From Clostridia bacterium (GTDB lineage: Bacteria > Bacillota > Clostridia > UBA1212 > UBA1255): a stretch of DNA of 64,000 nt. The translations under genes and the position numbers were made by a program. The notes below the pieces were generated by a model, which was given only the letters and a program-made list of their open reading frames with translations, was not told where the DNA came from and did not search any database. This document shows positions 1 to 64,000 of the stretch, piece after piece. The stretch covers positions 1,584 to 65,583 of the forward strand of contig JAFWQX010000066.1 of NCBI GenBank assembly GCA_017508875.1. Reading direction: 5' to 3'. How positions within the stretch are numbered: the first letter of the stretch is position 1; each line of letters starts with the position of its first letter.

Positions 1-1
1 T

Positions 2-211
2 TACACGCTTGGTGAGATTCCTGTACCGGGCTACGTGACCAAGATCAGCGACGACGAGTACATCATCGTCAATGACTACATCAAACCTGAGCCGCCTCAG
101 ACCGGCGACTACGACGTGCTTGCATTCGCAGGAATCGTAATGATCGCGCTTACCGGGCTGTTCGTGCTCAGAAAGAAAAAGAAGGTCAATGAAGAGGCAA
201 TGGCTGAATAA
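2..211 (+). CDS. 3' end of a cell-surface protein with sortase-type sorting signal (PPQTG motif, hydrophobic helix, RKKKK tail); partial
   Basis: In-frame translation ...EPPQTGDYDVLAFAGIVMIALTGLFVLRKKKKVNEEAMAE* ending at TAA 209-211; LPXTG-like motif + TM + basic tail architecture. Confidence 0.5.
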   Translation, partial: YTLGEIPVPGYVTKISDDEYIIVNDYIKPEPPQTGDYDVLAFAGIVMIALTGLFVLRKKKKVNEEAMAE

Positions 212-263
212 GCCTGCCGTGCCCTTCTGATGCCAAAGAGCAATTAAAGCTTGAAGGCATAAT

Positions 264-300
264 AAAAGCGGGAAGCCGTTCGCAGCTTCCCGCTTTTATA
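264..300. terminator. Rho-independent terminator hairpin (aaaagcgggaagc...gcttcccgctttt) flanked by A/T runs on both sides; bidirectional
   Basis: Perfect 13-bp stem with 8-nt loop followed by TTTTATATTATTT. Confidence 0.5.
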
Positions 301-321
301 TTATTTGATTTGCCGGACATA

Positions 322-368
322 ATAAAAGAGCTTGGAAACGCCTGAACAGCTGAATCCGAGCTCTTTTA
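322..368. terminator. Second hairpin terminator (aaaagagcttgg...ccgagctctttt), likely serving the minus-strand gene ending at 521
   Basis: Imperfect 10-bp stem, A-run 5' and T-run 3'. Confidence 0.4.
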
Positions 369-520
369 TTCTGCCCGCTGCGGTTCCGGCCAATAACTGG
401 TAATTCCGTATATAACGGGCCGGTCAGGCCTTCATTTCTGCTACTTTGTCGTTCCGGGCTTCGGATCGATTTCGCAGAATTGCGGCCTTTTAACTTACGT
501 AAAATTTTATAGCGGCGGTA

Positions 521-1264
521 TCAGCCTGCTTGTGAATATTCAGTCAAAACAGTGATAAATTCATGATTTGTCGGTCTTTTTGTAAATTTCGGAAAACATG
601 ATTTCCAGCCTCCGCTGTTCCAGGCAACAAAAGATATGAGCCGTATTGCACGTTCTACCGACGCCCCGGTCCTGCCGTATTTATCGGCAATGGCAGGGTA
701 GAGATTTTTCATCAGCAGCTGGTCTCCGTTTGAGTACCTGATAGCCATTACTGCGTCAAGAACGTATTTATATCCTGTATAGGAAGGGTAAACTTCGAGT
801 TTCAGGAGAATGTTTTTTACGTCATCGATAAATCGGCTTTTTTCGTCGTCGATCTTCATGCGTCTCGGGAGCGATTCGTATGTTCGCATCAGTTTATCCG
901 CGATCTGGTACGGCTCCAGATGACTGATAAACTGGTACATCACGTTTGCTTCCGAAAGCCTTCTTGCCGCGTATTCAGATATGACGTTCGATAAGATAAG
1001 GACGTCAGACAGGCCGCCGAGAGGGTGTTTGGTACGGTAGGTGACAATAGCATCTATCTGTCTGCGGTATTCTGTTTCGCTTTCTGACGGGCTCAATATG
1101 AGCAGGTCCGGGAACGAACAAGCTGCTATAGACATGCATTCGTCAATATCGGTCAATGTGGCTATGATACTGAATACTTCCGTGCGTTCTATTTCGCGTT
1201 TCAAAAGTATTCTGTAGAATTTTGAATCAATATTCTGATTAATCAAGACGATTACTTTGTACAT
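521..1264 (-). CDS. Spo0A-like transcription factor: Spo0A C-terminal DNA-binding domain with degenerate (pseudo) receiver domain
   Basis: C-terminal region ...GYKYVLDAVMAIRYS...LYPAIADKYGRTGASVERAIRLISFVAWNSGG...KRPTNHEFITVL matches Spo0A_C signature helices (Spo0A: [28 protein letters not shown]...KPTNSEFIA); N-terminal receiver lacks DD pocket and phospho-Asp; RBS AAAGGAGAAAAC upstream of ATG. Confidence 0.6.
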   Translation of the reverse strand: MYKVIVLINQNIDSKFYRILLKREIERTEVFSIIATLTDIDECMSIAACSFPDLLILSPSESETEYRRQIDAIVTYRTKHPLGGLSDVLILSNVISEYAARRLSEANVMYQFISHLEPYQIADKLMRTYESLPRRMKIDDEKSRFIDDVKNILLKLEVYPSYTGYKYVLDAVMAIRYSNGDQLLMKNLYPAIADKYGRTGASVERAIRLISFVAWNSGGWKSCFPKFTKRPTNHEFITVLTEYSQAG

Positions 1265-1397
1265 AATGTTTTCTCCTTTCTTTAGTAGTCAAAAGCAGCT
1301 GCTCTGCGAAATACGTTCCGATACTCTAATTCTACAACAATTCGCAAAAAAAGCAACATATTTCCGACTTTTCCGGATATTTCCGGATTTTTCCGAA

Positions 1398-1491
1398 AAC
1401 GGAACGGGGGACAGAGACCCGTTTCACTCAGCCGGGCTCAGGTAAACCGGCAGTAGAATCGTGCGAAACGGGTCTCTGTCCCCCGTTCCGC
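1398..1491. repeat. Long perfect inverted repeat (28-bp arms, ~36-bp loop) between divergent genes
   Basis: aaacggaacgggggacagagacccgtttcac ... gtgcgaaacgggtctctgtcccccgttccg; arms are exact reverse complements. Confidence 0.6.
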
Positions 1492-1515
1492 CTCGTTCCG
1501 CCTCGTTCCGCCTCG
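1481..1515. repeat. 3 tandem copies of decamer TTCCGCCTCG (CTCGTTCC-type microsatellite) just upstream of promoter
   Basis: ccccgttccgcctcgttccgcctcgttccgcctcg read directly. Confidence 0.6.
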
Positions 1516-1545
1516 AAAACTCGTGCAAAAATTTATATAAAATTC

Positions 1546-1574
1546 TTGACAAGTTTCGTGCCCTGTATTATAAT
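1546..1574 (+). promoter_or_regulatory. Sigma-A type promoter: TTGACA -17- TATAAT
   Basis: TTGACA at 1546-1551, 17-bp spacer, TATAAT at 1569-1574, upstream of RHH gene. Confidence 0.5.
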
Positions 1575-1648
1575 AATAAGCACAAAGGAAGCTTCCGCAC
1601 GAAGCTCCTTCAGACCAACAGACCACCAAAAAGGAGATGCCTGATAAA

Positions 1649-2302
1649 ATGAAAAAAAGCCTTTACAGCCTGATGCTGATGGACGAAGTCGTAAACGAAG
1701 TTGACCGCCTCGCATTCAGACGCGGGACGAACCGGTCGAGCCTCATAAACCAGATACTCGCCGAATACTTGTCCATGGCAACGCCCGAAAAACGTATCGG
1801 GAACATCTTCCGGCACATAGAAAGCGCAATGAACCGCGACAGCGTCATTGTCCCGTTCATTGACGAAAACGCAGGTACGATGCTCCTGAAGAGCAGTCTT
1901 GAATACAAATACCGCCCCACGATCAAATACGAAGTGGAACTATATAAAATTCCGCGCGGCGCCATCGGCGAGCTTACGGTGATTTTCCGGACCCAGTCGG
2001 ACAGCCTTATCAACGGCGTAAACAGCTTCCTGCGGCTCTGGATGAACCTTGAAGAGCACTACCTTGGCAAATATTTTCCGGAGCAGCCCACGGATTACAA
2101 GGCAGGCGACGGTAAATTCATCCGGGCCATCCATCTGCGCACCGACCGCGACTACAGCGACGAATCCGTAGGAGAAGCGATATCGGCCTACATACGGAAT
2201 TTCGACGAGCTCATCAAAGGCTATCTTGCGGGCACGTACAAAGCCGCAGAAGTCGAGCGCAGATACGTTGACGCCCTGAACAGGGGGATCGGAATACTAT
2301 AA
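1649..2302 (+). CDS. Ribbon-helix-helix (CopG/Arc-like) domain protein with C-terminal domain of unknown function
   Basis: N-terminus MKKSLYSLMLMDEVVNEVDRLAFRRGTNRSSLINQIL fits RHH beta-strand + two helices; start ambiguous (ATG 1637 directly abuts GGAG, ATG 1649 chosen). Confidence 0.5.
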   Translation: MKKSLYSLMLMDEVVNEVDRLAFRRGTNRSSLINQILAEYLSMATPEKRIGNIFRHIESAMNRDSVIVPFIDENAGTMLLKSSLEYKYRPTIKYEVELYKIPRGAIGELTVIFRTQSDSLINGVNSFLRLWMNLEEHYLGKYFPEQPTDYKAGDGKFIRAIHLRTDRDYSDESVGEAISAYIRNFDELIKGYLAGTYKAAEVERRYVDALNRGIGIL

Positions 2303-2317
2303 TGAAAGTTTAATTAG

Positions 2318-2361
2318 CGTTTAATAAACGTTTAATGAACGTACAATGAACGTGCAATGAA
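2318..2361 (+). promoter_or_regulatory. Four tandem 11-bp direct repeats CGTNNAATRAA immediately upstream of clpB RBS (candidate operator)
   Basis: cgtttaataaa cgtttaatgaa cgtacaatgaa cgtgcaatgaa, then GGAGGG RBS. Confidence 0.35.
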
Positions 2362-2375
2362 CGGAGGGATAATTA

Positions 2376-4979
2376 ATGAATGCAGATAAATTTACAAAAA
2401 AATCGATGGAGGCGCTGACGACGGCGCAGAACATCGCGACAGAAAACGATAACCAGCAGATAACCCAGGAACACCTGCTTTACGCGCTGATCGACCAGGA
2501 CGGCGGGCTCATAGGCAGCCTGCTGAAATCGATCGGCGTTGACAACGACCGCATGCTTAGCGAGCTCGACGGCCTGATCAGGGCTTTGCCGAAAGTGACG
2601 GGAAGCGGCAGGGAACCGGATAAAATATATATTGCCCCCGATACGGATAAGGCGCTCTCGCTCGCCCAGACGATCGCGGAAAAAGCGAAGGACGAGTACG
2701 TTTCAGTCGAACATATTATGCTCGGCATCATCGAGCGGCCCTCGGAAAACATATCAAAACTGCTGAAAAAATACGGAATCGACCGCTCCGGATTCGTAAA
2801 AGCGCTCGAAAACGTTAAAAACGGCCGGATCACGAGCGACGACCCCGAGAGCACGTACGATGCGCTGAAAAAGTACGGCACCGACCTGGTCGAACGCGCA
2901 AGAGCACAGAAACTTGACCCCGTGATCGGCAGGGACAATGAGATCCGTAACGTCATCCGCATCCTGTCGCGTAAGACGAAAAACAACCCTGTACTGATCG
3001 GCGAACCGGGCGTGGGCAAGACGGCTATTGCCGAAGGCCTGGCGCAGAGGATCGTTGCCGGCGACGTGCCGGAGGGGCTTAAAAACAAAACGATCATCTC
3101 GCTCGACATGGGCGCGTTGATCGCCGGCGCGAAGTACCGCGGTGAATTTGAGGAAAGGCTCAAAGCGGTGCTGGAGGAAGTGCGGAAATCGGAAGGCCGC
3201 GTGATACTGTTTATTGATGAACTCCACACGATCGTCGGTGCGGGAAAGACGGACGGTGCGATGGACGCCGGAAACCTCTTAAAGCCCATGCTTGCGAGGG
3301 GCGAGCTTCACTGCATAGGCGCGACGACGCTCGACGAGTACAGGAAGTACATCGAGAAGGACGCGGCGCTCGAGCGAAGGTTCCAGCAGGTGCTGGTAGA
3401 CGAACCCACCGTCGAAGACACGATATCGATCTTAAGAGGGCTGAAGGAAAAATACGAGATATTCCACGGCGTAAAAATACACGACGGAGCACTTGTCGCC
3501 GCCGCAACACTTTCACACAGGTACATAACAGACCGGTTCCTGCCGGATAAAGCAATTGACCTCGTCGACGAAGCCTGCGCGATGATCCGCACGGAGATCG
3601 ACTCGATGCCTCAGGAACTTGACGACCTGCGCAGAAAGATCATGCAGCTCGAGATCGAAGAGACCGCGCTTAAGAAAGAAACGGATAAGCTTTCACAGGA
3701 GCGGCTCGAGGCACTGCGTTCTGAACTGGCCGAATCCAAGGACAAATTCAACGCCATGAAAGCGGACTGGGAGGCCGAAAAGCAGGACATTGACAGCGTA
3801 AAGAGCATAAAAGAGGAGATCGACGCGGTCAACGGCGAGATCGAAGCGGCGTCAAGGAATTATGAGTACGAAGTGGCCGCCAAACTCCGCTACGGAAAAC
3901 TGCCCGAACTCACAGCCAAACTTGCCGAAGCCGAAAAGCGCAGCGAGCAGTCTGCGGGCGACGTGAAGCTTGTCCGCAACACCGTGACCGCAGATGAGAT
4001 CGCCGGCATCGTTGCGCGCTGGACGGGTATACCGGTGGCGAAGCTGATGGAAGGCGAGCGCGAAAAAGTGCTCCATCTGGACGAAATACTGCATAAGCGT
4101 GTGATCGGTCAGGACGAGGCGGTGCAGAAGGTCAGCGAGGCCATACTGCGGTCAAGGGCCGGTATTTCGGATCCCAACAGACCCATCGGTTCGTTCATGT
4201 TCTTAGGACCTACGGGCGTAGGTAAAACGGAGCTCGCAAAAGCGCTCGCGGAGGCACTGTTCGACGATGAGCACAATATCGTCAGGATCGATATGAGCGA
4301 ATATATGGAGAAGTTCAGCGTGTCAAGGCTCGTGGGTGCGCCTCCCGGATACGTCGGATACGACGAGGGCGGCCAGCTTACGGAGGCCGTAAGGCGCAAA
4401 CCGTACTCGGTGGTACTGTTCGACGAGATCGAAAAGGCACATCCGGACGTCTTTAACATACTGCTGCAGGTGCTTGACGACGGACGTATAACCGATTCCC
4501 AGGGCAGGACGGTAGATTTCAAAAACACGATCATAATTATGACGAGCAACCTCGGCTCCGATTTCCTGCTGGAAGGCATCGGTCCGGACGGCGAGATTTC
4601 CGAGGAGGCCAGAAACAGCGTAAGCGCACTGCTCTCGAGAACGTTCAGACCGGAGTTCCTGAACAGGCTCGACGAGATCGTGTATTACAAACCGCTTACC
4701 AAGGACGATATAGGCAGGATCATTCAGCTGCTGATCGCGTCGCTGAGAAACAGGCTAAAGGAGAAGTCGCTCGATCTCGAGATCACACCGGCGGCTGTTG
4801 AAAAGATAATTGAAGAGGGGTATGATCCGCTTTACGGAGCAAGGCCGCTCAAACGGTATCTGCAGGCAAAAGTCGAGACGGTCATCGCGAGGGCAATGCT
4901 GTCAGGCGATTTCGGCATGGGGGACACGATCGTTGTTGACACCGGCGAAAACGGCGGGTTCACAACGAAGCGAAAATAA
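2376..4979 (+). CDS. clpB: ATP-dependent chaperone ClpB (two AAA+ modules with coiled-coil middle domain)
   Basis: 867 aa; Walker A GEPGVGKT and GPTGVGKT; Clp N-domain; long coiled-coil between NBD1 and NBD2; strong RBS GGAGGG. Confidence 0.95.
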
Positions 4980-5075
4980 TATATAATTTGAACAGATCTA
5001 TAGGGATCGATCCGGGGGAATAGATCCAAACGGATAAAAACAATGGGATAAATCTGAGGGGAGTTGAGCAGGAAC

Positions 5076-6272
5076 ATGGCTAAAAACACTACTCGATCCG
5101 AACGGGCCGGAATTATTGTCCGGGCTATTACGTGCGCAGTGCTTGCTGCGATAATGCTGCTGTCGCTTGCGACAGGGTGTAAGAACGGGACAGACGGCAA
5201 CGGAACTGTCATTGACCGCCCCACGGAAGTATTGACGACGTCACCGCAGCCGCCGGAAACGACGCCGGACGCGACTCCGACACCTGCTCCGACCGAACTC
5301 CCCGAAGAATTATTTGTTGACAACGTTTATCCGCTTTCGGAGAACATTAACAGCTTTAAGGTGTACGGCAGGCACGAAGTGAAAGAAAAAGGCGTTACTT
5401 GCGACTGGTCAGGCAGCGGCTTTGCGTTCCGGGCCGCGTTCGAAGGAGACGTGTACCTCGAAACGACCGTTCCCGGAGAATGCTACCTGACCGTGTTCCT
5501 CGACGGCGAGCGCCAGACGGACGTAATAAAAGCGAGTAAAAACACGCTGCTTCTGAAGGACGTACCCAGAGGCAGCCACCTCGTCGAAGTGTTCCGCCAG
5601 TCGGAGATCAGGCAATGCCTCTTAATGCTTAAAACCGTGAAAATGCACGGAACGCTCCTCGAACGCCCCGCTGATAATCAACTGTTTTTTGAGTTTGTAG
5701 GCGACAGTATAACTTCCGGGTACGGGACAAATGCTAAAGCTGACGCGGGCACTAACACCGACGCGACGATGGGGTATCCTTTCCTTCTGTCGAGGTCAAT
5801 GAACGCGGACCACAGCATCGTTTCCGTTACCGGTATCGGTATGGTCAAGGGTTACGTCAACGAAACCATGCCTGACGTTTATAAGCTGCTTGACCGCTAC
5901 AGGTCCGCGAAGACGGTGTTCGAGCCGGTTCGGGTGCCAAATGCCGTGATCGTTAATCTGGGCACGAACGATGCCACTATGAGTTCGGACCCTGCTAAAT
6001 ATATCGATGCAGTGAAGGCGCTGATCGGTGAGATCAGATCGTTCTACGGCAATGACGTGCCCGTGGTCTGGGTGTATAATTCCATGCGCTCGGATCACAG
6101 CAGCCATACGCTTAAGGCGCTTTCGGAGCTGGGCGGCGAGGCGGCAAAGCTCTATTCGTTCAAGATGGAGATGGATTCGTCTTCGTTCGGTCATCCTTCG
6201 GCCAACGCGCATAAGATGGACGCCGAGGCGCTGAAGGCATTTATTGAGACGCTGCCGGGTATCGTTCCTTGA
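5076..6272 (+). CDS. Lipoprotein SGNH/GDSL-family hydrolase with Pro/Thr-rich linker
   Basis: Signal peptide + lipobox LATGC; linker TPDATPTPAPTELPEE; GDSL block FVGDSITSGYG; C-terminal SGNH-like region. Confidence 0.7.
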   Translation: MAKNTTRSERAGIIVRAITCAVLAAIMLLSLATGCKNGTDGNGTVIDRPTEVLTTSPQPPETTPDATPTPAPTELPEELFVDNVYPLSENINSFKVYGRHEVKEKGVTCDWSGSGFAFRAAFEGDVYLETTVPGECYLTVFLDGERQTDVIKASKNTLLLKDVPRGSHLVEVFRQSEIRQCLLMLKTVKMHGTLLERPADNQLFFEFVGDSITSGYGTNAKADAGTNTDATMGYPFLLSRSMNADHSIVSVTGIGMVKGYVNETMPDVYKLLDRYRSAKTVFEPVRVPNAVIVNLGTNDATMSSDPAKYIDAVKALIGEIRSFYGNDVPVVWVYNSMRSDHSSHTLKALSELGGEAAKLYSFKMEMDSSSFGHPSANAHKMDAEALKAFIETLPGIVP

Positions 6273-6297
6273 CACCCGACCAAGATTATTATATAAT
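6269..6297 (+). promoter_or_regulatory. Promoter for tRNA-Gln: TTGACA -17- TATAAT
   Basis: TTGACA 6269-6274, TATAAT 6292-6297, tRNA begins 6310. Confidence 0.55.
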
Positions 6298-6309
6298 CCG
6301 CCTAGCCGT

Positions 6310-6381
6310 TGGGGTGTAGCCAAGCGGTAAGGCACCAGACTTTGACTCTGGCATTCGCAAGTCCGAATCTTGCCATCCCAG
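6310..6381 (+). tRNA. tRNA-Gln (anticodon TTG)
   Basis: Manual fold: acceptor TGGGGTG/CATCCCA (U1-A72 as in bacterial tRNA-Gln), D arm GCCAAGCGGTAAGGC, anticodon stem CCAGA/TCTGG with loop CTTTGAC, T arm GCAAG-TCCGAAT-CTTGC, discriminator G; CCA not encoded. Confidence 0.8.
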
Positions 6382-6478
6382 TCAAATAGCCATCGTTACA
6401 AAAGCGGTGGCTATAATTTTTAAAAAGCAGTCTGATCGGAAGATCGGTCTGTATCGTCGCAAAAGCTGCGGGGCGTGG

Positions 6479-7291
6479 ATGATGAGCGAGATTTATTTCG
6501 ATTTCAAAAAAGAACCGGATTTTACAGGAATACTGATCTGCACCGATTTTGACGGAACACTGTACAGCCACGGGATCGCCCCCGCGAACGTCCCTGCGAT
6601 CGACTATTTCATGAAGCGCGGCGGTAAATTTACGCTGTGCTCGGGGCGCGACGGAAGACTGCTGAACGGCGGAAATCTGCCTTTTACGCCTAATGCCCCC
6701 GCGGCGTGTATGAACGGCGGCATTATCTACGATTTTCAGAAAGACGCGATCTTAACGCGCAATCCCATGGCGGATAACTATTACGAGCTCCTGCAGGATC
6801 TGATAGACGGAATGGAACTCAGATGCGCGGATATTGTCTCCGAAAACCTGCGTATCGGATTTAACACGGCCGATCCAGACGATTTCGCACGTGCGCGGGC
6901 TCAGATAAGTTCACCTGTGTACAAGCTTGTCGTCTATAAGGCTGAACCCTCTGACGACTGGGTCCCGGAAGCCGCAAAAAGAATATGTTCAGGCCGCGCT
7001 AACGTACTTTCCAATTCACGCAACTGCTTCGAGCTCAACGCTCCGGGGATCGATAAGGCGTACGGCGCACGCACCGTAAAAGAATATACAGGGTCAAAAA
7101 TACTCATAACCGTCGGAGATTGCGACGGTGACATGTCAATGTTCCGGATCGCCGACGACAGTTTTGCGGTGGGCAACGCGATCCCGGAGCTTAAAGCTAT
7201 TTCCGGCCATGTCGCCGAAGCGACTGTTTCGGAAGGCGCATTCCCGGAGATCATCCACGCCATTGCCTGCCTTTACGGAGGAGCAGAATGA
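6479..7291 (+). CDS. HAD-superfamily hydrolase (Cof-like, HAD-IIB)
   Basis: Motif I DFDGTLY near N-terminus, later GDCDGDMSMF motif (HAD motif IV-like); start uncertain (GTG 6407 or ATG 6479/6482). Confidence 0.65.
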   Translation: MMSEIYFDFKKEPDFTGILICTDFDGTLYSHGIAPANVPAIDYFMKRGGKFTLCSGRDGRLLNGGNLPFTPNAPAACMNGGIIYDFQKDAILTRNPMADNYYELLQDLIDGMELRCADIVSENLRIGFNTADPDDFARARAQISSPVYKLVVYKAEPSDDWVPEAAKRICSGRANVLSNSRNCFELNAPGIDKAYGARTVKEYTGSKILITVGDCDGDMSMFRIADDSFAVGNAIPELKAISGHVAEATVSEGAFPEIIHAIACLYGGAE

Positions 7292-10152
7292 AGACCGCAC
7301 GCCTCGATAAAGCGGAAAAACCGTTAAGAGCGCTCCTGCTGATTGCCGCATTCATAATACCGGCGCTCACGGCATTGTCCGTATTCGCGGCGTACGGGAT
7401 GTATCCGTTCGGGGAAAAATCCGTTCTCATAATGGACATGTCCGGACAATACGTGGAATTTCTTGCCGGACTTAAGCATCTGCGTTCTCCCGCGGATATG
7501 TATTTCAACTGGGGGAAGGTGCTTGGCGGTAATTATTCGGGCGTCTTTGCGTATTACGCCTCGAGCCCGCTGTCGTTTCTGACCGTTTTCTGTCCGGACC
7601 AGTACATGGACGCCGGGCTGCTGTTCCTTACGGTGCTGAAAATAGGTCTCTGCGGGCTTACGATGGCGCTCTTCCTCACTAAATTTCTTATGCGTACGTT
7701 TAACCGTTCCGTGCGTTTCGCGCTGGGAGAGGCGTTTTCGCGCAACACTATAAGGGCGGGGATCGTGCTTCTGTTCTCAACGCTTTACGCTCTTTGCTCC
7801 TATAACTGCGTGTACTCGATGTGCGTGATGTGGCTCGACGGCGTGATAATGCTGCCGCTCATACTGTACTTTACGGAGGTACTGATCGACCGCGGAAAAA
7901 TCGCGGGACTCGTTGCCTGCTTCACGTATATTTTTATTGCGAACTATTACGTCGCGTTCATGTGCGGCGTGTTTACGGTGATATATTACGTATTTTACTG
8001 CATTGACCGCAGAAAAACCGACGCGGAACTGGCGCTGGACAAAAGTACGGCCGTACGGTTCCACGCAAACCGCTTCCTGAAATTCGCGCTTTCGGCAATA
8101 CTTGCCGCATGTCTCGCTGCCTTCATCCTGCTTCCCGCATTCTTCTCGCTGTTCGAAGGAAAAATCGGCGGCGCAAACAGCTCGTACCCGTCCGACTGGA
8201 ATTATTCTTTTACCCAATTCATCCGCAAACTGTTCATAGGCGAGTACGACGCCATTACCAACAGCGGTGCGCCTTTCTTCTACGGAGGCGCTGCGGTGCT
8301 GCTCGCAGTCCCGCTTTTCTTCATGAACCGGAGGATAAAGGTCCGAACACGTATTTCGGCAGCCGCTATACTCGCGTTCCTGCTCTTTTCTACAGCGCTT
8401 TCTCCGTTGGACAATATGTGGCACATTTTCCAGCATCCGAACTGGTTCCCGTACCGCTGGTCGTTCATTCTCACGTTTTTTGCAGTATTCATCGCTTTCC
8501 GCGCCGTGCTTGCGTTTCGCTTCGAGAGTCCGGGGGCAATACTTTTTTCGTCTTGCTTGATCGGTGCGCTTTGTCACGCGGCGGTCAATATGTCTGAGGA
8601 TAAACCTGGCGCTGATCACGTTTACAGACAATTTGCGCTGGCCCTGATCTTCGCCGCACTGATCATCGCATTGTCGCTGCTGATGAAATTTTTCCGGCTG
8701 AAAAAGCGAAACACTTACGCGCTTAAGACCGCGGCAGGATTATTCTGTGCGCTTGCATTGTCCGTGACCGTAATTGTCACGGCAGTCAGGGAGGAAACGT
8801 ACCACTGGAAGCCGCTGCTCGAAGGACTTGACCGCGCGCACCACTACGAGACCGCCGAATCATATATAACGTACAAAGAAGAAATGTCGGAGGCGCTCGG
8901 GATCGTTGACAAAGACAGAAACGCGCTCGGACTTTCGAAGTATTCCGGCATAAGTCAGAACTTCTCGCGCAGCTACAACGAAGCTGTCGGGTTCGGGTAC
9001 AGGTCGGTCGCTCACTACAGTTCCGCGTTTAACAGGAGCGTCAATGATTTTCTCGGGAAATTAGGCTATTCCTGCGCTTATCTCTGGAACCTCGATTTCG
9101 GGGCAACGGCAGTGACGGACAGTATTTTCGGCCTTAAATATTATCTGAGCGGGAACGGTATCCTCGCGTGGGACGCGGAAGAACTTGTTGAAAGAGGCAG
9201 TCCGGCGCTCCCGTACGAATACGAAAAAATCGGAAGCGTTGACGGCGCGTTCGGAATAGATATCTACAGAAATCCGTACGCCGCTGACGGACCGTTCCTG
9301 CTGGGAGCCGATCCGTCCGGTTTCAGCCTTACGAACAATTATTTTGAAAACCAGAACGCGCTTATCAAACTCTGTTCGGGCCTTGAAGGAGACGTCTTCA
9401 AGCCGCTCGACAGGGGATACGTTACACTCACGCTTCCGGCGCTTCTCACCGGAAATAACGGCGAGGACGGTAATTACAGAGGCAGCGGCGCCGAACTTGA
9501 ATACACCGTGATATTGCCCGAAGGCGGGGTCCTTTACGCATTCTTCAAAGATTACGGGCACGAAGGTAATCCCAGTCTGAAGCTGCGCTCGGATGAGACG
9601 GATATAGATCCGATCAGGCTTTTCCGCGGAGAGACCAGCTGCATCCAGCGCCTCGGAAGTGCGCGCCCGGGCGGAGGCGTAGCGTTTACGATCGAGATAG
9701 CCAGATCGCTTAATACCAACGGCTTTATGTTTTACGTGCTGGATGAAGATATGCTTAAACAGCACATGGATGCCATCAAGGCGGCATCTCTTAACATAAC
9801 AAAGTTCGGGACGGGATATATTAAAGGGTCGTTCACGGACGGGAGCGCGGCTGCGAACGGCGGGTATCTGCTGCTTCCGGCAGCGTACGATCAGGGCTGG
9901 ACGGTAAAGGCAGACGGCGGGAAAGTTTCGACAAGTTCGCTCGATGGCGGATTGCTGGTCGCAAAGATCCCCGCCGGGACAAAAAACGTGGAGCTCAGGT
10001 ACAGGGCTAAGGGGCAGGTCGCAGGTACGTTGCTGTCAATATCCGCATTCGTTTTCTGCGCGTCTGCCATTGCCGCGACGCTGATCAAAAAACGCCGTAA
10101 GCGCCTGGACGCCGGGGCCTTAAACGATCCCGAACCGGTTGATTTTAAGTGA
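7288..10152 (+). CDS. YfhO-family polytopic membrane protein (envelope glycosylation-associated)
   Basis: 954 aa, N-terminal region MYPFGEKSVLIMDMSGQYVEFLAG characteristic of YfhO, >10 predicted TM helices followed by large extracytoplasmic C-terminal domain; RBS GGAGGAG. Confidence 0.75.
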   Translation: MKTARLDKAEKPLRALLLIAAFIIPALTALSVFAAYGMYPFGEKSVLIMDMSGQYVEFLAGLKHLRSPADMYFNWGKVLGGNYSGVFAYYASSPLSFLTVFCPDQYMDAGLLFLTVLKIGLCGLTMALFLTKFLMRTFNRSVRFALGEAFSRNTIRAGIVLLFSTLYALCSYNCVYSMCVMWLDGVIMLPLILYFTEVLIDRGKIAGLVACFTYIFIANYYVAFMCGVFTVIYYVFYCIDRRKTDAELALDKSTAVRFHANRFLKFALSAILAACLAAFILLPAFFSLFEGKIGGANSSYPSDWNYSFTQFIRKLFIGEYDAITNSGAPFFYGGAAVLLAVPLFFMNRRIKVRTRISAAAILAFLLFSTALSPLDNMWHIFQHPNWFPYRWSFILTFFAVFIAFRAVLAFRFESPGAILFSSCLIGALCHAAVNMSEDKPGADHVYRQFALALIFAALIIALSLLMKFFRLKKRNTYALKTAAGLFCALALSVTVIVTAVREETYHWKPLLEGLDRAHHYETAESYITYKEEMSEALGIVDKDRNALGLSKYSGISQNFSRSYNEAVGFGYRSVAHYSSAFNRSVNDFLGKLGYSCAYLWNLDFGATAVTDSIFGLKYYLSGNGILAWDAEELVERGSPALPYEYEKIGSVDGAFGIDIYRNPYAADGPFLLGADPSGFSLTNNYFENQNALIKLCSGLEGDVFKPLDRGYVTLTLPALLTGNNGEDGNYRGSGAELEYTVILPEGGVLYAFFKDYGHEGNPSLKLRSDETDIDPIRLFRGETSCIQRLGSARPGGGVAFTIEIARSLNTNGFMFYVLDEDMLKQHMDAIKAASLNITKFGTGYIKGSFTDGSAAANGGYLLLPAAYDQGWTVKADGGKVSTSSLDGGLLVAKIPAGTKNVELRYRAKGQVAGTLLSISAFVFCASAIAATLIKKRRKRLDAGALNDPEPVDFK

Positions 10153-10237
10153 ATAATGTGCGAAAATAAGGGCGGAGATAATTGACACCTGGAACGCGTC
10201 CGGGAACGCATAAATATATGCGGGAGGGTTATAAAAT

Positions 10238-10834
10238 ATGGACAGATTTGCGGAGCAGCTGAACTTCCTGAAAGAGATCGACCGTATGAAAACGGTATAC
10301 AGGCGGAACGTCGTCATTGATAAGTCGCGTCAGGAGGACGATGCTTCGCATTCCTGGCATATGGCGATGTTCGCGTGCGTGCTGAAAGAATATGCCCCGG
10401 AAGGCACGGATCTATTGACCGTCATAAAAATGTGCCTTGTACACGATCTGGTGGAGGTATACGCCGGCGACACGTTCTGCTACGATGCGGAAGGTAATAA
10501 GGACAAGGCGGAGCGCGAGAGGATTGCCGCGGACAAGCTTTTTGCGCTGCTTCCGGGCGATGACGGGAAAGAATTCAGGGCGCTGTGGGAGGAATTTGAC
10601 GATCCGTCAACGAAAGAGGGCTGGTTTGCTGCGGCGCTCGACCGCCTGCAGCCTTTTTTGCTTAACTACCACACCGGCGGGCACACGTGGCACCTTGCGA
10701 AGGTGACGCGGGAGGACCTGCTGAACCGCCTCGCGCCGATCAAAAACGGGATGCCTGATAAATGGGACAAGGTCGTGGAAATGGTTGACGATGCTATCGC
10801 GAGGGGCATGGTGCCGTGGGCGAGGGAGTTATGA
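10238..10834 (+). CDS. HD-domain 5'-deoxynucleotidase (YfbR-like)
   Basis: HSWHMAMFACVL...VHDLVEVYAGD (H...HD...D metal-binding pattern of HD superfamily), ~200 aa. Confidence 0.8.
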   Translation: MDRFAEQLNFLKEIDRMKTVYRRNVVIDKSRQEDDASHSWHMAMFACVLKEYAPEGTDLLTVIKMCLVHDLVEVYAGDTFCYDAEGNKDKAERERIAADKLFALLPGDDGKEFRALWEEFDDPSTKEGWFAAALDRLQPFLLNYHTGGHTWHLAKVTREDLLNRLAPIKNGMPDKWDKVVEMVDDAIARGMVPWAREL

Positions 10835-11070
10835 GTTCAGAATTCAGAGTTAAGAGTTAAGAGGCGAACCGAGTGATGGCACGAATTTTGGGTCTCATGC
10901 GATCCCTTCATTAATTCGCATTTCGGTCAAACAAAATTCTTAGCCATTCACTCGGCTTCGCAGAAGTTCAAATGAAGTTTAGGAAGTTAAGAGTTATGAG
11001 TTCAGAGTTATGAGTTAAGAGTTAAGAGTTATGAGTTCAGAGTTAAGAGTCATTCACTCGGCTTCGCTGG
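10826..11070. repeat. MITE-like intergenic repeat element (copy A): ~105-bp core with terminal inverted repeats, flanked on both sides by GAGTTMA heptamer microsatellites
   Basis: Core gaggcgaaccgagtgatggc...gccattcactcggcttcgc nearly identical to 44727-44830; heptamers gagttca/gagttaa/gagttat x4 and x9. Confidence 0.65.
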
Positions 11071-11124
11071 CGAAAAATAAGGAAGTCAAAGAAACCTTAA
11101 ATCAATGGAAGATGGAGATTGGAT

Positions 11125-11868
11125 ATGAATAATTACAGGAAGCTTTCAGTTGTTTTATGTGCGATTTTAGCATTTGTGCTTGCAGCGGGAATGCTTGCGG
11201 GCTGCAGTGTTGGTGAAAAAGCTGATCAGGGCGGCGTTGTGACTGAGGCTCCGGTGACGGAGGCTGCAACTGATATTCCGACGGCTGCACCGACTGAAAA
11301 ACCGACACCTACGCCTGATCCGACACCCACGCCTGAGCCTACTGAGAAGCCGGATTATTCAGGCGGGATCGTAAAAGAAGCCCCCGTGAGCTACTCGTTC
11401 TTCGGCAGAAAGAATCAGGACGCGCTTTGCGGGACCGGGCGCAGGATTGCCGTGCAATTTTATGCCACGACCGAGTTTGTCGAGCTGGGATTCCATTCTC
11501 CGACCTGGACTGCCAAGAGCGGATACACAGTTGATTATGAATTGTACGCGTGGGATAAGGACTACGAAACAACAGTTTTTGACCGAGAACCGGTTCTGAC
11601 GGGCCATTTTGAAAACTGGCAGGACGGCGTGTTCGTAGGTCTGAAAACAGAAGGATTGCCCGCGGGAGAATACGTGCTGCTTGCTCTTTACGGCTCTAAT
11701 GAAGAGATGCATAACAGCGGCGTATGGTACGACACAGACGTAGAAAGAGAAGACCAGATCTCATACGTTGACGACGAAATCTGGTTCGATCACGCCGTCT
11801 GGTTCGAGATCAAATACGCCAAAACGCCCAAAAATCTTTACGGACCGCTTTCGGATCCGGGCTTCTGA
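11125..11868 (+). CDS. Lipoprotein with Pro/Thr-rich linker and uncharacterized C-terminal domain
   Basis: Signal peptide with lipobox LAGC; PTEKPTPTPDPTPTPEPTEKP linker; RBS GGAG 7 nt upstream of ATG. Confidence 0.6.
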   Translation: MNNYRKLSVVLCAILAFVLAAGMLAGCSVGEKADQGGVVTEAPVTEAATDIPTAAPTEKPTPTPDPTPTPEPTEKPDYSGGIVKEAPVSYSFFGRKNQDALCGTGRRIAVQFYATTEFVELGFHSPTWTAKSGYTVDYELYAWDKDYETTVFDREPVLTGHFENWQDGVFVGLKTEGLPAGEYVLLALYGSNEEMHNSGVWYDTDVEREDQISYVDDEIWFDHAVWFEIKYAKTPKNLYGPLSDPGF

Positions 11869-11891
11869 TCTCAGTCGGGAGGGGATAAAAA

Positions 11892-14507
11892 TTGTTGAAC
11901 GTGATCAGGCATAACGCGTGCCGGAATAAAAGCGCAAACTCAAATTTGTTAAAGAATATTTGCAGAATTATTTGCATGATCCTGTGTGCGTTTCTATGCT
12001 CCGGGCTCGTGCTGTTCGGGGGGACAATATCTATGGCAGCTTCTTATGAGACCGCTCTTTATGACAGCAGCGTTCCGTCCGATTCGTATCAGCAGCTTAA
12101 GCTGACGGACAATGACGTTGCGGTACAGTTCGGCGTTACCGGTCCTGTTAAATCAATCAGCATATTTATTGCAAAGGCTACGGCGGTAACGAGAGGTTCC
12201 GTTAAGGTGAGGCTTTTTCCGTGGGGCGGCAGCTACGGCGGAACGCTGAAAGGCACGCCTGTATTCGAAACTGAATTCACGGAATTGCGCAGCGGCATCA
12301 CTTTGGATGTTGAGCTGCCGTCAGGCGCGGCTGCGGGCGAGTATCTGCTCTTTATGACAGGTGTTAAGGGCAATACTCATATAGGTGTTACGGGCATGCC
12401 GGACGCCTGCAAAGAAAAAGTAAGACTGTACTACAACGGGTCGCAGGTCGTTGACCGCAGCGCCGCCGTCGGTATCACGTTCGAAGGGGAAACCGGAGAA
12501 CTTGCCGCCATTTCGGAAAATACGCCTAAATTTGTCACATCCTCCTCTACGTGGGTCGTGACGGACGGATTGGGCAGAAAAGTTGAAAACAGCTACACCG
12601 ATACGCGGCGCGAGAATAAGACTGTAGGTCTGTTTTTCCATACCTGGCATACGAGCAACGGCGCAACGGGTACGCGTAATATCACGCACATCCTGAAAGA
12701 GCACCCGGAGATACAGAACGATTACAGCAGCCCTCTATGGGGGAATGCCGGGGCTTATTTCTGGAACGAGCCGATCTGGGGCTACTACCGTTCGAACGAC
12801 GAATGGGTGCTGAGGAAGCAGGCGGAACTGCTTGCCGACGCGGGCGTGGACGCCGTGTTCTTTGACAATACGAACGGTACGGCGACGTTTATTGACGACG
12901 CGCTTACTCTTTGCAAGGTGTGGTCGAAAGCCCGCGCAGACGGCGTTAAGACACCGCAGATCTCATTTATGCTGCCCATGTTCAATTATGACGACGTGGC
13001 GGTCCAGTTAAGGGAGATCTACACGAAATTGTACGGAGCGGGGCTTTATCAGGATCTGTGGTTCTACTGGAAAGGAAAGCCGCTGATCGTGGGTTATCCC
13101 GGCAGATTGAACGTTGTGAAAAATCCGCTGGACAAGGAAATATCTGAATTCTTCAATTTCCGCGTGATCAATCACGCTCAGTCGCAGGATCATATCCAGG
13201 TCCAGGCAGAAGACGGTACGCCGGTGGTAATGGGTGCGATACAGTCGGAGGTAACGGACAGCTACCAGCTCTGGAACTGGATATCCACATACCCGCAGCT
13301 TATTAACCGCAACCCTGACGGCAGCCCCGAGCAGGTGGCTGTGGCGATCGCGCATAACTGGTGCGCGGAAACGCATCTGACCGCCATGAACAACCCGAAA
13401 TTCCAGGTGTTCGGAAGACATTACGACCCGGTAAAAGGCAAAGTTGACAGCCGCGAAAACGCGAAGCTGTACGGCGCCTATTTCAGCGCACAATGGGAGT
13501 ACGCACTGAATATTGACCCCGAATTTATCTGGGTCACCGGCTGGAACGAATGGGTCGCGGGGCGGTTCAAGGACTTCTGGGGCGTTGAGAACGCTTTCCC
13601 GGACAATTTCAGCGACGAATACAGCCGCGATATCGAGCCCTCAAGGGGAGATCTGAAGGACCATTACTATTATCTGCTCGTGGATTTCATACGCAGATAT
13701 AAAGGTGTTGAACCCGCTAAAGTGTCGGACGTACCGGTGTCGATCGATATCAATACCGGCGCGGGCTGGGAGAGCGTTGAAAATGTGTACGAGACGTACG
13801 CGGGCGATACTGAAGACCGGAATACAAAAGGGTACGTTAACTTCGATACGGGCAAACAGTTCGAATACGTTAACACCACCGGCCGCAACGATATTGTCCT
13901 CGCGAAAGCCGCATATGACAGCGACAACGTGTATTTTATGGCGGAAACGGCGAAAGACCTTACCCCTTATACCGATCCTTCGTGGATGAGGCTGCTGCTG
14001 GAAGTAGAAGAAACCGGAGGCAGAAAATTGTCCGACGGTACCCCGAACTGGGAGAGCTTTCAGTATATTATCGGGCGCGAGGCAGGCACGGACGGATCCG
14101 TCAGGACTATCGAGCGTTCGACCGGAGGCTGGAACTGGGAGAAGATCGGGGACGTCAATTTCAGCGTCAATGCGAATCGCATCCAGATCGCTGTGCCGAG
14201 AACGCTTCTCGGGATCGGCGAAGGAGACAGTTTCGTACTTAATTTCAAGTGGTCGGACAATATGCAGGTCGACGGCGATATACTTGATTTCTACGTGAAC
14301 GGAGACGTTGCCCCTGAAGGCAGATTCAAGTATCAGCTCGCGGCCGGGACCGTGCCGGAGAGGGAAAGCGCTAAGCAGGAGACCAAAAAAGATCCGGTGC
14401 CGTGGATCGTTGCCGGGGCGGCGGTAGTGGCCGCAGGCGCTGCAGTGACCGCGGCTGCCGTCATAGGAAAGAAAAATAAAGAGAAAGAAGGCAAAACGGA
14501 GCAGTAA
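11892..14507 (+). CDS. Secreted putative glycoside-hydrolase-like (TIM-barrel) protein with C-terminal membrane anchor
   Basis: Strong RBS GGGAGGGG before TTG start; signal peptide; region GLFFHTWH...WGYYRSNDEWVLRKQAELLADAGVDAVFFDNTNG resembles glycosidase catalytic modules; C-terminal hydrophobic segment PWIVAGAAVVAAGAAVTAAAVIGKKNKEK; family not assignable by eye. Confidence 0.45.
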   Translation: MLNVIRHNACRNKSANSNLLKNICRIICMILCAFLCSGLVLFGGTISMAASYETALYDSSVPSDSYQQLKLTDNDVAVQFGVTGPVKSISIFIAKATAVTRGSVKVRLFPWGGSYGGTLKGTPVFETEFTELRSGITLDVELPSGAAAGEYLLFMTGVKGNTHIGVTGMPDACKEKVRLYYNGSQVVDRSAAVGITFEGETGELAAISENTPKFVTSSSTWVVTDGLGRKVENSYTDTRRENKTVGLFFHTWHTSNGATGTRNITHILKEHPEIQNDYSSPLWGNAGAYFWNEPIWGYYRSNDEWVLRKQAELLADAGVDAVFFDNTNGTATFIDDALTLCKVWSKARADGVKTPQISFMLPMFNYDDVAVQLREIYTKLYGAGLYQDLWFYWKGKPLIVGYPGRLNVVKNPLDKEISEFFNFRVINHAQSQDHIQVQAEDGTPVVMGAIQSEVTDSYQLWNWISTYPQLINRNPDGSPEQVAVAIAHNWCAETHLTAMNNPKFQVFGRHYDPVKGKVDSRENAKLYGAYFSAQWEYALNIDPEFIWVTGWNEWVAGRFKDFWGVENAFPDNFSDEYSRDIEPSRGDLKDHYYYLLVDFIRRYKGVEPAKVSDVPVSIDINTGAGWESVENVYETYAGDTEDRNTKGYVNFDTGKQFEYVNTTGRNDIVLAKAAYDSDNVYFMAETAKDLTPYTDPSWMRLLLEVEETGGRKLSDGTPNWESFQYIIGREAGTDGSVRTIERSTGGWNWEKIGDVNFSVNANRIQIAVPRTLLGIGEGDSFVLNFKWSDNMQVDGDILDFYVNGDVAPEGRFKYQLAAGTVPERESAKQETKKDPVPWIVAGAAVVAAGAAVTAAAVIGKKNKEKEGKTEQ

Positions 14508-14543
14508 TCATCCGGAATTAATTGCCGAAGCAGGAGTTTTCAT

Positions 14544-15407
14544 ATGATCAGGATCGTTGAACTCGATACAATAGCAAAAGTGATGGAACTGATAGAAGAT
14601 CAGAAATATAACAGTTCTATTCACCGCATGCGCTCAACGTACTTTTACAGGGGGCTGCCGGACGCCGGGTTCAGACTTACGACGAGCCTGCGCATGAACT
14701 GCAAACATCTTTACGGCGACCTCGAGCCCGCGGTCTTAAAGGCATTTACAAAATATGCCCGCATCGAAGATCCCGAGCTGAGCGGTTCAATATGGCGGCA
14801 GATGATAATAGGGCAGCATCACGGCCTTCCGACAAGGCTTATGGACTGGACGCGCTCTCCGCTCACTGCGCTGCATTTTGCGAGCACAGAGACCAATTTT
14901 GATAAAATGGATACGCGCGACAGTGTTGTGTGGCGGATAGATATGAGCGACGTCAATAAAAATCTGCCGCAGAGATATATTGACGTCCTCGAGCGCAACC
15001 ACGCGTTCGTGTTCTCGGTAGAATCGCTCGACGAACTCGTTGACAACCTCTCCGAATACGACGAGGATATGGGCGGGAACGCATTTGTCAGCATCGAACC
15101 GCCGTCCGTTGACCAGCGCATAATCAACCAGTATTCGTTTTTCTCGATCATTCCCAACGGCATGACCGACATCGAGGGCTTCCTTTCAGGATGTACACAA
15201 AACACCGTAAAGTATATAATAAAAAAAGAGATCCGCTGGGACGTGCGCGACCTTCTGGATCAGCTTAACATAAACGAGAGGATCCTGTATCCGGGCCTCG
15301 ACGGACTCTCGAAATCGATCGCCCGGCATTACTTTGTAAAACGTGAACTTGTAAAAGAAGCGGGCTTCGATCCCGATGCATTCGTTGGCCACGGCAGGCC
15401 GGAGTAA
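14544..15407 (+). CDS. FRG-domain protein
   Basis: FYRGLPDAGFRLTTSL and GQHHGLPTRLMDWTRSPLTALHFAS match the two conserved FRG blocks. Confidence 0.7.
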   Translation: MIRIVELDTIAKVMELIEDQKYNSSIHRMRSTYFYRGLPDAGFRLTTSLRMNCKHLYGDLEPAVLKAFTKYARIEDPELSGSIWRQMIIGQHHGLPTRLMDWTRSPLTALHFASTETNFDKMDTRDSVVWRIDMSDVNKNLPQRYIDVLERNHAFVFSVESLDELVDNLSEYDEDMGGNAFVSIEPPSVDQRIINQYSFFSIIPNGMTDIEGFLSGCTQNTVKYIIKKEIRWDVRDLLDQLNINERILYPGLDGLSKSIARHYFVKRELVKEAGFDPDAFVGHGRPE

Positions 15408-15431
15408 GTGCCATAAATTGGAGGAAACTGT

Positions 15432-16535
15432 ATGAAAGTTGTTTTGGATCATTTAACGAAAAGATTCCCTAACCGGAACAAGAAGATCAAAACCGAAGTG
15501 GTGGCGGTTGACGATTTTAATTTTGAGATCCCTGACGGAAAACTTGTCGGACTGCTCGGACCGTCCGGCTGCGGAAAAAGCACTGCGCTGAATCTGATCT
15601 GCGGCCTTGAAACGCCGACTAAAGGAAAAGTTTTTTTCGGGGACGAGGACGTTACCGAATATCCGCCGGAGCGCCGCGGAGTGGGTATGGTCTTCCAGAA
15701 CTACGCACTGTATCCGCATATGACCGTACGCGATAATATCATTTTCCCGCTCACCAACCTGAAAGGTAATAACAAGCTCACGAAAGAGGAAATGAACACC
15801 CGCGCTGAAAAAGCCGCGGCACTCGTACAGATCTCCGAACTTATGGAGCGCAAACCGAGCGAAATGTCCGGCGGACAGCAGCAGAGAGTTGCCATCGCCA
15901 GAGCCCTTGTGAAAACGCCCAGAGTGCTGCTGCTCGACGAACCGCTGTCAAACCTTGACGCCAGGCTGAGGCTTCAGACGCGCGAGGAAATCAGAAAGAT
16001 CCAGAAGGAAACCGGCGTCACGACCATATTCGTAACGCATGACCAGGAGGAGGCAATGAGTATCTCCGACCTCATTATCGTTATGAAGCTCGGGCGCGTG
16101 CAGCAGATCGGAGCTCCTCAGGAGGTGTACGACGAGCCGGTCAATCTTTTCGTGGCCAAGTTCCTCGGAACGCCTGCGATCAACGTCTTCTCCGGCAACG
16201 TTTCGGGCGGGAAGCTTTTTATAGGTGACAAGTGCGTTCTCGAGACCGAAGGGGCGCGCGACGGAAAAGTTTACGTCGGTATCCGGCCCGAGGGCTTCGT
16301 TCCGGATGCGGAAGGTCCGTTCGAATCTAAGCTTCTGCGAGTTGAGGTCATGGGCAGAGATATAACGGTCGTATCCGAACACGAACTTGCGGAAAATCCG
16401 ACGGTAAGATCGATCATCAGCGCCGAAAATCGCATTGACGTCACCTCCGAGACCGTCCGTTTCACATTAAAGCCAAATAAAGTATTTCTGTTTGACGCCG
16501 ATACCGAAGAGCGCGTGTTCTTCAAGACCGAATAA
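15432..16535 (+). CDS. Sugar ABC transporter ATP-binding protein (MalK/MsmX/UgpC type)
   Basis: Walker A GPSGCGKST, signature LSGGQQQRVAIARAL, Walker B LLLDEPLSNLDA, C-terminal TOBE-like regulatory domain. Confidence 0.9.
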   Translation: MKVVLDHLTKRFPNRNKKIKTEVVAVDDFNFEIPDGKLVGLLGPSGCGKSTALNLICGLETPTKGKVFFGDEDVTEYPPERRGVGMVFQNYALYPHMTVRDNIIFPLTNLKGNNKLTKEEMNTRAEKAAALVQISELMERKPSEMSGGQQQRVAIARALVKTPRVLLLDEPLSNLDARLRLQTREEIRKIQKETGVTTIFVTHDQEEAMSISDLIIVMKLGRVQQIGAPQEVYDEPVNLFVAKFLGTPAINVFSGNVSGGKLFIGDKCVLETEGARDGKVYVGIRPEGFVPDAEGPFESKLLRVEVMGRDITVVSEHELAENPTVRSIISAENRIDVTSETVRFTLKPNKVFLFDADTEERVFFKTE

Positions 16536-16554
16536 TTATCCGGGAGTAAAGCAT

Positions 16555-17445
16555 ATGAAAAAAAGCGGATTTAAAGCATGGCTGTACCTCCTGCCCGCGT
16601 TTATCTTCCTGGCGGTATTTATGATATACCCCCTGGTGGACGTAGTCATTTATTCGCTCGAGGAGGGCTACAGCTTCACTTCACAGCAGAGCCTCGGCGT
16701 CGGTCTGTACAACTTCTCAAAAGTGCTGCGAGACCCGATGTTCCTCCAGGCCCTGAAAAACACGTTTCTGATGGTTATAATTACGGTACCGATCTCCACG
16801 GGGCTGTCGCTCCTGATCGCGTACGGACTCAGCTCTATAAAAAAGCTGCAGGAACTGTTCCAGACTATATATTTTCTGCCATACGTGACAAATACGCTCG
16901 CCGTAGGTATGGTTTTCATGATCCTGTTCAACGACACGGAACACAGCGCGGGACTGGTGAGCGCTATAATCCGGTTCTTCGGCGGCGCGGGGGTCAATTT
17001 TATTAAGGGGCCGTACTGGGCGAAGATGTTCGTGCTGTGCTTCTACACCATCTGGATCGTCATGCCGTTCAAAATACTGATATTGACCAGCGCGCTTGCT
17101 TCGGTGAATCCGAACTTTTACAAGGCGGCTAAGGTCGACGGCGCGTCAAATGCGAAGATATTCTTCAAAATCACGCTTCCGATGATCTCCCCGACGCTCT
17201 TCTATCTGATCATTACCGGATTTATCGGCGCGTTCAAAGCATACAGCGATGCGGTCGCACTGTTCGGTACGGATCTTAACGCGGAGGGAATGAATACCAT
17301 TGTGGGCTACGTTTACGATAAACTGTACGGCAGCGGAGGAGGTTACCCGTCCTACGCGAGCGCGGCGGCGCTGATACTGTTCTCGATAGTGCTCACGATC
17401 ACGGTAATAAATCTTATTATCCGCCGCAAGAAAGTAATTTATTGA
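16555..17445 (+). CDS. Carbohydrate ABC transporter permease (MalF/UgpA-like)
   Basis: 6 TM helices, EAA-like loop (AAKVDGASNAKIFFKITLP); start moved to ATG 16555 (RBS GGGAG). Confidence 0.85.
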   Translation: MKKSGFKAWLYLLPAFIFLAVFMIYPLVDVVIYSLEEGYSFTSQQSLGVGLYNFSKVLRDPMFLQALKNTFLMVIITVPISTGLSLLIAYGLSSIKKLQELFQTIYFLPYVTNTLAVGMVFMILFNDTEHSAGLVSAIIRFFGGAGVNFIKGPYWAKMFVLCFYTIWIVMPFKILILTSALASVNPNFYKAAKVDGASNAKIFFKITLPMISPTLFYLIITGFIGAFKAYSDAVALFGTDLNAEGMNTIVGYVYDKLYGSGGGYPSYASAAALILFSIVLTITVINLIIRRKKVIY

Positions 17446-17457
17446 GGGGGTGCTGCT

Positions 17458-18336
17458 ATGAACGAAAACAACGAACTTGACAGAGCGGAAGCGAAAAAGA
17501 CCGCACGTAAAAGCGTTGCCGGCGCCGTTATAAAGTATTTTCTGCTGACACTCTGGGCACTGATGGTACTGTTCCCGTTCTACTGGATGATATTGTCCTC
17601 GATCAAATCATACAGTGAGTACAGCCAGGAAGTTACGCCCAAACTTTACGCCGCCTCACCGACGCTTAAGAATTATATTGACTCGTTCAACGCAGTGCCG
17701 CTCGCACGGTACTTCCTGAACACGTTCATATTCACCGTTGTCACCACTGCGGTGATGCTCGTGGTATCGATCCTCGCGGCGTACGCCTTCTCCCGCCTTG
17801 AATTCAAAGGAAAAAATTTTGTGTTCACGCTGTTCCTTTCACTGATGATGATACCGAACGAACTTGTGATAATAACCAATTTCGTTACTGTCACGAACCT
17901 CGGACTCAGAAACTCTTTCCCGGGCCTTATACTGCCGTCGGTCGCGTCGGTGTTCTACATCTATCTGCTGAAAGAGAATTTTGAGCAGATCCCGGACGAG
18001 CTGTACAAAGCGGCGAAGGTAGACGGTACTTCAGACCTCAAATATCTGCTGAAAGTTGTCGTTCCGATCGCAAAACCTACGATCGTTACGGTGGCAATAC
18101 TTAAAGTTATCGAGTGCTGGAATTCGTACGTGTGGCCGAGGCTCATCACGGATAAACAGGAATACTACCTCGTTTCAAACGGTATTCAGGAAATACGCCA
18201 GAACGGCTTCGGAAGGGAAAATATTCCCGAAATGATGGCCGCGGTCGTGGTCGTTTCCGTCCCGCTGATCATCCTGTTCCTCGTGTTCCGCAAGAAGATC
18301 ATGGCCGGAGTTTCGAGAGGGGGACTGAAAGGATGA
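17458..18336 (+). CDS. Carbohydrate ABC transporter permease (MalG/UgpE-like)
   Basis: TM topology and EAA motif AAKVDGTSDLKYLLKVVVP; RBS GAGGGGG. Confidence 0.85.
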   Translation: MNENNELDRAEAKKTARKSVAGAVIKYFLLTLWALMVLFPFYWMILSSIKSYSEYSQEVTPKLYAASPTLKNYIDSFNAVPLARYFLNTFIFTVVTTAVMLVVSILAAYAFSRLEFKGKNFVFTLFLSLMMIPNELVIITNFVTVTNLGLRNSFPGLILPSVASVFYIYLLKENFEQIPDELYKAAKVDGTSDLKYLLKVVVPIAKPTIVTVAILKVIECWNSYVWPRLITDKQEYYLVSNGIQEIRQNGFGRENIPEMMAAVVVVSVPLIILFLVFRKKIMAGVSRGGLKG

Positions 18337-20000
18337 AAAACAGAAAGAACCTCTTTATAAAAATTGCCGCCGCCGCTGTATGCGCGCTGATGCTGTGTAC
18401 GCTCTTCGCATCCTGCCACAAAGGAAAGGCAATCGTCGGATTCGTTGTCCCCGGCCATTCCGTTAACGCGCAGGGAGAGGAAGTGATCGATCCCGGGTAC
18501 GAACTTTCCGGTAATTACGAGATAACGTTCTGGGCTAAAAATGATACGAACGTGGCGCAGACGAAGATATACAAAGAAGCCATAGAGGATTTCGAGGCGC
18601 TTTACCCGAACATAAAGGTGAATATGAAGCTGTATACGGACTACAATATGATATACCGCGACGTTATCACCAATATTCCTACTCACACCACGCCGAACCT
18701 CTGCATTTCGTATCCGGACAACGTCGCTGCGTACCTTGCGGGCGATAATACCGTCGTTCCGCTCGACGACCTTATCTCCGATCCATATTACGGCCTGGGC
18801 GGCAGCAAACTGAAATTTGACGGACCGTCTATGGCTGAGATCGTTCCGCAGTTCATAGAAGAAGGAAAACTCGAAGGACATTATTACTGCCTGCCTTATA
18901 TGCGCTCGACAGAAGCGCTTTACGTCAATAAAACTTTCGTGGAGAAGCTCGGCTACACTCTGCCGGATATCGTCACGTGGGATTTCGTGTTCGAAGTATC
19001 CGAAAAAGCGCTCGAAAAGAACGCGGACGGAACGTATAAGGTTTCGGGCAAGAACGTACTCATCCCGTTCATCTACAAGTCCACGGACAATATGATGATC
19101 CAGATGCTGAAGCAGCTCGGTGCGGGCTATTCGAAGGACAACGGCGAGGTGCTGATCTTTAACGACACTACCCGGAAACTGCTGCTCGACATTTCTCCGC
19201 ACGCAAAAACGAAAGCGTTCTCCACTTTCAAGATCGTGAGCTACCCGGGCAACTATTTTAACGCGGGCGAGTGTATTTTCGCGGTCGATTCGACTGCAGG
19301 CGCGACGTGGATCGGCAGCAATTCTCCGCTTAAAGAAATATCGGACGATAAACTCGTCGATTTCGAGACCGTGACGCTTCCCGTACCTCAGTTCGACACG
19401 AACGCTCCGAAGATGATATCACAGGGCCCGTCGATGTGCATATTCAACAAAGACGATCCCGAAGAAGTGCTCGCCACGTGGCTTTTCGCCCAGTTCCTGC
19501 TCACAGATAAGGTCCAGATAGCGTATGCGCGCACTGAGGGGTACGTTCCTGTGACGCTCAAGGCACAGGAGACCGAAGAGTATAAAGATTACCTTTCCAG
19601 AGCGGGAGAGGACAACGACGATTTTTACCACGTTAAGATCGATGCCGCGAAACTGCTGCTTTCCAATCAGGAGAATACTTTCGTAACGCCTGTATTCAAC
19701 CACAGCGCGGATCTCAGGAACGCCGCCGGTCAATTGATCGAGGAGGTAGTTAAGTCGAACAACCGCCGCGAGAAGGTCGATGACGCTTATATTGACGCTC
19801 TTTACGCGAAAGTGACGAAACTTTACGGTCTCGACGAGATCGAAGTGAAGAACGGCGGGGAAGAGGAAAATAAAAAGCAGGAGCTCGGAAGAATGCCCGG
19901 CGGGTCAATCGCGCTGCTTACGGTGCTCGGGGTCACGTGGGTCGGACTTGCAGCGTATTTTATAAGCGAAAAATTGAAAGAAAAGAAAAAAAGTGGTTGA
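18333..20000 (+). CDS. ABC transporter extracellular solute-binding lipoprotein (family 1) with additional C-terminal TM helix
   Basis: Signal peptide + lipobox LFASC; SBP-like body; C-terminal LLTVLGVTWVGLAAYFISEKLKEKKKSG. Confidence 0.75.
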   Translation: MKNRKNLFIKIAAAAVCALMLCTLFASCHKGKAIVGFVVPGHSVNAQGEEVIDPGYELSGNYEITFWAKNDTNVAQTKIYKEAIEDFEALYPNIKVNMKLYTDYNMIYRDVITNIPTHTTPNLCISYPDNVAAYLAGDNTVVPLDDLISDPYYGLGGSKLKFDGPSMAEIVPQFIEEGKLEGHYYCLPYMRSTEALYVNKTFVEKLGYTLPDIVTWDFVFEVSEKALEKNADGTYKVSGKNVLIPFIYKSTDNMMIQMLKQLGAGYSKDNGEVLIFNDTTRKLLLDISPHAKTKAFSTFKIVSYPGNYFNAGECIFAVDSTAGATWIGSNSPLKEISDDKLVDFETVTLPVPQFDTNAPKMISQGPSMCIFNKDDPEEVLATWLFAQFLLTDKVQIAYARTEGYVPVTLKAQETEEYKDYLSRAGEDNDDFYHVKIDAAKLLLSNQENTFVTPVFNHSADLRNAAGQLIEEVVKSNNRREKVDDAYIDALYAKVTKLYGLDEIEVKNGGEEENKKQELGRMPGGSIALLTVLGVTWVGLAAYFISEKLKEKKKSG

Positions 20001-20025
20001 CAACGTAAATTCATTTGAGTATAAT
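19997..20025 (+). promoter_or_regulatory. Promoter for tRNA-Leu: TTGACA -17- TATAAT (overlaps stop of upstream gene)
   Basis: TTGACA 19997-20002, TATAAT 20020-20025. Confidence 0.5.
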
Positions 20026-20071
20026 CACCATCGCTGACTGCGTTAGGTTTGGCCGGCGCTCTCAGTGATTC

Positions 20072-20151
20072 GCGAGTATGGTGGAATTGGCAGACACGTG
20101 CGTTTAAGGGGCGCATGGGAGACCGTATCGGTTCAAGTCCGATTACTCGCA
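20072..20151 (+). tRNA. tRNA-Leu (class II, long variable arm); anticodon reads AAG by canonical positional parse, TAA if loop is shifted by one
   Basis: Acceptor GCGAGTA/TACTCGC, D arm GTGGAATTGGCAGACAC (Leu-like), anticodon stem TGCGT/GCGCA with loop TTAAGGG, T arm ATCGG-TTCAAGT-CCGAT, discriminator A. Confidence 0.7.
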
Positions 20152-20158
20152 CTTGATC

Positions 20159-20200
20159 CAGCCCGGATGCTTATTAAGCGATTCGGGCTGTTTTCTTTTT
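20159..20200 (+). terminator. Rho-independent terminator after tRNA-Leu
   Basis: cagcccggatgcttattaagcgattcgggctg followed by TTTTCTTTTT. Confidence 0.6.
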
Positions 20201-20216
20201 GCCGGAGGTTTTGAAA

Positions 20217-20795
20217 ATGAACGAACACGAACTGAAATATATGCTTGACGGGGCCGGATACGACGCCTGCATGAAAGCGCTTTGCGACAAATGCAAAGAA
20301 TGCGGCACCGAACGCCTTATAATTAATTATTATTACGATACTGCCGCGCGTGCGCTTCATAAAGAGGGGATAACGCTCAGAATAAGGCAGATCGGTGACC
20401 GCCTCCAGGGCCAGATAAAACGCCACGATAAGGGGGCGAGCGCCGACAGTAATGAGTCATATTTTGAAGTAAGCGAACTTCCTTCAGCGATCAGATTTGA
20501 GGGGCGCAAAGCAAAACTGCTCGGCGCGCTGGTGAATAAACGTACTGTCTTCAAGGCTGACGGTATGGAATTCGATCTCGATGCTGTGAGCTATCTCGGA
20601 AAGTCTGATTATGAGCTGGAAATAGAATTTGCAGAAGGAAAAGAAGCTGAAGCACACGCCGCGGCGATCTCTCTCGGCGTCGCTTTTCTGCCGAAGCGCG
20701 GCGGCAAATTTTCACGGTTCCTTAAAGCACTTGCAAAAATAGAAGACAGCGTGATTGCCCCGGGCGCGGTTAGCGGAGAAGGGGACGAATTATAA
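20217..20795 (+). CDS. CYTH-domain protein (CyaB/thiamine-triphosphatase-like)
   Basis: N-terminal EHELKYML (ExExK signature of CYTH), ~190 aa; RBS GGAGG upstream of ATG 20217. Confidence 0.65.
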   Translation: MNEHELKYMLDGAGYDACMKALCDKCKECGTERLIINYYYDTAARALHKEGITLRIRQIGDRLQGQIKRHDKGASADSNESYFEVSELPSAIRFEGRKAKLLGALVNKRTVFKADGMEFDLDAVSYLGKSDYELEIEFAEGKEAEAHAAAISLGVAFLPKRGGKFSRFLKALAKIEDSVIAPGAVSGEGDEL

Positions 20796-20807
20796 TTTAC
20801 GGCAATA

Positions 20808-21677
20808 TCATTCCGTTAACCTTACGGATACTTCGCCCGTTGACAACGTAATTGTGTCTCCGCTGCTGTTTTTTACTATGAGCCCGAAGTCGTGCGTCAG
20901 GCCTGCGGCTTCGGCTGTGTACAGCGCCTGTCCGGCCGCATTTTTAACTGTAAGCTTTCTTCCGAACATCCATGAGATCCTTTTTAAATAGCTCTCGTAA
21001 AGCGCTTCCGGGGCGCTTTTTTCATTTTCGGAAAGGGCGCTGAGCTGAGTTTTCAGTTTTTTGATGATCCTCCCGGCGAGAAACTCCCGCGGGTAAGATG
21101 AAATGCGACTGACACAACCGGAACCGGCTTTGTCCCCGCTGATCGCCTGCTGCTTTTCGCTCACAGTTCCTGCGATGCCTTCAAGTTCGGACGGAAAACC
21201 ACCAAGCGGCCGGGAAATATTGACGCCGATACCGATGACCGCGAACGACAGCCCGCTTCCTGTTATCCTGCCTTCCGTCAGTATTCCTCCGGCCTTTTTG
21301 CCGTCAATAATAATATCGTTGACCCATTTAATGCGCGCCTTCGTGCCGAACAGTTCGTCGATGCTCCGGGCAACGCACGCTCCGGCCGCAACGGTCAATT
21401 TTGCGCATATTTCGTCTGTTTTTACGCTTTTCGGGAGCACGTCGTCCCGAATTATCAGACTAAGGTAAAGGCCGCTGCTTTCGGGCGAATAAAAAGTTCT
21501 CCCGAGTCTGCCGCGCCCTGCCGTCTGCGATTCCGCGATCACCGCCGTATACGAGGCAGCTCCGTCCGCGGCAAGTTTCGCTGCGAGCAGGTTGGTCGAA
21601 TCTACGCATTCTTCCGTGATAAGCATCCCGTCGCTAATTACTGCTTCGGTCAATATTATTTTACGCTGGAGTCCCAT
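20808..21677 (-). CDS. birA: Biotin--[acetyl-CoA-carboxylase] ligase (group I BirA, no HTH)
   Basis: GRGRLGRTFYSPESSGLYLSLI matches BirA GRGRxGRxWxSPxGxGLYxS motif; start set at internal ATG (MGLQRK) preceded by AGGTAAA RBS. Confidence 0.85.
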   Translation of the reverse strand: MGLQRKIILTEAVISDGMLITEECVDSTNLLAAKLAADGAASYTAVIAESQTAGRGRLGRTFYSPESSGLYLSLIIRDDVLPKSVKTDEICAKLTVAAGACVARSIDELFGTKARIKWVNDIIIDGKKAGGILTEGRITGSGLSFAVIGIGVNISRPLGGFPSELEGIAGTVSEKQQAISGDKAGSGCVSRISSYPREFLAGRIIKKLKTQLSALSENEKSAPEALYESYLKRISWMFGRKLTVKNAAGQALYTAEAAGLTHDFGLIVKNSSGDTITLSTGEVSVRLTE

Positions 21678-21898
21678 TTTACCTGCCGCCTGCCTTTGCC
21701 TTATGCCTCTTAGACGTATTGCCTTGTGCCGCAAAAGCACTACGCCTTCGCGGTGCTGCAACGTTGTCCGCTCGCTTCGCTGCATCCCGCCGATTGTAAC
21801 ATCGAAACGGAAAAGCGTCAATACTCGTCAATACGATCTTGCGCGCGGCTGAAAAACGCGAGACGCAACTAAAGACGCAACTTAAGAATTCTATATTT

Positions 21899-21917
21899 TT
21901 GAAAAATGTGCTATAAT
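21899..21917 (+). promoter_or_regulatory. Extended -10 promoter (TGcTATAAT) upstream of sufC
   Basis: TG at 21909-10, TATAAT 21912-21917; no well-spaced -35. Confidence 0.35.
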
Positions 21918-21969
21918 CTATTAACGCTCTTGCGGGCGCATTATATTGAGAATGGACAGGACGGAGAAA

Positions 21970-22692
21970 ATGCTCAAACTTGTTGACATCGAATTTTCTG
22001 CGAATACCGAAACGGGCAGAAAAGACATTTTAAAAGGAATAAATCTTGAGATCGGCGACGGGTTTACCGTTGTCACCGGACCGAACGGGGGCGGGAAGTC
22101 CTCTTTGGCGAAAGTGATCTCCGGCCTTTATAAGCCTACGGCAGGGCGCATTTATTTAAACGGCCGCGACGTTACTGATATGAGTATTACGGAGCGTGCG
22201 AAGGCCGGGATCAGTTACGCGTTCCAGCAGCCGGTGCGGTTCAAGGGGCTTACTGTTAAGGATCTTATTACGATCTCGGCGGGGAAAGACATATCTGTAT
22301 CGGAGGCGTGCGAATATCTTTCATCGGTAGGACTGTGCGCCAGAGATTATATTGACCGCGAAGTAAACGCGAGCCTTTCGGGCGGCGAGCTCAAGCGAAT
22401 AGAAATTGCCACCGTCCTTGCGCGCGGGACGGATTTTGCCGTATTTGACGAGCCCGAGGCCGGAATCGATCTGTGGAGCTTTCACAGCCTTATAAAGGTC
22501 TTCGAGCGTATGCGCGAAAAAACCAGCGGGGCTATAATGATAATATCGCACCAGGAGAGGATACTTGATATTGCCGACCGCATCGTCGTAATAAGCGAAG
22601 GCAGAGTGGAGCGCGAGGGGACAAAAGCGGAAATATTGCCCGGACTTATGTACGACCGCGCCTGCCCGAGGCTCGACGGCGTCAATGAATAA
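21970..22692 (+). CDS. sufC: Fe-S cluster assembly ATPase SufC
   Basis: Walker A GPNGGGKSS, signature LSGGELKRIEIATVL, Walker B FAVFDEPEAGIDL; RBS GGAGAA. Confidence 0.85.
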   Translation: MLKLVDIEFSANTETGRKDILKGINLEIGDGFTVVTGPNGGGKSSLAKVISGLYKPTAGRIYLNGRDVTDMSITERAKAGISYAFQQPVRFKGLTVKDLITISAGKDISVSEACEYLSSVGLCARDYIDREVNASLSGGELKRIEIATVLARGTDFAVFDEPEAGIDLWSFHSLIKVFERMREKTSGAIMIISHQERILDIADRIVVISEGRVEREGTKAEILPGLMYDRACPRLDGVNE

Positions 22693-22701
22693 GTTTTTGC
22701 T

Positions 22702-23679
22702 GTGTTTCGGAGGTTTGATATGGATCAGCTTAATTTTGATATAGATTTTGAAATGAAAGACGTCGCCGCGGTGGGACGCGGACTGCTCGATTCGATCGCC
22801 GGGATCACGGAAGTGCCCGACGGCGCGTTCAACATCAGGGCGGACGGCAGGTCGATAGGCCGCGCACAGACGAAAGCGGTGGAGATCGTTACAAAGAAGG
22901 ATAAGCCGGGGATTGATATATTCATTAAGCCCGGAACGACGGGAGAAAAAGTGTACATTCCCGTAATATTGACCGAACCCGGCCTCCAGGACCTCGTCTA
23001 TAATGATTTTTATGTCGGAGAAGCATCGACAGTCGAGATCATTGCCGGCTGCGGCATACACAACGACGGGTGCGGCGAGTCTCGCCACGACGGCATCCAC
23101 ACGTTCCACGTCGAAAAGAACGCGCACGTTAAATATGTCGAACGCCACTACGGTGAAGGCGGGGGAGAGGGCACGAACGTGATGAATCCGACGACTGTGG
23201 TCAATCTCGGAAAGAATGCTTATATGGAGATGGAAACGACGCAGATCAAAGGCGTGGATTCGACTGAACGTGTGACGCGCGGCGTGCTTGAAGACGGGGC
23301 GCAGCTCGTGGTCAATGAGAAGATTATGACGCATGGTGTACAGCATGCGACAACAGATTTTGTGGTCGAACTGAACGGCGACGGCTCTTCGGCAAACGTG
23401 GTTTCCCGCTCTGTTGCAAAGGACAATTCCCGCCAGCAGTTTACTGCCGATCTTCGCGGCAATGCCCGCTGCCACGGTCACAGCGAGTGTGACGCTATTA
23501 TTATGGACAACGCGGTCGTTTCTTCTCTGCCTCAGATCACGGCGAATTCAGTGGATGCCGAGCTGATACACGAGGCGGCAATAGGCAAGATCGCCGGCGA
23601 GCAGCTTGAGAAGCTTATGTCGCTCGGGCTTTCCGAGTCCGAAGCTGAGGCAAAGATCATCGATGGTTTCCTGAAGTAA
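22702..23679 (+). CDS. SufB/SufD-family Fe-S assembly protein (short form)
   Basis: 325 aa beta-helix-like region with conserved SufBD C-terminal pattern; immediately follows sufC. Confidence 0.7.
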   Translation: MFRRFDMDQLNFDIDFEMKDVAAVGRGLLDSIAGITEVPDGAFNIRADGRSIGRAQTKAVEIVTKKDKPGIDIFIKPGTTGEKVYIPVILTEPGLQDLVYNDFYVGEASTVEIIAGCGIHNDGCGESRHDGIHTFHVEKNAHVKYVERHYGEGGGEGTNVMNPTTVVNLGKNAYMEMETTQIKGVDSTERVTRGVLEDGAQLVVNEKIMTHGVQHATTDFVVELNGDGSSANVVSRSVAKDNSRQQFTADLRGNARCHGHSECDAIIMDNAVVSSLPQITANSVDAELIHEAAIGKIAGEQLEKLMSLGLSESEAEAKIIDGFLK

Positions 23680-23707
23680 AACCCGGGCGGTCTCCTGGTT
23701 TCCTGGA

Positions 23708-23815
23708 GGGTTTTCTTAAGGGCTTTCTTAAGGGCTTTTTTAAGGGGCTTCTCAAGGGCTTTCTCAAGTGGCTTCTCAAGGGCTTTCTCAAGTGGCTTCT
23801 CAAGGGCTTTCTCAA
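23708..23815. repeat. Nine tandem 12-bp repeats (GGGCTTTCTCAA / GTGGCTTCTCAA variants)
   Basis: Read directly; unit resembles the last 12 coding nt of sufB/D (GGTTTCCTGAAG). Confidence 0.8.
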
Positions 23816-23970
23816 GGAAAACTTAACAGTCTTTCAGCGACAGACTCTCCCGCTCTCGCTCCCCAGTCTCTCTTCGGGCTCTCCGCGGGCTCTGCGGGAA
23901 AAATTACTGTTGCATTTTATTTTTTGTTGTAGTATAATATGCTTCGCTGCTTGAAAAGGCGGCTATCTAT

Positions 23971-24046
<76 letters not shown>

Positions 24047-24049
24047 AAA

Positions 24050-24085
24050 AAGCAAGGCATCCGTCAGGGTGCCTTGTTTTTTTGG
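24050..24085 (+). terminator. Rho-independent terminator after tRNA-fMet
   Basis: gcaaggcatccgtcagggtgccttg + TTTTTTTGG. Confidence 0.7.
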
Positions 24086-24113
24086 TGGGGAAGAAAAGTC
24101 TGGCAGGGAAGGT

Positions 24114-24236
24114 CCGGGTTATGAGCACGACGAGCGGGCACCGCAAAGGGCGCGAAGCGATAACCCGGAGGTCGTTGGTTCAAATCCTTCCCCCGCAGCC
24201 ATACCACTTTAGCACTTTAATGTGGTAAATTTTCAC
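24114..24236. repeat. Degenerate tRNA-fMet remnant: inverted copy of anticodon arm (24114-24135) followed by direct copy of tRNA 3' half (24160-24197) and conserved tail; att-like scar
   Basis: ataacccggaggtcgttggttcaaatccttcccccgca duplicated exactly from 24003-24044; tail cataccactttagcactttaatgtggtaaattttcac recurs at 26425, 27875(partial), 30851. Confidence 0.65.
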
Positions 24237-24337
24237 TTTAGTGCTTGTGTTTTTTCTTTTTTAATCAAAAAGGTATTGACATCCTATATTTCATTTAATA
24301 TAATGGTTTCACCGATTCGGTGAAAGGATGGATTTCA

Positions 24338-25402
24338 ATGAAACAAGGCTTGACTGATTTGCAGTACGAACAACTTGCCAAAGAAGCTTTTACAAAGCTA
24401 ATGAGCAGTATCCCTTTCGTATCAGATATTGAAATAATAAAAACTGGGTTGCAACGCGGGTTTGGTGACTTTCGCGCTGTCGTTCACTTTACGGATTCAA
24501 AAGCAGTTCAGGATTTTTACGTAGAGGTTAAATCCAACGGTGAGAAGCGGTACGCTAATATCTTTTGCATGGAAGCAAAACAGCACATCGATGATTTATG
24601 CTACTTGTTTATGGCACCTTATGTATCGGAATCAACATCTGAATATCTGCGTGAAAACAATCTGAGTTTTTTGGATTTAAGTGGTAATTGTTTTATTTTG
24701 ACAAGACGAATGATAATTCATGTTAGCGGAAAACCGAATCAGTTCATTGAGAAACGAGAAAAGAAGAACTATTTATCAAAGTCGTCTTCGGCAGCTTCTG
24801 CGGTTATCAGAACGATGCTGAATGATCCGGATAAATGGTGGAAAGTCAAAGAATTGTCTGAGGTTTCGAAGAAAGCTATCGGAACTGTTTCGAACGTAAA
24901 AGTTTTTCTGACAGAAAAAGATTGGATTGACGACCATATTTATCAATTCCGTTTAAAAAATTTCAAGGAGCTACTTTATGTATGGAGCAAAGACTATCAT
25001 AAAAAAAAATCAATAACAAAGGAATATTATTCTTTGTTTTCTTTGCCAGAACTTGAGACAGAAATATCAAAATGGAGCAAAACGCATGACCGCAATGCCG
25101 TACTTGGCGGTTTTTCCGCCGCGGCAAGATATGTGCCAACTGTTCGGTATAACAAGATCAACGTTTATGTTGCAGAAGAAGGATTGTACGAATTTGAAAA
25201 AGATCTTGCTTTGACGCCGGTTAGTTCGGGAGGAAATATTGTTGTGACGATCCCTCATGACGATACTCCATGTATGTTCAATCAGGAAATCAATGATTCT
25301 ATAGTTTCATCACCGGCACAAACCGTTATTGATTTACTTGGAATGCCAAACCGCGGAGAAGAGGCCGCCGAAGCGATCATATCTAAATACTATAGGAGGT
25401 AG
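24338..25402 (+). CDS. Hypothetical protein, possible AbiEi-like partner of downstream nucleotidyltransferase
   Basis: Low-GC gene directly upstream (5-bp gap) of AbiEii-like gene; no recognizable motif; assignment by gene context only. Confidence 0.35.
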   Translation: MKQGLTDLQYEQLAKEAFTKLMSSIPFVSDIEIIKTGLQRGFGDFRAVVHFTDSKAVQDFYVEVKSNGEKRYANIFCMEAKQHIDDLCYLFMAPYVSESTSEYLRENNLSFLDLSGNCFILTRRMIIHVSGKPNQFIEKREKKNYLSKSSSAASAVIRTMLNDPDKWWKVKELSEVSKKAIGTVSNVKVFLTEKDWIDDHIYQFRLKNFKELLYVWSKDYHKKKSITKEYYSLFSLPELETEISKWSKTHDRNAVLGGFSAAARYVPTVRYNKINVYVAEEGLYEFEKDLALTPVSSGGNIVVTIPHDDTPCMFNQEINDSIVSSPAQTVIDLLGMPNRGEEAAEAIISKYYRR

Positions 25403-25407
25403 TCAAA

Positions 25408-26247
25408 ATGGATAAGAATGATAATTTGAAAAAATCGACAGATTATTCTCAAGGTCAAAAAGATGCCGCCTATTCCGTACTTGGCGAAATTGTTAACTTA
25501 CTTGCCGATTATTCTGACAATTTACGTATTATCGGAGGATGGGTTCCAACTCTTTTGTATCCGGACAAAGAGCATATCGGATCAATAGACGTTGACGTTT
25601 TGCTGAATCAGCAAAAGATCCAAAAAGCCCAAGGGTATGAGAATATCAGACGAATTCTGACCAGAAACGGTTATACAAAACATCCTGATAAGTACTTTTC
25701 TTTCGTTAAAACCGTGAGTATTCAAGGGGTTGACTATTCTGTCGATGTTGACTTCCTTTCAGGGAAATACGGAGGAGACGGAGGAAATATCAGTAAACAC
25801 GTAGACGGAATCAAAACTCTTCCTGCTACCGCGGGGAACTTTGCGTTTGAGTTTCAGCCGCAAAAAGTCAAAATCGAGTATCAACGTCCGGACGGTGCAA
25901 AAGATTTTGGAAACGTCAGCGTGATTTCCGTCATTCCGTATATAGTTATGAAAACCGACGCACTTGGCAGAGGAAAGCCAAAAGATGCATACGATATTTA
26001 CTGTACAATCACATCATACCCCGGTGGTATCATAGCCCTGGCTAAAGAATTTCTGCCATACTCAAAAAAGAAGCTCATCCAAGAAATGTGCGAAAAACTC
26101 AAAGAAAAATTTGCATCGCCGGATCATGCCGGCCCAACCGATATAGTAGCTTTTTTGGACATTTCAGATGAAGATGAGATCCTGAGAATAAAGCAGGATG
26201 CGTATCAGCGCGTCAAATATCTGATAGATATTTTAGACAAAGAGTAA
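25408..26247 (+). CDS. Nucleotidyltransferase of AbiEii/AbiGii (DUF1814) toxin family
   Basis: RIIGGWVPTLLYPDKEHIGSIDVDVLL = GS-x(n)-D-x-D minimal NTase motif in AbiEii-like context; ~280 aa; strong RBS AGGAGG. Confidence 0.55.
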   Translation: MDKNDNLKKSTDYSQGQKDAAYSVLGEIVNLLADYSDNLRIIGGWVPTLLYPDKEHIGSIDVDVLLNQQKIQKAQGYENIRRILTRNGYTKHPDKYFSFVKTVSIQGVDYSVDVDFLSGKYGGDGGNISKHVDGIKTLPATAGNFAFEFQPQKVKIEYQRPDGAKDFGNVSVISVIPYIVMKTDALGRGKPKDAYDIYCTITSYPGGIIALAKEFLPYSKKKLIQEMCEKLKEKFASPDHAGPTDIVAFLDISDEDEILRIKQDAYQRVKYLIDILDKE

Positions 26248-26339
26248 TCAAAACAGAAAAGTGAACTCCTCCCTTGCGATACCATTGTACCGCGAAGGAG
26301 GAGTTCTGTAAAATGTGCGATTTCAGGCTTGGTCGGTCA

Positions 26340-26470
26340 GCAGATAAGCGGATGAAAATGCGCGCAGGGGCCGTAAATACTTGATTTTATTGTGGTATGG
26401 TCAAATCCGTTATCTCCACTCGGACCATACCGCTTTAGTGCTTTAAAGTGATGAATTTTCAGTTGGGATA
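26340..26470. repeat. Island cassette-boundary repeat, copy 1 (mini-ORF MRAGAVNT 26358-26384 + hairpin 26394-26431 + conserved tail)
   Basis: Aligns with copies at 27790-27900 and 30768-30895 and with tRNA-fMet 3' end/flank. Confidence 0.65.
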
Positions 26471-26579
26471 GAAGACAATGCAGACCTGAATCTTTACTTT
26501 TTTGTAAATTGGAGCGAATCATCTTTACTTTTCCGCTTTCTTGTGTTATAATAAGTAAAGATGAAAGTGAGGTCACACT

Positions 26580-27494
26580 ATGTTTTCATATAAAGGGTTG
26601 GAACAAAAACTGAAAGAGCGGGGAATTGGACGTTCTGATCTGACAAAACTGTTAGGGCTTTCTTCGCGGACGGTCGCAAAGGTAGGCAAAGGCGAGAAGC
26701 TTTCGCGCGGGGTTATGGAAAAACTTGCAGATTTCTTTGGGTGTTCTCCCGAAGAATTGTGCAGGGAGGTTTCGGACAATCCAATTCTGCAAATGCTGCG
26801 GGAAGAAAAAGAGGCGAAAATTTCCGGAGGGCTTTATCACGAGCTGCAGGTGCGTATGACCTACAACTCCAACCACATCGAAGGAAGTAGGCTCACGGAA
26901 GATCAGACACGATTGATTTTCGAAACGAACACGCTGAACGTCGGAGACGGCGTTCCGGTGGACGACATTTTGGAGACGGTGCATCATTTCCGCGCCATTG
27001 ACTACGTCATCGATTCGGCGGATCAAGTTCTTACCGAAGACATCATCAAGGAACTGCATTATATCCTCAAGCACGATACCAAGGATTCAACGCTTGATTG
27101 GTTCGCGGTAGGTGATTATAAAAAACGTCCGAACGTGGTTGGCGGTCGGGAGACGGCAAAACCGAAGGATGTACCGGTGCAGATGAAAAAGTTGCTTGAC
27201 GAATATAACGCGAAGCAGGATATAACGGTCAACGATATCATCGCTTTCCACGCCGAATTTGAAAAGATCCATCCTTTCCAGGATGGCAACGGTCGCGTCG
27301 GCAGACTTATCGCGCTGAAAGAATGTCTGCGGTTCTGTATCGTGCCGTTCCTCATCGAAGACAGCAAAAAGATGTTTTACTATAGAGGCCTGTCAGAGTG
27401 GGATAACGAAAAAGGCTGGCTCACCGACACCTGTCTTGATGGTCAGGATACATTCAGAAAATTGCTTGAAATGTTTGAAATAGAACTGGACTGA
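26580..27494 (+). CDS. Fic-family protein with N-terminal XRE-type HTH
   Basis: Fic motif HPFQDGNGRVGR; N-terminal LGLSSRTVAKVGKGEK HTH. Confidence 0.85.
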   Translation: MFSYKGLEQKLKERGIGRSDLTKLLGLSSRTVAKVGKGEKLSRGVMEKLADFFGCSPEELCREVSDNPILQMLREEKEAKISGGLYHELQVRMTYNSNHIEGSRLTEDQTRLIFETNTLNVGDGVPVDDILETVHHFRAIDYVIDSADQVLTEDIIKELHYILKHDTKDSTLDWFAVGDYKKRPNVVGGRETAKPKDVPVQMKKLLDEYNAKQDITVNDIIAFHAEFEKIHPFQDGNGRVGRLIALKECLRFCIVPFLIEDSKKMFYYRGLSEWDNEKGWLTDTCLDGQDTFRKLLEMFEIELD

Positions 27495-27789
27495 GAAGGC
27501 AATGTTTAGTCAAAAACAAAAAAGTTAAACCCAAAAACAATCAATTCTATATATTAGTAACAATTTGAAAGCAAGCAGGAAAAACAGCAACATTAGTGTT
27601 ATCAAACTTTTATGTAATGATGCAAATTATATTTTGAGGGAAAGAGCAAAAGGCCTTAGGAAACTTTAAGCGATAACGTAAATCTAAAAGAATGGCAGCC
27701 CTATGATTGAGAGCTGTCATTCTTTATTCTATCTTAGTATACTGTTTTCAAAACGTTTGGCATGGTGGTTCCTCTTATGTTTTTGTTAA

Positions 27790-27900
27790 TGATCCATGGA
27801 GGAAAAATGCGCGCAGGTGCCGTAAACACTTAGTTTTATTTGTGGTTTGGTCAAATCCGTTATCTCCACTCAGACCAAATCTTTGTAGCCACAAATCCAG
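27790..27900. repeat. Island cassette-boundary repeat, copy 2 (mini-ORF 27807-27833, hairpin 27844-27881)
   Basis: Same element; hairpin stem carries compensatory changes relative to copy 1 (tat/ata -> ttt/aaa). Confidence 0.65.
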
Positions 27901-27931
27901 TGCTTGGGTATTTGATCAAAGCCTTGAAAAC

Positions 27932-29080
27932 CTAATCCTCGTCATACGTTATTTCATAATGCAGTTGGAACGCTCCGGCAAGGTATCTGCGGCGGAGGTC
28001 GCTGTTTATCCATTCGATATTCTTTTGAAAAACGCTGCTGCCGCCGTTCCATTCGACCAGCTCGTCATGCCGCGGATCTTTCTTGTCTTGGAGAATACGG
28101 ATCAACTCTGAGAATCCTCCCGGGCCGCCGCAGTCCTCCGGTGGTGCGTCGCCTTTCAACTCCGTACATACCGGGGCGGGTAGATCAGCGTCTTCAATTA
28201 TCTCGACAAGCCGAATCTCGTGAGTCCACCCGTCGCCGAAATCATATTCGTAAGAAATGCGGTCGGTCTTAGAAAAGACCTCCTCAAGCGTGATCTCCCG
28301 CTCGTCAACGATTTCGCACCCGCGTGCGCCGTATATGTCATCATCTTCCGGAGACGGTATTCTTGCTAACTGTATCGGACGGCCACTTTTTGACCGCTTC
28401 AGGATAAACTCATGCAAGTGGTAATCTTTCCACAAAAACAAATTCTGAATGATATCGTGCAGATAGAATAGCGAAAAGTTCATAGGTACCGTAACGCATC
28501 TGAGGCAAGGCGTTTCAAGCTCAAGTGATATGTCAAAAACGCCGGCACGGGTACTGTAGAGCTTGCCATATTTTTCTTTAAGCGCACGTTCTTGCTCTTC
28601 GTAGGTTGCGTAGACGTCCTTTTTGTCGGAGGTGAACCTGAGATCATCATTGATCATAGGAAGCAGAACCGTTTGAAAACGATCGTCGGGTTCAAAACAG
28701 TTTTCGTAGCGTTCAATTCTTTGGCAGAACTTGTTTAATCTTGCAACGGAAGACCTATCGCCTGTTTTACACAAGCTTGCCGGGAAACAGCAATCGGCGA
28801 TATAGCGGTCGATCACCTCTTGGGAGATGCTTTCCGATGCGAGCATATTCCGTAATCCTGCCTCCAACAGTTCTTGCAACTTCTTTTTATCGCCTGCCGT
28901 GATCCCGTACAGCAGGAAACCGCATCCCGTCGAATCATTGGCGATCACAATGCACTTTCTGCGATTCATCACGATAAGATTTGCGGAAAAAGCAAAAAGT
29001 GGATCAATTCCTTTTGTGGCCTGTTCCGGAGATATGCCTAAATAATCAATCAGTTTTTTTGTGCATCCGATTTGTATCAT
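27932..29080 (-). CDS. pRiA4b ORF-3-like family protein (PRiA4_ORF3 domain) with N-terminal uncharacterized domain
   Basis: YEYDFGDGWTHEIRLVEI matches YxYDFGDxWxH signature; RBS AGAAAGGAAAGG. Confidence 0.65.
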   Translation of the reverse strand: MIQIGCTKKLIDYLGISPEQATKGIDPLFAFSANLIVMNRRKCIVIANDSTGCGFLLYGITAGDKKKLQELLEAGLRNMLASESISQEVIDRYIADCCFPASLCKTGDRSSVARLNKFCQRIERYENCFEPDDRFQTVLLPMINDDLRFTSDKKDVYATYEEQERALKEKYGKLYSTRAGVFDISLELETPCLRCVTVPMNFSLFYLHDIIQNLFLWKDYHLHEFILKRSKSGRPIQLARIPSPEDDDIYGARGCEIVDEREITLEEVFSKTDRISYEYDFGDGWTHEIRLVEIIEDADLPAPVCTELKGDAPPEDCGGPGGFSELIRILQDKKDPRHDELVEWNGGSSVFQKNIEWINSDLRRRYLAGAFQLHYEITYDED

Positions 29081-29118
29081 AATTGCCTTTCCTTTCTAAG
29101 ACTTAACAAAATCTCAGA

Positions 29119-30630
29119 TCAATGTTCAACTCTGTAAAACTTTTGATACTTGCTCTTAGGTTTCTCCGGTATCGTCATCGCGAGTTTGCCCGCGACGACA
29201 AGCGGTCTCAGGTATTTTGTAACAACGTAATACGGCGTTTGGATGTTCAGCATTGAGGCGATCTCTTCCTTGCTTTTCGGCTCTGTGCAAAAAGTAAGTA
29301 TCCGTTCTTCGACGGTGACGGATGGACTGCCGGGAACGATCGACGTTTCCTTTTTTGAAAACAGCGTCGCCTTGAAAATGCCTCTGTAGTTTTCAAACAG
29401 CGGCTCGGGAAGCCCGGCTTTCCTCATTGCTTCACGAATCGTCGGAATACCGGAAAAACGGTTTTCGGTATCGATCATGACTTCGAGATTGCTTGCGATA
29501 AACGGGTTTCTTGTGTCTCCCGGGACTTTTCCGAGATCGTTGATCGTCAGGCGTCCGTAAAGCCCGCCAGGATTTTCTACCACAAGTCTGTCGCGGAAAA
29601 GGATCACTCTGACAGGGGAGCCCTCGGTATGAACGCTGTAATCTCGGTGGATCAGAGCGTTCAGGATCAATTCGCGGACGGCGACGAGCGGATATTCCGG
29701 CTTATCGGTCCTGCGACCGTTTTCATCCACAACAACGGCGGTTTTTATGTTTCGCCTTACAAAGTTCATTGCGCCTTCCAGCATCTCCGGTATCGTTCCG
29801 TCAAAGCGCTTGTTGTCGATAAAGCGTTCTCCGGACGCTCCGAGGTCGCCAATCTCATATCCGTCTACGACCATAGCGGTGATACCGAGCTGGGGGAAAA
29901 ACGCTTGGGGATAATCGCCGACAAGCATCAGCCCGGCGACGGTAGGCTTGCCGTTATCCGTGAGCCCTTGAAGTTTCATGATTCTGAGATCATCCTGATT
30001 TGCGAGCTGCGGCTTTTCCGTTTTTAGCTTTGCAAAATACAAACTCAGTTTTTCGCGGCTGAGATCATCCGTTTCCGCGCGGTCCACGATTCGCAGCTCG
30101 TCGCGGATCTTCTTTTTATAGACTTCGTAACTGTAGATTTCATATTCGGTCATCGGCATATCCGCGTCGCCTACGCGAACATAAGAGCCGCGGATCCTGC
30201 CGGCTGGCTTATAGAAGCAAGGTTTATTTTCGGGCTCGCACTCCGGTATTTCGGCGCTTACGACCACTTTTCCTTCGTATTCGGCAACCGTAAAAAACGG
30301 GCGAACGACCGGTTCCATCTGCTCCGCGGCGTTTTTGACCTGGACCTGCAGATCCTGCGCGTCATATACGCCCGTAACCTCATACCCAGCCTTTTCATCA
30401 ACGCCGAAAATGATCGTACCGCCGTCATTCTGGTTGGAAAAGCTTGACAGAGTATCGTAAAGCTTTTTAGACGTGCCGCCCAACGCCTTTTTGACTTCCA
30501 CATACTGTTTTTCGCATTTCTGACGCTTCAGAGCGTCTATCAGTTCTATCAGATCTTTCTCTGTCAATGCTGTTGCTCCTTTCGTTATCACAATCTTATT
30601 ATAGTGTTTTTCAAAACGATTGTCAAACAT
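29119..30630 (-). CDS. Schlafen-like AlbA_2 DNA-binding domain + HATPase_c_4 (RecG-C-terminal-like) putative regulator
   Basis: N-terminal AlbA_2-like block (IVITKGATALTEKDLIELID..., FGVDEKAGYEVTGV), C-terminal NALIHRDYS GHKL-like motif. Confidence 0.7.
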   Translation of the reverse strand: MFDNRFEKHYNKIVITKGATALTEKDLIELIDALKRQKCEKQYVEVKKALGGTSKKLYDTLSSFSNQNDGGTIIFGVDEKAGYEVTGVYDAQDLQVQVKNAAEQMEPVVRPFFTVAEYEGKVVVSAEIPECEPENKPCFYKPAGRIRGSYVRVGDADMPMTEYEIYSYEVYKKKIRDELRIVDRAETDDLSREKLSLYFAKLKTEKPQLANQDDLRIMKLQGLTDNGKPTVAGLMLVGDYPQAFFPQLGITAMVVDGYEIGDLGASGERFIDNKRFDGTIPEMLEGAMNFVRRNIKTAVVVDENGRRTDKPEYPLVAVRELILNALIHRDYSVHTEGSPVRVILFRDRLVVENPGGLYGRLTINDLGKVPGDTRNPFIASNLEVMIDTENRFSGIPTIREAMRKAGLPEPLFENYRGIFKATLFSKKETSIVPGSPSVTVEERILTFCTEPKSKEEIASMLNIQTPYYVVTKYLRPLVVAGKLAMTIPEKPKSKYQKFYRVEH

Positions 30631-30694
30631 TTTTCAAAACAAAATCACGTTTTTCAAAACGAATTTTGATATTTTAACAATTGTGTTTTGAAAA
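30631..30694. promoter_or_regulatory. Operator-like TTTTCAAAAC decamer repeats (two direct upstream + one inside first codons + one inverted) upstream of AlbA_2/HATPase gene
   Basis: TTTTCAAAAC at 30608, 30631, 30651; GTTTTGAAAA at 30685. Confidence 0.4.
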
Positions 30695-30767
30695 ATGCGG
30701 CTTTTGTCAAATTGCGGAAGTGTTTCAGTGCCGCTTTTCGACAAAAGCCGTTGTTTTTATTGTCTTA

Positions 30768-30895
30768 TGATCCTCGGAGGAAAAATGCGTGCAGGTGCCG
30801 TAAACACTTGATTTTGTTGGGATTTGGTCAAATCCGTTATCTCCACTCAGACCATACTACCTTAGCGCTGTAAAGTGATGAATTTTTACTTTCGG
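30768..30895. repeat. Island cassette-boundary repeat, copy 3 (mini-ORF 30785-30811, weaker hairpin, conserved tail)
   Basis: Alignment with copies 1 and 2. Confidence 0.6.
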
Positions 30896-31307
30896 AGAGG
30901 TATTTAACAATCGTTATAATCGACAGAACAATGAACATTGTCAAAAACTTGTCGAAAAGTTGCGTCGTAAATGACGTAACTTTTTGATATTATGCTTTGA
31001 CGTAGGCGTACTATAATGTTATAATATCGAAAAGTAGCGTCGGCCCAGACGATATTGTGAGGTATAGATATGATAAAAAGAGATTTGTATTTGAACCGCA
31101 TCATAATTATGATGATAACGGTATTTATCATGTGAATCTTATTGATTTTCTTTTGGGAAAAGTGGAATTGTTTTGAAAACAAGCAAGTCTTGCGCGACCG
31201 TTCAAAGCGCGATCAAACGCCTGACTTAACTCTGATCGATCAAACAAAACGGGTCAAATAAAACCGGATAACGAACCAATATAAAAAATTCGGGGAGAAT
31301 AATTGAT

Positions 31308-31901
31308 ATGAAAAAGACCGAACTCGTTGAACGCTCAAAAATGTATTTGAAATTACTTATTAACGGGATACATCCTGTAACAGGGGAGCAGATCCCGACA
31401 GATTCTGCCTTATTGGGGGATAGAGTTAAAAAATGTTTTAGCTTTATCAGCGGGATCCTTGATGAATACATTGAATTAACCGGCAAAGTTGAAAAGCTCG
31501 AGAAGGAAAAGGAAGCTAATACTGTTATTGTTATGAAAAAGCAGCCATTTGCAATTTCACACGAACAATGCCAGGACATCAAGCTTTCAAAAGAACCAAT
31601 ATCGATGTACTCACTTGTGAGAAATATCAACTCAGTAATCAATACAGAATCAATGGAAAAAATGACTTCAACCGTTATCAACAAGTGGTTATTAAACAGA
31701 GGATTTATAACGGCGTCAAAAGTTCCGACAACTGTGAACAAAACTGTATTCAGCCCGTCGGAACTTGCGGCAAAAATAGGAATAAAAACCGAATCTGTTA
31801 TTAATAAGGCTACCGGCGAAATTAATCCGCAGATCAAATTCAGCGAAAGCGCTCAACTGTTTATAATTGAAAACATAGAAGAAATATCCGGATGCGTTTG
31901 A
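31308..31901 (+). CDS. Hypothetical protein (low GC, island-associated)
   Basis: ORF of 197 aa with RBS; preceded by TTGACG-17-TATAAT promoter at ~31036-31064; no recognizable motif. Confidence 0.4.
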   Translation: MKKTELVERSKMYLKLLINGIHPVTGEQIPTDSALLGDRVKKCFSFISGILDEYIELTGKVEKLEKEKEANTVIVMKKQPFAISHEQCQDIKLSKEPISMYSLVRNINSVINTESMEKMTSTVINKWLLNRGFITASKVPTTVNKTVFSPSELAAKIGIKTESVINKATGEINPQIKFSESAQLFIIENIEEISGCV

Positions 31902-31920
31902 TCACACTGAACTACTCAAC

Positions 31921-33069
31921 TTAGCCTTTCACGAGCACGGTCTTCACGTTTTTGCCCGCGAGCGCATCGCGGAAAGCACGGTTCGTCTCGGAGACCGGAT
32001 ACGTTGTCGCCAGCGACCGGATAAGGGGCTGAAGTTCCGCGTGCTCTTTCAGGAAGGCGAGGTAGTCGTGAACGTCGATCATCGAATACTGCGAAGAACC
32101 GATGATCCGGAGCGCTTTAAACGTGATCAGCTCGGGCCGGATCTCAACGCCGCCCGCGTTACTGTATTGACCGGGAACGAGATAAACGCCGCGGTTTCGC
32201 AGAACGTTGATGCCGAGCGGGACAGCGGAAGGTGAGCCTGACGCCTCAAAGCACAGATCGACGCCGAGACCGCCGTTTTCCGCCTGGAGTTTTTTCTCAA
32301 CCGCGTCCGTGCCTTCCGCCTGAAGGCTCAGCACTTCGTCAGCGCCGAGTTCGAGCGCCAGTCTGCGCTTTTCAGGATTATCCCTGCCGGTCACAGCATA
32401 CAGTTTTTTTACGCCGATCGCGTGCAGATATACGATCGCGAAGCAGCCGACGGGGCCGAGCCCCTGAACGACGGCAACGGTTTCTTTTCCGGGGACAAAA
32501 CCCGCTCTTTGGCCCAGTCTGAATGCGTGTATTGCCGTGGGCCCGGGGCAGGCGAAGACCGCAGCTGCGACGGGGTCAATTCCTTCCGGTATCCGTACGA
32601 GGTTCGCAAGAGGAGTGAAATTGACCTCCGCGTACCCGCCGAACAGGTAAGGCGAAGTGTTTATGCTGCCCTCGTTCGTGACTTTCATATTCACGCAGTT
32701 CGCGTCGTCGCCGCTGAGGCAGAGGGGACATTCACCGCACGGCACCGCAATGTCGGCAATGACGTTGTCGCCGGGCTTCAGCCCGTATTTCGCCGCTTCC
32801 TCCGGATCGCAGTCATTAAGTCTTCCTACAAATTCATGTCCTACTATCGAATCCGCCGGTGCAAACAGCGTTCCTCTTTGAAAATGCAGGTCCGTGCCGC
32901 ATACGCCGCTCGCGATCAGCTCTGATCTTCCGTAGCCTTTCGGCGCCTTTACGACCTCGAATTCCCTGATCGCGAATGGCCTTCCGGGACCCTGAAACAC
33001 CGCGCCCTTTGCGGAAGGCGCTTTGATCTTATTGCTCCCGATGCAGTTGTTTTCAATAATTTCAGTCAT
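31921..33069 (-). CDS. Zinc-dependent alcohol dehydrogenase (MDR family)
   Basis: GVCGTDLH and GHEFVG catalytic-zinc motifs, structural-zinc Cys cluster CGECPLC, Rossmann GLGPVG; start set at MTEII with RBS AAAGGA. Confidence 0.85.
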   Translation of the reverse strand: MTEIIENNCIGSNKIKAPSAKGAVFQGPGRPFAIREFEVVKAPKGYGRSELIASGVCGTDLHFQRGTLFAPADSIVGHEFVGRLNDCDPEEAAKYGLKPGDNVIADIAVPCGECPLCLSGDDANCVNMKVTNEGSINTSPYLFGGYAEVNFTPLANLVRIPEGIDPVAAAVFACPGPTAIHAFRLGQRAGFVPGKETVAVVQGLGPVGCFAIVYLHAIGVKKLYAVTGRDNPEKRRLALELGADEVLSLQAEGTDAVEKKLQAENGGLGVDLCFEASGSPSAVPLGINVLRNRGVYLVPGQYSNAGGVEIRPELITFKALRIIGSSQYSMIDVHDYLAFLKEHAELQPLIRSLATTYPVSETNRAFRDALAGKNVKTVLVKG

Positions 33070-33101
33070 TTTAGCTAATCCTTTCTGGTACGAATAGTAA
33101 A

Positions 33102-33863
33102 TCACTCGACGGTACAATCGAAATATTGTCCGTAGATATTTTTTATGCGCGAAATTTCATCCGGGCCAGGCGGAGATGTCGATGCGTATGCGTATTCTTT
33201 CCCCATTGCCGCATATTTTGCACTTCCGAGCCGGTGAAAGGGGAGCAGATCCACTGACTTCACGCCCGCGCCAAGTAATTGACCGCACATGATTTCCGCG
33301 TCGTTTTCTGACAAATTAAACCCCGGTACGAGGGGTACACGCACGCGCACGTTCTCGCCGCGCCCCGTAAGTTTGCTGATATTGTTAAGTACCGCTTCCC
33401 GGTCTCCTCCGACGATTTTTGCGTACTTTTCGCTGTCCGCAGTTTTATAATCGATAAGGAACACCTGAATGCGGCCGAGCAGCGGCACGAACCGCTCCCA
33501 CGGAACGCACGCGGCTGTGTCTATGACCGTATTAACGCGTTCTTCAGCGAGCAGATCTATAAGCCCGGAGAACTCTTCGCTCTGAAGCATCGGCTCGCCT
33601 CCGCTTAAAGTGAGACCGCCGTCGTCCCCGTAAAATTCTTTATCTTCCAGCACTTCCTCCGCTATTCTCTCGATGGGCAAAAATCTCCCGTGAACGATAA
33701 CTTTCCCTGCCTGCGCGTATACCAGGCGCTCGGGCAATGCCGAAACCGTCTCGGGGTTATGGCACCACGGACAATGCAGGTTACAGCCCTTCAGGAATAC
33801 CGTCGTGCGTATCCCCGGACCGTCACCAGTGCTGAAGTGCTGTATTTCCGATACGTTTAACAT
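33102..33863 (-). CDS. Glycyl-radical enzyme activating protein (radical SAM)
   Basis: CNLHCPWCHNPE (CxxxCxxC), DGPGIRTTVFLKGC N-terminal block; start ATG 33863 or TTG 33869. Confidence 0.85.
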   Translation of the reverse strand: MLNVSEIQHFSTGDGPGIRTTVFLKGCNLHCPWCHNPETVSALPERLVYAQAGKVIVHGRFLPIERIAEEVLEDKEFYGDDGGLTLSGGEPMLQSEEFSGLIDLLAEERVNTVIDTAACVPWERFVPLLGRIQVFLIDYKTADSEKYAKIVGGDREAVLNNISKLTGRGENVRVRVPLVPGFNLSENDAEIMCGQLLGAGVKSVDLLPFHRLGSAKYAAMGKEYAYASTSPPGPDEISRIKNIYGQYFDCTVE

Positions 33864-33895
33864 GTTCAAAATTTCTGGCGCCCTGGCGGCAATTA

Positions 33896-36121
33896 TCAGA
33901 GATCGTCGTGCTGTGTGCGGCTAAGTATGTCGAGCTGGACCTCTTTCGCGAGCGTAACGTAGAGGGCTGAGAAACCGGAGACGCGGACAACGAGGGAACG
34001 GTAGTTTTCAGGATGTTCCATCGCGTCGATCAGTATCTTGCGCGAAGTCGAATTGATCTGGACTTCCTGGCCGCCGCGGCTGAAATACACGCGGATCAGC
34101 TTAAGCAGCTTTTCACGCTTCCCGTCCGCGAAGGCGGAAGGCGCAAATTTCTGATTAACCACCGTGCCGCACGCGCAATTCGTGTAATCGGGTTTAGAGA
34201 CGCTCAAGAGCGTTGACGTCACGCCGCGTGTATCGCATCCGTACGTGGGGGAGGCGGCGTCTGAAAGCGGCTTCCCGGCGAGTCTTCCGTCCGGCGTCGC
34301 GCCCAGAGCCATACCGGCGTTGATATTAGAAGTATTGGCCGCCATAGCGGTATAAAAACCGCCGCCGTCGTACGTGTGATACTTTCTGAACTCATCGGAC
34401 AAATGCTGCGTATACCAGACGGCGTAGCGGTCAACGAAATCGTCGTTGTTCCCGTATTTCGGCGCCGCGAGGGCAAGTGCGTGAAGTTCACCGTGACCTT
34501 CGTAATTATCGCGCATTGCCTGCACGATCTCCGAAAGCTTAGCGGCGCGGTCAACGAATACTATCTTTTCTATTGCCGCGAGCGAGTCGCTGACGGTCCC
34601 GACGCCCATAAGCGCCGCGCCGTGTATAGACGGATATTTCGAGCCGCCGTTGTTTATATCCTTGCCGCGCTCGATGCAGAACTGGGCGAAAAGCGACAGG
34701 AAGGAGCTGTTATAGTTTTCCGGATCAGGCACCGACATATAGCGGTTAGCGGTATCGACGTAATCTTTTACGGCCTTATCGAGCAGCAACGTATAGATCT
34801 TCATAAAATCTTCCATTGACTGAATGTCGTCAGGGCTGCTGAGTCTTCCGCCCTGTGCATCGCTTTTCACGCCGCATTCCGCAGCCGCACTCTGCAGCGT
34901 CTCACGGTCCAGAAGCATTTTTTCAAGGTAATTTATCGGGTCGAAACGCCCGTCGTTCCACGGCGGCTGCTGGCCGGGCAGGAAGTTTTCGATGCATCCC
35001 ACCATGCAGTAATTGCGCACGTCTTTAAGGTCGTATCCGTACCGCAGGAGGGCGGGAATATTCGCCATATCGTTCATAAGCGCGGGGTAGCCGAGACCGG
35101 TCCCGATGACTTTAAGGCATTCGTCCAGAAATTCGTCGGGCGTGTCAGGGGCAATGCGTGCAGAAAGGTTAGGACCGGGCATGTTGACGTCGCGTACGGC
35201 GCGAAGCACACAGAAGCTGAGCTCATTGACCGCGTTGATTCCGTCGGCGTCAACGCCCCCGATGCAGATATTTACGACGTCGTCTCCACCGAGAATCCTC
35301 TTTTCACAAATCTTCGCGAACGTGTTGGCAACGAGCAGTTCGGCTTCTTCGAACGTGATATTGCCGGCGTCAATATCTTTTTTGAACAGCGGGTACAGAT
35401 ACTGGTCGATCCTTCCGAGCGCCATGGCGTAGCGGCCCTCGTACAGATAGCAGCTGTGGATCATCCATACGAGCTGGAGCCCCTGCGCGAACGTCTGAGG
35501 CGCACCTTCCAAAAGCGCCTCGCAGTTGCTTTTTATGAAATCAAGCCGTGCAACTCCCGCAGGGTCGTTATCGCATTCCGCGGCAAGTTTTTTTGCAAGC
35601 TCCCCGTGTGCCCGGATACGCTCCGAGAGCCCCTTAAGCGCCAGCTCCATACTAAGCAGAAAGTCAACAACTTCCGGATCGTCAGAATGCTGCGCTTTCG
35701 ACGCTTCTATTTTGCGTTTCAGGCCTGGAATTCCGACGGTAAGAACGGTCTCGAAATCCGAAGCAAAATGGTCGCTATGCGTAGAAAAATTTCGCTCGGG
35801 ATACATCGCGTTAAGCCTGGCGGACTCAGCCTTCTGCTCGGGCGTAAGGTCAATAAACAGCGGCCTTATGCTTCCGACGATCAGGTCGTTTTTATATATT
35901 TGAGGCCGCGGCAACGTAAACAGCGAATAGATACCGGCCGCCCGTCTTCCTGACGGCGTGTCGCGGACAATATCTTCATCTGCGCCTTTTTCTTTTCTTT
36001 CAAAATAGCCGTATCCGACCGAGCGGAACCAGTCAGGTCTGTACTCTCCTGAAGCAGGGGAAAGCATCTCCTGCTTTAGCGTCTCTAAACTGTTGTTCCC
36101 GGCAAATTCACTGATTTTCAT
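33896..36121 (-). CDS. Glycyl radical enzyme, PFL2/glycerol-dehydratase-like family (substrate unknown)
   Basis: ~740 aa; C-terminal glycine-radical motif VRVSGFSALY; active-site Cys loop region; start taken at ATG 36121 with AGGAG 10 nt upstream (GTG 36130 alternative). Confidence 0.85.
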   Translation of the reverse strand: MKISEFAGNNSLETLKQEMLSPASGEYRPDWFRSVGYGYFERKEKGADEDIVRDTPSGRRAAGIYSLFTLPRPQIYKNDLIVGSIRPLFIDLTPEQKAESARLNAMYPERNFSTHSDHFASDFETVLTVGIPGLKRKIEASKAQHSDDPEVVDFLLSMELALKGLSERIRAHGELAKKLAAECDNDPAGVARLDFIKSNCEALLEGAPQTFAQGLQLVWMIHSCYLYEGRYAMALGRIDQYLYPLFKKDIDAGNITFEEAELLVANTFAKICEKRILGGDDVVNICIGGVDADGINAVNELSFCVLRAVRDVNMPGPNLSARIAPDTPDEFLDECLKVIGTGLGYPALMNDMANIPALLRYGYDLKDVRNYCMVGCIENFLPGQQPPWNDGRFDPINYLEKMLLDRETLQSAAAECGVKSDAQGGRLSSPDDIQSMEDFMKIYTLLLDKAVKDYVDTANRYMSVPDPENYNSSFLSLFAQFCIERGKDINNGGSKYPSIHGAALMGVGTVSDSLAAIEKIVFVDRAAKLSEIVQAMRDNYEGHGELHALALAAPKYGNNDDFVDRYAVWYTQHLSDEFRKYHTYDGGGFYTAMAANTSNINAGMALGATPDGRLAGKPLSDAASPTYGCDTRGVTSTLLSVSKPDYTNCACGTVVNQKFAPSAFADGKREKLLKLIRVYFSRGGQEVQINSTSRKILIDAMEHPENYRSLVVRVSGFSALYVTLAKEVQLDILSRTQHDDL

Positions 36122-36233
36122 CGGATCCACACTCCTGTACCGGTAAAAGTTTCAAAAACTGAAACTATACCCGCTGATCTTCGGAAAGTATATAATAAAA
36201 AAAGATAAAATGCAAACAAAAACTCTTTTTCCG

Positions 36234-36690
36234 CCGGGCGGCGGATAACTTTGGCACACAAAGTGGTAAAATCGGGTTTTGTGTGCCAGGCGGGCGCTGT
36301 CTCTTAGCCGGGCAGCAGCTAACTTTGGCACACAAAGTGGTAAAATCGGGTTTTGTGTGCCAGCAGGGCGCTGTCTCTCAGCCGGGCAGCAGCTAACTTT
36401 GGCACACAAAGTGGAAAAATCGAGATTTGTGTGCCAGCCCGGCTCTATCTTGAGAACATCAGAAGGCGAAAAATGAACAATTCGTGGCACACAAATCGCC
36501 GAAATTGAGGATCGTGTGCCACTCCTCCTAAATCTCCGGGAAAAAATGAGAAATTCGTGGCACACAAATCGCCGAAATCGAGGATCGTGTGCCACTCCTC
36601 CTAAATCTCCGGGGGAAAATGAGAAATTCGTGGCACACAAATCGACGAAATCGAGGATCGTGTGCCACTTCTCCTCAACCTCAGCAGGAA
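36234..36690. repeat. Array of six ~65-73-bp tandem units, each containing a long palindrome (type A x3: TGGCACACAAA-N15-TTTGTGTGCCA; type B x3: GTGGCACAC-N21-GTGTGCCAC)
   Basis: Palindromes at 36252-36288, 36326-36362, 36399-36436, 36485-36521, 36558-36594, 36630-36666; spacers between them nearly identical. Confidence 0.8.
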
Positions 36691-36761
36691 AATGAACAAT
36701 CCGTAGCGCGAGAAGATGTCAATACAATCATATGCAAATTAAGGCATAGATATACTCGCTG

Positions 36762-36813
36762 CTTGTTGCTCGTTCCTCGTTCCTCGTTCATCGTTACTCG
36801 TTGCTCGTCGTTC
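36762..36813. repeat. Heptamer microsatellite TTNCTCG x7 (CTCGTTCC-type) immediately upstream of promoter
   Basis: ttgctcg ttcctcg ttcctcg ttcatcg ttactcg ttgctcg tcgttcc. Confidence 0.6.
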
Positions 36814-36820
36814 CGCCGTA

Positions 36821-36849
36821 TTGATTTTTCCTCCTGAAATCTTTATAAT
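36821..36849 (+). promoter_or_regulatory. Promoter TTGATT -17- TATAAT for partner-switching operon
   Basis: TTGATT 36821-26, TATAAT 36844-49. Confidence 0.5.
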
Positions 36850-36893
36850 TGAAACGTAAACAACTGGCATTGAAGCAGAAAGGGGAACGCCTT

Positions 36894-37190
36894 ATGAACA
36901 TAACAAAAAACAGAGAAGAAAACAAATTGACCGTCGCCGTCGAAGGAAAGATCGACTCTGTTACCGCACCGGAATTCGAAGAATTTATCAGGGAAAATAT
37001 TGACGGCGTGACCGAACTGACGTTCGATCTCTCGTCGCTCGACTATATATCTTCCGCAGGACTGCGCGTGCTTCTGCTTACCCAGAAACGCATGAATGCA
37101 CAGGGTACGATGAAGGTTACAAACGTCAATGAAACAGTGAGTGAGATTTTTGAAGTTACCGGTTTTTCTGACATACTCACTATCGCTTAA
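36894..37190 (+). CDS. STAS-domain anti-sigma-factor antagonist (SpoIIAA/RsbV-like)
   Basis: 98 aa; DLSSLDYISSAGLRVLL with conserved phosphorylatable Ser context; RBS AAAGGGGA. Confidence 0.8.
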   Translation: MNITKNREENKLTVAVEGKIDSVTAPEFEEFIRENIDGVTELTFDLSSLDYISSAGLRVLLLTQKRMNAQGTMKVTNVNETVSEIFEVTGFSDILTIA

Positions 37191-37217
37191 GCGGATGCTT
37201 TTAATAAGGAGCGCACA

Positions 37218-39356
37218 ATGCCCGAAAAAAGTGTAAGAGAGATGAATAAATACGAGAGGCTGCGTTATTCGCTCGCTTCCCGTACGTTCCATACTGCGAT
37301 AGGCGGAGCTGCGATCCTGGGGATCGTTGCCCTGGTCATCGGCCTCGGATGGTACGCTTATTCATACTCGAGCCAGCTTATCAAAGGAGCGTTCGGCGTT
37401 TCGAAGAACGCCCAGATGATAATATCGAAAATCATCGATCCGACCGATCTGGGGCGCGACGTGATGGATCTGTACAGATTGGTTCCTGAAGAAACCCGCG
37501 GTGACGGGGATGACGCGGAATACCTTTCACTGTACGACTCGTTTAAAACGCGGGAGGATTACGTACAGATATTGTCGATCCTTAAAGATTTTCGCGATTC
37601 CAGCACTGTCAGCGACGTGTACTACGCTATGTACGACGAAGAAACGGGTATGCTGGTATATTTTGCGGATCCGGACGAAGACGAAGACACTGTATGCCCT
37701 ACGGGCTTTTTTGAGACCGCCACGAAGAAAGAACTCAATACGTTCCTTCGCTGGAACGGCAAAAAAACGCCTTATTATATAGAAAAGACCGAAAGATACG
37801 GCTGGATCTGCACGACCGGAATAAGTGTAAAGGATCAGGACGGAAGCATTGCCGGATTCATACTCGCGGACGTAACGCTAAAAGAAGTGGGAAGCGGAAT
37901 GCTCAGGTTCCTGCTCCAGTACGGAATATCGATGTTCGTACTCATAAATCTTGTCGCGATATTCATGACGCGCCACATGAAGAAAAAGCTGGTAAAGCCC
38001 ATAAACGAGATCGCTGAGGCTGCCGAAGCGTATCTGAAAGATAAGAAAGACGGCGCAAGGGTGACGGATCATTTCTCGAAACTCAATATAAATACGGGTG
38101 ACGAAGTTGAGAATCTTGCCCTTATTATGGCAGATATGGAAACCGACCTGGCGGATTACGAGGACGATCTTACCAGAGTTGCCGCGGAAAAAGAGCGCAT
38201 CAGCATCGAACTTTCGCTCGCGACAAGGATCCAGGCGGATATGCTGCCGAATATTTTCCCCGCATTTCCTGAAAGAAGCGAGTTTGACGTGTTTGCGTCA
38301 ATGAAACCCGCGAAAGAAGTTGGCGGCGATTTTTACGACTTCTTCCTTATTGACGAAGACCACCTCGGACTCGTAATGGCTGACGTATCGGGGAAAGGTG
38401 TCCCCGCGGCGCTGTTTATGATGGTATCGAAGATACTTGTCCAGAACATAGCGATGTCAGGTAAAAGCCCGGCGGAGGTCATTAAGACTATCAACGCTCA
38501 GATCTGCGCCAATAACCGCGAAGAAATGTTCGTGACGGTGTGGTTCGGAGTGCTGGACGTTCGCGACGGCACGCTTAGGGCGGTCAATGCGGGCCATGAA
38601 TATCCGATGCTTAAGAAGCCCGGCGGCGACTTCGAACTGGTAAAAGACACACACGGATTCGTTGTGGGCGGATTCGCATCTTCAAAATACAAAGAATATG
38701 AACTGAAGCTTGAACCCGGTGCGAAGCTGTTTTTGTATACCGACGGAGTTACGGAAGCGTCTAACGAAGATTCCGTGCTTTTCGGAACGGGGCGAACGCT
38801 CGAAGTGCTGAATAAAAATAAAAATGAGGAGCCGGAGAAGGTCGTTCAGAGTGTAAACAATGCGATCTCTGAGTTTTGCGGAAGCGCTCCGCAGTTCGAT
38901 GATATTACGCTTATGTGTCTCGAGTATTTCGGGAAAGGGAACACGGAAATGAAGGAAATTACTGTCGAAGCCAAAATTGAAAATATCCCTGAAGTCACTG
39001 ATTTTGTCAACGGCGAACTTGAGAAACTTGAGTGTTCACTTAAGGCGCAGATGCAGATAGACGTGGCGATAGACGAAATGTTCGGCAACATTGCCCGCTA
39101 CGCATACGGCGGGGGCGCGGGAAACGCGACAGTTCAGATTCGCGCAAAGAAAGAACCCAAAGCGGTGGAACTGACGTTTATTGACGGCGGCACCCCGTAC
39201 GATCCTCTGAAGAAAGACGATCCGGATATCTCTCTCGGAGCTGACGAGAGGGAAGTCGGAGGGCTCGGGATCTTCCTGGTCAAAAAAACGATGGATGATA
39301 TGAAATACGAATATAAAGACGGGCAGAACAGACTTACGGTAACCAAATTGCTGTGA
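37218..39356 (+). CDS. Membrane sensor - PP2C (SpoIIE/RsbU-type) phosphatase - HATPase_c (RsbW/SpoIIAB-type kinase) fusion protein
   Basis: Two TM segments flanking ~180-aa extracytoplasmic domain; PP2C motifs GGDFYDFF, DVSGKGVPAALFM, TDGVTEA; C-terminal GHKL region VELTFIDGG...GGLGIFLVKK. Confidence 0.8.
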   Translation: MPEKSVREMNKYERLRYSLASRTFHTAIGGAAILGIVALVIGLGWYAYSYSSQLIKGAFGVSKNAQMIISKIIDPTDLGRDVMDLYRLVPEETRGDGDDAEYLSLYDSFKTREDYVQILSILKDFRDSSTVSDVYYAMYDEETGMLVYFADPDEDEDTVCPTGFFETATKKELNTFLRWNGKKTPYYIEKTERYGWICTTGISVKDQDGSIAGFILADVTLKEVGSGMLRFLLQYGISMFVLINLVAIFMTRHMKKKLVKPINEIAEAAEAYLKDKKDGARVTDHFSKLNINTGDEVENLALIMADMETDLADYEDDLTRVAAEKERISIELSLATRIQADMLPNIFPAFPERSEFDVFASMKPAKEVGGDFYDFFLIDEDHLGLVMADVSGKGVPAALFMMVSKILVQNIAMSGKSPAEVIKTINAQICANNREEMFVTVWFGVLDVRDGTLRAVNAGHEYPMLKKPGGDFELVKDTHGFVVGGFASSKYKEYELKLEPGAKLFLYTDGVTEASNEDSVLFGTGRTLEVLNKNKNEEPEKVVQSVNNAISEFCGSAPQFDDITLMCLEYFGKGNTEMKEITVEAKIENIPEVTDFVNGELEKLECSLKAQMQIDVAIDEMFGNIARYAYGGGAGNATVQIRAKKEPKAVELTFIDGGTPYDPLKKDDPDISLGADEREVGGLGIFLVKKTMDDMKYEYKDGQNRLTVTKLL

Positions 39357-39397
39357 CCTGCACAAGCTGCACTTCAAATAAAAAGGAGACAGAAGAT

Positions 39398-40570
39398 ATG
39401 AAATATAAAGAAAACGGCAGTGAATTGACAATAAATTTTGAGGGGCACATTGATTCCGCAAACGCGAAGGAGATAGAAGACGAGATCAGCGCCATAAAGG
39501 CAAAGGCACACCCGGAAAAACTTGTCATTGACTGCGAGAATCTTCAGTATATATCAAGCGCCGGACTCAGGATAGTTCTGCGCCTGATGAAAGAGATCAA
39601 ACCTATTTCTATCGTCAACGTCTCTTCCGAGGTTTACGAGATATTCGATATGACCGGTTTTACGGAGATGGCGGAGGTGCACAAAGCGTACAGAAAAGTG
39701 TCCGTCGACGGCTGCGAAATTATCGGAAAAGGTGCGAACGGAACCGTGTACAGAATTGACCGCGACACGATCGTAAAGGTCTACGTGAACCCGGATTCGC
39801 TGCCGGAAATCCAGCGCGAACGCGAGCTTGCCCGAAAAGCATTCGTGCTCGGTATCCCGACCGCTATACCGTACGACGTTGTCCGCGTAGGCGAAGGCTA
39901 CGGTTCGGTTTTTGAACTGCTCAGCGCAAAAAGCCTCGCTGAGATCCTCTCCAAAGATCCCGGCCAGTTCGACAGCGTACTTAAATACAGCGTGGATCTG
40001 CTCAAAACGATCCATTCGAAAGAACTTCCGAAAGGCGAGATGCCTGACTGCAAAGCCACGGTGCTGGGATGGGTGGAATTTCTGAAAGACTACCTTCCGG
40101 AAGCGCAATATAAAAAACTCAAGGCGCTCGTGGAGGCTGTCCCCGAGGATAACCATATTATGCACGGCGATTATCATATGAAAAACGTCATGCTGCAGGA
40201 CGGAGAAGCGCTGCTGATAGATATGGACACGCTGTGCCTCGGCCACCCGGTGTTCGAATTCGGCTCGATTTTTAATTCGTATATCGGATATTCTGAACTC
40301 GATACGGAAAACGTCAGAAAATTCCTCGGCATTCCTTTTGAAACCGCGAAACAGATATGGGACAGGACGGTGCGTATGTATTTCGGAACCGACGACGAGG
40401 CATTCATTCAGGCGGTAAAGGACAAGGCGAAGGTCGTAGGTTATACGAGAGTTATGCGCCGCGCGATTCGCCGCGGGTCAATGGACGATCCCGCCACGCT
40501 TGCTGTCGTCAATAACTGCAGAAAGCATTTTGACGAACTGCTTGCGCGCCTTGACACACTTGAATTCTGA
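39398..40570 (+). CDS. STAS domain fused to aminoglycoside-phosphotransferase/choline-kinase-like (protein-kinase fold) domain
   Basis: N-terminal STAS (LQYISSAGLRIVLRL); kinase-like Gly loop GKGANGTVY, Lys in VKVY, catalytic HGDYHMKNVML, IDMDT metal-binding loop. Confidence 0.7.
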   Translation: MKYKENGSELTINFEGHIDSANAKEIEDEISAIKAKAHPEKLVIDCENLQYISSAGLRIVLRLMKEIKPISIVNVSSEVYEIFDMTGFTEMAEVHKAYRKVSVDGCEIIGKGANGTVYRIDRDTIVKVYVNPDSLPEIQRERELARKAFVLGIPTAIPYDVVRVGEGYGSVFELLSAKSLAEILSKDPGQFDSVLKYSVDLLKTIHSKELPKGEMPDCKATVLGWVEFLKDYLPEAQYKKLKALVEAVPEDNHIMHGDYHMKNVMLQDGEALLIDMDTLCLGHPVFEFGSIFNSYIGYSELDTENVRKFLGIPFETAKQIWDRTVRMYFGTDDEAFIQAVKDKAKVVGYTRVMRRAIRRGSMDDPATLAVVNNCRKHFDELLARLDTLEF

Positions 40571-40583
40571 GAGGGGCGCCGCC

Positions 40584-41774
40584 ATGAAGATATACGTGCG
40601 AAAAAAGAAGCCGAAGCTTTACGGCCTGCTGATATTCTCGATAGTGTTTGTGATCGCCGTCGCGGTCCTTTATGCGATCTCGCAAAGCACGAGCTTTAAT
40701 GCGCTGCCTTACATAACGGTATCGATGCCGCTGTATTTTGCCGCAGTGCTTGTTATACTTGTGATATCGCTCAAAAGGCAGATCGAGTACAATCCTTATT
40801 CGTACAATACGATCTATTATTTCGGCTTTTCGCTGTTCGTATTGTCCGTGCTCGTCACCCATATTGCCGCGGCGATCAGATATTTCATGAACACCGGGGA
40901 ATACGGATTCCGCGATACGGCCAGAATCATACTCTGGTCTGCGCGGCAATACATGATCGTAACGTTTCCGCTGCTCGCTGTTTTCTCGATAGGCCTTCTG
41001 GTCTCGAATATTGTCCTAATTAAGAAAGAGGGGAAGAGCCTCGCCAATACTCTGGGCATTCTGCTCGCCGTAGCACTGATGGCGGGAGAGGGAGTGCTTA
41101 TCTGGCTCGGAAGCATTGCGTCGGGTCCTTTCGGTATCGCGATCAATCTTTTATGCGCCATTTTTGTTTACGCGGAATGTATGCTGTTCGGGGCGATTTT
41201 CGCTGACATTCTGGTGGCAACGCACGTTCCGGCGTATGACAAGGATTATATTCTGATATTGGGCTGCAAGGTAGCGAAAAACGGCGAACCGATGCCGATA
41301 CTTCAAAAACGTATTGACCGCGCCATCGCTTTTTATGACGAGCAGGTGAGCAGGACGGGGAAAGCTCCCGTATTCATTCCGTCCGGCGGAAAAGGGGCCG
41401 ATGAGCCGTTGTCCGAAGCGGAATGCATGCGCAATTACCTGATCGCCAAAGGGTTTACCGATGAGCAGATAATAATGGAAGACGAATCGAAAAATACCAT
41501 ACAGAACATGCGTTTTTCCTTTAAAAAAGTTCCCGAAGAGGCGAAATGCGCCTTTTCAACTTCCGGATATCACGTTTTCAGAAGCGGCATAGCAGCTAAC
41601 AGGGCGCAGAAATTCAAGGCGGAAGGCGTAGGCGCTCCGTCCAGATGGTATTTCTGGCCGAACGCTTCGGTGAGAGAATTCATCGGACTGCTTACGGGCC
41701 ACAGGGGAAAGCAGCTGCTCGTGCTGTTCGGGCTGATCGCGGCGTACCTGCTGCTGAGCTTTCTGGCCGGATGA
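40584..41774 (+). CDS. Polytopic membrane protein with C-terminal DUF218 (YdcF/SanA/ElyC-like) domain
   Basis: 6 predicted TM helices then ILGCKV...PILQKRIDRAIAFY...FIPSGGKG...ECMRNYL (DUF218 pattern). Confidence 0.6.
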   Translation: MKIYVRKKKPKLYGLLIFSIVFVIAVAVLYAISQSTSFNALPYITVSMPLYFAAVLVILVISLKRQIEYNPYSYNTIYYFGFSLFVLSVLVTHIAAAIRYFMNTGEYGFRDTARIILWSARQYMIVTFPLLAVFSIGLLVSNIVLIKKEGKSLANTLGILLAVALMAGEGVLIWLGSIASGPFGIAINLLCAIFVYAECMLFGAIFADILVATHVPAYDKDYILILGCKVAKNGEPMPILQKRIDRAIAFYDEQVSRTGKAPVFIPSGGKGADEPLSEAECMRNYLIAKGFTDEQIIMEDESKNTIQNMRFSFKKVPEEAKCAFSTSGYHVFRSGIAANRAQKFKAEGVGAPSRWYFWPNASVREFIGLLTGHRGKQLLVLFGLIAAYLLLSFLAG

Positions 41775-41859
41775 TCTTTTTGCTCGCGTTTTGCTCGCGA
41801 TGAGTTGCCAATCCGGGCAGATCAGTATATAATATAAAAAAATACCCGGAGGTAACTGT

Positions 41860-43590
41860 ATGTTTTGTCCATTTTGCGGAAACGAAGTAAAAGACGGATC
41901 GGTCTTTTGTCAGAAATGTGGAAAACGGCTTGTAAATGAGGCTGCGAACAGCGTTCAGATAAAAAAGAAAGCGGAGACCTCTGCAGAGGCTGCAGCAGCA
42001 GAAAAAGAAGCAAAAACAGAAGCAAAAGCTGCCAAACCTGTTTCAAACACGCCCAAAAAGAAACTAAGCAAAAAAGCGTTGACCGGAATAATTGCCGGAG
42101 CAGCCGCACTGGTACTGGCGATAATCCTTATAGTAGTACTTGTGTCTGTTAACAGAAATAAAGGCGGAAAGTCTAATTTTGCAGTTCCTTCAGGGGCAAT
42201 AGAGTATTTTGAAAAAGACGGATATTTATATCTTGTCAACTCGAAAGGCGCGCTCACCAGAGTGGACCTTGACGGCGGCGAACTCAACAGGTACAACATC
42301 AAGTTCGATACGAACAACGAAAAGGCTGTGTTCGCCGTTGAACGCAAGTCTGATAACTGGCTTTCGAGCAGTTCATACGACGTATATTATTATGACGGAA
42401 AAAGTGCTGTTAAGATCGATGAGATCACAGATGAGTACTACTATGACGGTTTCCGGATCTCTGCCGGCGGAAATGTCGTCGTTTATGCAAAAGACGATAA
42501 TATTTACTCATATTCCGGAGGAAAGAGCGCTCTGATCGCTGAAGACGCCGAACTTTCTGCTTTGTCTCCGAACGGAAAAACGATCGGGTATTACAAGCGT
42601 ACTGAAGATAAAGTGCAGGGTTATTATTTCACCGGAGGAAAAGAACATTTCGTGATCAATTCCGGCTATCCCGTTTTTATAACGAATAACGCAGATCTCG
42701 TTTATATAGAGCGCGAAGGCAGTTCGGACTCCAGCACGTTCTATGCCCAGAAGAAGGACAAAGAAGATACGAGAGTAAAGCTGTGGAATGAAAGTGACGT
42801 AAGCAGCGGCGGCACAGTAAATTATGACGGCACCCAGCTGCTTATTTTAAAGGGAAACGGATCGTATTTCTGCAAGAACGGCAATGAACCTGTAAAAGTT
42901 TCGAATAAAAAGTTGACTCCGCTTATCCCGTATAGGGTATTTGGCAGAAGTTATAATTCGGGGGAACAGGTCATCAAAAATCTGGAAAATGCTATATATT
43001 TAGAGAGATCAGGCAGCGACTCGTATTCTTCCGGCGCTGATATTGTCGTATTGAGAGCCGGAAAAACAGAGAAAGTCGTATCCGGACTGGATTCAGATTC
43101 GATCATTGACGCTACTATCTCGCTTGACGGAAGGTCGTTCGGATACGAGGACGACGAAGGTCTGCATTATATCAGGCTCGCGAAGGACGCAAAGGAACAA
43201 TTGGTAATTGACGCTAATGATTATGAGACGTATTTCGTTGACCCTGATCTGACGGTAGCATTTTACTGGAATGAATTCGACGAATTGTATTTCCAGAAGC
43301 TTAACGGCAAGGCAGTGAAGGTATTTGACGCAAGCAGCAATAAAACGGCAAAGACCAGCTGCCTGTTCGGCAAAAAGTTGTATTTTGTACAAGACAATAC
43401 GTTGTACTGCTCGAACGGCGGGAAAGCCTTTGAAGTCCGAAAAGACGTTGCAAATGTATACGCCGGCCTAAAAGTGCTGCTTATTAGCGACGTAGAAGGG
43501 AACGTTTATTCTTCTACAGACGGTAAGAGCTTCACAAAGATAGCGGACACCGATTTCATTGCCGAAGAAAGCGGATCTATCTGGGATTGA
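41860..43590 (+). CDS. Zinc-ribbon (CxxC-x10-CxxC) single-pass membrane protein with large extracytoplasmic beta-rich domain
   Basis: MFCPFCGNEVKDGSVFCQKCG; Lys/Ala-rich linker; TM helix LTGIIAGAAALVLAIILIVVLV; ~470-aa Tyr/Gly/Asp-rich domain. Confidence 0.55.
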   Translation: MFCPFCGNEVKDGSVFCQKCGKRLVNEAANSVQIKKKAETSAEAAAAEKEAKTEAKAAKPVSNTPKKKLSKKALTGIIAGAAALVLAIILIVVLVSVNRNKGGKSNFAVPSGAIEYFEKDGYLYLVNSKGALTRVDLDGGELNRYNIKFDTNNEKAVFAVERKSDNWLSSSSYDVYYYDGKSAVKIDEITDEYYYDGFRISAGGNVVVYAKDDNIYSYSGGKSALIAEDAELSALSPNGKTIGYYKRTEDKVQGYYFTGGKEHFVINSGYPVFITNNADLVYIEREGSSDSSTFYAQKKDKEDTRVKLWNESDVSSGGTVNYDGTQLLILKGNGSYFCKNGNEPVKVSNKKLTPLIPYRVFGRSYNSGEQVIKNLENAIYLERSGSDSYSSGADIVVLRAGKTEKVVSGLDSDSIIDATISLDGRSFGYEDDEGLHYIRLAKDAKEQLVIDANDYETYFVDPDLTVAFYWNEFDELYFQKLNGKAVKVFDASSNKTAKTSCLFGKKLYFVQDNTLYCSNGGKAFEVRKDVANVYAGLKVLLISDVEGNVYSSTDGKSFTKIADTDFIAEESGSIWD

Positions 43591-43636
43591 CCGGCGCAGA
43601 TAATAATACGTCAATCGAATACATGGAAGGGTTAAT

Positions 43637-44710
43637 ATGAGCAAAAAAAGGATTATATGTACGATTATTATTGCCGCCGTACTCACTGCCGCTGCGTGCC
43701 TGACGGCCTGCAGTACTTCGGCGCCCGAGCCGCAGAAAACGGATAAACCCGCTGCGACCGCGACAGAAATTATTGGCAACGCGACGAAGGCGCCCGATTC
43801 CGAAGCGACTGAGTTGATCACGACTGCTCCGACTGACGAACCTGTAATAACCCCCACGGACGCTCCGACTCCGGCTCCTACCGAAGCACCGCTTCCCGAA
43901 CCCGGAACGATGGTCTATTACGAGGACTTTTCTTCATACGGAAACGTCAGCAAAAACGATGAAGTAGCTAAAACGCTCGGCTGGAAGCTCCTGACCGTAG
44001 AAGCTGACGGAGCACCGAGCGATCTTACAGCGACGCTTGCGATCAAAGACGGAAAGCTTGAAGTGACGAACTTTAACGCTGACGGGGACAGCGACGGAAA
44101 AGACGGATATCTTATGATGCTTGACGACGCGTATATGGACAAGGTGCTTCGCGCGGGTGAATATACCGTCGAGTATGACGTTACGTACAACGACGCGGCT
44201 AATTACAAGCGCTACGTCAACGTTGTTACTGAATATAACAGCGAAGGGTTTAATTCGTTCCATTTCAGAATAGGCGGTTACGGCAACAATCAGCTTTATT
44301 ATCAGGGAACGTGGTTCAAATACGAGGAAAACACCGAGAGAAACTTATATGCCGCAAGGAAGGGTAACAACGAGATCGGGCAGACTATCGCGTTTAAGCT
44401 TCGCGGAATAGAGGGGAAAATAGAGGATAACAACGCTATTCCCAACTTTAAAGGTGTTCCGGTCACGATACGCGTCGTACGGTCGAACGGGTATGCGTCG
44501 GTTTATATGAAGACCGCGGAAATGAATGATTTTATTCAGGTGAGTGAAACTACCGAAACTTCCGAAGCGTTTAATACGGGCAAGTTGCTGAAGGGCAAGG
44601 CGGTCTGTTTTAAGGTCGGCGGAAAGATCAATGCTTCGGTGGATCGCATTGCTATCTGGACGGGCAGCGGAGAAATGCCTGCGGATCATACGGTGACGTA
44701 TGTGCCTTAA
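43637..44710 (+). CDS. Lipoprotein with Pro/Thr/Ala-rich linker, uncharacterized domain
   Basis: Signal peptide + lipobox LTACS; TDEPVITPTDAPTPAPTEAPLPEP linker; RBS GGAAGGG. Confidence 0.6.
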   Translation: MSKKRIICTIIIAAVLTAAACLTACSTSAPEPQKTDKPAATATEIIGNATKAPDSEATELITTAPTDEPVITPTDAPTPAPTEAPLPEPGTMVYYEDFSSYGNVSKNDEVAKTLGWKLLTVEADGAPSDLTATLAIKDGKLEVTNFNADGDSDGKDGYLMMLDDAYMDKVLRAGEYTVEYDVTYNDAANYKRYVNVVTEYNSEGFNSFHFRIGGYGNNQLYYQGTWFKYEENTERNLYAARKGNNEIGQTIAFKLRGIEGKIEDNNAIPNFKGVPVTIRVVRSNGYASVYMKTAEMNDFIQVSETTETSEAFNTGKLLKGKAVCFKVGGKINASVDRIAIWTGSGEMPADHTVTYVP

Positions 44711-44897
44711 GAGTTAAGAGTTCAGAGGCGAACCGAGTGATGGCACGAATTTTGGGTCTCATGCGTTCCCTTCATTAATTCGCATTTCGGTCAAACAAAA
44801 TTCTTAGCCATTCACTCGGCTTCGCAGAAGTTTAAGTGGAGTTTAGTGAGTTCAGAGTTAAGAGTTAAGAGTTCAGAGTTCAGAGTTAATAGTTATC
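44708..44897. repeat. MITE-like intergenic repeat element (copy B) with flanking GAGTTMA heptamer microsatellites
   Basis: Core 44727-44830 ~95% identical to 10861-10965. Confidence 0.65.
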
Positions 44898-44922
44898 AGA
44901 TATGAGGCTGCATTCTGCAGAG

Positions 44923-46269
44923 ATGAATATGACGGAAGGACCGATCGCGAAGCAGATCGTTATTTTCGCCATACCGCTTTTTCTGGGGAATCTTTTCCAG
45001 CAGCTGTACAACACCGCGGACACGTTCGTTGTGGGAAATCTGCTGGGCGATGACGCTCTGGCGGCGGTCAGTTCGTCAGGCAGCCTGATCTTTCTGCTTG
45101 TGGGCTTTTTCAGCGGGATCGCTATGGGCGCCGGAGTGGCGATAGCGCGCTTTTACGGGGCGGGAGAAGTGGCGCTTATGCGCAAAGCCATACACACGTC
45201 GCTCGCCACGTTTTTTCTTGCCGGGATCGTGATGTCGGTCGCCGGGGCGTTCGGGGCAAGGTCAATGCTTCAGCTGATGAGTACGCCGTCCGAGGTCCTC
45301 GCGCAGGCAACGGAATACGTTGCCACCTACTTCGCCGGGCTTGTTACTATGATCATGTACAACGTGTGCATGGGCATTATGCAGGCCGTGGGCGACTCGC
45401 GCCACCCGCTTTATTACCTCATCATTTCATCTGTTGTCAACATCGTGCTGGACTATGCGTTCATAGGGCTGTTCGGATTCGGAGTGTGGTCCGCGGCGAT
45501 TGCCACCGTCCTGTCTCAGCTTTTAAGCGTGTGCCTTTGCTTATGGAGACTTATGCGGATCGATGCGGATTACCGCGTAAACTTTAAAGAACTCCGTATT
45601 GACCGCAAAACACTCGCCCTTATCCTCAAATACGGCCTGCCGTCCGGATTTCAGAATTCAGTGATTTCGATAGCGAACGTCGTGGTCCAGTCTCACATCA
45701 ATCATTTCGGTAAGGAGGCAATGGCAGGCTGCGGTGCGTACGCTAAGATCGAAGGGTTCGCGTTCCTGCCGGTTACGTGCTTCAGCGCCGCTATCACCAC
45801 TTTCGTAAGTCAGAACCTCGGGGCGCGCAATCCCGAGAGAGCGAAGAAGGGAGCAAGGTTCGGGATATTGACCGCGGTACTTGCTGCGGAGGTCATAGGA
45901 GGCATTATAATCCTGGCTGCCCCGTATCTGATCGACGCGTTTACGGAAAGCAAAGAAGCGCTCGCGTTCGGCGTTGACAAATCGCGCATCTGCAGCGGCT
46001 TCTTCTTCCTGTGTGCGCTCTGCCACTGTCTCGCGGCGGTGCTGCGCGGCGCGGGAAAGGCGGTGGTGCCGATGGCGGCGATGCTTGCCTGCTGGTGCCT
46101 TATCCGCGTCACGATCCTGTTTATCTTCGTCCCTGTCCTCGGCACTATCGACATAGTTAACTGGGTCTATCCGATCACCTGGTTCCTGTGCGCCGGAGTT
46201 TTAGCCATATATTATTTTACTGCCGACTGGGCGGGACAGCGAAAAAAAGAAGCCGTAACGGGTGACTGA
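44923..46269 (+). CDS. MATE-family multidrug/oligosaccharidyl-lipid efflux transporter
   Basis: 12 TM helices, N-terminal AIPLFLGNLFQQLYNTADTFVVGNL typical of MATE; start ATG 44923 (44902 alternative). Confidence 0.8.
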   Translation: MNMTEGPIAKQIVIFAIPLFLGNLFQQLYNTADTFVVGNLLGDDALAAVSSSGSLIFLLVGFFSGIAMGAGVAIARFYGAGEVALMRKAIHTSLATFFLAGIVMSVAGAFGARSMLQLMSTPSEVLAQATEYVATYFAGLVTMIMYNVCMGIMQAVGDSRHPLYYLIISSVVNIVLDYAFIGLFGFGVWSAAIATVLSQLLSVCLCLWRLMRIDADYRVNFKELRIDRKTLALILKYGLPSGFQNSVISIANVVVQSHINHFGKEAMAGCGAYAKIEGFAFLPVTCFSAAITTFVSQNLGARNPERAKKGARFGILTAVLAAEVIGGIIILAAPYLIDAFTESKEALAFGVDKSRICSGFFFLCALCHCLAAVLRGAGKAVVPMAAMLACWCLIRVTILFIFVPVLGTIDIVNWVYPITWFLCAGVLAIYYFTADWAGQRKKEAVTGD

Positions 46270-46316
46270 CGCCCGCGCAGGCTTCGCGTGTATTTCGGCA
46301 ATTACTAACTTTTTTA

Positions 46317-47252
46317 TTATTTTTCAGTCATCAGCTTTTCCGCACGCGATGCGAAAACGCGCCCCGTCCGGGCAATGAATTTCATAAGATCCGGGCAAAG
46401 TTCGTTGTCAACGACGTTCCAGATATTAAACGTTTCGAAGCTCAGAGTTTTGTCGAACCCGATAGCCGCGAGACCGGCAACGAAATTGTCCCAGTTCAGC
46501 ACACCCATATACGGTGCGAGATGCTGATCCCTGCTGCCGTCGTTGTCATGAACGTGGAAAACCTCGATGCGGTCTCCGAGCTCGGCCATAGAATTGTATA
46601 TATTCTTTCCGACGAGCAGATTATGACCGGTATCGAAGCAGAACGCGAAGCGCCTCTCTCCGGCTATGCTGTTTAACGTATCTATATACCGGCACGCCGT
46701 CGTAATATCAGAGCAGCACGCCTCATATATCTTCCCCTTATACGAATCAAACATATTTTCAAGGCAGATGATAACGTCGTACTTTTTCGCCGCGCCGATC
46801 AGCTTTGAATAGCTTTCGATATTGAGGTTCCATTCTTCTTCCGGATCAAGCTTCCCGGCCGCTGATTTGAAAAAGAACGGGTGGACGACAAGCCTTTTGC
46901 AGCCGATATACGCCGAGCACTGTATGGTCTTCTGAAGGCATCTGATCAGATACTCGTTATAATCGGGATGCTCCGGGTCAAAGGGCAGGACGGTCGGGAA
47001 CAGCGCGTGCGCCTGATAATTATCGATGCCGTATTTTTCGGCCGCGAGCTTGTAGCAGTCGCAGGAGGCAAGCATATTTTCCTCCGGTCCGTCGAAGATC
47101 GTGCTCCGGGCTTTCGCGCGGATCTCATGCCCTCTGAAAAGATGGTCGAGATTAACGTCAACGCCGTCAAAACCCGCTTCTTTTATTATCCTGTAAGTCT
47201 CGTCGCATCCCAGTCTTTCGGAGATACCGCCTGTCTGAACCGCAATTTTCAT
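46317..47252 (-). CDS. Sugar phosphate isomerase/epimerase (xylose-isomerase-like TIM barrel)
   Basis: AP-endonuclease-2/TIM-barrel pattern (MKIAVQTGG, HVHDNDG metal site); start at MKIAV with RBS GGAGGAA. Confidence 0.7.
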   Translation of the reverse strand: MKIAVQTGGISERLGCDETYRIIKEAGFDGVDVNLDHLFRGHEIRAKARSTIFDGPEENMLASCDCYKLAAEKYGIDNYQAHALFPTVLPFDPEHPDYNEYLIRCLQKTIQCSAYIGCKRLVVHPFFFKSAAGKLDPEEEWNLNIESYSKLIGAAKKYDVIICLENMFDSYKGKIYEACCSDITTACRYIDTLNSIAGERRFAFCFDTGHNLLVGKNIYNSMAELGDRIEVFHVHDNDGSRDQHLAPYMGVLNWDNFVAGLAAIGFDKTLSFETFNIWNVVDNELCPDLMKFIARTGRVFASRAEKLMTEK

Positions 47253-47497
47253 ATCAAATTCCTCCTGCCCTCTGGCAATACCGGCTGTCAATTATTTCTC
47301 CTGAGATATATACGTAAGCAGACAAAAACCGGCTGTTTTCAAGCTGGATTTTACCACCTGCCGCCTGCCGCCGTCAATAACTCCGCTATTGATTTTGCGC
47401 TCTAAATATACTACAATATGTCCGTGGGTAAAGGGCGGCATGAAATGCCTTTTAACGCCGCCTCTGTATCTGATATTTCGATTGGGAATGATTTTTT

Positions 47498-48307
47498 ATG
47501 GCTAACGAAAACGATTACAATTATAGACGGACTTCTTCAAACGGCACGCCGCAGCAGCGCGCGGGGACTCACAGCAGTGCGCTTGCGAACCAGCGTTCTT
47601 CAGACGTCAGGACCGCGGGAACGTCTTCTGCGGGAGCCCGCAGACCTTCACCGAGCGGCGCGGGAGCAGATGCTTCGAGGAACCAGAGCAGCAGTAAAGC
47701 TCAGGCCGATCAAAAAAAATATATGATCCGCCGCATCGCTTTCCTTGTGATCGCGTTGCTTATAATACTTCTTATCATTCTTGCTATCGTAGGCATCGTT
47801 AAGGCGGTTTCTAAGCCCAGGAAGAAAACGCAGGACGTCTTAATGAAAGAAGTGTTGTTCGAGGCCGGAGAATACGGCCCTGCTGCGGAACAGCTTCTCA
47901 CAGAAACGGGCAGAGACGCCGTGCTTAAAGGCGCACGCGTTGAATTCGAGACGGATATCGGGCAGATCAATTTCCACGTACTCGGAGCATATAAAGTAAA
48001 TATGTTATATACTGACCTCGATGGCAATATTTCGAGGCACTCAGTGCAGATCAAAGTCGTTGACACCGTACCTCCGACGGGTGTGGCGGTCGACAGATTT
48101 ACGGAAAAGGGGCAGGCGCTGAAAGTCGAAGATTTCATTGCCTCCGGCTCGGTCCGCGACGAAACAGACGTGGCTGTGTCGATAGAGAACGAACCTGATT
48201 ACAATAAAGTAGGAACACAGACGATCAGCATACTCCTCGTTGACCGGGGAGGAAACCAGACGAGACTGACCGCTTCGGTCACGGTAACGGAAGCGTCCGA
48301 AGATTGA
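47498..48307 (+). CDS. Membrane-anchored protein with disordered N-terminus and Ig-like (DUF5011-like) extracytoplasmic domain
   Basis: Ser/Ala/Arg-rich N-terminus, TM helix IAFLVIALLIILLIILAIVGIV, C-terminal VVDTVPPTG Ig-like block. Confidence 0.45.
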   Translation: MANENDYNYRRTSSNGTPQQRAGTHSSALANQRSSDVRTAGTSSAGARRPSPSGAGADASRNQSSSKAQADQKKYMIRRIAFLVIALLIILLIILAIVGIVKAVSKPRKKTQDVLMKEVLFEAGEYGPAAEQLLTETGRDAVLKGARVEFETDIGQINFHVLGAYKVNMLYTDLDGNISRHSVQIKVVDTVPPTGVAVDRFTEKGQALKVEDFIASGSVRDETDVAVSIENEPDYNKVGTQTISILLVDRGGNQTRLTASVTVTEASED

Positions 48308-48343
48308 GACGCAGAGTATTAACAAAAGAAAAAGGAGAAGAAA

Positions 48344-49768
48344 ATGAGCGGGGATAAAGCTAAGAGCAACGGCCTTAAAATTATGATAATAGTTATGGTG
48401 GCGATAATCGTAGCGCTTGTAGTTATTATCGCAAAAATCAGTACGGATAAGCCTTCCGATCCCGGCAGGGTGGTCATCAATACTTCCGGCGCCGACGGCA
48501 CGCCCGGAGTTATGACAGCGCTTCCGCACGGAGGCGACACTACCGGCGAACCGTACGATCCTTCTAAAACGGATTCTCCCGAAGGGCAAACCGGAGCGCC
48601 TGCCACCGGAGAGGTCGTTACACCTATTGTGACTGCGACTCCTGTTCCTACGGCCACGAAAAAGCCTTCCGGAGATCTTCCTCTTGTTGACTATACCGGA
48701 ATAGTTGAACACGTTTTCACTCACTCGCTCGTCGCTTTCCCGGAACTCGGGTATCCGAAGGACATTTCCGACGTCGATAAAGTGATGAACACGTATTTCA
48801 TCGACTGCATAACCGTGCCGGAATTCAAGGCGATACTTCAGGCGCTTTACGACGACGGATATATGCTGGTGAATATCAATTACGTTTACGAGAAGGACAG
48901 CAACGGTATACCGCGCCTTAAAAAAACGTTTAAATTCCCCGAAGGAAAGAAGCCTCTCGTATTCTCCTTTGACGATACGTGCTATTACAGTAACAAGATG
49001 GGCCGCGGAATGATCGATAAACTCATCATCATTGACGGAAAGATCGGTACGTATACAAAACATAAAGACGGAACGGTGGTACAGGGATTTGACGAAGAAC
49101 ATATTCCGATCCTTGACCGCTTTGTAGAAGAGCATCCGGACTTTTCGTTCAACGGCGCAAAAGGAATGATCTGCCTTACGGGCTATGACGGAATACTCGG
49201 CTACCGTACTCAGCGTGTTTCCGAGGGAGACGGAAGAACGGAAGCGGACAGGCAGCGCGAGATCGAAGCAGTTAAGCCCATCATTCAGCTGCTTAAAGAC
49301 ACGGGCTGGTACTTTGCGAGCCATTCATATAAACACGGCGTGATGGAAAAATATTCTACCGAGAGCATGGAAGACTGTGCATACAAATTCCAAAATGAAG
49401 TAATTCCGCTTATCGGTGAAACGAAGATATACGTATATCCTTACGGAAGCTGGAAACGTTCATCCGACGGAAAGACCTGCCCCGGTCCTCAGAGAGTGCT
49501 CAACGATCTCGGCTTCGAATATTTCTGCAGCGTGGGCGCTAACTGGTACGCTAATACCCGCGCAGATCTGGGCAACGTGATCCTTCAGGACCGCGCTAAT
49601 ATCGACGGTACGGCTTTCGTATGGTTCCAGGATCTTTTCACGACCCACGAAGAAACCGGTAAGCCGCGTTTCCCGAGCATCAACTTCCGTGAAATATATG
49701 ACGATGCCAGAAACATCTCTTATGATGACGCAGTGGCCGCATATAAAAAGTGGAAGGGAATAGAGTAA
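48344..49768 (+). CDS. Membrane-anchored polysaccharide deacetylase (CE4/NodB homology)
   Basis: N-terminal TM; LVFSFDDT (NodB motif 1, DD) and HSYKH (H-S-x-x-H motif); RBS AAAGGAG. Confidence 0.6.
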   Translation: MSGDKAKSNGLKIMIIVMVAIIVALVVIIAKISTDKPSDPGRVVINTSGADGTPGVMTALPHGGDTTGEPYDPSKTDSPEGQTGAPATGEVVTPIVTATPVPTATKKPSGDLPLVDYTGIVEHVFTHSLVAFPELGYPKDISDVDKVMNTYFIDCITVPEFKAILQALYDDGYMLVNINYVYEKDSNGIPRLKKTFKFPEGKKPLVFSFDDTCYYSNKMGRGMIDKLIIIDGKIGTYTKHKDGTVVQGFDEEHIPILDRFVEEHPDFSFNGAKGMICLTGYDGILGYRTQRVSEGDGRTEADRQREIEAVKPIIQLLKDTGWYFASHSYKHGVMEKYSTESMEDCAYKFQNEVIPLIGETKIYVYPYGSWKRSSDGKTCPGPQRVLNDLGFEYFCSVGANWYANTRADLGNVILQDRANIDGTAFVWFQDLFTTHEETGKPRFPSINFREIYDDARNISYDDAVAAYKKWKGIE

Positions 49769-49771
49769 AAT

Positions 49772-50737
49772 ATGGAGATATCATACGGCCGCGGGGTCCC
49801 TTTACGTCAATTAAATTCCGGTAAAGAGAATACTTCCGCGGCCGGAACAGCTGTTGCCCTCGGCTTTTTCGACGGAGTACACGAGGGTCACAGGGCTTTA
49901 CTCAGAGAGCTTAAAACTCTTTCCGAAAAGGAAGGACTTAAGAGCGTCGTTTATACGTTTGTAAACCATCCGGCCGAAGCTTTGGGGAAAGAAGTTAAAC
50001 TGCTTTGCTCTAACAGGCAGAAGGCCGCGTATATATCCGAAGAAGGCGCAGATCAGCTCGTATTCGACTGGTTCGATGAAGAATTCAGCAGGATGCCTCC
50101 GGAACAGTTCGTGCGCGACGTGCTCGCCGGGTATCTGAATGCGCAGATAGTGGTGGCTGGAGAGAATTATACATTCGGTTTTAAGGGAAGCGGAAACGTC
50201 AGGCTGCTTTCGGAGCTTGGAGAGCGGTACGGATTTAAGACTGTTATCATTCCGCGGATCGAGACAGTGACCGGAGGAAACAGGGTCACTGTATCAAGCT
50301 CGCTTTTGAGGGAGCTTATTGCCCGCGGGCAGCTGCGGGAGTACGCAAAACTTACCGGACACCCGTTCGTGATCGAAGGAATTGTCCGGACCGGGCGCGA
50401 AGTAGGAAGAAAAATAGGTTTTCCTACCGCGAACATTAAGCCTGACCGCAGGCTGGCGCTTCCCGAAAGGGGAGTATACGCGACTTTGACCCGGATATCG
50501 TCCGAACCGGGCGCGGCGTATAAAAGTATCACGAATATAGGCATAAATCCGACGTTCACTGACGCCGGCGGAGTAAGTATAGAAACAAACATTCTCGATT
50601 TTGAAGGCGATCTGTACGGCAGAACACTTACTGTGGAAGTGCTCGAAAAAATGAGGGACGAGTTCCATTTCCTGGATCCGGACGCTCTCAGAAAGCAGAT
50701 AGCCAGTGACGCAGAAAAACGGAGGCATATCATATGA
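49772..50737 (+). CDS. ribF: Bifunctional riboflavin kinase / FAD synthetase
   Basis: GFFDGVHEGH nucleotidyltransferase motif; C-terminal riboflavin kinase GFPTANI...TNIGINPTF. Confidence 0.9.
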   Translation: MEISYGRGVPLRQLNSGKENTSAAGTAVALGFFDGVHEGHRALLRELKTLSEKEGLKSVVYTFVNHPAEALGKEVKLLCSNRQKAAYISEEGADQLVFDWFDEEFSRMPPEQFVRDVLAGYLNAQIVVAGENYTFGFKGSGNVRLLSELGERYGFKTVIIPRIETVTGGNRVTVSSSLLRELIARGQLREYAKLTGHPFVIEGIVRTGREVGRKIGFPTANIKPDRRLALPERGVYATLTRISSEPGAAYKSITNIGINPTFTDAGGVSIETNILDFEGDLYGRTLTVEVLEKMRDEFHFLDPDALRKQIASDAEKRRHII

Positions 50738-51861
50738 TGTTAATAACTAATTCGATAAGGATGCTTGCGGAGAAAGGGTTCGTGGAATTCCCGAATCTGT
50801 TCAAAAATCACGGCCTTAAACTGAATATAAATGACGTAGCGTTTAAAATAGGCTCGTTCGAAGTGCGGTGGTACGGTCTGCTGATCAGCTTCGTCGTGCT
50901 GCTGAGCATTTTCCTTGGTATGAGATCGTGTAAGAAATACAATATCGATCCTAATGATCTTCTTGATTATCGTATATTCGCGCTTCCCGCCGCGATAATC
51001 GGACTCAGGGTATACTACGTGGCGTTTAATTTCTCCCAGTACAAAGACAATCTTCTCTCCGTCTTTTATTTCTGGGAAGGCGGGCTCGCGATCTACGGCG
51101 GCATTATAGGCGCTGTAATAGCGATATTCATAGTTTCAAAGGTCAAGAAGCAGAAGTTTTTGCATATTGTCGATTTCCTGATTGGTTACGTCGCGCTCGG
51201 GCAGGCCGTGGGCCGCTGGGGAAATTTCTTCAACCAGGAAGCTTTCGGAGGTCCTACGACGCTCCCCTGGGGAATGACAGGCGATAAGATCGCGCTTTTC
51301 GTACGCAGCCAGGGCTGGGACATAGGAACGCTCGTTCATCCTACGTTTTTATATGAATCGCTGTGGTGCTTTATTGTGTTTACGGCGATAATGCTTTACA
51401 GACGCAGCAAGTTTTACAAAAGCGACGGCGAATGCCTTGCATTGTATATGATCATGTACGGCTTCGAGCGAATGCTCGTGGAAGGATTGAGGACAGACAG
51501 CCTTTATATCGGAAAAACGGGAATACGCGTTTCGCAGCTGCTCTCGGCTATTCTGGTCATTGTCGGCATAGCGCTGTTTATCGACCTGAAAGTCCGCTAC
51601 CGCAAGGCCGTTTATGAAGGAACGATCGGCGAAGGCGCGGAAGTTGACACCGGCTTCGGGAAGGCAAGGGAACTGATGGACGGCGTAGAAAATGCAGATG
51701 CTGAAAACGGCGGCGATATTGACGCCGGGAGTGCCGTATCTATTGCCGCCGAAGGCGCAGACGTGGCTGACGCGGTTGATGAGGTCGAGGCGGCCGAGAC
51801 CGCCGATGCCGAAGCGGAAGATCCCGATGACGCAGAAAAACAGTCCGAAACCGATGCATAA
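50734..51861 (+). CDS. lgt: Prolipoprotein diacylglyceryl transferase with ~90-aa acidic Ala/Asp/Glu-rich C-terminal extension
   Basis: Lgt signature GQAVGRWGNFFNQEAFG, GGLAIYGGIIGA; overlaps ribF stop. Confidence 0.85.
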   Translation: MMLITNSIRMLAEKGFVEFPNLFKNHGLKLNINDVAFKIGSFEVRWYGLLISFVVLLSIFLGMRSCKKYNIDPNDLLDYRIFALPAAIIGLRVYYVAFNFSQYKDNLLSVFYFWEGGLAIYGGIIGAVIAIFIVSKVKKQKFLHIVDFLIGYVALGQAVGRWGNFFNQEAFGGPTTLPWGMTGDKIALFVRSQGWDIGTLVHPTFLYESLWCFIVFTAIMLYRRSKFYKSDGECLALYMIMYGFERMLVEGLRTDSLYIGKTGIRVSQLLSAILVIVGIALFIDLKVRYRKAVYEGTIGEGAEVDTGFGKARELMDGVENADAENGGDIDAGSAVSIAAEGADVADAVDEVEAAETADAEAEDPDDAEKQSETDA

Positions 51862-51875
51862 ATGACGTTTTACAG

Positions 51876-53054
51876 ATGTTTAAAAGAAAGTCGTCAAAAA
51901 TTATAACGAAGGATGAAGGCCGCCTGTTCCGCGAAGTCTCCGCAAACAGGACGGTCGATTTCCTCGTGGAATTCGATTACTTTCTCCTAATAATCGTACT
52001 CGCGATAACCGTGATCGGAATGATATTCCTCGGGAGCGCCATGAGCAACATGTACGCCGACGGGGGCAGAGCGGCAATGCGTTCTCAGATCGCGGGACTG
52101 ATCATAGGAGTCATTGCCGCCATCGTACTGGCATTTTTTGACTACAACCTTCTGAAAAAAATAACCTGGCCTTTTTACGCGGTCAACGTACTTCTGATGC
52201 TCAGCGTATTTACGCCTCTCGGCATAGAAGATTACGGCAGCCGCGCCTGGATCGGTTTCGGCTCATTTACGTACCAGCCGTCGGAACTTATGAAACTCGC
52301 GATGGTGCTCGTAATAGCGGTGGAACTCGAAAAAGCCCTGGAAAACGGCTTCGGCCTCAGGCAGGTAATAATCATATCTGTCGCATTTATGATACCGCTC
52401 GGCCTGATAGTGCTCCAGAAAGACATAGGGCAGGCGATGGTACTCACGTTTTCCTTCCTGATGGTCCTGTTCGTCGGGAAAGCTAAATTCTGGTATGTGC
52501 TCGGGGTGATCGCGCTCGGAGCCGCAACGGTACCGTTTTTGTGGAAATTTTATTTTAACGATACGCGGCGGGCAAGGCTCTTCGCTTTCCTTGATCCCGC
52601 GAAATATCCCGACTATTCGCTTCAGCTCGTACGCTCCGAGACGGCGATAGGCTCCGGAGGTCTTACCGGCCAGGGGCTCGGCAGGGGGGCAATGAACGGC
52701 GGTAAGAAGATCCTGGTTAAGATGTCCGACTCGATCTTCGCAGTGATAGGCGAGGAAGGCGGGTTCATCGTCGCGGCGCTTCTGATATTGCTTTTCGGGA
52801 TCCTGCTTATGCGTATGTGCTATATTTCATCGCGCGCAAAAGATATTTACGGAAAATGCGTTGCCGTAGGGATTCTGGCGATGTTTCTGTTCAATATTTT
52901 CGAAAATATCGGAATGAATCTCGGCATCATGCCGATAACAGGCCTCCCGCTTCCGTTCGTAAGCAAAGGCGGAAGTGCGATGATCACGAATTACATCTGT
53001 ATCGGCGTGCTTCTTAGTGTTTCACTGAGGCGGAAGAGGGACCTCTTTGAGTAA
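51876..53054 (+). CDS. FtsW/RodA/SpoVE-family peptidoglycan glycosyltransferase
   Basis: 10-TM SEDS topology, conserved RSETAIGSGGLTGQGLG and PLPFVSKGGSAMI blocks. Confidence 0.85.
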   Translation: MFKRKSSKIITKDEGRLFREVSANRTVDFLVEFDYFLLIIVLAITVIGMIFLGSAMSNMYADGGRAAMRSQIAGLIIGVIAAIVLAFFDYNLLKKITWPFYAVNVLLMLSVFTPLGIEDYGSRAWIGFGSFTYQPSELMKLAMVLVIAVELEKALENGFGLRQVIIISVAFMIPLGLIVLQKDIGQAMVLTFSFLMVLFVGKAKFWYVLGVIALGAATVPFLWKFYFNDTRRARLFAFLDPAKYPDYSLQLVRSETAIGSGGLTGQGLGRGAMNGGKKILVKMSDSIFAVIGEEGGFIVAALLILLFGILLMRMCYISSRAKDIYGKCVAVGILAMFLFNIFENIGMNLGIMPITGLPLPFVSKGGSAMITNYICIGVLLSVSLRRKRDLFE

Positions 53055-53871
53055 ACTGATCAAAGAAGTTAACAGCATTTTCGTACAAGATCATTGACCG
53101 CTCCGACTCCGTAAGCTCGAGGGCGTTAAAACGCGCAAACTCATCGACGTGGTTCCACATCGGCGAATCGGTGCCGAAAAACACGTGCGAAACACCGTGA
53201 GCGCGGATGATATTGACCGCTTTCTCCGGCGGCACGAACATCAGCGAGCTCGACGTATCGATATAGACGCGCGGATGACCGTAATTGACCTTCGCCGTAT
53301 CCCAGTCCCTGTAGCCCCCGAGATGCGCGGCGATGGCGATCAGCTTCGGAAAACGTTCGAGCACTCTGTTCAGCCTGCGCGGATCCGAAAAATCGTACCT
53401 GTCATCACCCGTATGGAAAAGGATCGGGAGCCTTCCCTCGGCAGCTTCATAGATAGGAAACGCAGATTCGTCGTCAATATTGAATTTCTGAAAATCCGGA
53501 TGCAGCTTTATGCCTTTGAGTCCCAGCGAGATCATGCGGTCAATCTCCGCCGCGGGATCTTCGAAATCCGGATGCAGCGAACCGAACCCGATGAACTCCG
53601 GGTGCTTCTGTACCTCGGCGGCAACAAAATCGTCTATCGACTTTACCTGATGCGCTGTTGTCGCGGTAGAGCAGACGAGGTACTTGGTAACTCCGATCTT
53701 CGCGCCGTCCTCGAGCAGATACTCCGAAGTCCCTTTGTTCTCCATAGGGATACCGTAAAATTGCCCGATCGCATCGACCGCTTTCTCCTCGATCTTAGAC
53801 GGGAAGATATGAGTGTGCATATTGATCAAAGGCTTGACTGTTTTTTTATCATCAAAAGAAGGTTTTGGCAT
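53014..53871 (-). CDS. Amidohydrolase-2 family metal-dependent hydrolase (TIM barrel)
   Basis: NMHTHIFP N-terminal His pair, HLGG, conserved Asp near C-terminus; RBS AGGAGA. Confidence 0.65.
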   Translation of the reverse strand: MPKPSFDDKKTVKPLINMHTHIFPSKIEEKAVDAIGQFYGIPMENKGTSEYLLEDGAKIGVTKYLVCSTATTAHQVKSIDDFVAAEVQKHPEFIGFGSLHPDFEDPAAEIDRMISLGLKGIKLHPDFQKFNIDDESAFPIYEAAEGRLPILFHTGDDRYDFSDPRRLNRVLERFPKLIAIAAHLGGYRDWDTAKVNYGHPRVYIDTSSSLMFVPPEKAVNIIRAHGVSHVFFGTDSPMWNHVDEFARFNALELTESERSMILYENAVNFFDQFTQRGPSSASVKH

Positions 53872-53905
53872 AAAATAATCTCCTGAAAAATCCTGTTCGT
53901 AGAAA

Positions 53906-54745
53906 TCAAACGTCTATCACCATTCCGTCAAACGCAGGGGTCACGCCGAGCGGCTCCAGTTCTTTTACGAGCTGCGCGTGAGAGGAATGGAGCGTTCTCG
54001 CCATGTGTGAAGTATAAAATCTGACGTCAGGCGAAAAATAATGGTATTTGCGGAACGTTTCAAGCATCAGCTTAAGCATTTCGAGAGTATTGTGCTCAAA
54101 AATGCGCCAGTCGTTCGGAGCGGTAACGCCGCAGGTCAGCTCCATCACCATTGCATTGACCGGCTTCTCTTTTATAACGTTCCAGGACTGCGTCGGGATC
54201 CACGCGCTGTCACAGCCGTAATACAGCATTCTTACGTCAGCCGCCGGCAGCACGCCGTCCGGAAGGGAAGGATCGGGCGGATCTACGCCTTCGATGAGGT
54301 ACAGACGCGTATCTTCGTCCCAGTAATCGCCCTGATGGTTGCTGCGGAGCGACCAGATATTGTAATCACCTATCCTGTACGGCTCGCGGGAAACGGGGAT
54401 CGCGGTAAAATCTATTTTTGAAGCGAGCTCATCTCCGAGAGTAGCCTTAAGCTTTTTCATACACGCGGGATCGCCCCAGAGTTTAACGCTCCTGCCGCAG
54501 CAGAGGAGCTTCACCGTATCGGGCCAGAAATGGTCGTTATGCGTGTGGGTGACAATGATATTTTTTACGTTGTCGAAAAGCTCAGGCTTTCCGGCCGAGA
54601 CGGCAAAGTGAAATATATGCGGCCCGGGGTCAATGAGCAGGTCGTCGTTTACAAGTGCGGATGAAAACCGCCTGAATTCCAAAGCAGGATCATACGCGTT
54701 AATATCCCAGTCTGCCGCGCCCGTTCCCAAAAACGTCAATTTCAT
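53906..54745 (-). CDS. MBL-fold metallo-hydrolase
   Basis: THTHNDH (HxHxDH) zinc-binding motif. Confidence 0.7.
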   Translation of the reverse strand: MKLTFLGTGAADWDINAYDPALEFRRFSSALVNDDLLIDPGPHIFHFAVSAGKPELFDNVKNIIVTHTHNDHFWPDTVKLLCCGRSVKLWGDPACMKKLKATLGDELASKIDFTAIPVSREPYRIGDYNIWSLRSNHQGDYWDEDTRLYLIEGVDPPDPSLPDGVLPAADVRMLYYGCDSAWIPTQSWNVIKEKPVNAMVMELTCGVTAPNDWRIFEHNTLEMLKLMLETFRKYHYFSPDVRFYTSHMARTLHSSHAQLVKELEPLGVTPAFDGMVIDV

Positions 54746-55585
54746 AATATCACCTGTCCCGTTATTTCAAACACTAACAATCGATCCGAGCGGCTTCTTA
54801 AAAAGAAACCTGCACAAATATATCACTGCCGCGCCATTTTATCAATCAAAAAAATATTTTAACTTTTCAGTTTCACTTCACTTCCTGCCAATTGACACAA
54901 AGCCCGCGGAAATAAATAAAAATCGTGAATTGTTAGAGTGAATTCCGGTTTCTTCAGAGAAGCAAGGAATTCTTAAACTAAATTCAAATTTGGGTTCGCG
55001 AACTGGAAATTTGCATTTAAAAACCAAAGCAGCAAACAAGAAAAATACGTGCACTTATCTAAACCGGCTTAATTCGGTTCTCAGGCTAATTTCCGGTTAA
55101 ACAGTGTTCTCGTCTAGTTGTTTTTTGATTTTACTAAACGTTGTTCTGTTTGCGGTGGAGAGTGTTAATATTCTCGGCGCGCAACCGCCCTCAATGCACA
55201 ACGACAAACAAGATCTGTTTCGTCATTGCTCATTGAGGGCGGCGTAAAATAGATAGTGTGTTTCTTTTCATAAAGAGATAATTGCAGTTAGTAAGTCATT
55301 TAAAACATCTTCTCCGTATACAGGGATAATGTTTCCGTTGGAGTAAATCCACTCAAAGGAGAAACGCGGAGATTGTTAATATAATTCATCACAGTTTCAT
55401 ATCTTTATGAGTGCATCTGTCAACTGATGCCTTTTGGAAAGTACTTTCTAAGCTGTTTATTCATGTTTTCAACAGATGCTTTTTTGATTTGACTTATATG
55501 CATCGCAGAAAAAAAGATTTTTGATGTTTTTTGGCGTTTTTTTTGCGTTTGGCTTTGCGTTTGGCTTTTCGATAATAAAAAAGTG

Positions 55586-55614
55586 TTGACATTCACATAT
55601 TTTTACGTTACAAT
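55586..55614 (+). promoter_or_regulatory. Promoter TTGACA -17- TACAAT
   Basis: TTGACA 55586-91, TACAAT 55609-14, ~90 nt upstream of ATG 55706. Confidence 0.5.
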
Positions 55615-55705
55615 AATAGCGAAAAATAATTTTAGTATCAATTAAGATATAAAAATTATTTTTATCGGTTTTTTTCTGTTGGATTTTATGAAAGGAGATG
55701 ATTGT

Positions 55706-57199
55706 ATGAATCGAATTGTTCGTTGCTTAAGTACTCTCTTGCTAAGTATTATTTTTTTGACGAATGCTTCTTTTTTTAAAAAGAAAGATCCATTATACAA
55801 ATTCGACGATTCAAATAGTTATGAGAATCGGTTAGTAACAGAAGAGCAGTTTTTAAATCAAAAGATTTACGTATATGATAAGTATGCGGAATCATATTTT
55901 TTTAGTTATCCAGTCAAAAAATATGATCCTAGTAAAGATCAAATTACAGATATTGACAGCGGAGATGTTTTGCCGTCAAACATTTTCTGCTATGAAAAGA
56001 ACCTTGAGACTAACCTTTGGCTAGAAACGAAGAATAGCAACTTATATTTTTTGTTTGACAAATTGCTTCTTGATCAATATTGGGATCTGATAATAGATGA
56101 GGTTGAATTGATTATTAATATCAATGATTTATCCCACGTTTTTCAGATTTCTTCTGGTTTTTATGATGCTATGAAGGACGCTAAAAATAATACTACATCT
56201 TCTGTCGTTGCTTTAAAAATCAATGAATTTTTAAATTTGCCTGATAATTACTCAATTCAACTTAAAATTGTTACTGAATTACCAATCCAAAATAATCCAT
56301 CCAAAGGAACTAATTCTATCTCGTCTGGCTACTATTTTCTTTATCCATATGGTGAAAACGACACATACGCAATGGACGCTAATACTTTATCGGATTATAA
56401 AGTTTTTTTATGGGCGTTTACGGGTACCAATACGCAAGTGTGGAATATTACAGTTTCTGTTCTTAATGGGTATGCAGTATTAAAGAATGTTTACAATAAC
56501 ATGTATCTGCGTTGGGATTTAACAAATATGAATGTTACCCTTGACATAGGGGGTGTTGTGGGCAATAGATTTACTATTGATTATTATGATTCAAATTGCT
56601 ACACATTGAAACCATGGTACTCGAATAAAATAGTAAAATATAATTCGGTTTCGAATTATTCAAATGTTTGTTTGACAAATGCTTCAAGTACAGTTTTATC
56701 CACAGAAAAATGGACATTTGTTCCTGTTTCTACAATTGGTATGGCAGGAAGCTATCGGCCAGAATATTCAAGTACATTTAGATGTTATCCATATGCAATG
56801 AGATTAAGTATATCATTAAATGTACCATCTTTAAGTAGCAACTATACTGTTCAAGAAGTTGCTCAAAATGTTGTCAATGATCCCGCTTTGTATGCTAATA
56901 ACAGGAAAGCAAGAATATTAGAATCAAATATGAATTATACTTCATATATTAAAAATACCGAATACAGGGTTGCGGTTAGAGTTGGAACAAATAATCCTGA
57001 TTACCCGGGATTGCATGATTATCATTTTATGGAACAATTGAATGACGGAAGTTGGGCACATAAACCCGCAGTTAATTATTCAAGAAACGATATCTTAAAT
57101 CCTGAAACTGATGATTGGAATCAATACGCTAATAATATTCTCGTTAGAGAGAAATTTTATGATAGCGTTATAATTTATCTGGCCATAAGTTATATTTAA
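55706..57199 (+). CDS. Secreted protein with ricin-B-like beta-trefoil (QxW) lectin region; low-GC, likely horizontally acquired
   Basis: Signal peptide MNRIVRCLSTLLLSIIFLTNASF; QxW-type repeats (TQVW, EKWTF); gene ~33% GC vs ~55% flanks; RBS AAAGGAG. Confidence 0.45.
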   Translation: MNRIVRCLSTLLLSIIFLTNASFFKKKDPLYKFDDSNSYENRLVTEEQFLNQKIYVYDKYAESYFFSYPVKKYDPSKDQITDIDSGDVLPSNIFCYEKNLETNLWLETKNSNLYFLFDKLLLDQYWDLIIDEVELIININDLSHVFQISSGFYDAMKDAKNNTTSSVVALKINEFLNLPDNYSIQLKIVTELPIQNNPSKGTNSISSGYYFLYPYGENDTYAMDANTLSDYKVFLWAFTGTNTQVWNITVSVLNGYAVLKNVYNNMYLRWDLTNMNVTLDIGGVVGNRFTIDYYDSNCYTLKPWYSNKIVKYNSVSNYSNVCLTNASSTVLSTEKWTFVPVSTIGMAGSYRPEYSSTFRCYPYAMRLSISLNVPSLSSNYTVQEVAQNVVNDPALYANNRKARILESNMNYTSYIKNTEYRVAVRVGTNNPDYPGLHDYHFMEQLNDGSWAHKPAVNYSRNDILNPETDDWNQYANNILVREKFYDSVIIYLAISYI

Positions 57200-57222
57200 A
57201 TATCACGAGGAGGAAACAGATC

Positions 57223-57870
57223 ATGAAAAAGAAAAAAATTATTATTATGACGCTTTTCATAATATCTATTATGAGCGTTCTTGCCACATCACTTTTTGTC
57301 GCTTTTGCGAATCTTTCTATGGAGAGCAATAACAAGGGGAGAAACAGTAATCAAATCGAAAACACTCCGGATCCCAAAACCGGTATTGTCCCTCCGAAAT
57401 TGATTACCGATTATAAAAACGGGACAGACGAATTACTCAGTGAAAAGCGAAAATATTACGACGATAATAATATTGAATTCGATATTCTTCTGGTTTTCAA
57501 TACATACACTGAAAACATATACAGCGATGCACTAAATTGTGTCGGTCACCGCCTGTTTGTCCTTCCGGCAGAGGGAAGCGATTATAAGATCATTAATCTG
57601 AAAGGCAACTTTTGCCCTATAAGCTATTATGAAGAGGATAATGCTTTTTATGACATATGCGGCAACGCAGATTCTACCGCGCCATGGTTTGACATATCGT
57701 TTGAAATCGCATCCGATAAGAAAGGAAACGAATCAGTTACTCTGCAATTTGAATATATTACAGATGAAAACGGAGATAAGCGTTTAGAGCTTGTTTCCTG
57801 TTCGGCGCAAAAGACTAAAGTGTTTATTGAAAACTATGATATGATTAGTAAGGCGAACAGTACCATATAA
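57223..57870 (+). CDS. Hypothetical secreted/membrane-anchored protein (low GC)
   Basis: N-terminal hydrophobic segment IIIMTLFIISIMSVLATSLFVAFA; strong RBS GAGGAGGAAA. Confidence 0.5.
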   Translation: MKKKKIIIMTLFIISIMSVLATSLFVAFANLSMESNNKGRNSNQIENTPDPKTGIVPPKLITDYKNGTDELLSEKRKYYDDNNIEFDILLVFNTYTENIYSDALNCVGHRLFVLPAEGSDYKIINLKGNFCPISYYEEDNAFYDICGNADSTAPWFDISFEIASDKKGNESVTLQFEYITDENGDKRLELVSCSAQKTKVFIENYDMISKANSTI

Positions 57871-58204
57871 AATTGAGAAAATAAAACCAACGGTTTAATG
57901 CTCCCGGCGAGAGTTTCTTATCAAGGTGGAAGTCATAGCATACAGAGCCACAATTGCTTTTCTCGAGGGACATAAGGTGTTATTTTAAAGTAGAACGCTC
58001 CGGCTGAACGTGAATACGGCGGCCGGTTTTTTTGCTCGGAAAGTTGCGTGAGAAGCCCTGATCAGAATTATCCAAAAAATATTACTTCATAGATTGTGAT
58101 CCGGATCAGTGCTGCATTTGACTAGAAGGGGTCTGAAAAGCTATAATTCAGCAGGCCGCACAGCAGCGTTGCTTTTTGCGGCGAACGGGAGGCAGCATTC
58201 TTCG

Positions 58205-58792
58205 ATGGTAAAAGGGAAAAAGCAGGAGCAGGATATAAAAGTGATCGAACGCGAACTCAGAAAGTGCAGACGTTCTTTATCGATCTGCGGGATAAGCGTT
58301 ATTGCCCTGGGACTGTGGAGCGTCGCAAAAGCAATTCTAAACAGCATACTGAACCAGACCGTCCTTGACACCATGCTCAATAAGATCAGTTTTAACAAAT
58401 TGCCGCTGCTGAAAAGCGAGTCTGATACTATCACTTTTACGGTGTACCTGACCTCCGCACTTGTCCTTATATTTGAACTCGGGCTGCGTGTCTACGTTGG
58501 TCTTACAGCTATATCTGAATCACACGGAACGAAAAGGAGACCGGTTTATATCGTTCTCACTGTAATTATTGACGGCCTGATATTGATAAGCCTGCTTCCT
58601 TCTGTTATTTCAACAATATTTTCGCGCGGCTTTCTGCTCACAAAAATCGCTTCGCTGCTGCTGGATATAACGTCCTTCGCAGTATTGACCGAACTCGCTA
58701 TAGATGCAATAAAGCTGCGGATATATCTGAAACGGTTTGAAGTCGCGGCAGTGTCCGCTGTTGACGCAGACGTATCCGGGCAGGAGGTATGA
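58205..58792 (+). CDS. Hypothetical polytopic membrane protein
   Basis: 4 predicted TM helices; start uncertain (GTG 58109 or ATG 58205). Confidence 0.4.
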   Translation: MVKGKKQEQDIKVIERELRKCRRSLSICGISVIALGLWSVAKAILNSILNQTVLDTMLNKISFNKLPLLKSESDTITFTVYLTSALVLIFELGLRVYVGLTAISESHGTKRRPVYIVLTVIIDGLILISLLPSVISTIFSRGFLLTKIASLLLDITSFAVLTELAIDAIKLRIYLKRFEVAAVSAVDADVSGQEV

Positions 58793-58796
58793 GCGT

Positions 58797-59987
58797 ATGG
58801 AAAAAGACTTTCATTATTACGCTACGTACTGCGCCGCATATATAGCCGGATTTACACACGAAGAGAGCGTCAGGATCGCCTGGAGCGCGGCATTCGTTGA
58901 CAACTGCTCTAAAACTTTCCTTGCCAGAGCGAAGGCCCCTTTGAGCGCGGCGACTACTCAGCTTCAGATGGAGCTGATGGAAATGCGTACCGACGTCATA
59001 GGGCTTCAGGAGATCACCAGGATCTGGACGTCGTTTCATTTCCTGCCCAGGGACCTTTATGCGCCGGTAAAAGGTGCGAAGCGCTACAGAAATAAATACA
59101 GACTGCTCTGCGGGCCCAACGGACCGCTGCTGAAAGATACGATCGAACTTGCCAAAAGCAGCGGAACACTCGAAGCTATAGGCCTGTCGATGCACGTGCT
59201 CGCCGATACCTGGGCGCATATGTATTTCATCGGAACGACTTCGCTCGTGTTCAACACTTCAAATTATCATTTTTATGAGAAGATTGCCGACGGAAACGGC
59301 GGCTTTTATGAAAAGCATATAACCTTCCGCCATAATCCGGGCATCCCTGACGATGCGGTGAATTCGCTCTATACTGCCACGCCATTCTCACTGAGAGAAA
59401 ATGCTGTTTTCAATCTCGGCCACGGACGGCTTACGCACCTGCCTGATTATGCTTACGCGAGATACAGGTACATGCCTTCATGGAAGAATTACGAAGAAGT
59501 GTATAAAGACAATCCTGAAGATTTCTACAAAGCGTTCTGCCAGATGATCTATGCGCTTAAATATCTGCGCGGTGCAACAGACCGCTTCGAAACGGACACT
59601 TATGATTTCGAGGCTGCAAAGCCGTACGAACATGAAATACGTACGTTCTTCGAAAAGAGGCAGATCGAGCTAGCGAAAGAATGGAAGGCACTTTCGCTGA
59701 AATTGTCCGGGAAAGAATTTGCACCGTTTGAAATAGAACCTGCGGCAGTAGAATACATTGACGCCGGGGAAGATCGCGACAATACTGTGCTCGGCAGGTT
59801 CATAAAAGCGGCGCTCGCCCAGAAAAGCATGGTGACTAATAAAGTATTCAAGTCCGGAAATCTGACGTGCGGCTACTCCGTTAATTATGAAGAAAAGGGG
59901 CTAAAGGGCATAAAAGATTATTTCAAGCTGCTCGAACTCCACAATGAAGACAGAATAAACCAGAGGCGGAAGGGGAGAGAACAGTGA
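58797..59987 (+). CDS. Hypothetical protein with His-rich putative metal site (HYYATY...HVLADTWAHMYF)
   Basis: ORF with RBS GGAGGT; no family assignable by eye. Confidence 0.45.
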   Translation: MEKDFHYYATYCAAYIAGFTHEESVRIAWSAAFVDNCSKTFLARAKAPLSAATTQLQMELMEMRTDVIGLQEITRIWTSFHFLPRDLYAPVKGAKRYRNKYRLLCGPNGPLLKDTIELAKSSGTLEAIGLSMHVLADTWAHMYFIGTTSLVFNTSNYHFYEKIADGNGGFYEKHITFRHNPGIPDDAVNSLYTATPFSLRENAVFNLGHGRLTHLPDYAYARYRYMPSWKNYEEVYKDNPEDFYKAFCQMIYALKYLRGATDRFETDTYDFEAAKPYEHEIRTFFEKRQIELAKEWKALSLKLSGKEFAPFEIEPAAVEYIDAGEDRDNTVLGRFIKAALAQKSMVTNKVFKSGNLTCGYSVNYEEKGLKGIKDYFKLLELHNEDRINQRRKGREQ

Positions 59988-60556
59988 CCAAATTCAAACG
60001 CGCCACCATTTTAATGATCTCGGCGGCAATGATATTGACAGCCATCGTTTTTATGGTATCTCCTAAAGAAAGTTATCCCGTAGTAACGCTGATCCTGAGC
60101 TTCATGCTGCTCGCCTACGGCATCCGGCAGATCATTTACTATATTGTTATGGCACGCCATATGGTCGGAGGCAGATTGATCCTTTATATCGGGCTGATAC
60201 TGCTCGATCTGGGACTGTTTACAGCGACGCTTTCAGTCATTCCGCTTCCGTACGTTATGCTTTATCTGCTCGGCGGATACGCTTTTGCGGGGGCAATAGA
60301 TCTGATGCGCGCGAAGGAGGCCAGGCGCCTGCACTCTCCCGAATGGAAATTCATTTTGTTCAAAGGCGTGGTCAATATTCTGATCGCCGTTATCTGCCTC
60401 GTGCTGATCTTCGTAGGGACAACTATTGCCGCGGTGTACATTTATTCTGCAGGCCTGATCTATTCGTCGATTTTGCGTATCGTTACGGCAATGCGCAAAA
60501 CGGCCGTCGTATACATTCCTCAGACTGAAATAGAAAGGATAATGTCGTTAAAATGA
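59984..60556 (+). CDS. Hypothetical membrane protein (4-5 TM; HdeD/DUF308-like topology)
   Basis: Hydrophobicity pattern only. Confidence 0.45.
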   Translation: MTKFKRATILMISAAMILTAIVFMVSPKESYPVVTLILSFMLLAYGIRQIIYYIVMARHMVGGRLILYIGLILLDLGLFTATLSVIPLPYVMLYLLGGYAFAGAIDLMRAKEARRLHSPEWKFILFKGVVNILIAVICLVLIFVGTTIAAVYIYSAGLIYSSILRIVTAMRKTAVVYIPQTEIERIMSLK

Positions 60557-61155
60557 AAAGATCATTCAACAAGACTGTTCCGGCAAAGCTTATAGCAGCC
60601 TTACTTGCAGTTGCCGCCGTGTTTATGCTCGCGTCGTGCGAAAAACTCAACGAACTTGTCGGAGGGTGGGGCGACGAATTCGGAAATCTAATCCAGGAGC
60701 TCGAAAATGAAGAGAACGGTACGTCGCAGCCCGAAGGCACAAACGGAAAGTACGATTTCGTATCCAAAGACGTTGACGGACGAACGGTCCGGCTTTCGGA
60801 TTTTAAGGACGCCTCCGTCGTGATGATCAATTACTGGGAGCCCTGGTGCGGCCCTTGCCTCAGAGAAATGCCCGACCTCGCCCGCCTTTATGAAAATTAT
60901 AAAGACAAAGGCCTCGTGATCGTAGGCGTTTTCAGCGAGACCGGTATGGATAAAGAAGTGCGCGACATCATTGCCGACGACGGTATAACGTATCCTGTCG
61001 TACGCAAACAGGGCGTGCTCAAAAACTTCAACGGACCGTACGTTCCGACGACGCTGTTCGTTGACGCGAACGGAAATCCGCTTTCGGATTCGGAAGTAGT
61101 CGGATCGAAAAGCTACGACGAGTGGGAGAGCATTTTAAAACTGTATCTTGAATGA
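60553..61155 (+). CDS. TlpA/ResA-like thiol-disulfide oxidoreductase lipoprotein
   Basis: Lipobox LASC; thioredoxin active site [13 protein letters not shown]. Confidence 0.75.
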
Positions 61156-61274
61156 ACTTCGAGGCAGGCGGGACTTAGCTATGGAAGGCAAAACGGTCAA
61201 TAAAAAAACGGTTCGCCTGGTTTTATCCGTGCTGGCGCTCGCTTTGGGCGCGGCAATGATCATCTTCGGCGTGC

Positions 61275-62264
61275 TTGGCGGTCAGTTCGTTTCTGTTTTC
61301 CGCAAGGCGGCGACAATATGTCTGGAGTGTGTCGGGATTGGATAAGGCGGGCAGAGCATCGGTTTTTAAAAATTTTATATTCCGCTACCGCCTCGCTTTC
61401 CAGGGCATCGCTGCGCTTCTGCAGAACGCCAATTTCAAAGGCTTTTTCACCGGAAAGCCGTTTTCCGGCGCCGCGAAAGGCGTCTGCGTACCCGGGCTCA
61501 ACTGCTATTCCTGCCCCGGAGCGATAGGCGCGTGTCCGATAGGTTCTCTTCAGAGTTTTATGTCTGCGAGGCGGTTCAAATTTCCGTATTACGTGCTCGG
61601 GCTGCTGATTTTTTTCGGCGTGCTGCTGGGCAGGGCGGTGTGCGGTTTTCTCTGCCCGTTCGGGCTTCTGCAGGATCTGCTATTTAAGATCCCGCTCGGG
61701 AAAATACCGGTATTCGGGAAGCTTAGGCAGAAACTGCATAAAAACCGCGTTGACCGCGTACTGCGCAAATTGAAATACGCCGTACTCGTACTGTGCGTGA
61801 TAGTACTGCCGCTGTTCTTTAAATTGACACCCGTATTCTGCAAATATATCTGCCCCTCCGGAACCGTCTCCGGAATACTCGTCGGTCTGGCCGATTCATC
61901 GGTCGGAGCGCTGTTCGGCAGTATGTTTATGTGGAAAGTGTCCGTGCTGTCAATGATCGTGCTTGCGTGCGTACTGGTAAGCCGCCCGTTCTGCAGATAT
62001 CTCTGCCCGCTGGGCGCGTTTTACGCCCCGTTCAACAAGATCTCGCTCGTTCGATTAAGCGTCGATGCTTCGAAGTGCGTCTCCTGCGGGAAGTGCTCGT
62101 CCGTCTGCGGCATGGGCGTCGATCCGGTCAAATCTCCCGACGACCTCGAATGTATACGCTGCGGTAAGTGCGCGGTCAATTGCCCGGCCGGTGCGATACA
62201 TATCGGTGTAAAAAGCTGCGTAAAAAGCCGCGTAAAAAGCCGGAGCTCAAAATCAAGTATTTAA
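61275..62264 (+). CDS. Membrane-bound polyferredoxin (NapH/CcoG-like, multiple CxxC and 2x[4Fe-4S] motifs); N-terminal boundary uncertain, possible frameshift with ORF 61181-61345
   Basis: [54 protein letters not shown]. Confidence 0.55.
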
Positions 62265-62361
62265 AATTGAAAATCACCGCTGAAGAATGTATAATATAAC
62301 AGCCCGAAAGGGCGGTTAATTATTATACGCAAAAGCGTCCGGTAAACGGAGGAACACTAAC

Positions 62362-64000
62362 ATGGCAGAAAATAAAGAAAACGAAAGAAAAACATATTAT
62401 ATTACGACCCCGATATATTACCCGAGCGGAAATATGCACATCGGACACTCATATACGACCGTCGCCGCAGACGCCGAGGCGAGGTACAGGCGCCTTAAAG
62501 GCTACGACGTGATGTTCCTCACCGGCACCGACGAACACGGCCAGAAGATACAGAGAAAAGCCGCGGAAAAAGGCGTTACGCCTAAAGAATACGTTGACGA
62601 GATCGTCGCGAATACGAAAGAACTCTGGAAGCTTATGAACGTTTCTAACGATCAGTTCATTCGCACCACGGACGATTTCCACGTAAAAGCCGTGCAGAAG
62701 ATATTCAAGAAGCTGTACGACCAGGGGGATATATACAAGAGCGAATACGAGGGCTGGTACTGTACGCCTTGCGAATCGTTCTGGACCGAAACGCAGCTCG
62801 TTGACGGGAAATGCCCGGACTGCGGACGGCCGGTCGAGAGGACGCGCGAAGAGAGCTACTTCTTCAGGCTTTCTAAATATCAGCAGCGGCTCATCGATTT
62901 CATCGAAAGCCATCCCGATTTTATTCAGCCCGTTTCAAGAAAGAACGAGATGCTGAATAATTTCCTGCGTCCCGGACTCGAAGATCTGTGCGTTTCGAGA
63001 ACTTCGTTCGACTGGGGGATCCCGGTGACGTTCGACGAGAAGCACGTAGTTTACGTATGGGTCGACGCACTTTCAAACTACATAACCGCACTGGGATACG
63101 GCAGCGACGACGACAGCAGATTTAAAAAATACTGGCCCGCACAGGTCCATCTGGTCGGAAAAGAAATTGTCCGCTTCCACACTATCATCTGGCCTGCGCT
63201 GCTGATGGCGCTCGATCTGCCTCTGCCGGAACAGGTGTACGGGCACGGCTGGCTGCTGATCGACGGCGGAAAAATGTCCAAATCCAAGGGCAACGTCGTT
63301 GACCCGCGCATTCTTTGCGCAAAGTACGGCTGCGACGCCATCCGCTATTTCCTGCTGCGCGAAGTCCCGTTCGGATCGGACGGCGTGTTTACGAACGAAG
63401 CGCTGATAGGCAGGATCAACGCGGATCTTGCGAACGACCTCGGAAATCTCGTGTCGCGCACTGTGTCGATGCAGCTCAAATATTTCGGCGGAGTTCAGAG
63501 CGCGGACAAAGTTTTTGCGGATGCTGACAATGAAATCCGCGGCCTTTTCAAAGAGATCTACGATAACGTTCAGGTCCAGATGGACGCGCTTCAGTTCCCG
63601 ACGGCGCTCGTGGAAATATGGCGCGGCGTATCGAGGCTCAATAAATTCATCGATGAGACCGCACCGTGGGTACTCGCCAAAACTGCTGATACCGTGAAAG
63701 CGGATAAGGACAGGCTCGCAGGAGTTATGTATACGCTGCTCGAAGGCATTCGCGCGATCTCCGTACTTATCGAACCTTTTATGCCCGAAACTCCTGCAAA
63801 AATACGCGAACAGCTCGGCATCGCAGAAAGACCGGAGCTTACCGCGTGGGAAACGGCGGCGCAGTGGGGCGTATACCCCGACGGCACCGAAGTGAAAAAA
63901 GGCGAAGCGCTGTTCCCGAGGATAGATCCTCAAAAAGAACTCGAAGAGCTTGAAAAAATAAACGCACTGGCCAAAGAAAAAGCGGGCGGGAGCGATAAGG
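62362..64000 (+). CDS. metG: Methionyl-tRNA synthetase (partial, continues past window end)
   Basis: HIGH motif ([10 protein letters not shown]), zinc knuckle CTPC...CPDCG, KMSKS motif; RBS GGAGGAA. Confidence 0.9.

Follow-up and report, generated by a model that had tools for sequence, protein, structure and literature searches.

A Spo0A-like protein with a pseudo-receiver domain, probably an atypical response regulator, in uncultured rumen and gut Clostridia

Introduction

In Firmicutes, Spo0A is the textbook example of a developmental switch under phosphorelay control. The window analyzed in this study (the whole 64-kb stretch of Clostridia bacterium DNA) carries on its minus strand, at positions 521 to 1264, an ATG-initiated coding sequence for a 247-amino-acid atypical response regulator of the Spo0A family, which a preliminary description had presented as a Spo0A paralog with an inactive receiver domain. 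The locus raises the question of whether such a protein is a maintained regulator or a relic, and of how its activity might be governed if the phosphorylation site is indeed absent. The features given in that description are all present, far beyond chance expectation, and the sequence strings on which it relied, VLINQNIDS (N9-Q10-N11) and PDLLILSPSESE (S58), were both recovered within the open reading frame.

Results

Identity of the Spo0A-like protein

The 247-amino-acid product is identical to GenBank entry MBR6934470.1, annotated as [quoted passage not shown] Pairwise sequence alignments show it to be homologous to Spo0A from end to end: BLASTP against a canonical Spo0A (P0004) aligned residues 21 to 245, with LLILS positioned opposite VLVLD, a tblastn match obtained with P0047 spans residues 7 to 251 of the latter, and many of the matches to canonical Spo0A proteins extend from approximately residue 12 to 25 up to residue 241. 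As judged by profile score, the protein is clearly not an ortholog-grade Spo0A, since the NCBIfam equivalog model TIGR02875 returned 50.7 bits (cutoff, 200) and matched residues 109 to 241 only. No canonical spo0A was found within the 64-kb window, and scans of the genome contigs with the single protein and with a three-sequence alignment returned no confirmed relative. The protein may be a second copy beside a canonical spo0A, as the term paralog in the preliminary description implies, or the sole Spo0A-like gene of its lineage. Searches against viral structures and PHROG families matched only the C-terminal part of the protein, and a phage origin is unsupported.

A true Spo0A_C domain makes up the C-terminal half

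The assignment of the C-terminal region to the Spo0A DNA-binding domain was borne out by several comparisons. Residues 149 to 243, encoded at positions 536 to 820 of the minus strand, matched Pfam Spo0A_C (PF08769) with an E value of 2.7e-18 and a score of 66.3 bits (cutoff, 25), covering profile positions 1 to 103 of 104, and matches were also obtained to the Spo0A C-domains of known structure, 1fc3 (E = 5e-8) and 1lq1 (E = 2e-7). The C-domain modeled with AlphaFold2 (AF2) superimposed on these two structures in Foldseek with TM scores of 0.74 to 0.81 and rmsd values of 2.1 to 2.4 Å at 30 to 32% identity. The recognition-helix motif S-V-E204-R205-A-I-R208 (E-R-x-x-R) is kept, with E204 and R208 being among the nearly invariant columns of a 58-sequence alignment. 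The equivalent of the αE/σA-activating region is 7 to 8 residues shorter in phmmer alignments than that of Bacillus subtilis or Geobacillus stearothermophilus Spo0A-C, its modeled helix (residues 218 to 223) comprises 6 residues only, and the shortened region bears a family motif of its own, W-K-x-x-F-P-x-F.

The N-terminal half retains a receiver fold without its phosphorylation pocket

The same clarity does not extend to the N-terminal domain (residues 1 to 130; positions 875 to 1264, minus strand) at the level of profile searches, where Response_reg (PF00072) gave no match to residues 1 to 130 even at an E value of ≤1. Structure prediction was more informative: the AF2 model (mean pLDDT, 91.3; approximately 80 to 96 across residues 1 to 130) has the (βα)5 topology of a receiver, composed of β1 (residues 2 to 8), α1 (15 to 27), β2 (31 to 37), α2 (40 to 50), β3 (54 to 58), α3 (63 to 79), β4 (87 to 91), α4 (97 to 105), β5 (109 to 113), and α5 (118 to 130), while the arrangement of the two domains relative to one another is uncertain in this model (pTM, 0.62). 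In Foldseek, the N-domain matched the receivers of CheB, DesR, CheY, and Spo0A-N with TM scores of 0.63 to 0.73 (0.72 for Spo0A-N, 1qmp), and when the N-domains of the family were compared with the receivers of Spo0A in hhalign, the probability was 95.2% (E = 2.9e-8).

The phosphorylation residues of B. subtilis Spo0A (D10, D11, D56, T84, and K106) were mapped onto the protein by BLASTP, MAFFT, hhalign, and the β-strand ends in the AF2 model. Four of the five catalytic positions are replaced, the acidic DD pair by N9/Q10, the acceptor aspartate by S58, and the lysine by S113, and the exchange of the threonine for S92 is the sole conservative change; the hhalign placement puts S58 on the acceptor aspartate, S92 on the S/T position, and S113 on the lysine. 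The claim that the receiver-like domain is devoid of phosphorylation residues consequently stands, with the qualification that the threonine is conservatively substituted. Neither observation named in the preliminary description as contrary to it was made: no alignment put an aspartate at the phospho-acceptor position, and the match to Spo0A_C is significant. The N-terminal half is shown, on the predicted structure, to retain the receiver fold while the Mg2+/phosphoryl pocket (N9, Q10, S58, and S113) is gone. The domain further carries a 6-residue acidic insertion (PSESETE) after β3, and its best-conserved part across the family is the α4-β5 segment, ISEYAARRLS(D/E)AN.MYQF (ISEYAARRLSDAN.MYQF), which together with NQ and QIDAI makes up the N-domain family motifs.

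A small family under purifying selection

The family is small, with approximately five clusters among 1.84 billion representatives, all of them from gut or rumen metagenomes, and a metagenome scan added two loci only: the product of L012 is identical to the present protein, and that of L013 is 46% identical. The acidic pocket is missing in every member: N-Q/S is found at the position of the DD pair, S, T, R, K, or E at that of the acceptor, and S, V, R, or G at that of the lysine. In a comparison with an 87%-identical ortholog, the dN/dS ratio was 0.117 for the whole gene, 0.106 in the N-domain, and 0.104 in the C-domain, and at least five lineages have intact reading frames of approximately 247 to 255 amino acids, with identities as low as 32%. 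Purifying selection maintains both domains across a small clade of Clostridia from rumen and gut that have not been cultured. Because the ratio is approximately 0.10 in both domains, a pseudogene reading was rejected.

The order surface protein/Spo0A-like protein/RHH protein/ClpB is kept in L007, L009, and L013, whose Spo0A-like proteins are 87% or 46% identical to the present one. Rates of change differ across this neighborhood: the Spo0A-like protein is 46% identical where the RHH protein is 81% and ClpB 87% identical, and its dN of 0.063 compares with 0.012 for the RHH gene and 0.031 for clpB. Faster evolution than that of the neighboring genes is compatible with a relaxed or shifting function.

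The intergenic region and the divergent neighbor

Upstream of the Spo0A-like gene, a putative promoter was located on the minus strand at positions 1329 to 1356, consisting of a −35 element, TTGCTT (1351 to 1356), and a −10 element, TAGAAT (1329 to 1334), separated by a 16-nt spacer; in the alignment, the −10 element reads TAAAAT in L013 and TACAAT in L009. This promoter was read from the sequence and the alignment, and a simple promoter scan did not report it. The box CGTTCCGAT (1314 to 1322) precedes the start codon by approximately 45 to 50 nt, which places it on or close to the predicted start of transcription, and is intact in the window and in L001, L007, L008, and L013, the variant of L009 being TATTCCGAT.

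Just upstream of the inferred −35 element lie 3.9 copies of a 10-bp phased direct repeat, ATATTTCCGG (1358 to 1395, plus strand), and a second set of 10-bp direct repeats, CGTTCCGCCT, is present in 3.2 copies with 100% matches at positions 1484 to 1515 of the plus strand. The counterpart of the first array has 5.6 copies in L007, and in the more distant loci the repeats are only weakly conserved, with 2 copies in L013 and a degenerate array in L009. L012 has three tandem-pair matches versus four in the other same-species loci, consistent with one repeat fewer. Tandem TTCCG-N5-TTCCG pairs (four observed versus 0.43 expected) are confined to this intergenic region within the window, and a regulon search with the same pattern found no sites elsewhere in the window. 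Read as a 7-bp TTTCCGR box followed by a 3-bp spacer, the repeats would share the geometry of tandem 0A boxes, with a different sequence. The canonical 0A box TGTCGAA does not occur in positions 1265 to 1636, and its frequency in the window is at chance level (9 observed versus 12.2 expected); autoregulation through canonical 0A boxes is accordingly unsupported.

The large perfect hairpin noted previously does exist, as an inverted repeat at positions 1400 to 1490 with 26-nt arms (1400 to 1425 and 1465 to 1490) that are 100% complementary, a 39-nt loop, a fold-energy z-score of −7.0, and an arm sequence found nowhere else in the window. Its value as meaningful context did not survive comparison, as it proved to be a species-specific insertion of approximately 75 nt into the repeat array that is absent from L007, L008, L009, and L013. 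Because both divergent promoters lie downstream of it and the orthologous loci do not have it, it was rejected as a regulatory element or terminator, and it was also rejected as a known RNA, with Rfam returning for positions 200 to 2400 nothing but subthreshold matches to hairpins of the miRNA precursor type.

On the opposite side of the region, a perfect consensus sigma-70 promoter, TTGACA-17-TATAAT (1546 to 1574, plus strand), which is kept in L007, L009, and L013, is predicted to serve the RHH-like gene and probably clpB. The divergent reading frame of the preliminary description is present at positions 1649 to 2302 of the plus strand (open reading frame, 1637/1649 to 2302) and encodes a 217-amino-acid protein with an N-terminal RHH-like motif. 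Its designation as an RHH protein is less secure, the RHH_1 match reaching 17.4 bits (gathering score, 20.5) and matches to BrnA, MazE, and PHROG CopG-like proteins having E values of 0.004 to 0.03, while several close homologs (52 to 54% identity) carry a precomputed PF01402 match. The RHH-like family comprises 3003 clusters and is found in other lineages directly upstream of ClpB/ClpC-like genes without a Spo0A-like neighbor. On this distribution, a role as dedicated partner was rejected; the neighbor belongs to a widespread RHH-ClpB pair and offers little meaningful context, and it is probably adjacent to the Spo0A-like gene without being functionally connected to it.

Discussion

Proposed function

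We propose that the product of the gene is an orphan member of the Spo0A family of response regulators, atypical in having an aspartate-less pseudo-receiver, an explanation that we hold to be probable, if not firmly established. From the replaced residues, the protein would be unable to undergo aspartyl-phosphorylation and would bind DNA as a transcription factor whose action does not depend on phosphorylation. The pseudo-receiver may have been kept as a protein-protein module, its most likely role being constitutive dimerization via the strongly conserved α4-β5 face, with partner docking as a possible alternative. Activity would be set mainly by the amount of protein, or by a partner or ligand, rather than by a kinase.

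Spo0A contacts sigma-A through the αE segment. Because this segment is shortened and several neighbors of the recognition helix differ, the target sequence of the present protein and its effect on RNA polymerase are probably unlike those of canonical Spo0A. The 10-bp phased TTTCCGR array just in front of the gene's putative promoter is a candidate target, and binding there would amount to autoregulation; the array could also be a minisatellite or bent DNA instead of an operator. A more ambitious version of this proposal, to which we give little credence at present, is that the Spo0A_C domain of this family has gained a new DNA specificity and forms a phosphorylation-independent head-to-tail oligomer on the TTTCCGR repeats of its own promoter, the pseudo-receiver with its acidic insertion representing a permanently "on" dimerization module. 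If true, a rumen bacterium that is probably nonsporulating would possess a rewired circuit of the Spo0A type that needs no kinase, and where the protein occurs together with canonical Spo0A it might act as an antagonist of the latter.

Alternative explanations

The protein might instead counteract the canonical sporulation pathway, as a decoy or antagonist that coexists with a normal Spo0A and damps sporulation, or Spo0A-dependent genes, independently of phosphorylation, whether by occupying 0A-type boxes without activation (owing to its short αE), by titrating Spo0A kinases or phosphotransfer partners with its pseudo-receiver, or by forming inactive heterodimers. Retention of the ERAIR motif while the σA-activating region loses 7 to 8 residues, and conservation of the pseudo-receiver as strong as that of the DNA-binding domain, are both in keeping with such a role. 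There is precedent in Clostridiales, in which Spo0A paralogs exist, with two copies in 10 genomes and three in one (bioRxiv 10.1101/2022.02.25.481979), and in phage-borne, receiver-less Spo0A_C genes, which are proposed to manipulate sporulation and are thought to be phosphorylation independent (PMC10294663). Set against this are the absence of any recognized sporulation-specific gene among the window open reading frames scanned with Pfam and the identity of only 11 to 23% between the N-domain and other Spo0A-type receivers, which argues against retained partner specificity, and we consider a decoy function unlikely.

A second possibility is that the pseudo-receiver is switched by an input other than aspartyl-phosphorylation, namely, phosphorylation on Ser/Thr (S58/T58), binding of a small molecule, or an acidic insertion (S-E-S-E) that serves as an intramolecular phosphomimic and locks the protein "on." The residue at the acceptor site is serine or threonine in the query, P0001, P0002, and L013, an acidic residue (E61 and its neighbors) is kept in the 6-residue insertion in most members, and examples of other aspartate-less receivers with Glu substitutions or under ligand or Ser/Thr control have been documented (PMC4395418; PMC12632262). 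However, other members have R, K, or E at this site, so that no single acceptor-site chemistry is conserved in the family, and no kinase or ligand-pathway gene adjoins the Spo0A-like gene; we regard a switch of this kind as rather unlikely.

Degeneration of the lineage's own spo0A after the loss of sporulation, en route to a pseudogene without a specific function, would be in line with the faster divergence described above, with the loss of all catalytic residues except the threonine, and with the highly degraded spo0A genes described in non-spore-formers such as Macrococcus. This reading is largely refuted by the dN/dS ratios of both domains, and the constant-length intact frames, the family-specific conserved motifs in the N- and C-domains, the high confidence with which the fold is predicted, and the absence of spoIVB-type synteny around the gene, whose flanks are a surface protein gene and RHH-clpB, leave it very improbable. 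Least credible of all is a functional pair in which the Spo0A-like and RHH proteins jointly control clpB via the shared intergenic region and its hairpin, as the conserved divergent gene order and a repeat array between the two promoters are outweighed by the disparity of 3003 RHH clusters to approximately five Spo0A-like ones, the unrelated genes upstream of RHH and ClpB/ClpC-like genes in other lineages, the absence of the hairpin from all other species examined, and the very different rates at which the two genes evolve.

Significance and comparison with known systems

A selected, apparently nonphosphorylatable Spo0A-type protein would mean that Clostridia of the gut and rumen have recruited the Spo0A_C effector domain for regulation without a kinase, and it adds a Spo0A-family case to a growing list of pseudo-receivers whose activation mechanisms are mostly obscure. 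In practical terms, proteins of this type and the many other noncanonical Spo0A_C proteins found in the searches can be misidentified as spo0A in genome-based scoring of the potential to sporulate. The significance of the finding is otherwise modest, the family being tiny, uncultured, and uncharacterized.

The orphan regulator proposed here shares with Spo0A (TIGR02875; 1qmp, 1fc3, and 1lq1) its layout of receiver fold, linker, and Spo0A_C domain, as well as the E-R-x-x-R motif. It differs in the replacement of the DD pair, the acceptor aspartate, and the lysine, in the 6-residue insertion after β3, in an αE region that is shorter by 7 to 8 residues, in its short linker, in lacking a spoIVB-type neighborhood, and in being restricted to a few uncultured gut and rumen lineages.

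[quoted passage not shown] The present N-domain fits this class in its (βα)5 topology and in the replacement of four of the five conserved residues. It also falls within the subset of aspartate-less receivers (ALRs), having S58 at the acceptor position where its relatives have T, R, K, S, or E (PMC4395418). A literature search found no characterized Spo0A-type pseudo-receiver protein, and "Spo0A" has zero occurrences in the review of Bourret et al. of 2025 (PMC12632262). Maule et al. counted 7 ALRs among 391 Response_reg~Spo0A_C proteins in 2015 (PMC4395418); unlike those, the present receiver is too diverged to be recognized by PF00072, and therefore it would not have been counted in that census.

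Other noncanonical Spo0A_C proteins offer a further point of reference. Short (~235- to 246-amino-acid) metagenomic Spo0A-like regulators and phage or tandem Spo0A_C proteins share the Spo0A_C domain at 35 to 42% identity, and many of these noncanonical proteins also share the shortened version of αE, W..FP..(K/R)RPTN. Several are without the acceptor aspartate (E, S, N, T, or G), whereas most of the short regulators retain the acceptor D and the K, unlike the present family, whose N-domain is 11 to 23% identical to that of any other noncanonical Spo0A_C protein. The phage and stand-alone Spo0A_C forms have no N-domain, in contrast to the 130-residue folded N-domain under selection here. Aspartate-less receivers fused to Spo0A_C had already been counted in 2015, and the present gene is a further "atypical" response regulator.

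Gene and domain content of the Spo0A-like protein

The Spo0A-like gene, located at positions 521 to 1264 on the minus strand, encodes a 247-amino-acid product in which the strings VLINQNIDS and PDLLILSPSESE, quoted in the preliminary description, were both located. An identical protein is deposited as GenBank MBR6934470.1 ([quoted passage not shown]) and is present in samples under ENA, Logan, and JGI metagenome accessions, whose record names (XIEF21-1...) point to a ruminant gut catalogue. Residues 149 to 243 clearly match the Pfam Spo0A_C model (E = 2.7e-18; 66.3 bits versus a cutoff of 25) across profile positions 1 to 103 of 104, as anticipated from the sequence, and among proteins of solved structure, significant sequence matches are limited to two C-terminal domains of Spo0A, 1fc3 (E = 5e-8) and 1lq1 (E = 2e-7). 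The Pfam search returned no Response_reg match in the protein, even at E ≤ 1, while the NCBIfam Spo0A equivalog TIGR02875 matched residues 109 to 241 only, scoring 50.7 bits where the curated cutoff is 200. Orthology to Spo0A is therefore rejected, since the protein falls short of the equivalog score and has no canonical receiver.

The N-terminal domain is a pseudo-receiver

Alignment to canonical Spo0A (P0004) by BLASTP covered residues 21 to 245 at 26% identity and placed LLILS58 opposite VLVLD. The AlphaFold2 model, generated from a 58-sequence alignment (mean pLDDT, 91.3), contains β1 (residues 2 to 8), α1 (15 to 27), β2 (31 to 37), α2 (40 to 50), β3 (54 to 58), α3 (63 to 79), β4 (87 to 91), α4 (97 to 105), β5 (109 to 113), and α5 (118 to 130), followed by six helices; its N-terminal half resembles the receiver domains of CheB, DesR, CheY, and Spo0A (1qmp) with TM scores of 0.63 to 0.73 (Foldseek against PDB). 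Profile-profile comparison of the family N-domains with canonical Spo0A receivers (95.2% probability, E = 2.9e-8) positioned S58 at the acceptor Asp, S92 at the T/S position, and S113 at the Lys, and identified a six-residue insertion, PSESET, after β3, while the acidic DD pair is replaced by N9-Q10 in the MAFFT alignment. Four of the five catalytic residues have thus been lost and the remaining position is a conservative Ser; therefore, by published definition, the N-domain is a pseudo-receiver (PMC12632262), more precisely an aspartate-less receiver (PMC4395418). The earlier claim of a receiver-like domain devoid of phosphorylation residues is borne out both by the modelled fold and by the alignment, in which DD, acceptor Asp, and Lys are missing and Thr is substituted by S92.

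The C-terminal domain retains the recognition motif

The C-terminal half of the model superimposes on Spo0A-C with TM scores of 0.74 to 0.81 and an rmsd of 2.1 to 2.4 Å at 30 to 32% identity (Foldseek against PDB). The recognition-helix motif S-V-E204-R205-A-I-R208 is kept, with E204 and R208 nearly invariant across the 58-sequence alignment; in the 1LQ1 complex, the bases of the 0A box, which is the Spo0A DNA target, are contacted by the equivalent Glu and Arg. The stretch beyond the recognition helix, which in Spo0A is the sigma-A-contacting helix αE, is 7 to 8 residues shorter than in Bacillus Spo0A and bears the family motif W-K-x-x-F-P-x-F, a similar short W..FP form being present in many other noncanonical Spo0A_C proteins. 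No consensus 0A box was detected in the intergenic region adjoining the gene, and the count across the window was at the level expected by chance.

A small family under purifying selection

HMMER, run exhaustively against 1.84 billion representatives, yielded 1475 proteins at E ≤ 1e-3, nearly all by virtue of Spo0A_C; only five representatives have the same N-domain, namely, P0007 (46% identity), P0008 (36%), and P0009, P0010, and P0011 (34%). Orthologues with 99% and 87% identity came in addition from a word-indexed search. The DD site is N-Q or N-S in every family member, while the Lys position is occupied by S, V, R, or G. As the acceptor position varies among S, T, R, K, and E, the family conserves no alternative chemistry at this site.

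The two domains are about equally conserved (N- versus C-domain identities of 47 versus 51%, 36 versus 40%, and 32 versus 40%), and the N-domain bears the family motifs NQ, QIDAI, and ISEYAARRLSDAN.MYQF, the last lying on α4-β5. Comparison with the 87%-identical orthologue gave a Nei-Gojobori dN/dS of 0.117 overall (N-domain, 0.106; C-domain, 0.104), and the gene is therefore functional and not decaying. It is nevertheless the fastest evolving of the genes compared (dN of 0.063 versus 0.012 for the adjacent ribbon-helix-helix [RHH]-like gene and 0.031 for clpB), and comparison with a more distant genome gave 46% identity for the Spo0A-like protein versus 81% for the RHH-like protein and 87% for the ClpB N terminus.

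Genomic neighbourhood

The Spo0A-like gene is monocistronic, and its 3′ end faces that of a convergent, large surface-protein gene (window positions 1 to 211, plus strand). The C terminus of the surface protein carries a PQTGD motif resembling a sorting signal, then a hydrophobic helix and a basic tail. The surface protein, also encoded at the related metagenome loci L013 (2588 to 3976) and L001 (11054 to 14326), is very large (over 1090 amino acids) and repetitive. The divergent neighbour (1649 to 2302, plus strand) encodes a 217-amino-acid protein with an RHH-like N terminus and is followed by clpB (2376 to 4979, plus strand). The divergent arrangement described previously was confirmed. The RHH matches are subthreshold, though some homologues carry PF01402.

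The order of surface protein, Spo0A-like, RHH-like, and clpB genes is kept in L007, encoding the 87%-identical protein, and in L009 and L013 (both 46%). However, the RHH-like family is very large (3003 clusters) and tightly conserved (about 216 amino acids, more than 50% identity), and its genes lie directly upstream of ClpB/ClpC-like genes in unrelated contexts without a Spo0A-like neighbour; the adjacency is, therefore, a trait of the small Spo0A-like clade rather than of the RHH family. The latter is unannotated, and at L019, a locus from another lineage, the RHH-like gene is followed by a ClpB/ClpC-like and then a radA-like gene. CtsR occupies the first position of the Firmicute operon ctsR-clpC-radA. 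Based on this correspondence and its position directly upstream of ClpB/ClpC-like genes, the RHH-like protein is a candidate uncharacterised chaperone-operon regulator.

Elsewhere in the window, tRNA-Met (23971 to 24046) is adjoined by genes of a defence or mobile-islet type (23971 to 30630), specifying an AbiEi_2 antitoxin-like protein, Fic with a Cro/C1 HTH, PRiA4_ORF3/DUF6933, and Schlafen AlbA_2 with HATPase_c_4. Positions 37218 to 40570 hold an unusual partner-switching module, in which a PP2C (SpoIIE-domain) phosphatase is fused to a HATPase_c_2 anti-sigma-like kinase domain; after this fusion comes a second, of a STAS with an APH-type phosphotransferase domain. The module is no sign of sporulation.

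Intergenic hairpin, promoters, and repeat array

The large perfect hairpin reported previously was recovered, with 26-nt arms (1400 to 1425 and 1465 to 1490) and a 39-nt loop; the z-score of its fold energy is -7. The hairpin, which occurs once in the window, interrupts a repeat array as an insertion of about 75 nt. It may have arisen by local inverted duplication or may be a small mobile element of palindromic type. Since it lies upstream of both divergent promoters and is absent from the orthologous loci of three other species (L007, L008, L009, and L013), a role as conserved operator or terminator was ruled out. The Spo0A_C domain and dead receiver of the preliminary description hold, the name paralog is provisional, and the hairpin and RHH-like gene are incidental context.

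The RHH/clpB promoter (plus strand) is a perfect TTGACA-17-TATAAT that recurs in orthologous loci; the putative promoter of the Spo0A-like gene, as read from the sequence, is TTGCTT-16-TAGAAT, with a -10 element of TAAAAT in L013 and TACAAT in L009. A CGTTCCGAT box near the inferred transcription start of the Spo0A-like gene recurs at orthologous loci, with the variant TATTCCGAT in L009. Between the divergent promoters, 10-bp phased direct repeats with the core TTTCCGR occupy positions 1358 to 1395 and 1484 to 1515 (3.9 and 3.2 copies), with 5.6 copies in L007 (2614 to 2669), 2 in L013, and a degenerate array in L009. TTCCG-N5-TTCCG tandem pairs are confined to this spot within the 64 kb (4 observed versus 0.43 expected); L012, encoding the identical protein, has one fewer (3 versus 4). 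Spo0A-C binds tandem 0A boxes head to tail, as 7-bp boxes with 3-bp spacers in direct repeat. Given the matching geometry, the array is a candidate site for the Spo0A-like protein to bind, although a minisatellite or bent DNA would fit equally well.

Proposed mode of action

Spo0A-family homology spans both domains, of which the receiver-like N-domain lacks the phosphorylation pocket and the DNA-binding domain keeps the recognition motif, and both are under purifying selection. It is proposed that the protein would bind DNA without Asp phosphorylation and that the pseudo-receiver may have been retained as a dimerisation or partner-binding module. Pseudo-receivers usually dimerise through the α4-β5 face (PMC12632262), which is conserved here. 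The amount of protein, possibly under autoregulation via the repeat array, or else a partner or ligand would determine activity.

That the protein acts as a decoy for, or antagonises, a canonical Spo0A in the same cell is considered unlikely, and control via the acidic insertion, a ligand, or phosphorylation on Ser/Thr slightly more so. Decay of the lineage's own spo0A is improbable in view of the dN/dS values, and a dedicated partnership of the Spo0A-like and RHH-like proteins is the least probable, being disfavoured by the distribution data. A Spo0A-type circuit that has been rewired to a new DNA specificity and runs without a kinase, or alternatively an antagonist role, is suggested only tentatively and seems doubtful.

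Comparison with known systems

The searches also retrieved metagenomic chains of 428 to 959 amino acids with three to five tandem Spo0A_C domains (P0012, P0013, P0015, P0016, and P0018) and many stand-alone Spo0A_C proteins of 100 to 180 amino acids, together constituting a large, mostly undescribed effector-domain radiation. A further class of short Spo0A-like regulators (about 231 to 246 amino acids; P0022, P0023, P0026, P0034, P0042, P0097, and others) universally keeps the Lys and mostly the acceptor Asp (Glu in two). Substitutions of the second acidic residue are common in this class (ADPSEE, ADCSED, and similar), and the shortened W..FP..RPTN tail of the query family is present in most of its members. 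With N-Q at the DD site but D and K intact, P0097 may represent an intermediate stage in evolution.

Spo0A paralogues are known in Clostridiales, with two copies in 10 genomes and three in Anaerostipes hadrus (bioRxiv 10.1101/2022.02.25.481979), and phages carry receiver-less Spo0A_C genes (PMC10294663). Aspartate-less receivers accounted for 7 of 391 Response_reg~Spo0A_C proteins in the study of Maule et al. (2015; PMC4395418); in our sample, which is biased toward the query, about 15 full-length Spo0A-like matches outside the family have E, S, N, T, or G in place of the acceptor Asp. The 2025 review of pseudo-receivers (PMC12632262) includes none of the Spo0A type and mentions Spo0A zero times, and no characterised example was found in the literature searched. 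The 247-amino-acid protein falls within the definition of atypical response regulators and works like one, and it is a strongly diverged, lineage-restricted pseudo-receiver response regulator with a Spo0A_C output, a kind of protein that is already known.

Follow-up and report, generated by a model that had tools for sequence, protein, structure and literature searches.

A dispersed hairpin repeat with subfamily-specific heptamer arrays in a lineage of uncultured rumen Clostridia

Introduction

Small hairpin repeats, such as REP, BIME, and MITE elements, shape operon expression and genome stability, and most of what is known about them comes from Proteobacteria and a few pathogens. The Correia/NEMIS elements of Neisseria and the RUP elements of Streptococcus pneumoniae have terminal inverted repeats, a fixed TA duplication, and a known parent IS family, and the BOX elements of S. 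pneumoniae carry a variable 45-nt module between boxA and boxC. The attC sites of integrons are marked by RYYYAAC and GTTRRRY core sites, a cassette array, and an integrase. Among tandem repeats, the STRR sequences of cyanobacteria are built of units such as CCCCAGT, TTGGTCA, and CAACAGT.

For REP, REPIN, and BIME repeats and the RAYT (TnpA-REP) proteins, we follow the published definitions (PMC6006769; PMC3116915; PMC3337134). In canonical REPs, the foot of the hairpin is preceded on its 5′ side by a guide tetranucleotide, GT[AG]G, and most class 2 (RAYT-like) genes belong to Cyanobacteria, Bacteroidetes, and Proteobacteria (PMC6006769). In RAYT systems, which have no prominent place in Clostridia, the repeats bracket a single-copy Y1 transposase gene (REPtron). 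Intergenic arrays of the heptamer TAACTGA are found in Beggiatoaceae, Cyanobacteria, and Bacteroidetes, and in many genomes heptamer arrays outnumber all other long simple repeats, with no settled explanation (PMC4679880, which also summarizes the "long simple sequence repeats" [LSSRs] of Mrazek 2007).

Here we describe a dispersed, structured, non-coding repeat family that is so far limited to one lineage of uncultured rumen Clostridia. In its behavior the family is most like REPINs and BIMEs. We found no prior description of subfamily-specific heptamer microsatellites on both sides of a covarying hairpin.

Results

Two copies of a bulged hairpin between co-directional genes

The window, a 64,000-nt stretch of Clostridia DNA, was originally predicted to hold a two-copy repeat with inverted arms, an internal hairpin, and bracketing heptamers, and all of these features are present (Table 1). 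The cores of copies A and B differ at 1 of 99 bases (A/T, 10903/44767), and together with their flanks the copies form a 200-nt repeat of 91% identity. An 18-mer from the arm (GGCGAACCGAGTGATGGC) occurs exactly twice in the window, compared with 0.12 occurrences expected by chance, and a covariance model of the core, run unfiltered over the entire window, returned these two cores and no others. The outer stem of the core pairs the left arm GCGAACCGAGTGATGGC with GCCATTCACTCGGCTTCGC through 17 pairs and has two bulged bases, both on the 3′ arm. Inside this stem lies an 8-bp inner stem and then an apical hairpin, so that the whole core forms a single long hairpin. RNA folding, which had been suggested as a check, gave −41.0 kcal/mol (z −5.85) for this bulged hairpin, and DNA folding gave −24.3 kcal/mol (z −5.83), with none of 200 shuffles as good in either case; the reverse strand folded at −39.3 kcal/mol. 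When copy B was folded together with its flanks, the result was no better than for shuffled sequence (z −1.4), and the best fold used an alternative pairing of the heptamers with the right arm. Tandem Repeats Finder delimited the heptamer arrays at 10826-10863, 10985-11050, 44707-44727, and 44848-44895.

As predicted, both copies lie in gaps between co-directional genes, here on the + strand, directly after a stop codon. The upstream stops, the TGA of an HD-domain gene at 10832-10834 for copy A and a TAA at 44708-44710 for copy B, fall within the left arrays, inside or against the first heptamer, and the downstream genes start at 11125 and 44902. Genes flanking the two copies are ordinary and encode YfhO, an HD-domain hydrolase, a lipoprotein-like product without a Pfam match, and a MatE transporter. 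The right array of copy B ends 5 nt ahead of the first ATG of the MatE-family gene. Beside copy A, tail T2 ends in degenerate ATGG-type heptamers and contains a GGAG (11114-11117) that lies 7 nt ahead of the ATG of the next gene. Because neither window gap contains a promoter or terminator consensus, we rejected a role of the repeat as promoter or intrinsic terminator, and both copies are probably transcribed through with their flanking genes.

Table 1. Parts of copies A and B and their positions in the window
Feature	Position	Strand	Sequence or remark
Copy A left heptamer array	10826..10862	+	GAGTTAT GAGTTCA GAATTCA GAGTTAA GAGTTAA GA
Copy A core, 99-nt bulged hairpin	10863..10961	+	apical variant ap1
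Copy A arms	left 10864-10880, right 10943-10961		inner stem GAATTTTG/CAAAATTC
Copy A tail T1	10962..10983	+	AGAAGTTCAAATGAAGTTTAGG; specific to GAGTTMA subfamily
Copy A right heptamer array	10984..11050	+	9 units + GAGT
Partial right arm beside copy A	11051..11067	+	CATTCACTCGGCTTCGC; second-subfamily remnant
Tail T2 of second subfamily, beside copy A	11068..11124	+	TGGCGAAAAATAAGGAAGTCAAAGAAACCTTAAATCAATGGAAGATGGAGATTGGAT; T2 matches in L008, L011, L015, L016, L021
Copy B left heptamer array	44707..44726	+	TTAA GAGTTAA GAGTTCA GA
Copy B core, 99 nt	44727..44825	+	apical variant ap1
Copy B tail T1	44826..44847	+	sub-variant AGAAGTTTAAGTGGAGTTTAGT; also in L007, L052, L059, L075
Copy B right heptamer array	44848..44896	+	7 units

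Covariation in the hairpin

Covariation was computed on 37 distinct cores of the family. Standard pairing was found in 96.7% of cells, and changes on both sides affected seven pairs (28 cells). None of 500 shuffles reached these values, and pairing dropped to 26-46% in a control in which the 3′ partners were slid. The compensated variants include GAGTGATGGC/GCCATTCACTC vs GGATGATGAC/GTCATCTATCC and GAATGATAGC/GCTATTCATTC, TTTTG/CAAAA vs TTTCG/CGAAA, and ATGCGA/TCGCAT vs CTGCGA/TCGCAG. Variant arms kept both bulges or had one of them moved by 2 nt. A U-G pair (columns 33/64) is invariant and would be a C-A mismatch if the other strand folded. At the copy A locus, the window agrees with a locus of a related lineage (L030) at all 73 non-apical core bases, with flanks that are 78-84% identical. 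The inverted repeat is therefore conserved, with compensatory changes, and its covariation indicates that the hairpin is maintained, which fits DNA or RNA as the folded species alike.

Size and distribution of the family

We scanned 185,579 species, each represented by a single genome, for an exact two-arm pattern. A single species genome matched, a yak-rumen MAG named Clostridia bacterium RGIG10101, which held all 20 matches, many of them at contig ends. A pattern based on the inner stem matched 58 further metagenome stretches, and profile and covariance searches of fetched DNA yielded at least 94 unique cores on 79 contigs. Both collection scans demanded exact core words, so the uniformity of the cores is partly due to ascertainment, and cores found incidentally near a match were more diverse than those matched by pattern. 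All of the sequences are metagenome assemblies, in which repeats can give chimeric joins and wrong repeat counts, and 39 of the 94 cores lie within 150 nt of a sequence end. Where RGIG10101 and the window overlap, they are ~90% identical, as are locus L016 and window positions 59433-62362. The organism of the window is a relative of RGIG10101.

The copies in the MAG and in the 58 metagenome stretches rule out a simple local duplication, the outcome that would have spoken against the original prediction of a structured, dispersed repeat. All copies are intergenic, and no ORF lies within the repeat unit. Searches of viral contigs and of plasmid and phage collections returned no match to the element, which argues against a phage or plasmid origin. 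A known RNA family was likewise ruled out: at the gathering threshold, Rfam reported only tRNAs in the window, and at permissive thresholds its best matches on the element had chance-like E-values of 0.15-10.

Modular anatomy and two subfamilies

Alignment of the flanks of all copies revealed that a complete unit consists of a heptamer array, the ~100-nt core hairpin, a short tail, and a second heptamer array that shares the type and orientation of the first. The core is common to two subfamilies. Subfamily H1 combines GAGTTMA arrays with tail T1, and subfamily H2 combines GGCAAGT/GATAAGT/ATGGCAA arrays with tail T2 (TGGCGAAAAATAAGGTAGTCAAA...). The type of the left array is tied to the type of the tail (20/2/2/31; Fisher p = 9e-11), and of 26 scorable T1 tails, 22 precede GAGTTMA arrays. 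Therefore, we conclude that the heptamer arrays are part of the element and not of its target. Across heptamer types, the 7-nt period alone is constant, and neither the sequence nor the AG is retained, on which grounds HutP/TRAP-like binding to NAG-N4 repeats was set aside. Apical hairpin variants are interchangeable and comprise ap1, which is the form in the window, ap2, and a compensated form of ap2.

Copy B is a plain H1 unit. In copy A, an H1 unit and the right end of an H2 unit (partial arm plus T2, 11051-11124) are fused within the right arm. Thus, the extra partial right arm that was originally noted beside copy A is real, but it is not a stutter of the repeat, since together with 11068-11124 it constitutes an H2 right end, and L030 has an intact H2 unit at this locus. 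At the same locus in L034, the partial right arm is 4 nt shorter than in the window.

Tandem, truncated, and chimeric forms exist in the family. Units are in tandem in L032 and L044, and 24 solo left arms lie within arrays; there are four solo right arms, every one of which is followed by T2. In a few copies (L012, L046), the left and right arrays are reverse complements of each other, which lengthens the hairpin. The heptamers resemble the left-arm heptad GAGTGAT, the complement of the right-arm TTCACTC, and this likeness allows them to pair with that right-arm sequence.

Insertion and instability of the arrays

In relatives whose HD-domain proteins are 73-80% identical, the stop codon of the HD-domain gene and the next start are 1 nt apart or overlap, and the element is missing; hence, copy A divides a gene pair that is tightly coupled in these relatives. 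The lack of any repeat at this stop/start junction in relatives shows that the copy A site was entered de novo, at a junction that held no earlier array. Likewise, an element is present in L016 where the window (62189-62265) has none. Units entered tight intergenic junctions de novo and are present or absent between related species. In L025 and L066, a directly repeated left arm encloses the unit, and the related locus L008 keeps only heptamers and one arm.

None of three pairs of loci provided a clean empty site from which a target duplication could be read. A 12-nt repeat expansion blurs the border between L016 and the window, L008 retains a solo arm and so is not empty relative to L025, and L032 and L067 are too divergent for alignment. 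Neither a target-site duplication nor a conserved guide tetranucleotide was definable from the loci compared.

Array lengths were compared at orthologous loci with 97-100% identical flanks. At copy A, the left array has five units in the window vs seven in L034, and the right array has nine vs about three. At copy B, the left array of L059 is two units longer and its right array two units shorter than in the window; this locus also carries ap2 where the window has ap1, with flanks that are 99-100% identical. L027 and L046 have four and nine units, respectively, a difference of 35 nt. Two contigs that are ~99.7% identical to the window over the region do not differ from it in heptamer counts. 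The number of heptamers thus changes between near-identical strains at the same loci, a check that the original prediction had suggested, and this variation fits slippage.

Orientation and neighboring genes

With orthologous sites collapsed, 17 elements in gaps between co-directional genes were in the sense orientation and 3 were antisense (p = 0.003). The remaining two-sided sites were convergent (9) or divergent (6), which together make up 15 of 35 sites. At each distance out to eight genes, the share of genes on the strand of the element was 0.62-0.75, without a fall-off, and element pairs on one contig were in opposite orientations about as often as in the same one. With mixed pairs on single contigs and co-orientation that is flat with distance, a replication-strand rule is unsupported, and the strand bias is assignable neither to transcription nor to replication.

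No homolog of a transposase, an integrase, or a Y1 protein was found in the 627 kb around the copies, and an IS200 TnpA query had no match in the window and loci L001-L080. Among the elements seen, arms surround one gene, a 23S_rRNA_IVP gene, and no other. We also rejected a protein family that recurs beside the elements: the one large cluster consists of paralogous, apparently secreted proteins of ~870 aa that are also encoded far from elements, and the other clusters near elements were orthologs or spurious ORFs in repeats.

Discussion

We consider it probable that the family consists of mobile, non-autonomous mosaic repeats of a REPIN/BIME-like kind, which are moved in trans and whose arrays are changed by slippage. 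Like REPs, REPINs, and BIMEs, the elements are extragenic and lineage-specific, number in the tens to hundreds, and lack coding capacity. They form a ~100-nt bulged hairpin of conserved structure from two inverted halves, occur as mosaic clusters, tandems, and single halves, and have persisted for long at some loci and are present or absent at others; we count their strand asymmetry as a further likeness. The resemblance in bulged hairpin, mosaic clusters, strand asymmetry, and lineage restriction is the reason why we favor a trans-acting enzyme that works on a folded strand. The core would serve as the recognition module for this putative trans-encoded enzyme, and the arrays would change in length by slipped-strand mispairing and would supply homology for exchange between copies. 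By analogy with REP/RAYT and IS200/IS605, the likeliest mover may be an HUH/Y1-type enzyme that recognizes a single-stranded hairpin, an assignment that we make tentatively.

The elements also differ from these systems. Unlike in REPs and REPINs, the halves are not themselves palindromic REPs, and tails and heptamer microsatellites are integral to the unit. The 5′ neighbors of the hairpin foot are heptamer ends (GAGTTMAGA or GGCAAGTG), and neither GTAG nor any other constant tetranucleotide is present. A search of the window and L001-L080 turned up no RAYT gene, and the host is a Clostridia lineage. An IS200/IS605-derived element would have two different small subterminal hairpins and no inverted repeats, whereas here there is one long hairpin of inverted arms; tail T2 has a hairpin, but its variants do not conserve it. 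It seems improbable to us that the family is a REPIN-like replicator in Clostridia in which the hairpin is the handle for a single-stranded DNA enzyme and the heptamer arrays and solo left arms are functional ends that set target or register by pairing with the right arm. Were it true, the element would carry and propagate its own microsatellite, and STRR and TAACTGA arrays in other phyla could be footprints of similar hairpin elements.

If the window copies are co-transcribed with their neighbors, they would place a stable hairpin between two cistrons, and the T2 tail of copy A would supply a GGAG ahead of the downstream start. Such effects could instead be the function of the repeat, as an RNA-level cis element that the host keeps for differential expression of the cistrons, with the hairpin acting as an RNase III site or a barrier to 3′ exonucleases, the heptamers as spacers or as protein-binding repeats of (G/A)AG plus 4 nt, and the many copies arising by co-option. 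This explanation would account for the excess of sense over antisense copies between co-directional genes (17 vs 3), but those 3 are antisense nevertheless and the convergent and divergent sites amount to 15 of 35. Transcription through the repeats is expected where the window gaps lack promoter and terminator consensus, and tails give GGAG ahead of downstream starts; yet truncated, chimeric, and tandem forms are common, and presence or absence differs between close relatives that have the same genes. The fold is stable and covaries, down to the invariant U-G pair at columns 33/64, but copy B with its flanks folds no better than shuffled sequence, and the heptamers share their 7-nt period and not their sequence across subfamilies. 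On balance, an RNA-level function as the reason for the family is unlikely.

The original prediction called the repeat MITE-like, and this description holds for a short, non-coding, structured unit with inverted arms and many dispersed copies (94 unique cores on 79 contigs). It does not hold for the ends or the ancestry of the element. A classical MITE would be a deletion derivative of a DDE-type IS whose terminal inverted repeats are the 17-19-bp arms, and the heptamers would be a 7-bp target duplication later expanded by slippage. Heptamers do stand in direct orientation on both sides of the core, and GTTAAG is common to the outer borders at L016 and L075:2442, although the outer borders are ambiguous for target duplication. 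However, the tie between array type and tail type makes the arrays a property of the element, and conserved T1 or T2 tails between the right arm and the right array, with the subfamily arrays beyond, imply that the arms are not terminal. The bases adjoining the left arm (..GA, ..GTG, ..GCA) are not duplicates of those adjoining the right arm (AGAAG.., TGGCG..), and no parent element with the same ends was found in the 627 kb of flanks, so that we regard a classical MITE as quite unlikely. The same points separate the family from the Correia/NEMIS and RUP elements, which it resembles in its ~100-150 bp, inverted arms, intergenic location, likely co-transcription, and insertion polymorphism: there is no fixed TA duplication beside the arms, and no parent IS was seen.

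Very unlikely is spread without any dedicated enzyme, whereby hairpins would provoke replication slippage or template switching that makes tandem repeats from arm ends, and homologous or microhomology recombination through the arrays would disperse them, as might be read from the likeness of the heptamers to GAGTGAT, the swap of apical variants at one locus, an occupied site bounded by direct arm repeats, and other hairpins in the lineage that are linked to short tandem repeats (see below), because the copy A site offered neither array nor arm homology beforehand, so that a first insertion needs an illegitimate or enzyme-driven step, and near-identical cores at ~94 unrelated sites are hard to obtain by recombination alone.

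The REPIN/BIME-like reading that we prefer leaves likenesses to three other kinds of sequence. Like BOX, the family is a modular intergenic repeat with a variable-number tandem module and a strong predicted secondary structure, but here 7-nt units stand on both sides of a fixed hairpin. Like integron attC sites, it has an imperfect hairpin of similar length with extrahelical bases, located right after a stop codon between co-directional genes. Unlike in attC sites, the ends read GGCGAAC ... GGCTTCGC and do not form RYYYAAC ... GTTRRRY core sites, GTTRRRY is matched by neither of the heptamers GTTAAGA and GTTCAGA, and neither a cassette array nor an integrase lies nearby; the genes on either side are syntenic, and abut, in relatives without the element. 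Finally, the arrays are like TAACTGA, STRR, and LSSR arrays in that they are tandem 7-nt repeats, nearly all intergenic and often beside start or stop codons, which change between strains in steps of 7 nt and include several heptamer types per genome. Their unit sequences differ (GAGTTMA, GGCAAGT/GATAAGT/ATGGCAA, and GAGNAAC), and none is TAACTGA or one of the STRR units named above. The account of TAACTGA-type arrays in PMC4679880 does not describe them as attached to a conserved hairpin core or as forming element subfamilies, unlike the arrays here.

The family thus extends the REP/MITE kind of element to uncultured rumen Clostridia, and it ties interspersed hairpin repeats to the unexplained excess of intergenic heptamer arrays, two subjects that are usually handled apart. 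In these genomes, the elements separate translationally coupled genes. They also break metagenome assemblies, and their strain-variable heptamer loci could serve as markers.

One further observation concerns hairpins outside the family. An unrelated long hairpin at 1394-1496 of the window has decamer arrays on its flanks, and the decamer unit overlaps the end of the hairpin arm. This arrangement suggests that, in this lineage, hairpins are more generally linked to short tandem repeats on their flanks. Other hairpin arrays adjoin GAGNAAC heptamers.

Hairpins associated with heptamers and tails

Hairpins other than the element core also stand beside heptamer arrays. In the window, a GTTCCTC heptamer array comes after two tandem arrays, each of three 73-74-nt units, with the hairpin GGCACACAAA...TTTGTGTGCC inside every unit. 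On the minus strand, these heptamers read GAGNAAC, a third heptamer type, which adjoins another hairpin family. Among related loci from a yak-rumen MAG or metagenome contigs, cores bearing a third tail, CAAAGATCAAAAGG, are directly followed by hairpin arrays, in which the GCGGCCGTA/TACGGCCGC stems are constant, the loops (~15 nt) are variable, and the spacers are ~20 nt.

A long hairpin in the window is different from the element core. It has perfect arms of ~27 bp (GGAACGGGGGACAGAGACCCGTTTC...) and an RNA fold of -73 kcal/mol (z -8.5), and decamer tandem repeats lie on either side of it, where the right decamer unit overlaps the arm end. One further copy of the arm was found in a related locus.

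Genes near elements

In related locus L072, two complete elements, inverted relative to each other, enclose a gene whose 119-aa product belongs to the 23S rRNA intervening-sequence protein family (PF05635, E = 4e-27). Locus L075 has the same left flank as L072 and differs on the right side. A paralogous family of 650-870-aa proteins (28-99% identical) recurs in the lineage, in the window and at 10 other loci; its members, which gave no Pfam match, are apparently secreted or membrane-anchored. This family at first seemed to be associated with the elements, but we rejected a link, because the distance from member to element ranges from 6 nt to 7 kb.

Other repeats in the window

The 12-nt repeat GTAAAAAGCCGC (x2.9) lengthens the 3' end of an ORF, and contig L016 of the related MAG has an element exactly in its place. 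Copies of another intergenic repeat family are ~85% identical and contain the motif GGTCAAATCCGTTATCTCCACTC between inverted GGT.TGG/CCA.ACC arms. Just upstream of tRNA-Met are nine copies of a different 12-nt tandem repeat, AGGGCTTTCTCA, and the 3' 42 nt of this tRNA recur downstream (98%). This region may represent one border of an integrated element.

Locations of repeats, hairpins and genes
Feature	Location	Detail
Long hairpin with decamer arrays	window 1358-1515	whole region
Long hairpin	window 1394-1496
Left decamer array	window 1358-1395	ATATTTCCGG-type
Right decamer array	window 1484-1515	CGTTCCGCCT x3
Further arm copy	L028:804-820
Paralogous-family member	window 11892-14507
tRNA-Met region	window 23695-24201
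tRNA-Met	window 23971-24046
tRNA-Met partial repeat	window 24160-24201
AbiEi-family gene	window 24320-25402	after tRNA-Met partial repeat
Intergenic repeat family	window 26340-26464, 27789-27888, 30767-30891	3 copies
73-74-nt unit arrays and heptamers	window 36233-36808
GTTCCTC array	window 36753-36808
ORF with 12-nt repeat	window 61275-62264
12-nt repeat	window 62208-62242
Constant-stem hairpin arrays	L015:5230-5400, L040:6762-7300, L050, L060, L080:3802-4100
119-aa gene and its two bracketing elements	L072:984-1706

Follow-up and report, generated by a model that had tools for sequence, protein, structure and literature searches.

Integron arrays and CALINs are built of attC-bounded cassettes, as in the VCR repeats of Vibrio, while dispersed intergenic repeats and MITEs include the Correia, RUP, and ERIC types. 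Tandem islands and CIMEs at tRNA or tmRNA genes are described for the ICESt-type CIMEs of Streptococcus and the ssrA islands of Dehalococcoides (PMC3146451; IME review PMC5704250). TnpV of Tn4451 and Tn6104 is found together with TnpX, a large serine recombinase with a 2-bp target (PMC3158075).

Here we describe a hitherto unreported family of exchangeable cassettes from rumen Clostridia that are joined by a conserved element, termed R, and stack behind the initiator tRNA gene. Three R copies lie in the window, i.e., the whole 64-kb stretch of Clostridia DNA that was analyzed. Like CIME arrays, R islands lie head-to-tail behind an RNA gene and are bounded by a direct repeat located where the 3' end of that gene lies, many of their units have no integrase of their own, and their cargo is accessory or defensive; both hallmarks of CIMEs, location at a tRNA 3' end and direct-repeat boundaries, are present in R arrays. 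Unlike in CIME arrays, R is a distinct, highly conserved 90-bp element that mimics only the T-loop and the ACCA end instead of copying the RNA 3' end, its junction lies past a complete tRNA, so that no replacement of tRNA sequence is needed, and none of the R arrays yielded a cognate integrase. With integrons, R cassettes share their small size (0.5-4 kb), a conserved repeat of ~90-130 bp at one end, two pairs of inverted boxes at the R ends, independent assortment, toxin-antitoxin and defense cargo, and the existence of arrays without a nearby integrase. They differ from integrons in having neither IntI nor RYYYAAC/GTTRRRY boxes, in the mismatches and lack of conserved pairing of the inverted boxes, in carrying their own predicted promoters with cargo in either orientation, in their tRNA gene anchor, and in their Clostridia hosts.

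As in Tn4451, Tn4453, and Tn6104, R modules are associated with TnpV homologs and with the fossil or gene of a serine recombinase, the putative crossover falls at a 2-bp (CA) junction that, in the R-CA-TERM form, lies within an imperfect palindrome of ~50 bp, and the hosts are Clostridia. Unlike in these transposons, the recombinase gene is absent from nearly all R units, no mobilization gene was seen in them, and the arrays are arranged in tandem and linked to a tRNA gene; PMC3158075 describes neither the DUF6809 gene nor R among the transposon features. Finally, R is similar to MITEs in its length of ~90 bp, its intergenic location, its termini, which are imperfect inverted repeats, and its high sequence identity, but it occurs in few copies per genome, has recurrent and shuffled flanks, shows no target duplication, keeps a uniform orientation within arrays, and is linked to a tRNA gene.

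Layout of the tRNA-fMet island

The anchor of the array is a tRNA-fMet gene with a C1-A72 mismatch and three G-C pairs in the anticodon stem (Table 1). An identical tRNA gene in a relative without the island (L105) is followed by both the terminator hairpin and the inverted anticodon arm. The partial tRNA copy farther downstream has the character of a fossil attachment junction and moves with the AbiE cassette, and a degenerate tRNA-fMet 3' fragment precedes DS and AbiEi within a different array in L106. DS0, a terminator-like module, matches the DS behind R in 15 copies, from position 1. This tRNA-fMet 3' copy and the three R copies delimit the AbiE-like, HTH-Fic, and PRiA4/AlbA_2 cassettes. 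The profile search recovered three same-strand repeats of ~90 bp, which do split the island as had been proposed, and the gene content given in the preliminary description was confirmed (AbiEi_2, a weak AbiEii match, HTH_26+Fic, DUF6933+PRiA4_ORF3, and AlbA_2+HATPase_c_4).

Table 1. Features of the tRNA-fMet island, numbered from the first base of the window
Feature	Position	Strand	Basis
tRNA-fMet, CAT anticodon	23971..24046	+	ARAGORN; Rfam tRNA, 57.4 bits
Native terminator hairpin	24043-24086	+	Inverted-repeat analysis
Inverted copy of tRNA anticodon arm	24113-24135	+	Inverted-repeat analysis
Partial tRNA-fMet copy, anticodon loop to CCA, 42 nt	24160-24201	+	Direct repeat, 98% identical
DS0, terminator-like hairpin module from first base past CCA	24202..24236	+	Hairpin and T-run scoring
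Cassette 1, predicted own promoter	24276-24304	+	Promoter scan, 12/12
Cassette 1 cargo, AbiEi_2-like regulator	24338-25402	+	Pfam; gene calls in L099
Cassette 1 cargo, AbiEii-like nucleotidyltransferase	25408-26247	+	Pfam (weak AbiEii match); gene calls in L099
Hairpin (a), conserved, part of extended junction module	26263..26306	.	Inverted-repeat analysis
R1, recurrent 5'-variant form (...GGTCAGCAGATAAGCGGATG...)	26349..26427	+	nhmmer, E=2e-23
DS1	26428..26462	+	DS motif match
Cassette 2 (HTH-Fic), predicted own promoter	26524-26552	+	Promoter scan
Cassette 2 cargo, HTH-Fic (HTH_26+Fic), PADLOC candidate PDC-S04	26580..27494	+	Family searches
DUF6809 gene remnant, nine codons (MPNVLKTVY*), beside R2	27734..27763	-	Sequence reading
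R2, full length	27784..27877	+	nhmmer, E=4e-27
Cassette 3 cargo, DUF6933+PRiA4_ORF3	27932-29080	-	Pfam
Cassette 3 cargo, AlbA_2/HATPase_c_4	29119-30567	-	Pfam
Cassette 3, predicted promoter	30626-30598	-	Promoter scan
R3, full length	30761..30854	+	nhmmer, E=3e-27
DS3	30855..30890	+	DS motif match
Decayed last cassette	31070..31901	+	Sequence reading
Truncated AAA_14-type ATPase start (MIKRDLYLNRII...)	31070-31135	+	Within decayed last cassette
197-aa gene	31308-31901	+	Within decayed last cassette

The 23-mer core of R, GGTCAAATCCGTTATCTCCACTC, occurs exactly at 26399, 27849, and 30826, with zero chance matches expected, and ATGCGYGCAGGKGCCGTAAAYACTT is found in the same three copies at 26358, 27807, and 30785. 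The 5' variant of R1 recurs in four other loci (L035, L042, L072, and L094). The DS motif stands behind R1, R3, and the partial tRNA copy and is absent behind R2, where a PRiA4-type right flank, shared with L067, L088, and L090, takes its place. Hairpin (a) lies beyond the DUF6809 gene in other loci and, together with CTGTAAATTATGCGATTTT, is located to the left of DUF6809 or immediately to the left of R in many of them. At the position of the DUF6809 remnant, 37 loci have an intact gene. The last cassette of the window has no closing R; two loci, L042 and L071, have its intact versions, in the order DS, ATPase, and R. Part of the 197-aa gene, for which family searches gave no match, lies between R copies in L043. 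As previously noted, the island contains no integrase or recombinase, and a census of the remaining window revealed none; in particular, Phage_integrase was matched neither by the six island proteins nor among the best 25 of the 56 families obtained for 33 other window ORFs.

The R family and the assortment of its cassettes

The family census comprises 108 R copies in 92 loci, nearly all of them from rumen or gut Clostridia. The copies are ~85-95% identical over 90 bp and have the same orientation on every contig that carries several of them. GTDB genomes with exact core matches had one each, and the plasmid and phage collections searched contained no match. R corresponds to neither a known IS terminus in the libraries searched, an explanation that the preliminary description had itself put forward as a refutation, nor an Rfam family. 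The purifying selection invoked there is superfluous for explaining the identity of the copies: the family seems to have spread recently, and what is conserved is the primary DNA sequence.

The flanks of 103 R copies form 25 left and 44 right classes, which are found in 57 combinations. A left flank of at least 120 nt was shared by 433 pairs of copies, only 37 of which also shared the right flank; left and right flanks of R assort almost independently. Independent variation of the cassettes among genomes, also proposed earlier, is seen for Fic, which has R copies on both sides in at least four different neighborhoods, and for PRiA4, for which this is the case in several. Orthologs of HTH-Fic with 86-91% identity are located between R copies (L007) or adjoin R (L008), R-flanked Fic cassettes are also present in L048, L076, and L017, and PRiA4 is combined with another partner gene between R copies in L088 and L107. 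Across contigs of the same strain, the island is unchanged. Most of the cargo consists of toxin-antitoxin or anti-phage genes. The DUF6809 gene, which is followed by TnpV and Xis-like HTH genes, forms with R a module of ~420 bp. Among the loci found, there was neither an excised circle nor a clean pair of empty and occupied sites, and the candidate pairs were ambiguous.

The junction at the CCA end

Similarity between R copies ends exactly at the A of ...CTCGGACCA (...GGACCA). In 3595 pairwise comparisons, 2688 right-hand endpoints fell within 2 nt of this base, and the left-hand endpoints were diffuse. The terminator-like modules DS and TERM follow the CCA of R and, in register, that of tRNA-fMet; the 39-49 nt directly past the tRNA-fMet CCA in L062 and L071 match the right flank of R in eight loci from base 1, with 93-100% identity. 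Because R and tRNA-fMet have the same in-register downstream partners, they are equivalent in position, which strongly supports one half of the claim that the repeat derives from a tRNA 3' end. The other half, sequence homology, is weakly supported, since the likeness comprises a T-loop-like GGTCAAATCC (~11 nt) and the ...ACCA end (p 0.003-0.04) and is not specific to tRNA-fMet; a boundary repeat copied from the tRNA 3' end fits the partial tRNA copy of the window only, not R.

A tRNA-fMet gene lies upstream of R in the same orientation in four loci (L062, L071, L091, and the window), in support of the proposed cassette-style hotspot anchored at tRNA-fMet with R as its boundary element. Junctions with R, tRNA-fMet, and the L019-type left partner all contain the CA dinucleotide. 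R-CA-TERM forms a 52-bp imperfect palindrome centered on the junction, with 17-20 dyad-symmetric matches out of 25 about the CA (null 6.6 +/- 1.9, maximum 12); the commonest junction, R-CA-DS, has 4-8/25 such matches and is not palindromic. Hairpins resembling intrinsic terminators start within 25 nt of the CCA in 16 of the 44 right-flank classes, DS and TERM included, compared with 0.75 in shuffles. The termini of R itself, TGGTCC...GGACCA, are imperfect inverted repeats (TGGTCCaTGGAG...CTCCActcGGACCA). The third base of TGGTCC is A (TGATCC) in 35 of 82 copies, read as an A·C mismatch with its proposed partner in GGACCA, and no compensating change was seen among the 82.

A proposed attachment-site model and its alternatives

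We tentatively propose, at somewhat less than even chances, that R provides the element-side arm of an attachment site, and that cassettes devoid of a recombinase insert in tandem immediately 3' of tRNA-fMet or of an earlier R through a recombinase acting in trans. With the same reserve, R may be regarded as the conserved end-module of small chromosomal gene cassettes of rumen and gut Clostridia. Each cassette would begin with DS or TERM and continue with promoter-bearing cargo, hairpin (a), an optional opposite-strand DUF6809 gene, and R. Site-specific recombination would join cassettes at the CA of the tRNA-like ...ACCA end, with either the tRNA-fMet 3' end or the end of a resident R as the left partner. 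As insertion repeats at the same type of end, head-to-tail arrays of the form tRNA-CA/cassette-R-CA/cassette-R-CA would grow behind tRNA-fMet, and the terminator at the cassette start would keep the intact tRNA gene properly terminated. Several observations count against this model: ~60 nt of R beyond the putative half-site are equally conserved, in L062 and L071 the tRNA and TERM are followed by genes without a clear cargo character, R-CA-DS is not palindromic, the last window cassette has no closing R, the island does not vary within a strain, no recombinase is consistently linked, and neither excised circles nor clean empty and occupied site pairs were found. The terminators behind R would suit a transcribed R equally well.

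The conservation of R could instead reflect an expressed small RNA or a cis-regulatory RNA, with cassette boundaries being secondary. On the plus strand this would be a tRNA-like RNA with CCA as its end and a terminator behind it, consistent with the junction terminators described above and with the foldability of the R consensus into a cloverleaf-like shape. On the minus strand it would be the 5' leader or anti-Shine-Dalgarno region of a DUF6809-TnpV operon: R contains TTTTTCCTCC, complementary to the ribosome-binding site of DUF6809, and on that strand precedes this site by ~25 nt in 37 loci. Complementarity between the 3' part of R and the 5' arm of TERM offers a possible antiterminator. 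We consider an RNA function unlikely. The compensatory changes reported for the downstream hairpin are one-sided, G-U-compatible changes and mismatches, and covariation was absent when tested, RNAalifold yielding 0-2 compensated pairs and mutual information between adjacent columns only. Folding z-scores of R ranged from -1.4 to +1.35, the window copies folding no better than shuffles; R had no Rfam match at E<=5, and ARAGORN found no tRNA or tmRNA in it. Membership of R in a structured RNA family, tRNA, or tmRNA was supported by neither a covariance-model match nor covariation. Moreover, the TERM' variant has lost four pairs to R yet kept its own stem, R persists unaltered where DUF6809 is deleted, and an RNA role leaves the in-register partners shared by R and tRNA-fMet unexplained. 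The leader peptide favored in the preliminary description, an attenuator encoded by an 8-codon ORF, is scarcely credible. MRAGAVNT is indeed encoded by all three window copies and by 36 of the 82 distinct copies, most copies having a Shine-Dalgarno-like GGAGGAAAAATG; the ORF is kept in just 50 of the 82, and non-synonymous variants are common among those that keep it. In the other 32 it is broken by a 1-nt insertion (19 copies), loss of the stop codon, or absence of the ATG (five copies), and the DNA of R is equally conserved whatever the frame. Since frame-breaking changes, which its authors had named as evidence against it, are common, the leader-peptide idea fails, and R as a mini-gene was rejected.

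Homologous recombination between R, tRNA-fMet, and DUF6809 anchors after horizontal transfer would need no dedicated mechanism, R then being a shared relic, for example of one ancestral island. L062 and L091 fit this, as they share the tRNA and the DUF6809-R end and differ only in the cargo past the CCA, between identical anchors; R and the DUF6809-R module are long enough at their level of identity, and no recombinase is consistently linked to R in more than 100 loci and the 64-kb window. We find this quite unlikely, because homologous recombination makes no new junctions and leaves unexplained a base-precise CCA boundary with 44 unrelated right flanks, the in-register partners of R and tRNA-fMet, which have only ~11 nt in common, and the junction-centered palindrome. 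Distinctly improbable is a transposon-like terminus or MITE-like repeat of low target specificity, whose arrays would result from preferential insertion at the end of an existing copy. It could account for the number of right-flank classes, including one insertion inside a serine-recombinase gene, for the imperfect inverted termini, and for the many DUF6809-R contigs of just 0.5-0.8 kb, typical of assembly-breaking repeats. However, no transposase family recurs near R, target-site duplications were not seen, flank classes reappear in new combinations instead of being unique to each copy, and the single exact core match per GTDB genome and the lack of matches in the plasmid and phage collections fit poorly. 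The terminators at the junction in more than a third of right-flank classes and the enrichment of tRNA-fMet upstream point to a specific target.

The attachment-site model extends to a rather unlikely analogy: an integron-like platform of rumen Clostridia in which the 3' end of tRNA-fMet would serve as attI and R, with DS or TERM, as attC, and an unlinked recombinase, possibly a large serine one, would capture, stack, and shuffle promoter-bearing defense and toxin-antitoxin cassettes. If true, it would be the first of its kind in Gram-positive bacteria. Mobilization in trans is suggested because the cassettes encode no recombinase, and no IntI-type tyrosine integrase recurs near R in the 92 loci. 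Candidate enzymes are large serine recombinases and Tn916-type tyrosine integrases; recombinases were encountered near R in isolated cases only (L017, L077, and L110). A serine-recombinase fossil is joined exactly at the R end in L110, P0241, and P0242, L077 has intact genes for serine recombinases close to R, and a Tn916-type Xis/Int cassette begins directly behind an R in L017.

The repeat family and its cassettes

R, a repeat of about 90 bp ending in ...CCA, is present in the window as three direct copies, R1, R2, and R3, located downstream of a 3' partial copy of tRNA-fMet. The 23-mer GGTCAAATCCGTTATCTCCACTC occurs exactly at 26399, 27849, and 30826, with no match in 100 shuffles, and the segment formerly read as a mini-ORF lies at 26358, 27807, and 30785. 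Together with the profile placement, the exact 23-mers confirm the preliminary description of three direct copies bounding cassettes. DS, a terminator-like motif of ~35 nt (TACCRCTTTAGYGCTTTAAWGTGRTRAATTTT), is found after the partial tRNA copy and after both R1 and R3, but is missing after R2.

Location of the tRNA-fMet gene, its partial copy, and the R copies in the window
Feature	Position	Basis or remark
tRNA-Met(CAT)	23971-24046	ARAGORN + Rfam
tRNA-fMet 3' partial copy	24160-24201	42 nt, anticodon loop to CCA; 98% identical
R1	26349-26427	profile
R2	27784-27877	profile
R3	30761-30854	profile

R is a large, previously uncatalogued family. Its 21-mer core is found once per genome in 16 species-representative genomes, which are rumen or gut Clostridia MAGs except for one bin labelled Spirochaetaceae, while a 19-mer of R occurs in 79 metagenome stretches (~5 of them chance matches) and an nhmmer profile recovered 108 copies in 92 loci. 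Two or three copies are present in 13 loci besides the window, with uniform orientation in every one. L107 has three copies. No R was found in the plasmid, phage, and viral collections searched. The repeat-bounded cassette architecture is real and widespread and, as far as the searched libraries show, undescribed.

Family searches returned the gene content originally read between the repeats (AbiE-like, HTH-Fic, and PRiA4/AlbA_2). The cassette between the tRNA copy and R1 encodes AbiEi_2 and a weakly matched AbiEii-like nucleotidyltransferase, the R1-R2 cassette encodes an HTH_26-Fic protein matching the PADLOC candidate PDC-S04 (E=5e-104), and the R2-R3 cassette carries DUF6933-PRiA4_ORF3 and AlbA_2/HATPase_c_4 genes on the minus strand. 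All that the region 3' of R3 and its DS contains is the truncated start of an ATPase gene plus a 197-aa gene without a family match, and no closing R follows the last window cassette. According to a promoter scan, each window cassette has its own strong sigma-70-like promoter. A further promoter match, TTTACA-17-TACAAT, lies on the minus strand at 26312-26284 within the conserved hairpin left of R1 and is directed away from R. The cassettes vary independently across loci: the Fic cassette lies between R copies with differing neighbours in L007, L048, L076, L017, and the window, and PRiA4 is accompanied by AlbA_2 in the window but, in L088 and L107, by an AAA_14 ATPase. Among the contents of other R-to-R intervals are an AAA_14 ATPase, a DUF3990 block, and HipA-like genes, and the cargo on longer contigs includes type I and II restriction-modification, PLD-helicase, HEPN, TIR, and Z1/AIPR systems.

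The junction and its equivalence with the tRNA-fMet 3' end

R is a putative recombination junction. When R-centred segments were compared in pairs (3595 comparisons), similarity on the right ended at the final A of ...CTCGGACCA, or at most 2 nt from it, 2688 times; on the left, the endpoints scatter over ~25 nt and show a second mode ~300-400 nt away. The flanks of R form 25 left and 44 right classes in 57 combinations, and only 37 of the 433 R pairs with at least 120 nt of common left flank also have a common right flank. Candidate presence/absence alleles of cassettes among loci were ambiguous, since both R copies had the same DUF6809 left flank.

The junction module extends further than had been recognized. 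In 37 loci, the strand opposite R carries a DUF6809 gene whose ribosome-binding site is ~25 nt from R, and past the stop of this gene lie a conserved hairpin and CTGTAAATTATGCGATTTT. The same hairpin directly abuts R in other loci, and therefore DUF6809 has been lost from those copies; the window hairpin at 26263-26306 and a 9-codon DUF6809 remnant at 27734-27763 are relics of the extended module. After DUF6809 there often come a 103-aa gene, TnpV, and an HTH gene of the XRE or Xis type, with cargo beyond. The head block DUF6809-(103 aa)-TnpV-HTH (XRE or HTH_17) is conserved in L106-L116 and stands ahead of diverse defence cargo comprising type I and II restriction-modification, PLD-helicase-DUF3427, AAA_21-RloB-TIR, and HATPase_c_3-Z1-DUF4420-AIPR. 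DUF6809 had no match in PDB, PHROGs, or NCBIfam, no literature on it was found, and viral contigs contained no relatives. Most of its 337 close homologues are on contigs of only 0.5-0.8 kb. This suggests that the DUF6809-R module is repeated in multiple copies and interrupts short-read assemblies, and the true copy number would therefore be underestimated.

In position, R corresponds to the 3' end of tRNA-fMet. The window and three other loci (L062, L071, and L091) carry tRNA-fMet upstream of R in the same orientation, an arrangement whose chance rate is roughly estimated at far below 1% per locus. A strong terminator, TERM, is formed in L062 and L071 by the 39-49 nt from the first base after the tRNA CCA; it matches, in register and at 93-100% identity, the sequence to the right of R in 8 other loci; similarly, the DS after the window tRNA fragment is the DS found after R in 15 copies, from base 1. 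The tRNAs of L062 and L071 differ in their T arms whereas TERM is near-identical, and thus TERM seems to have been acquired horizontally and not to be native. The tRNA of L062 is also that of L091, and both loci have the same end, DUF6809-R followed by a TERM variant, but their cargo after CCA differs. The AbiE cassette with the tRNA-fMet 3' fragment and DS is present both in the window and in L106, where an R and a terminator precede it within an array, and the partial tRNA copy is therefore probably a travelling fossil junction. A third tRNA-like 3' remnant (...CTCAAATCCGCTTCCCGGAGCA) replaces R or tRNA-fMet before DS in L019 (~1600-1680) and L064 (~520-600).

Terminator-like hairpins starting at most 25 nt from CCA, DS and TERM among them, make up 16 of the 44 right-flank classes (0.75 in shuffles). 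R-CA-TERM, in which CA is the putative crossover dinucleotide, forms an imperfect palindrome of 52 bp with CA exactly at its centre; 17-20 of 25 dyad positions match, where the null is 6.6 +/- 1.9 (maximum 12). R-CA-DS, the commonest junction, is not palindromic. The distance from the TCAAATCC motif to CA is 17 nt in R and 12 nt in the tRNA, and a 5-bp offset of this kind exists between the attP and attB half-sites of large serine recombinases. Of the initial proposal that R derives from a tRNA 3' end, positional equivalence is upheld by the common, in-register DS and TERM, but whole-length homology to tRNA-fMet is not (z = 0.8-1.7, no better than tRNA-Gln or tRNA-Leu).

Recombinase candidates, proposed mechanism, and alternatives

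The search for recombinases combined motif screens and the inspection of 11 contigs with Pfam censuses that covered 92 large neighbouring proteins as well as the window, and no recurrent recombinase was found in the window census or among the 92 proteins. One Tn916-type integrase, one intact serine-recombinase locus, one serine-recombinase fossil, and one hsdS shufflon integrase were met, none of which recurs near R. The fossil is a pseudogene that breaks off at ...ERNSG(I/V), where it meets the CCA end of R with base precision (L110, P0241, and P0242); in L110 (9568-9975) it represents a large serine recombinase (Zn_ribbon_recom), the junction is on at least three contigs, and the 19 database homologues of this fragment are all at most 187 aa. 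L077 has intact serine recombinase genes at a distance of 2.3 kb from R. In L017 (R-oriented 4627-9104), a cassette opens with a DS variant directly after R and encodes an IrrE-like peptidase, MazF, and a Tn916-type Xis and integrase, the latter being the only tyrosine integrase seen adjoining R. The partner of TnpV is TnpX, a serine recombinase with a 2-bp crossover (PMC3158075). TnpV, the fossil, the L077 genes, and the L017 Xis and integrase are the few hints at the identity of the enzyme.

We propose that a cassette opens with DS or TERM, continues with promoter-bearing cargo, a hairpin, and an optional DUF6809 gene, and closes with R, and that conservative site-specific recombination, by a recombinase acting in trans, would insert it directly 3' of an ...AC-CA end. 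The target would be tRNA-fMet first and resident R copies later, giving tandem arrays; the leading terminator of the cassette would keep an intact tRNA gene properly terminated, and R with the native terminator would form the distal end of the array. Taken as a whole, this cassette-insertion explanation is tentative, in our judgement slightly less probable than its contrary, and it gives no reason for the conservation of ~60 nt of R.

Terminators after CCA and the position of R upstream of DUF6809 would suit an expressed RNA gene or leader, which we nevertheless consider unlikely, as covariation is lacking and the in-register sharing with the tRNA would be left unexplained. RNAalifold on both strands of R gave weak consensus structures with essentially no compensated pairs, mutual information was confined to adjacent alignment columns, and folding energies of single sequences were within shuffle expectation (z -1.4 to +1.35). 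R is thus not demonstrably a structured RNA; the supposedly compensatory changes of the DS hairpin are one-sided and G-U-compatible. No sigma-70 promoter was detected inside R on either strand by promoter scan and sequence reading. A known RNA identity was ruled out (no Rfam match on R at E<=5, no tRNA or tmRNA by ARAGORN at R), and no support was found for a tmRNA 3'-end origin. All three window copies encode MRAGAVNT, as would a leader peptide gene, but this reading is hardly credible: the 8-codon ORF is kept in 50 of 82 distinct copies (MRAGAVNT in 36 of these 50) and broken in the other 32, by a 1-nt insertion (GCAGGgTGCC, lower case marking the inserted base) in 19 and otherwise by loss of the stop in some copies or absence of the ATG in 5. 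Because frame-breaking changes are frequent among the 82 copies, the conserved mini-ORF is refuted on the terms that the preliminary description itself had set, and the coding and attenuator reading of R is wrong. Coding on the minus strand of R was ruled out by stops and indels in its frames.

Movement of cassettes by homologous recombination alone, which accounts for swaps between conserved anchors, is distinctly unlikely, because base-precise new junctions are beyond its reach. Less probable still is that R is a transposon end or MITE, a reading that fits the many different right flanks, since these flanks are recurrent and shuffled and neither a duplication nor a recurrent transposase family was seen.

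The system is best filed as a new form of tandem, tRNA-associated, recombinase-less cassette array, resembling both CIMEs and integron arrays. Defence and toxin-antitoxin genes cluster in hotspots; to our knowledge, how individual defence systems are swapped is mostly unclear outside integrons, and we know of no integrons from Firmicutes. The base-precise, recombinase-less junction common to more than 100 rumen Clostridia loci provides testable substrates for an enzyme search, namely the junctions R-TERM, R-DS, and tRNA-fMet-terminator. The 21-mer core is a simple sequence handle for cataloguing the cassette pool in rumen metagenomes, and the uncharacterised DUF6809 family gains a functional context.

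The tRNA-fMet locus of the window

The tRNA-Met(CAT) of the window is an initiator, based on its C1-A72 mismatch and three anticodon-stem G-C pairs. Its T stem contains two U-U mismatches, and an inverted copy of the tRNA-fMet anticodon arm is located downstream at 24113-24135; both features are also present in the relative L105 and are therefore older than the island. A clean empty site was sought and not found in the nearest relatives, L103 and L105 (SufD 86% identical): in L105 the island is absent and only the tRNA, the terminator, and the inverted fragment are left, and in L103 synteny is lost. The RibF/Lgt/FtsW block directly follows SufD in L103 and lies at ~47.5-54.7 kb in the window, as placed from ORF coordinates and family matches, so that ~24 kb of the window (~23680-47500), including tRNA-fMet, the cassette island, and a glycyl-radical enzyme operon, would be extra or rearranged.

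All contigs with an identical SufD protein, which represent the same strain, carry the same island, and it is invariant among them. The interval from the SufD stop to the tRNA-fMet promoter contains, at 23685-23828, a 12-nt tandem repeat (GGCTTTCTCAAG-like, ~11 units). In the same-strain contig L098, the SufD-to-tRNA distance is 24 nt less than in the window and L099, which looks like the presence of two fewer 12-nt repeat units.
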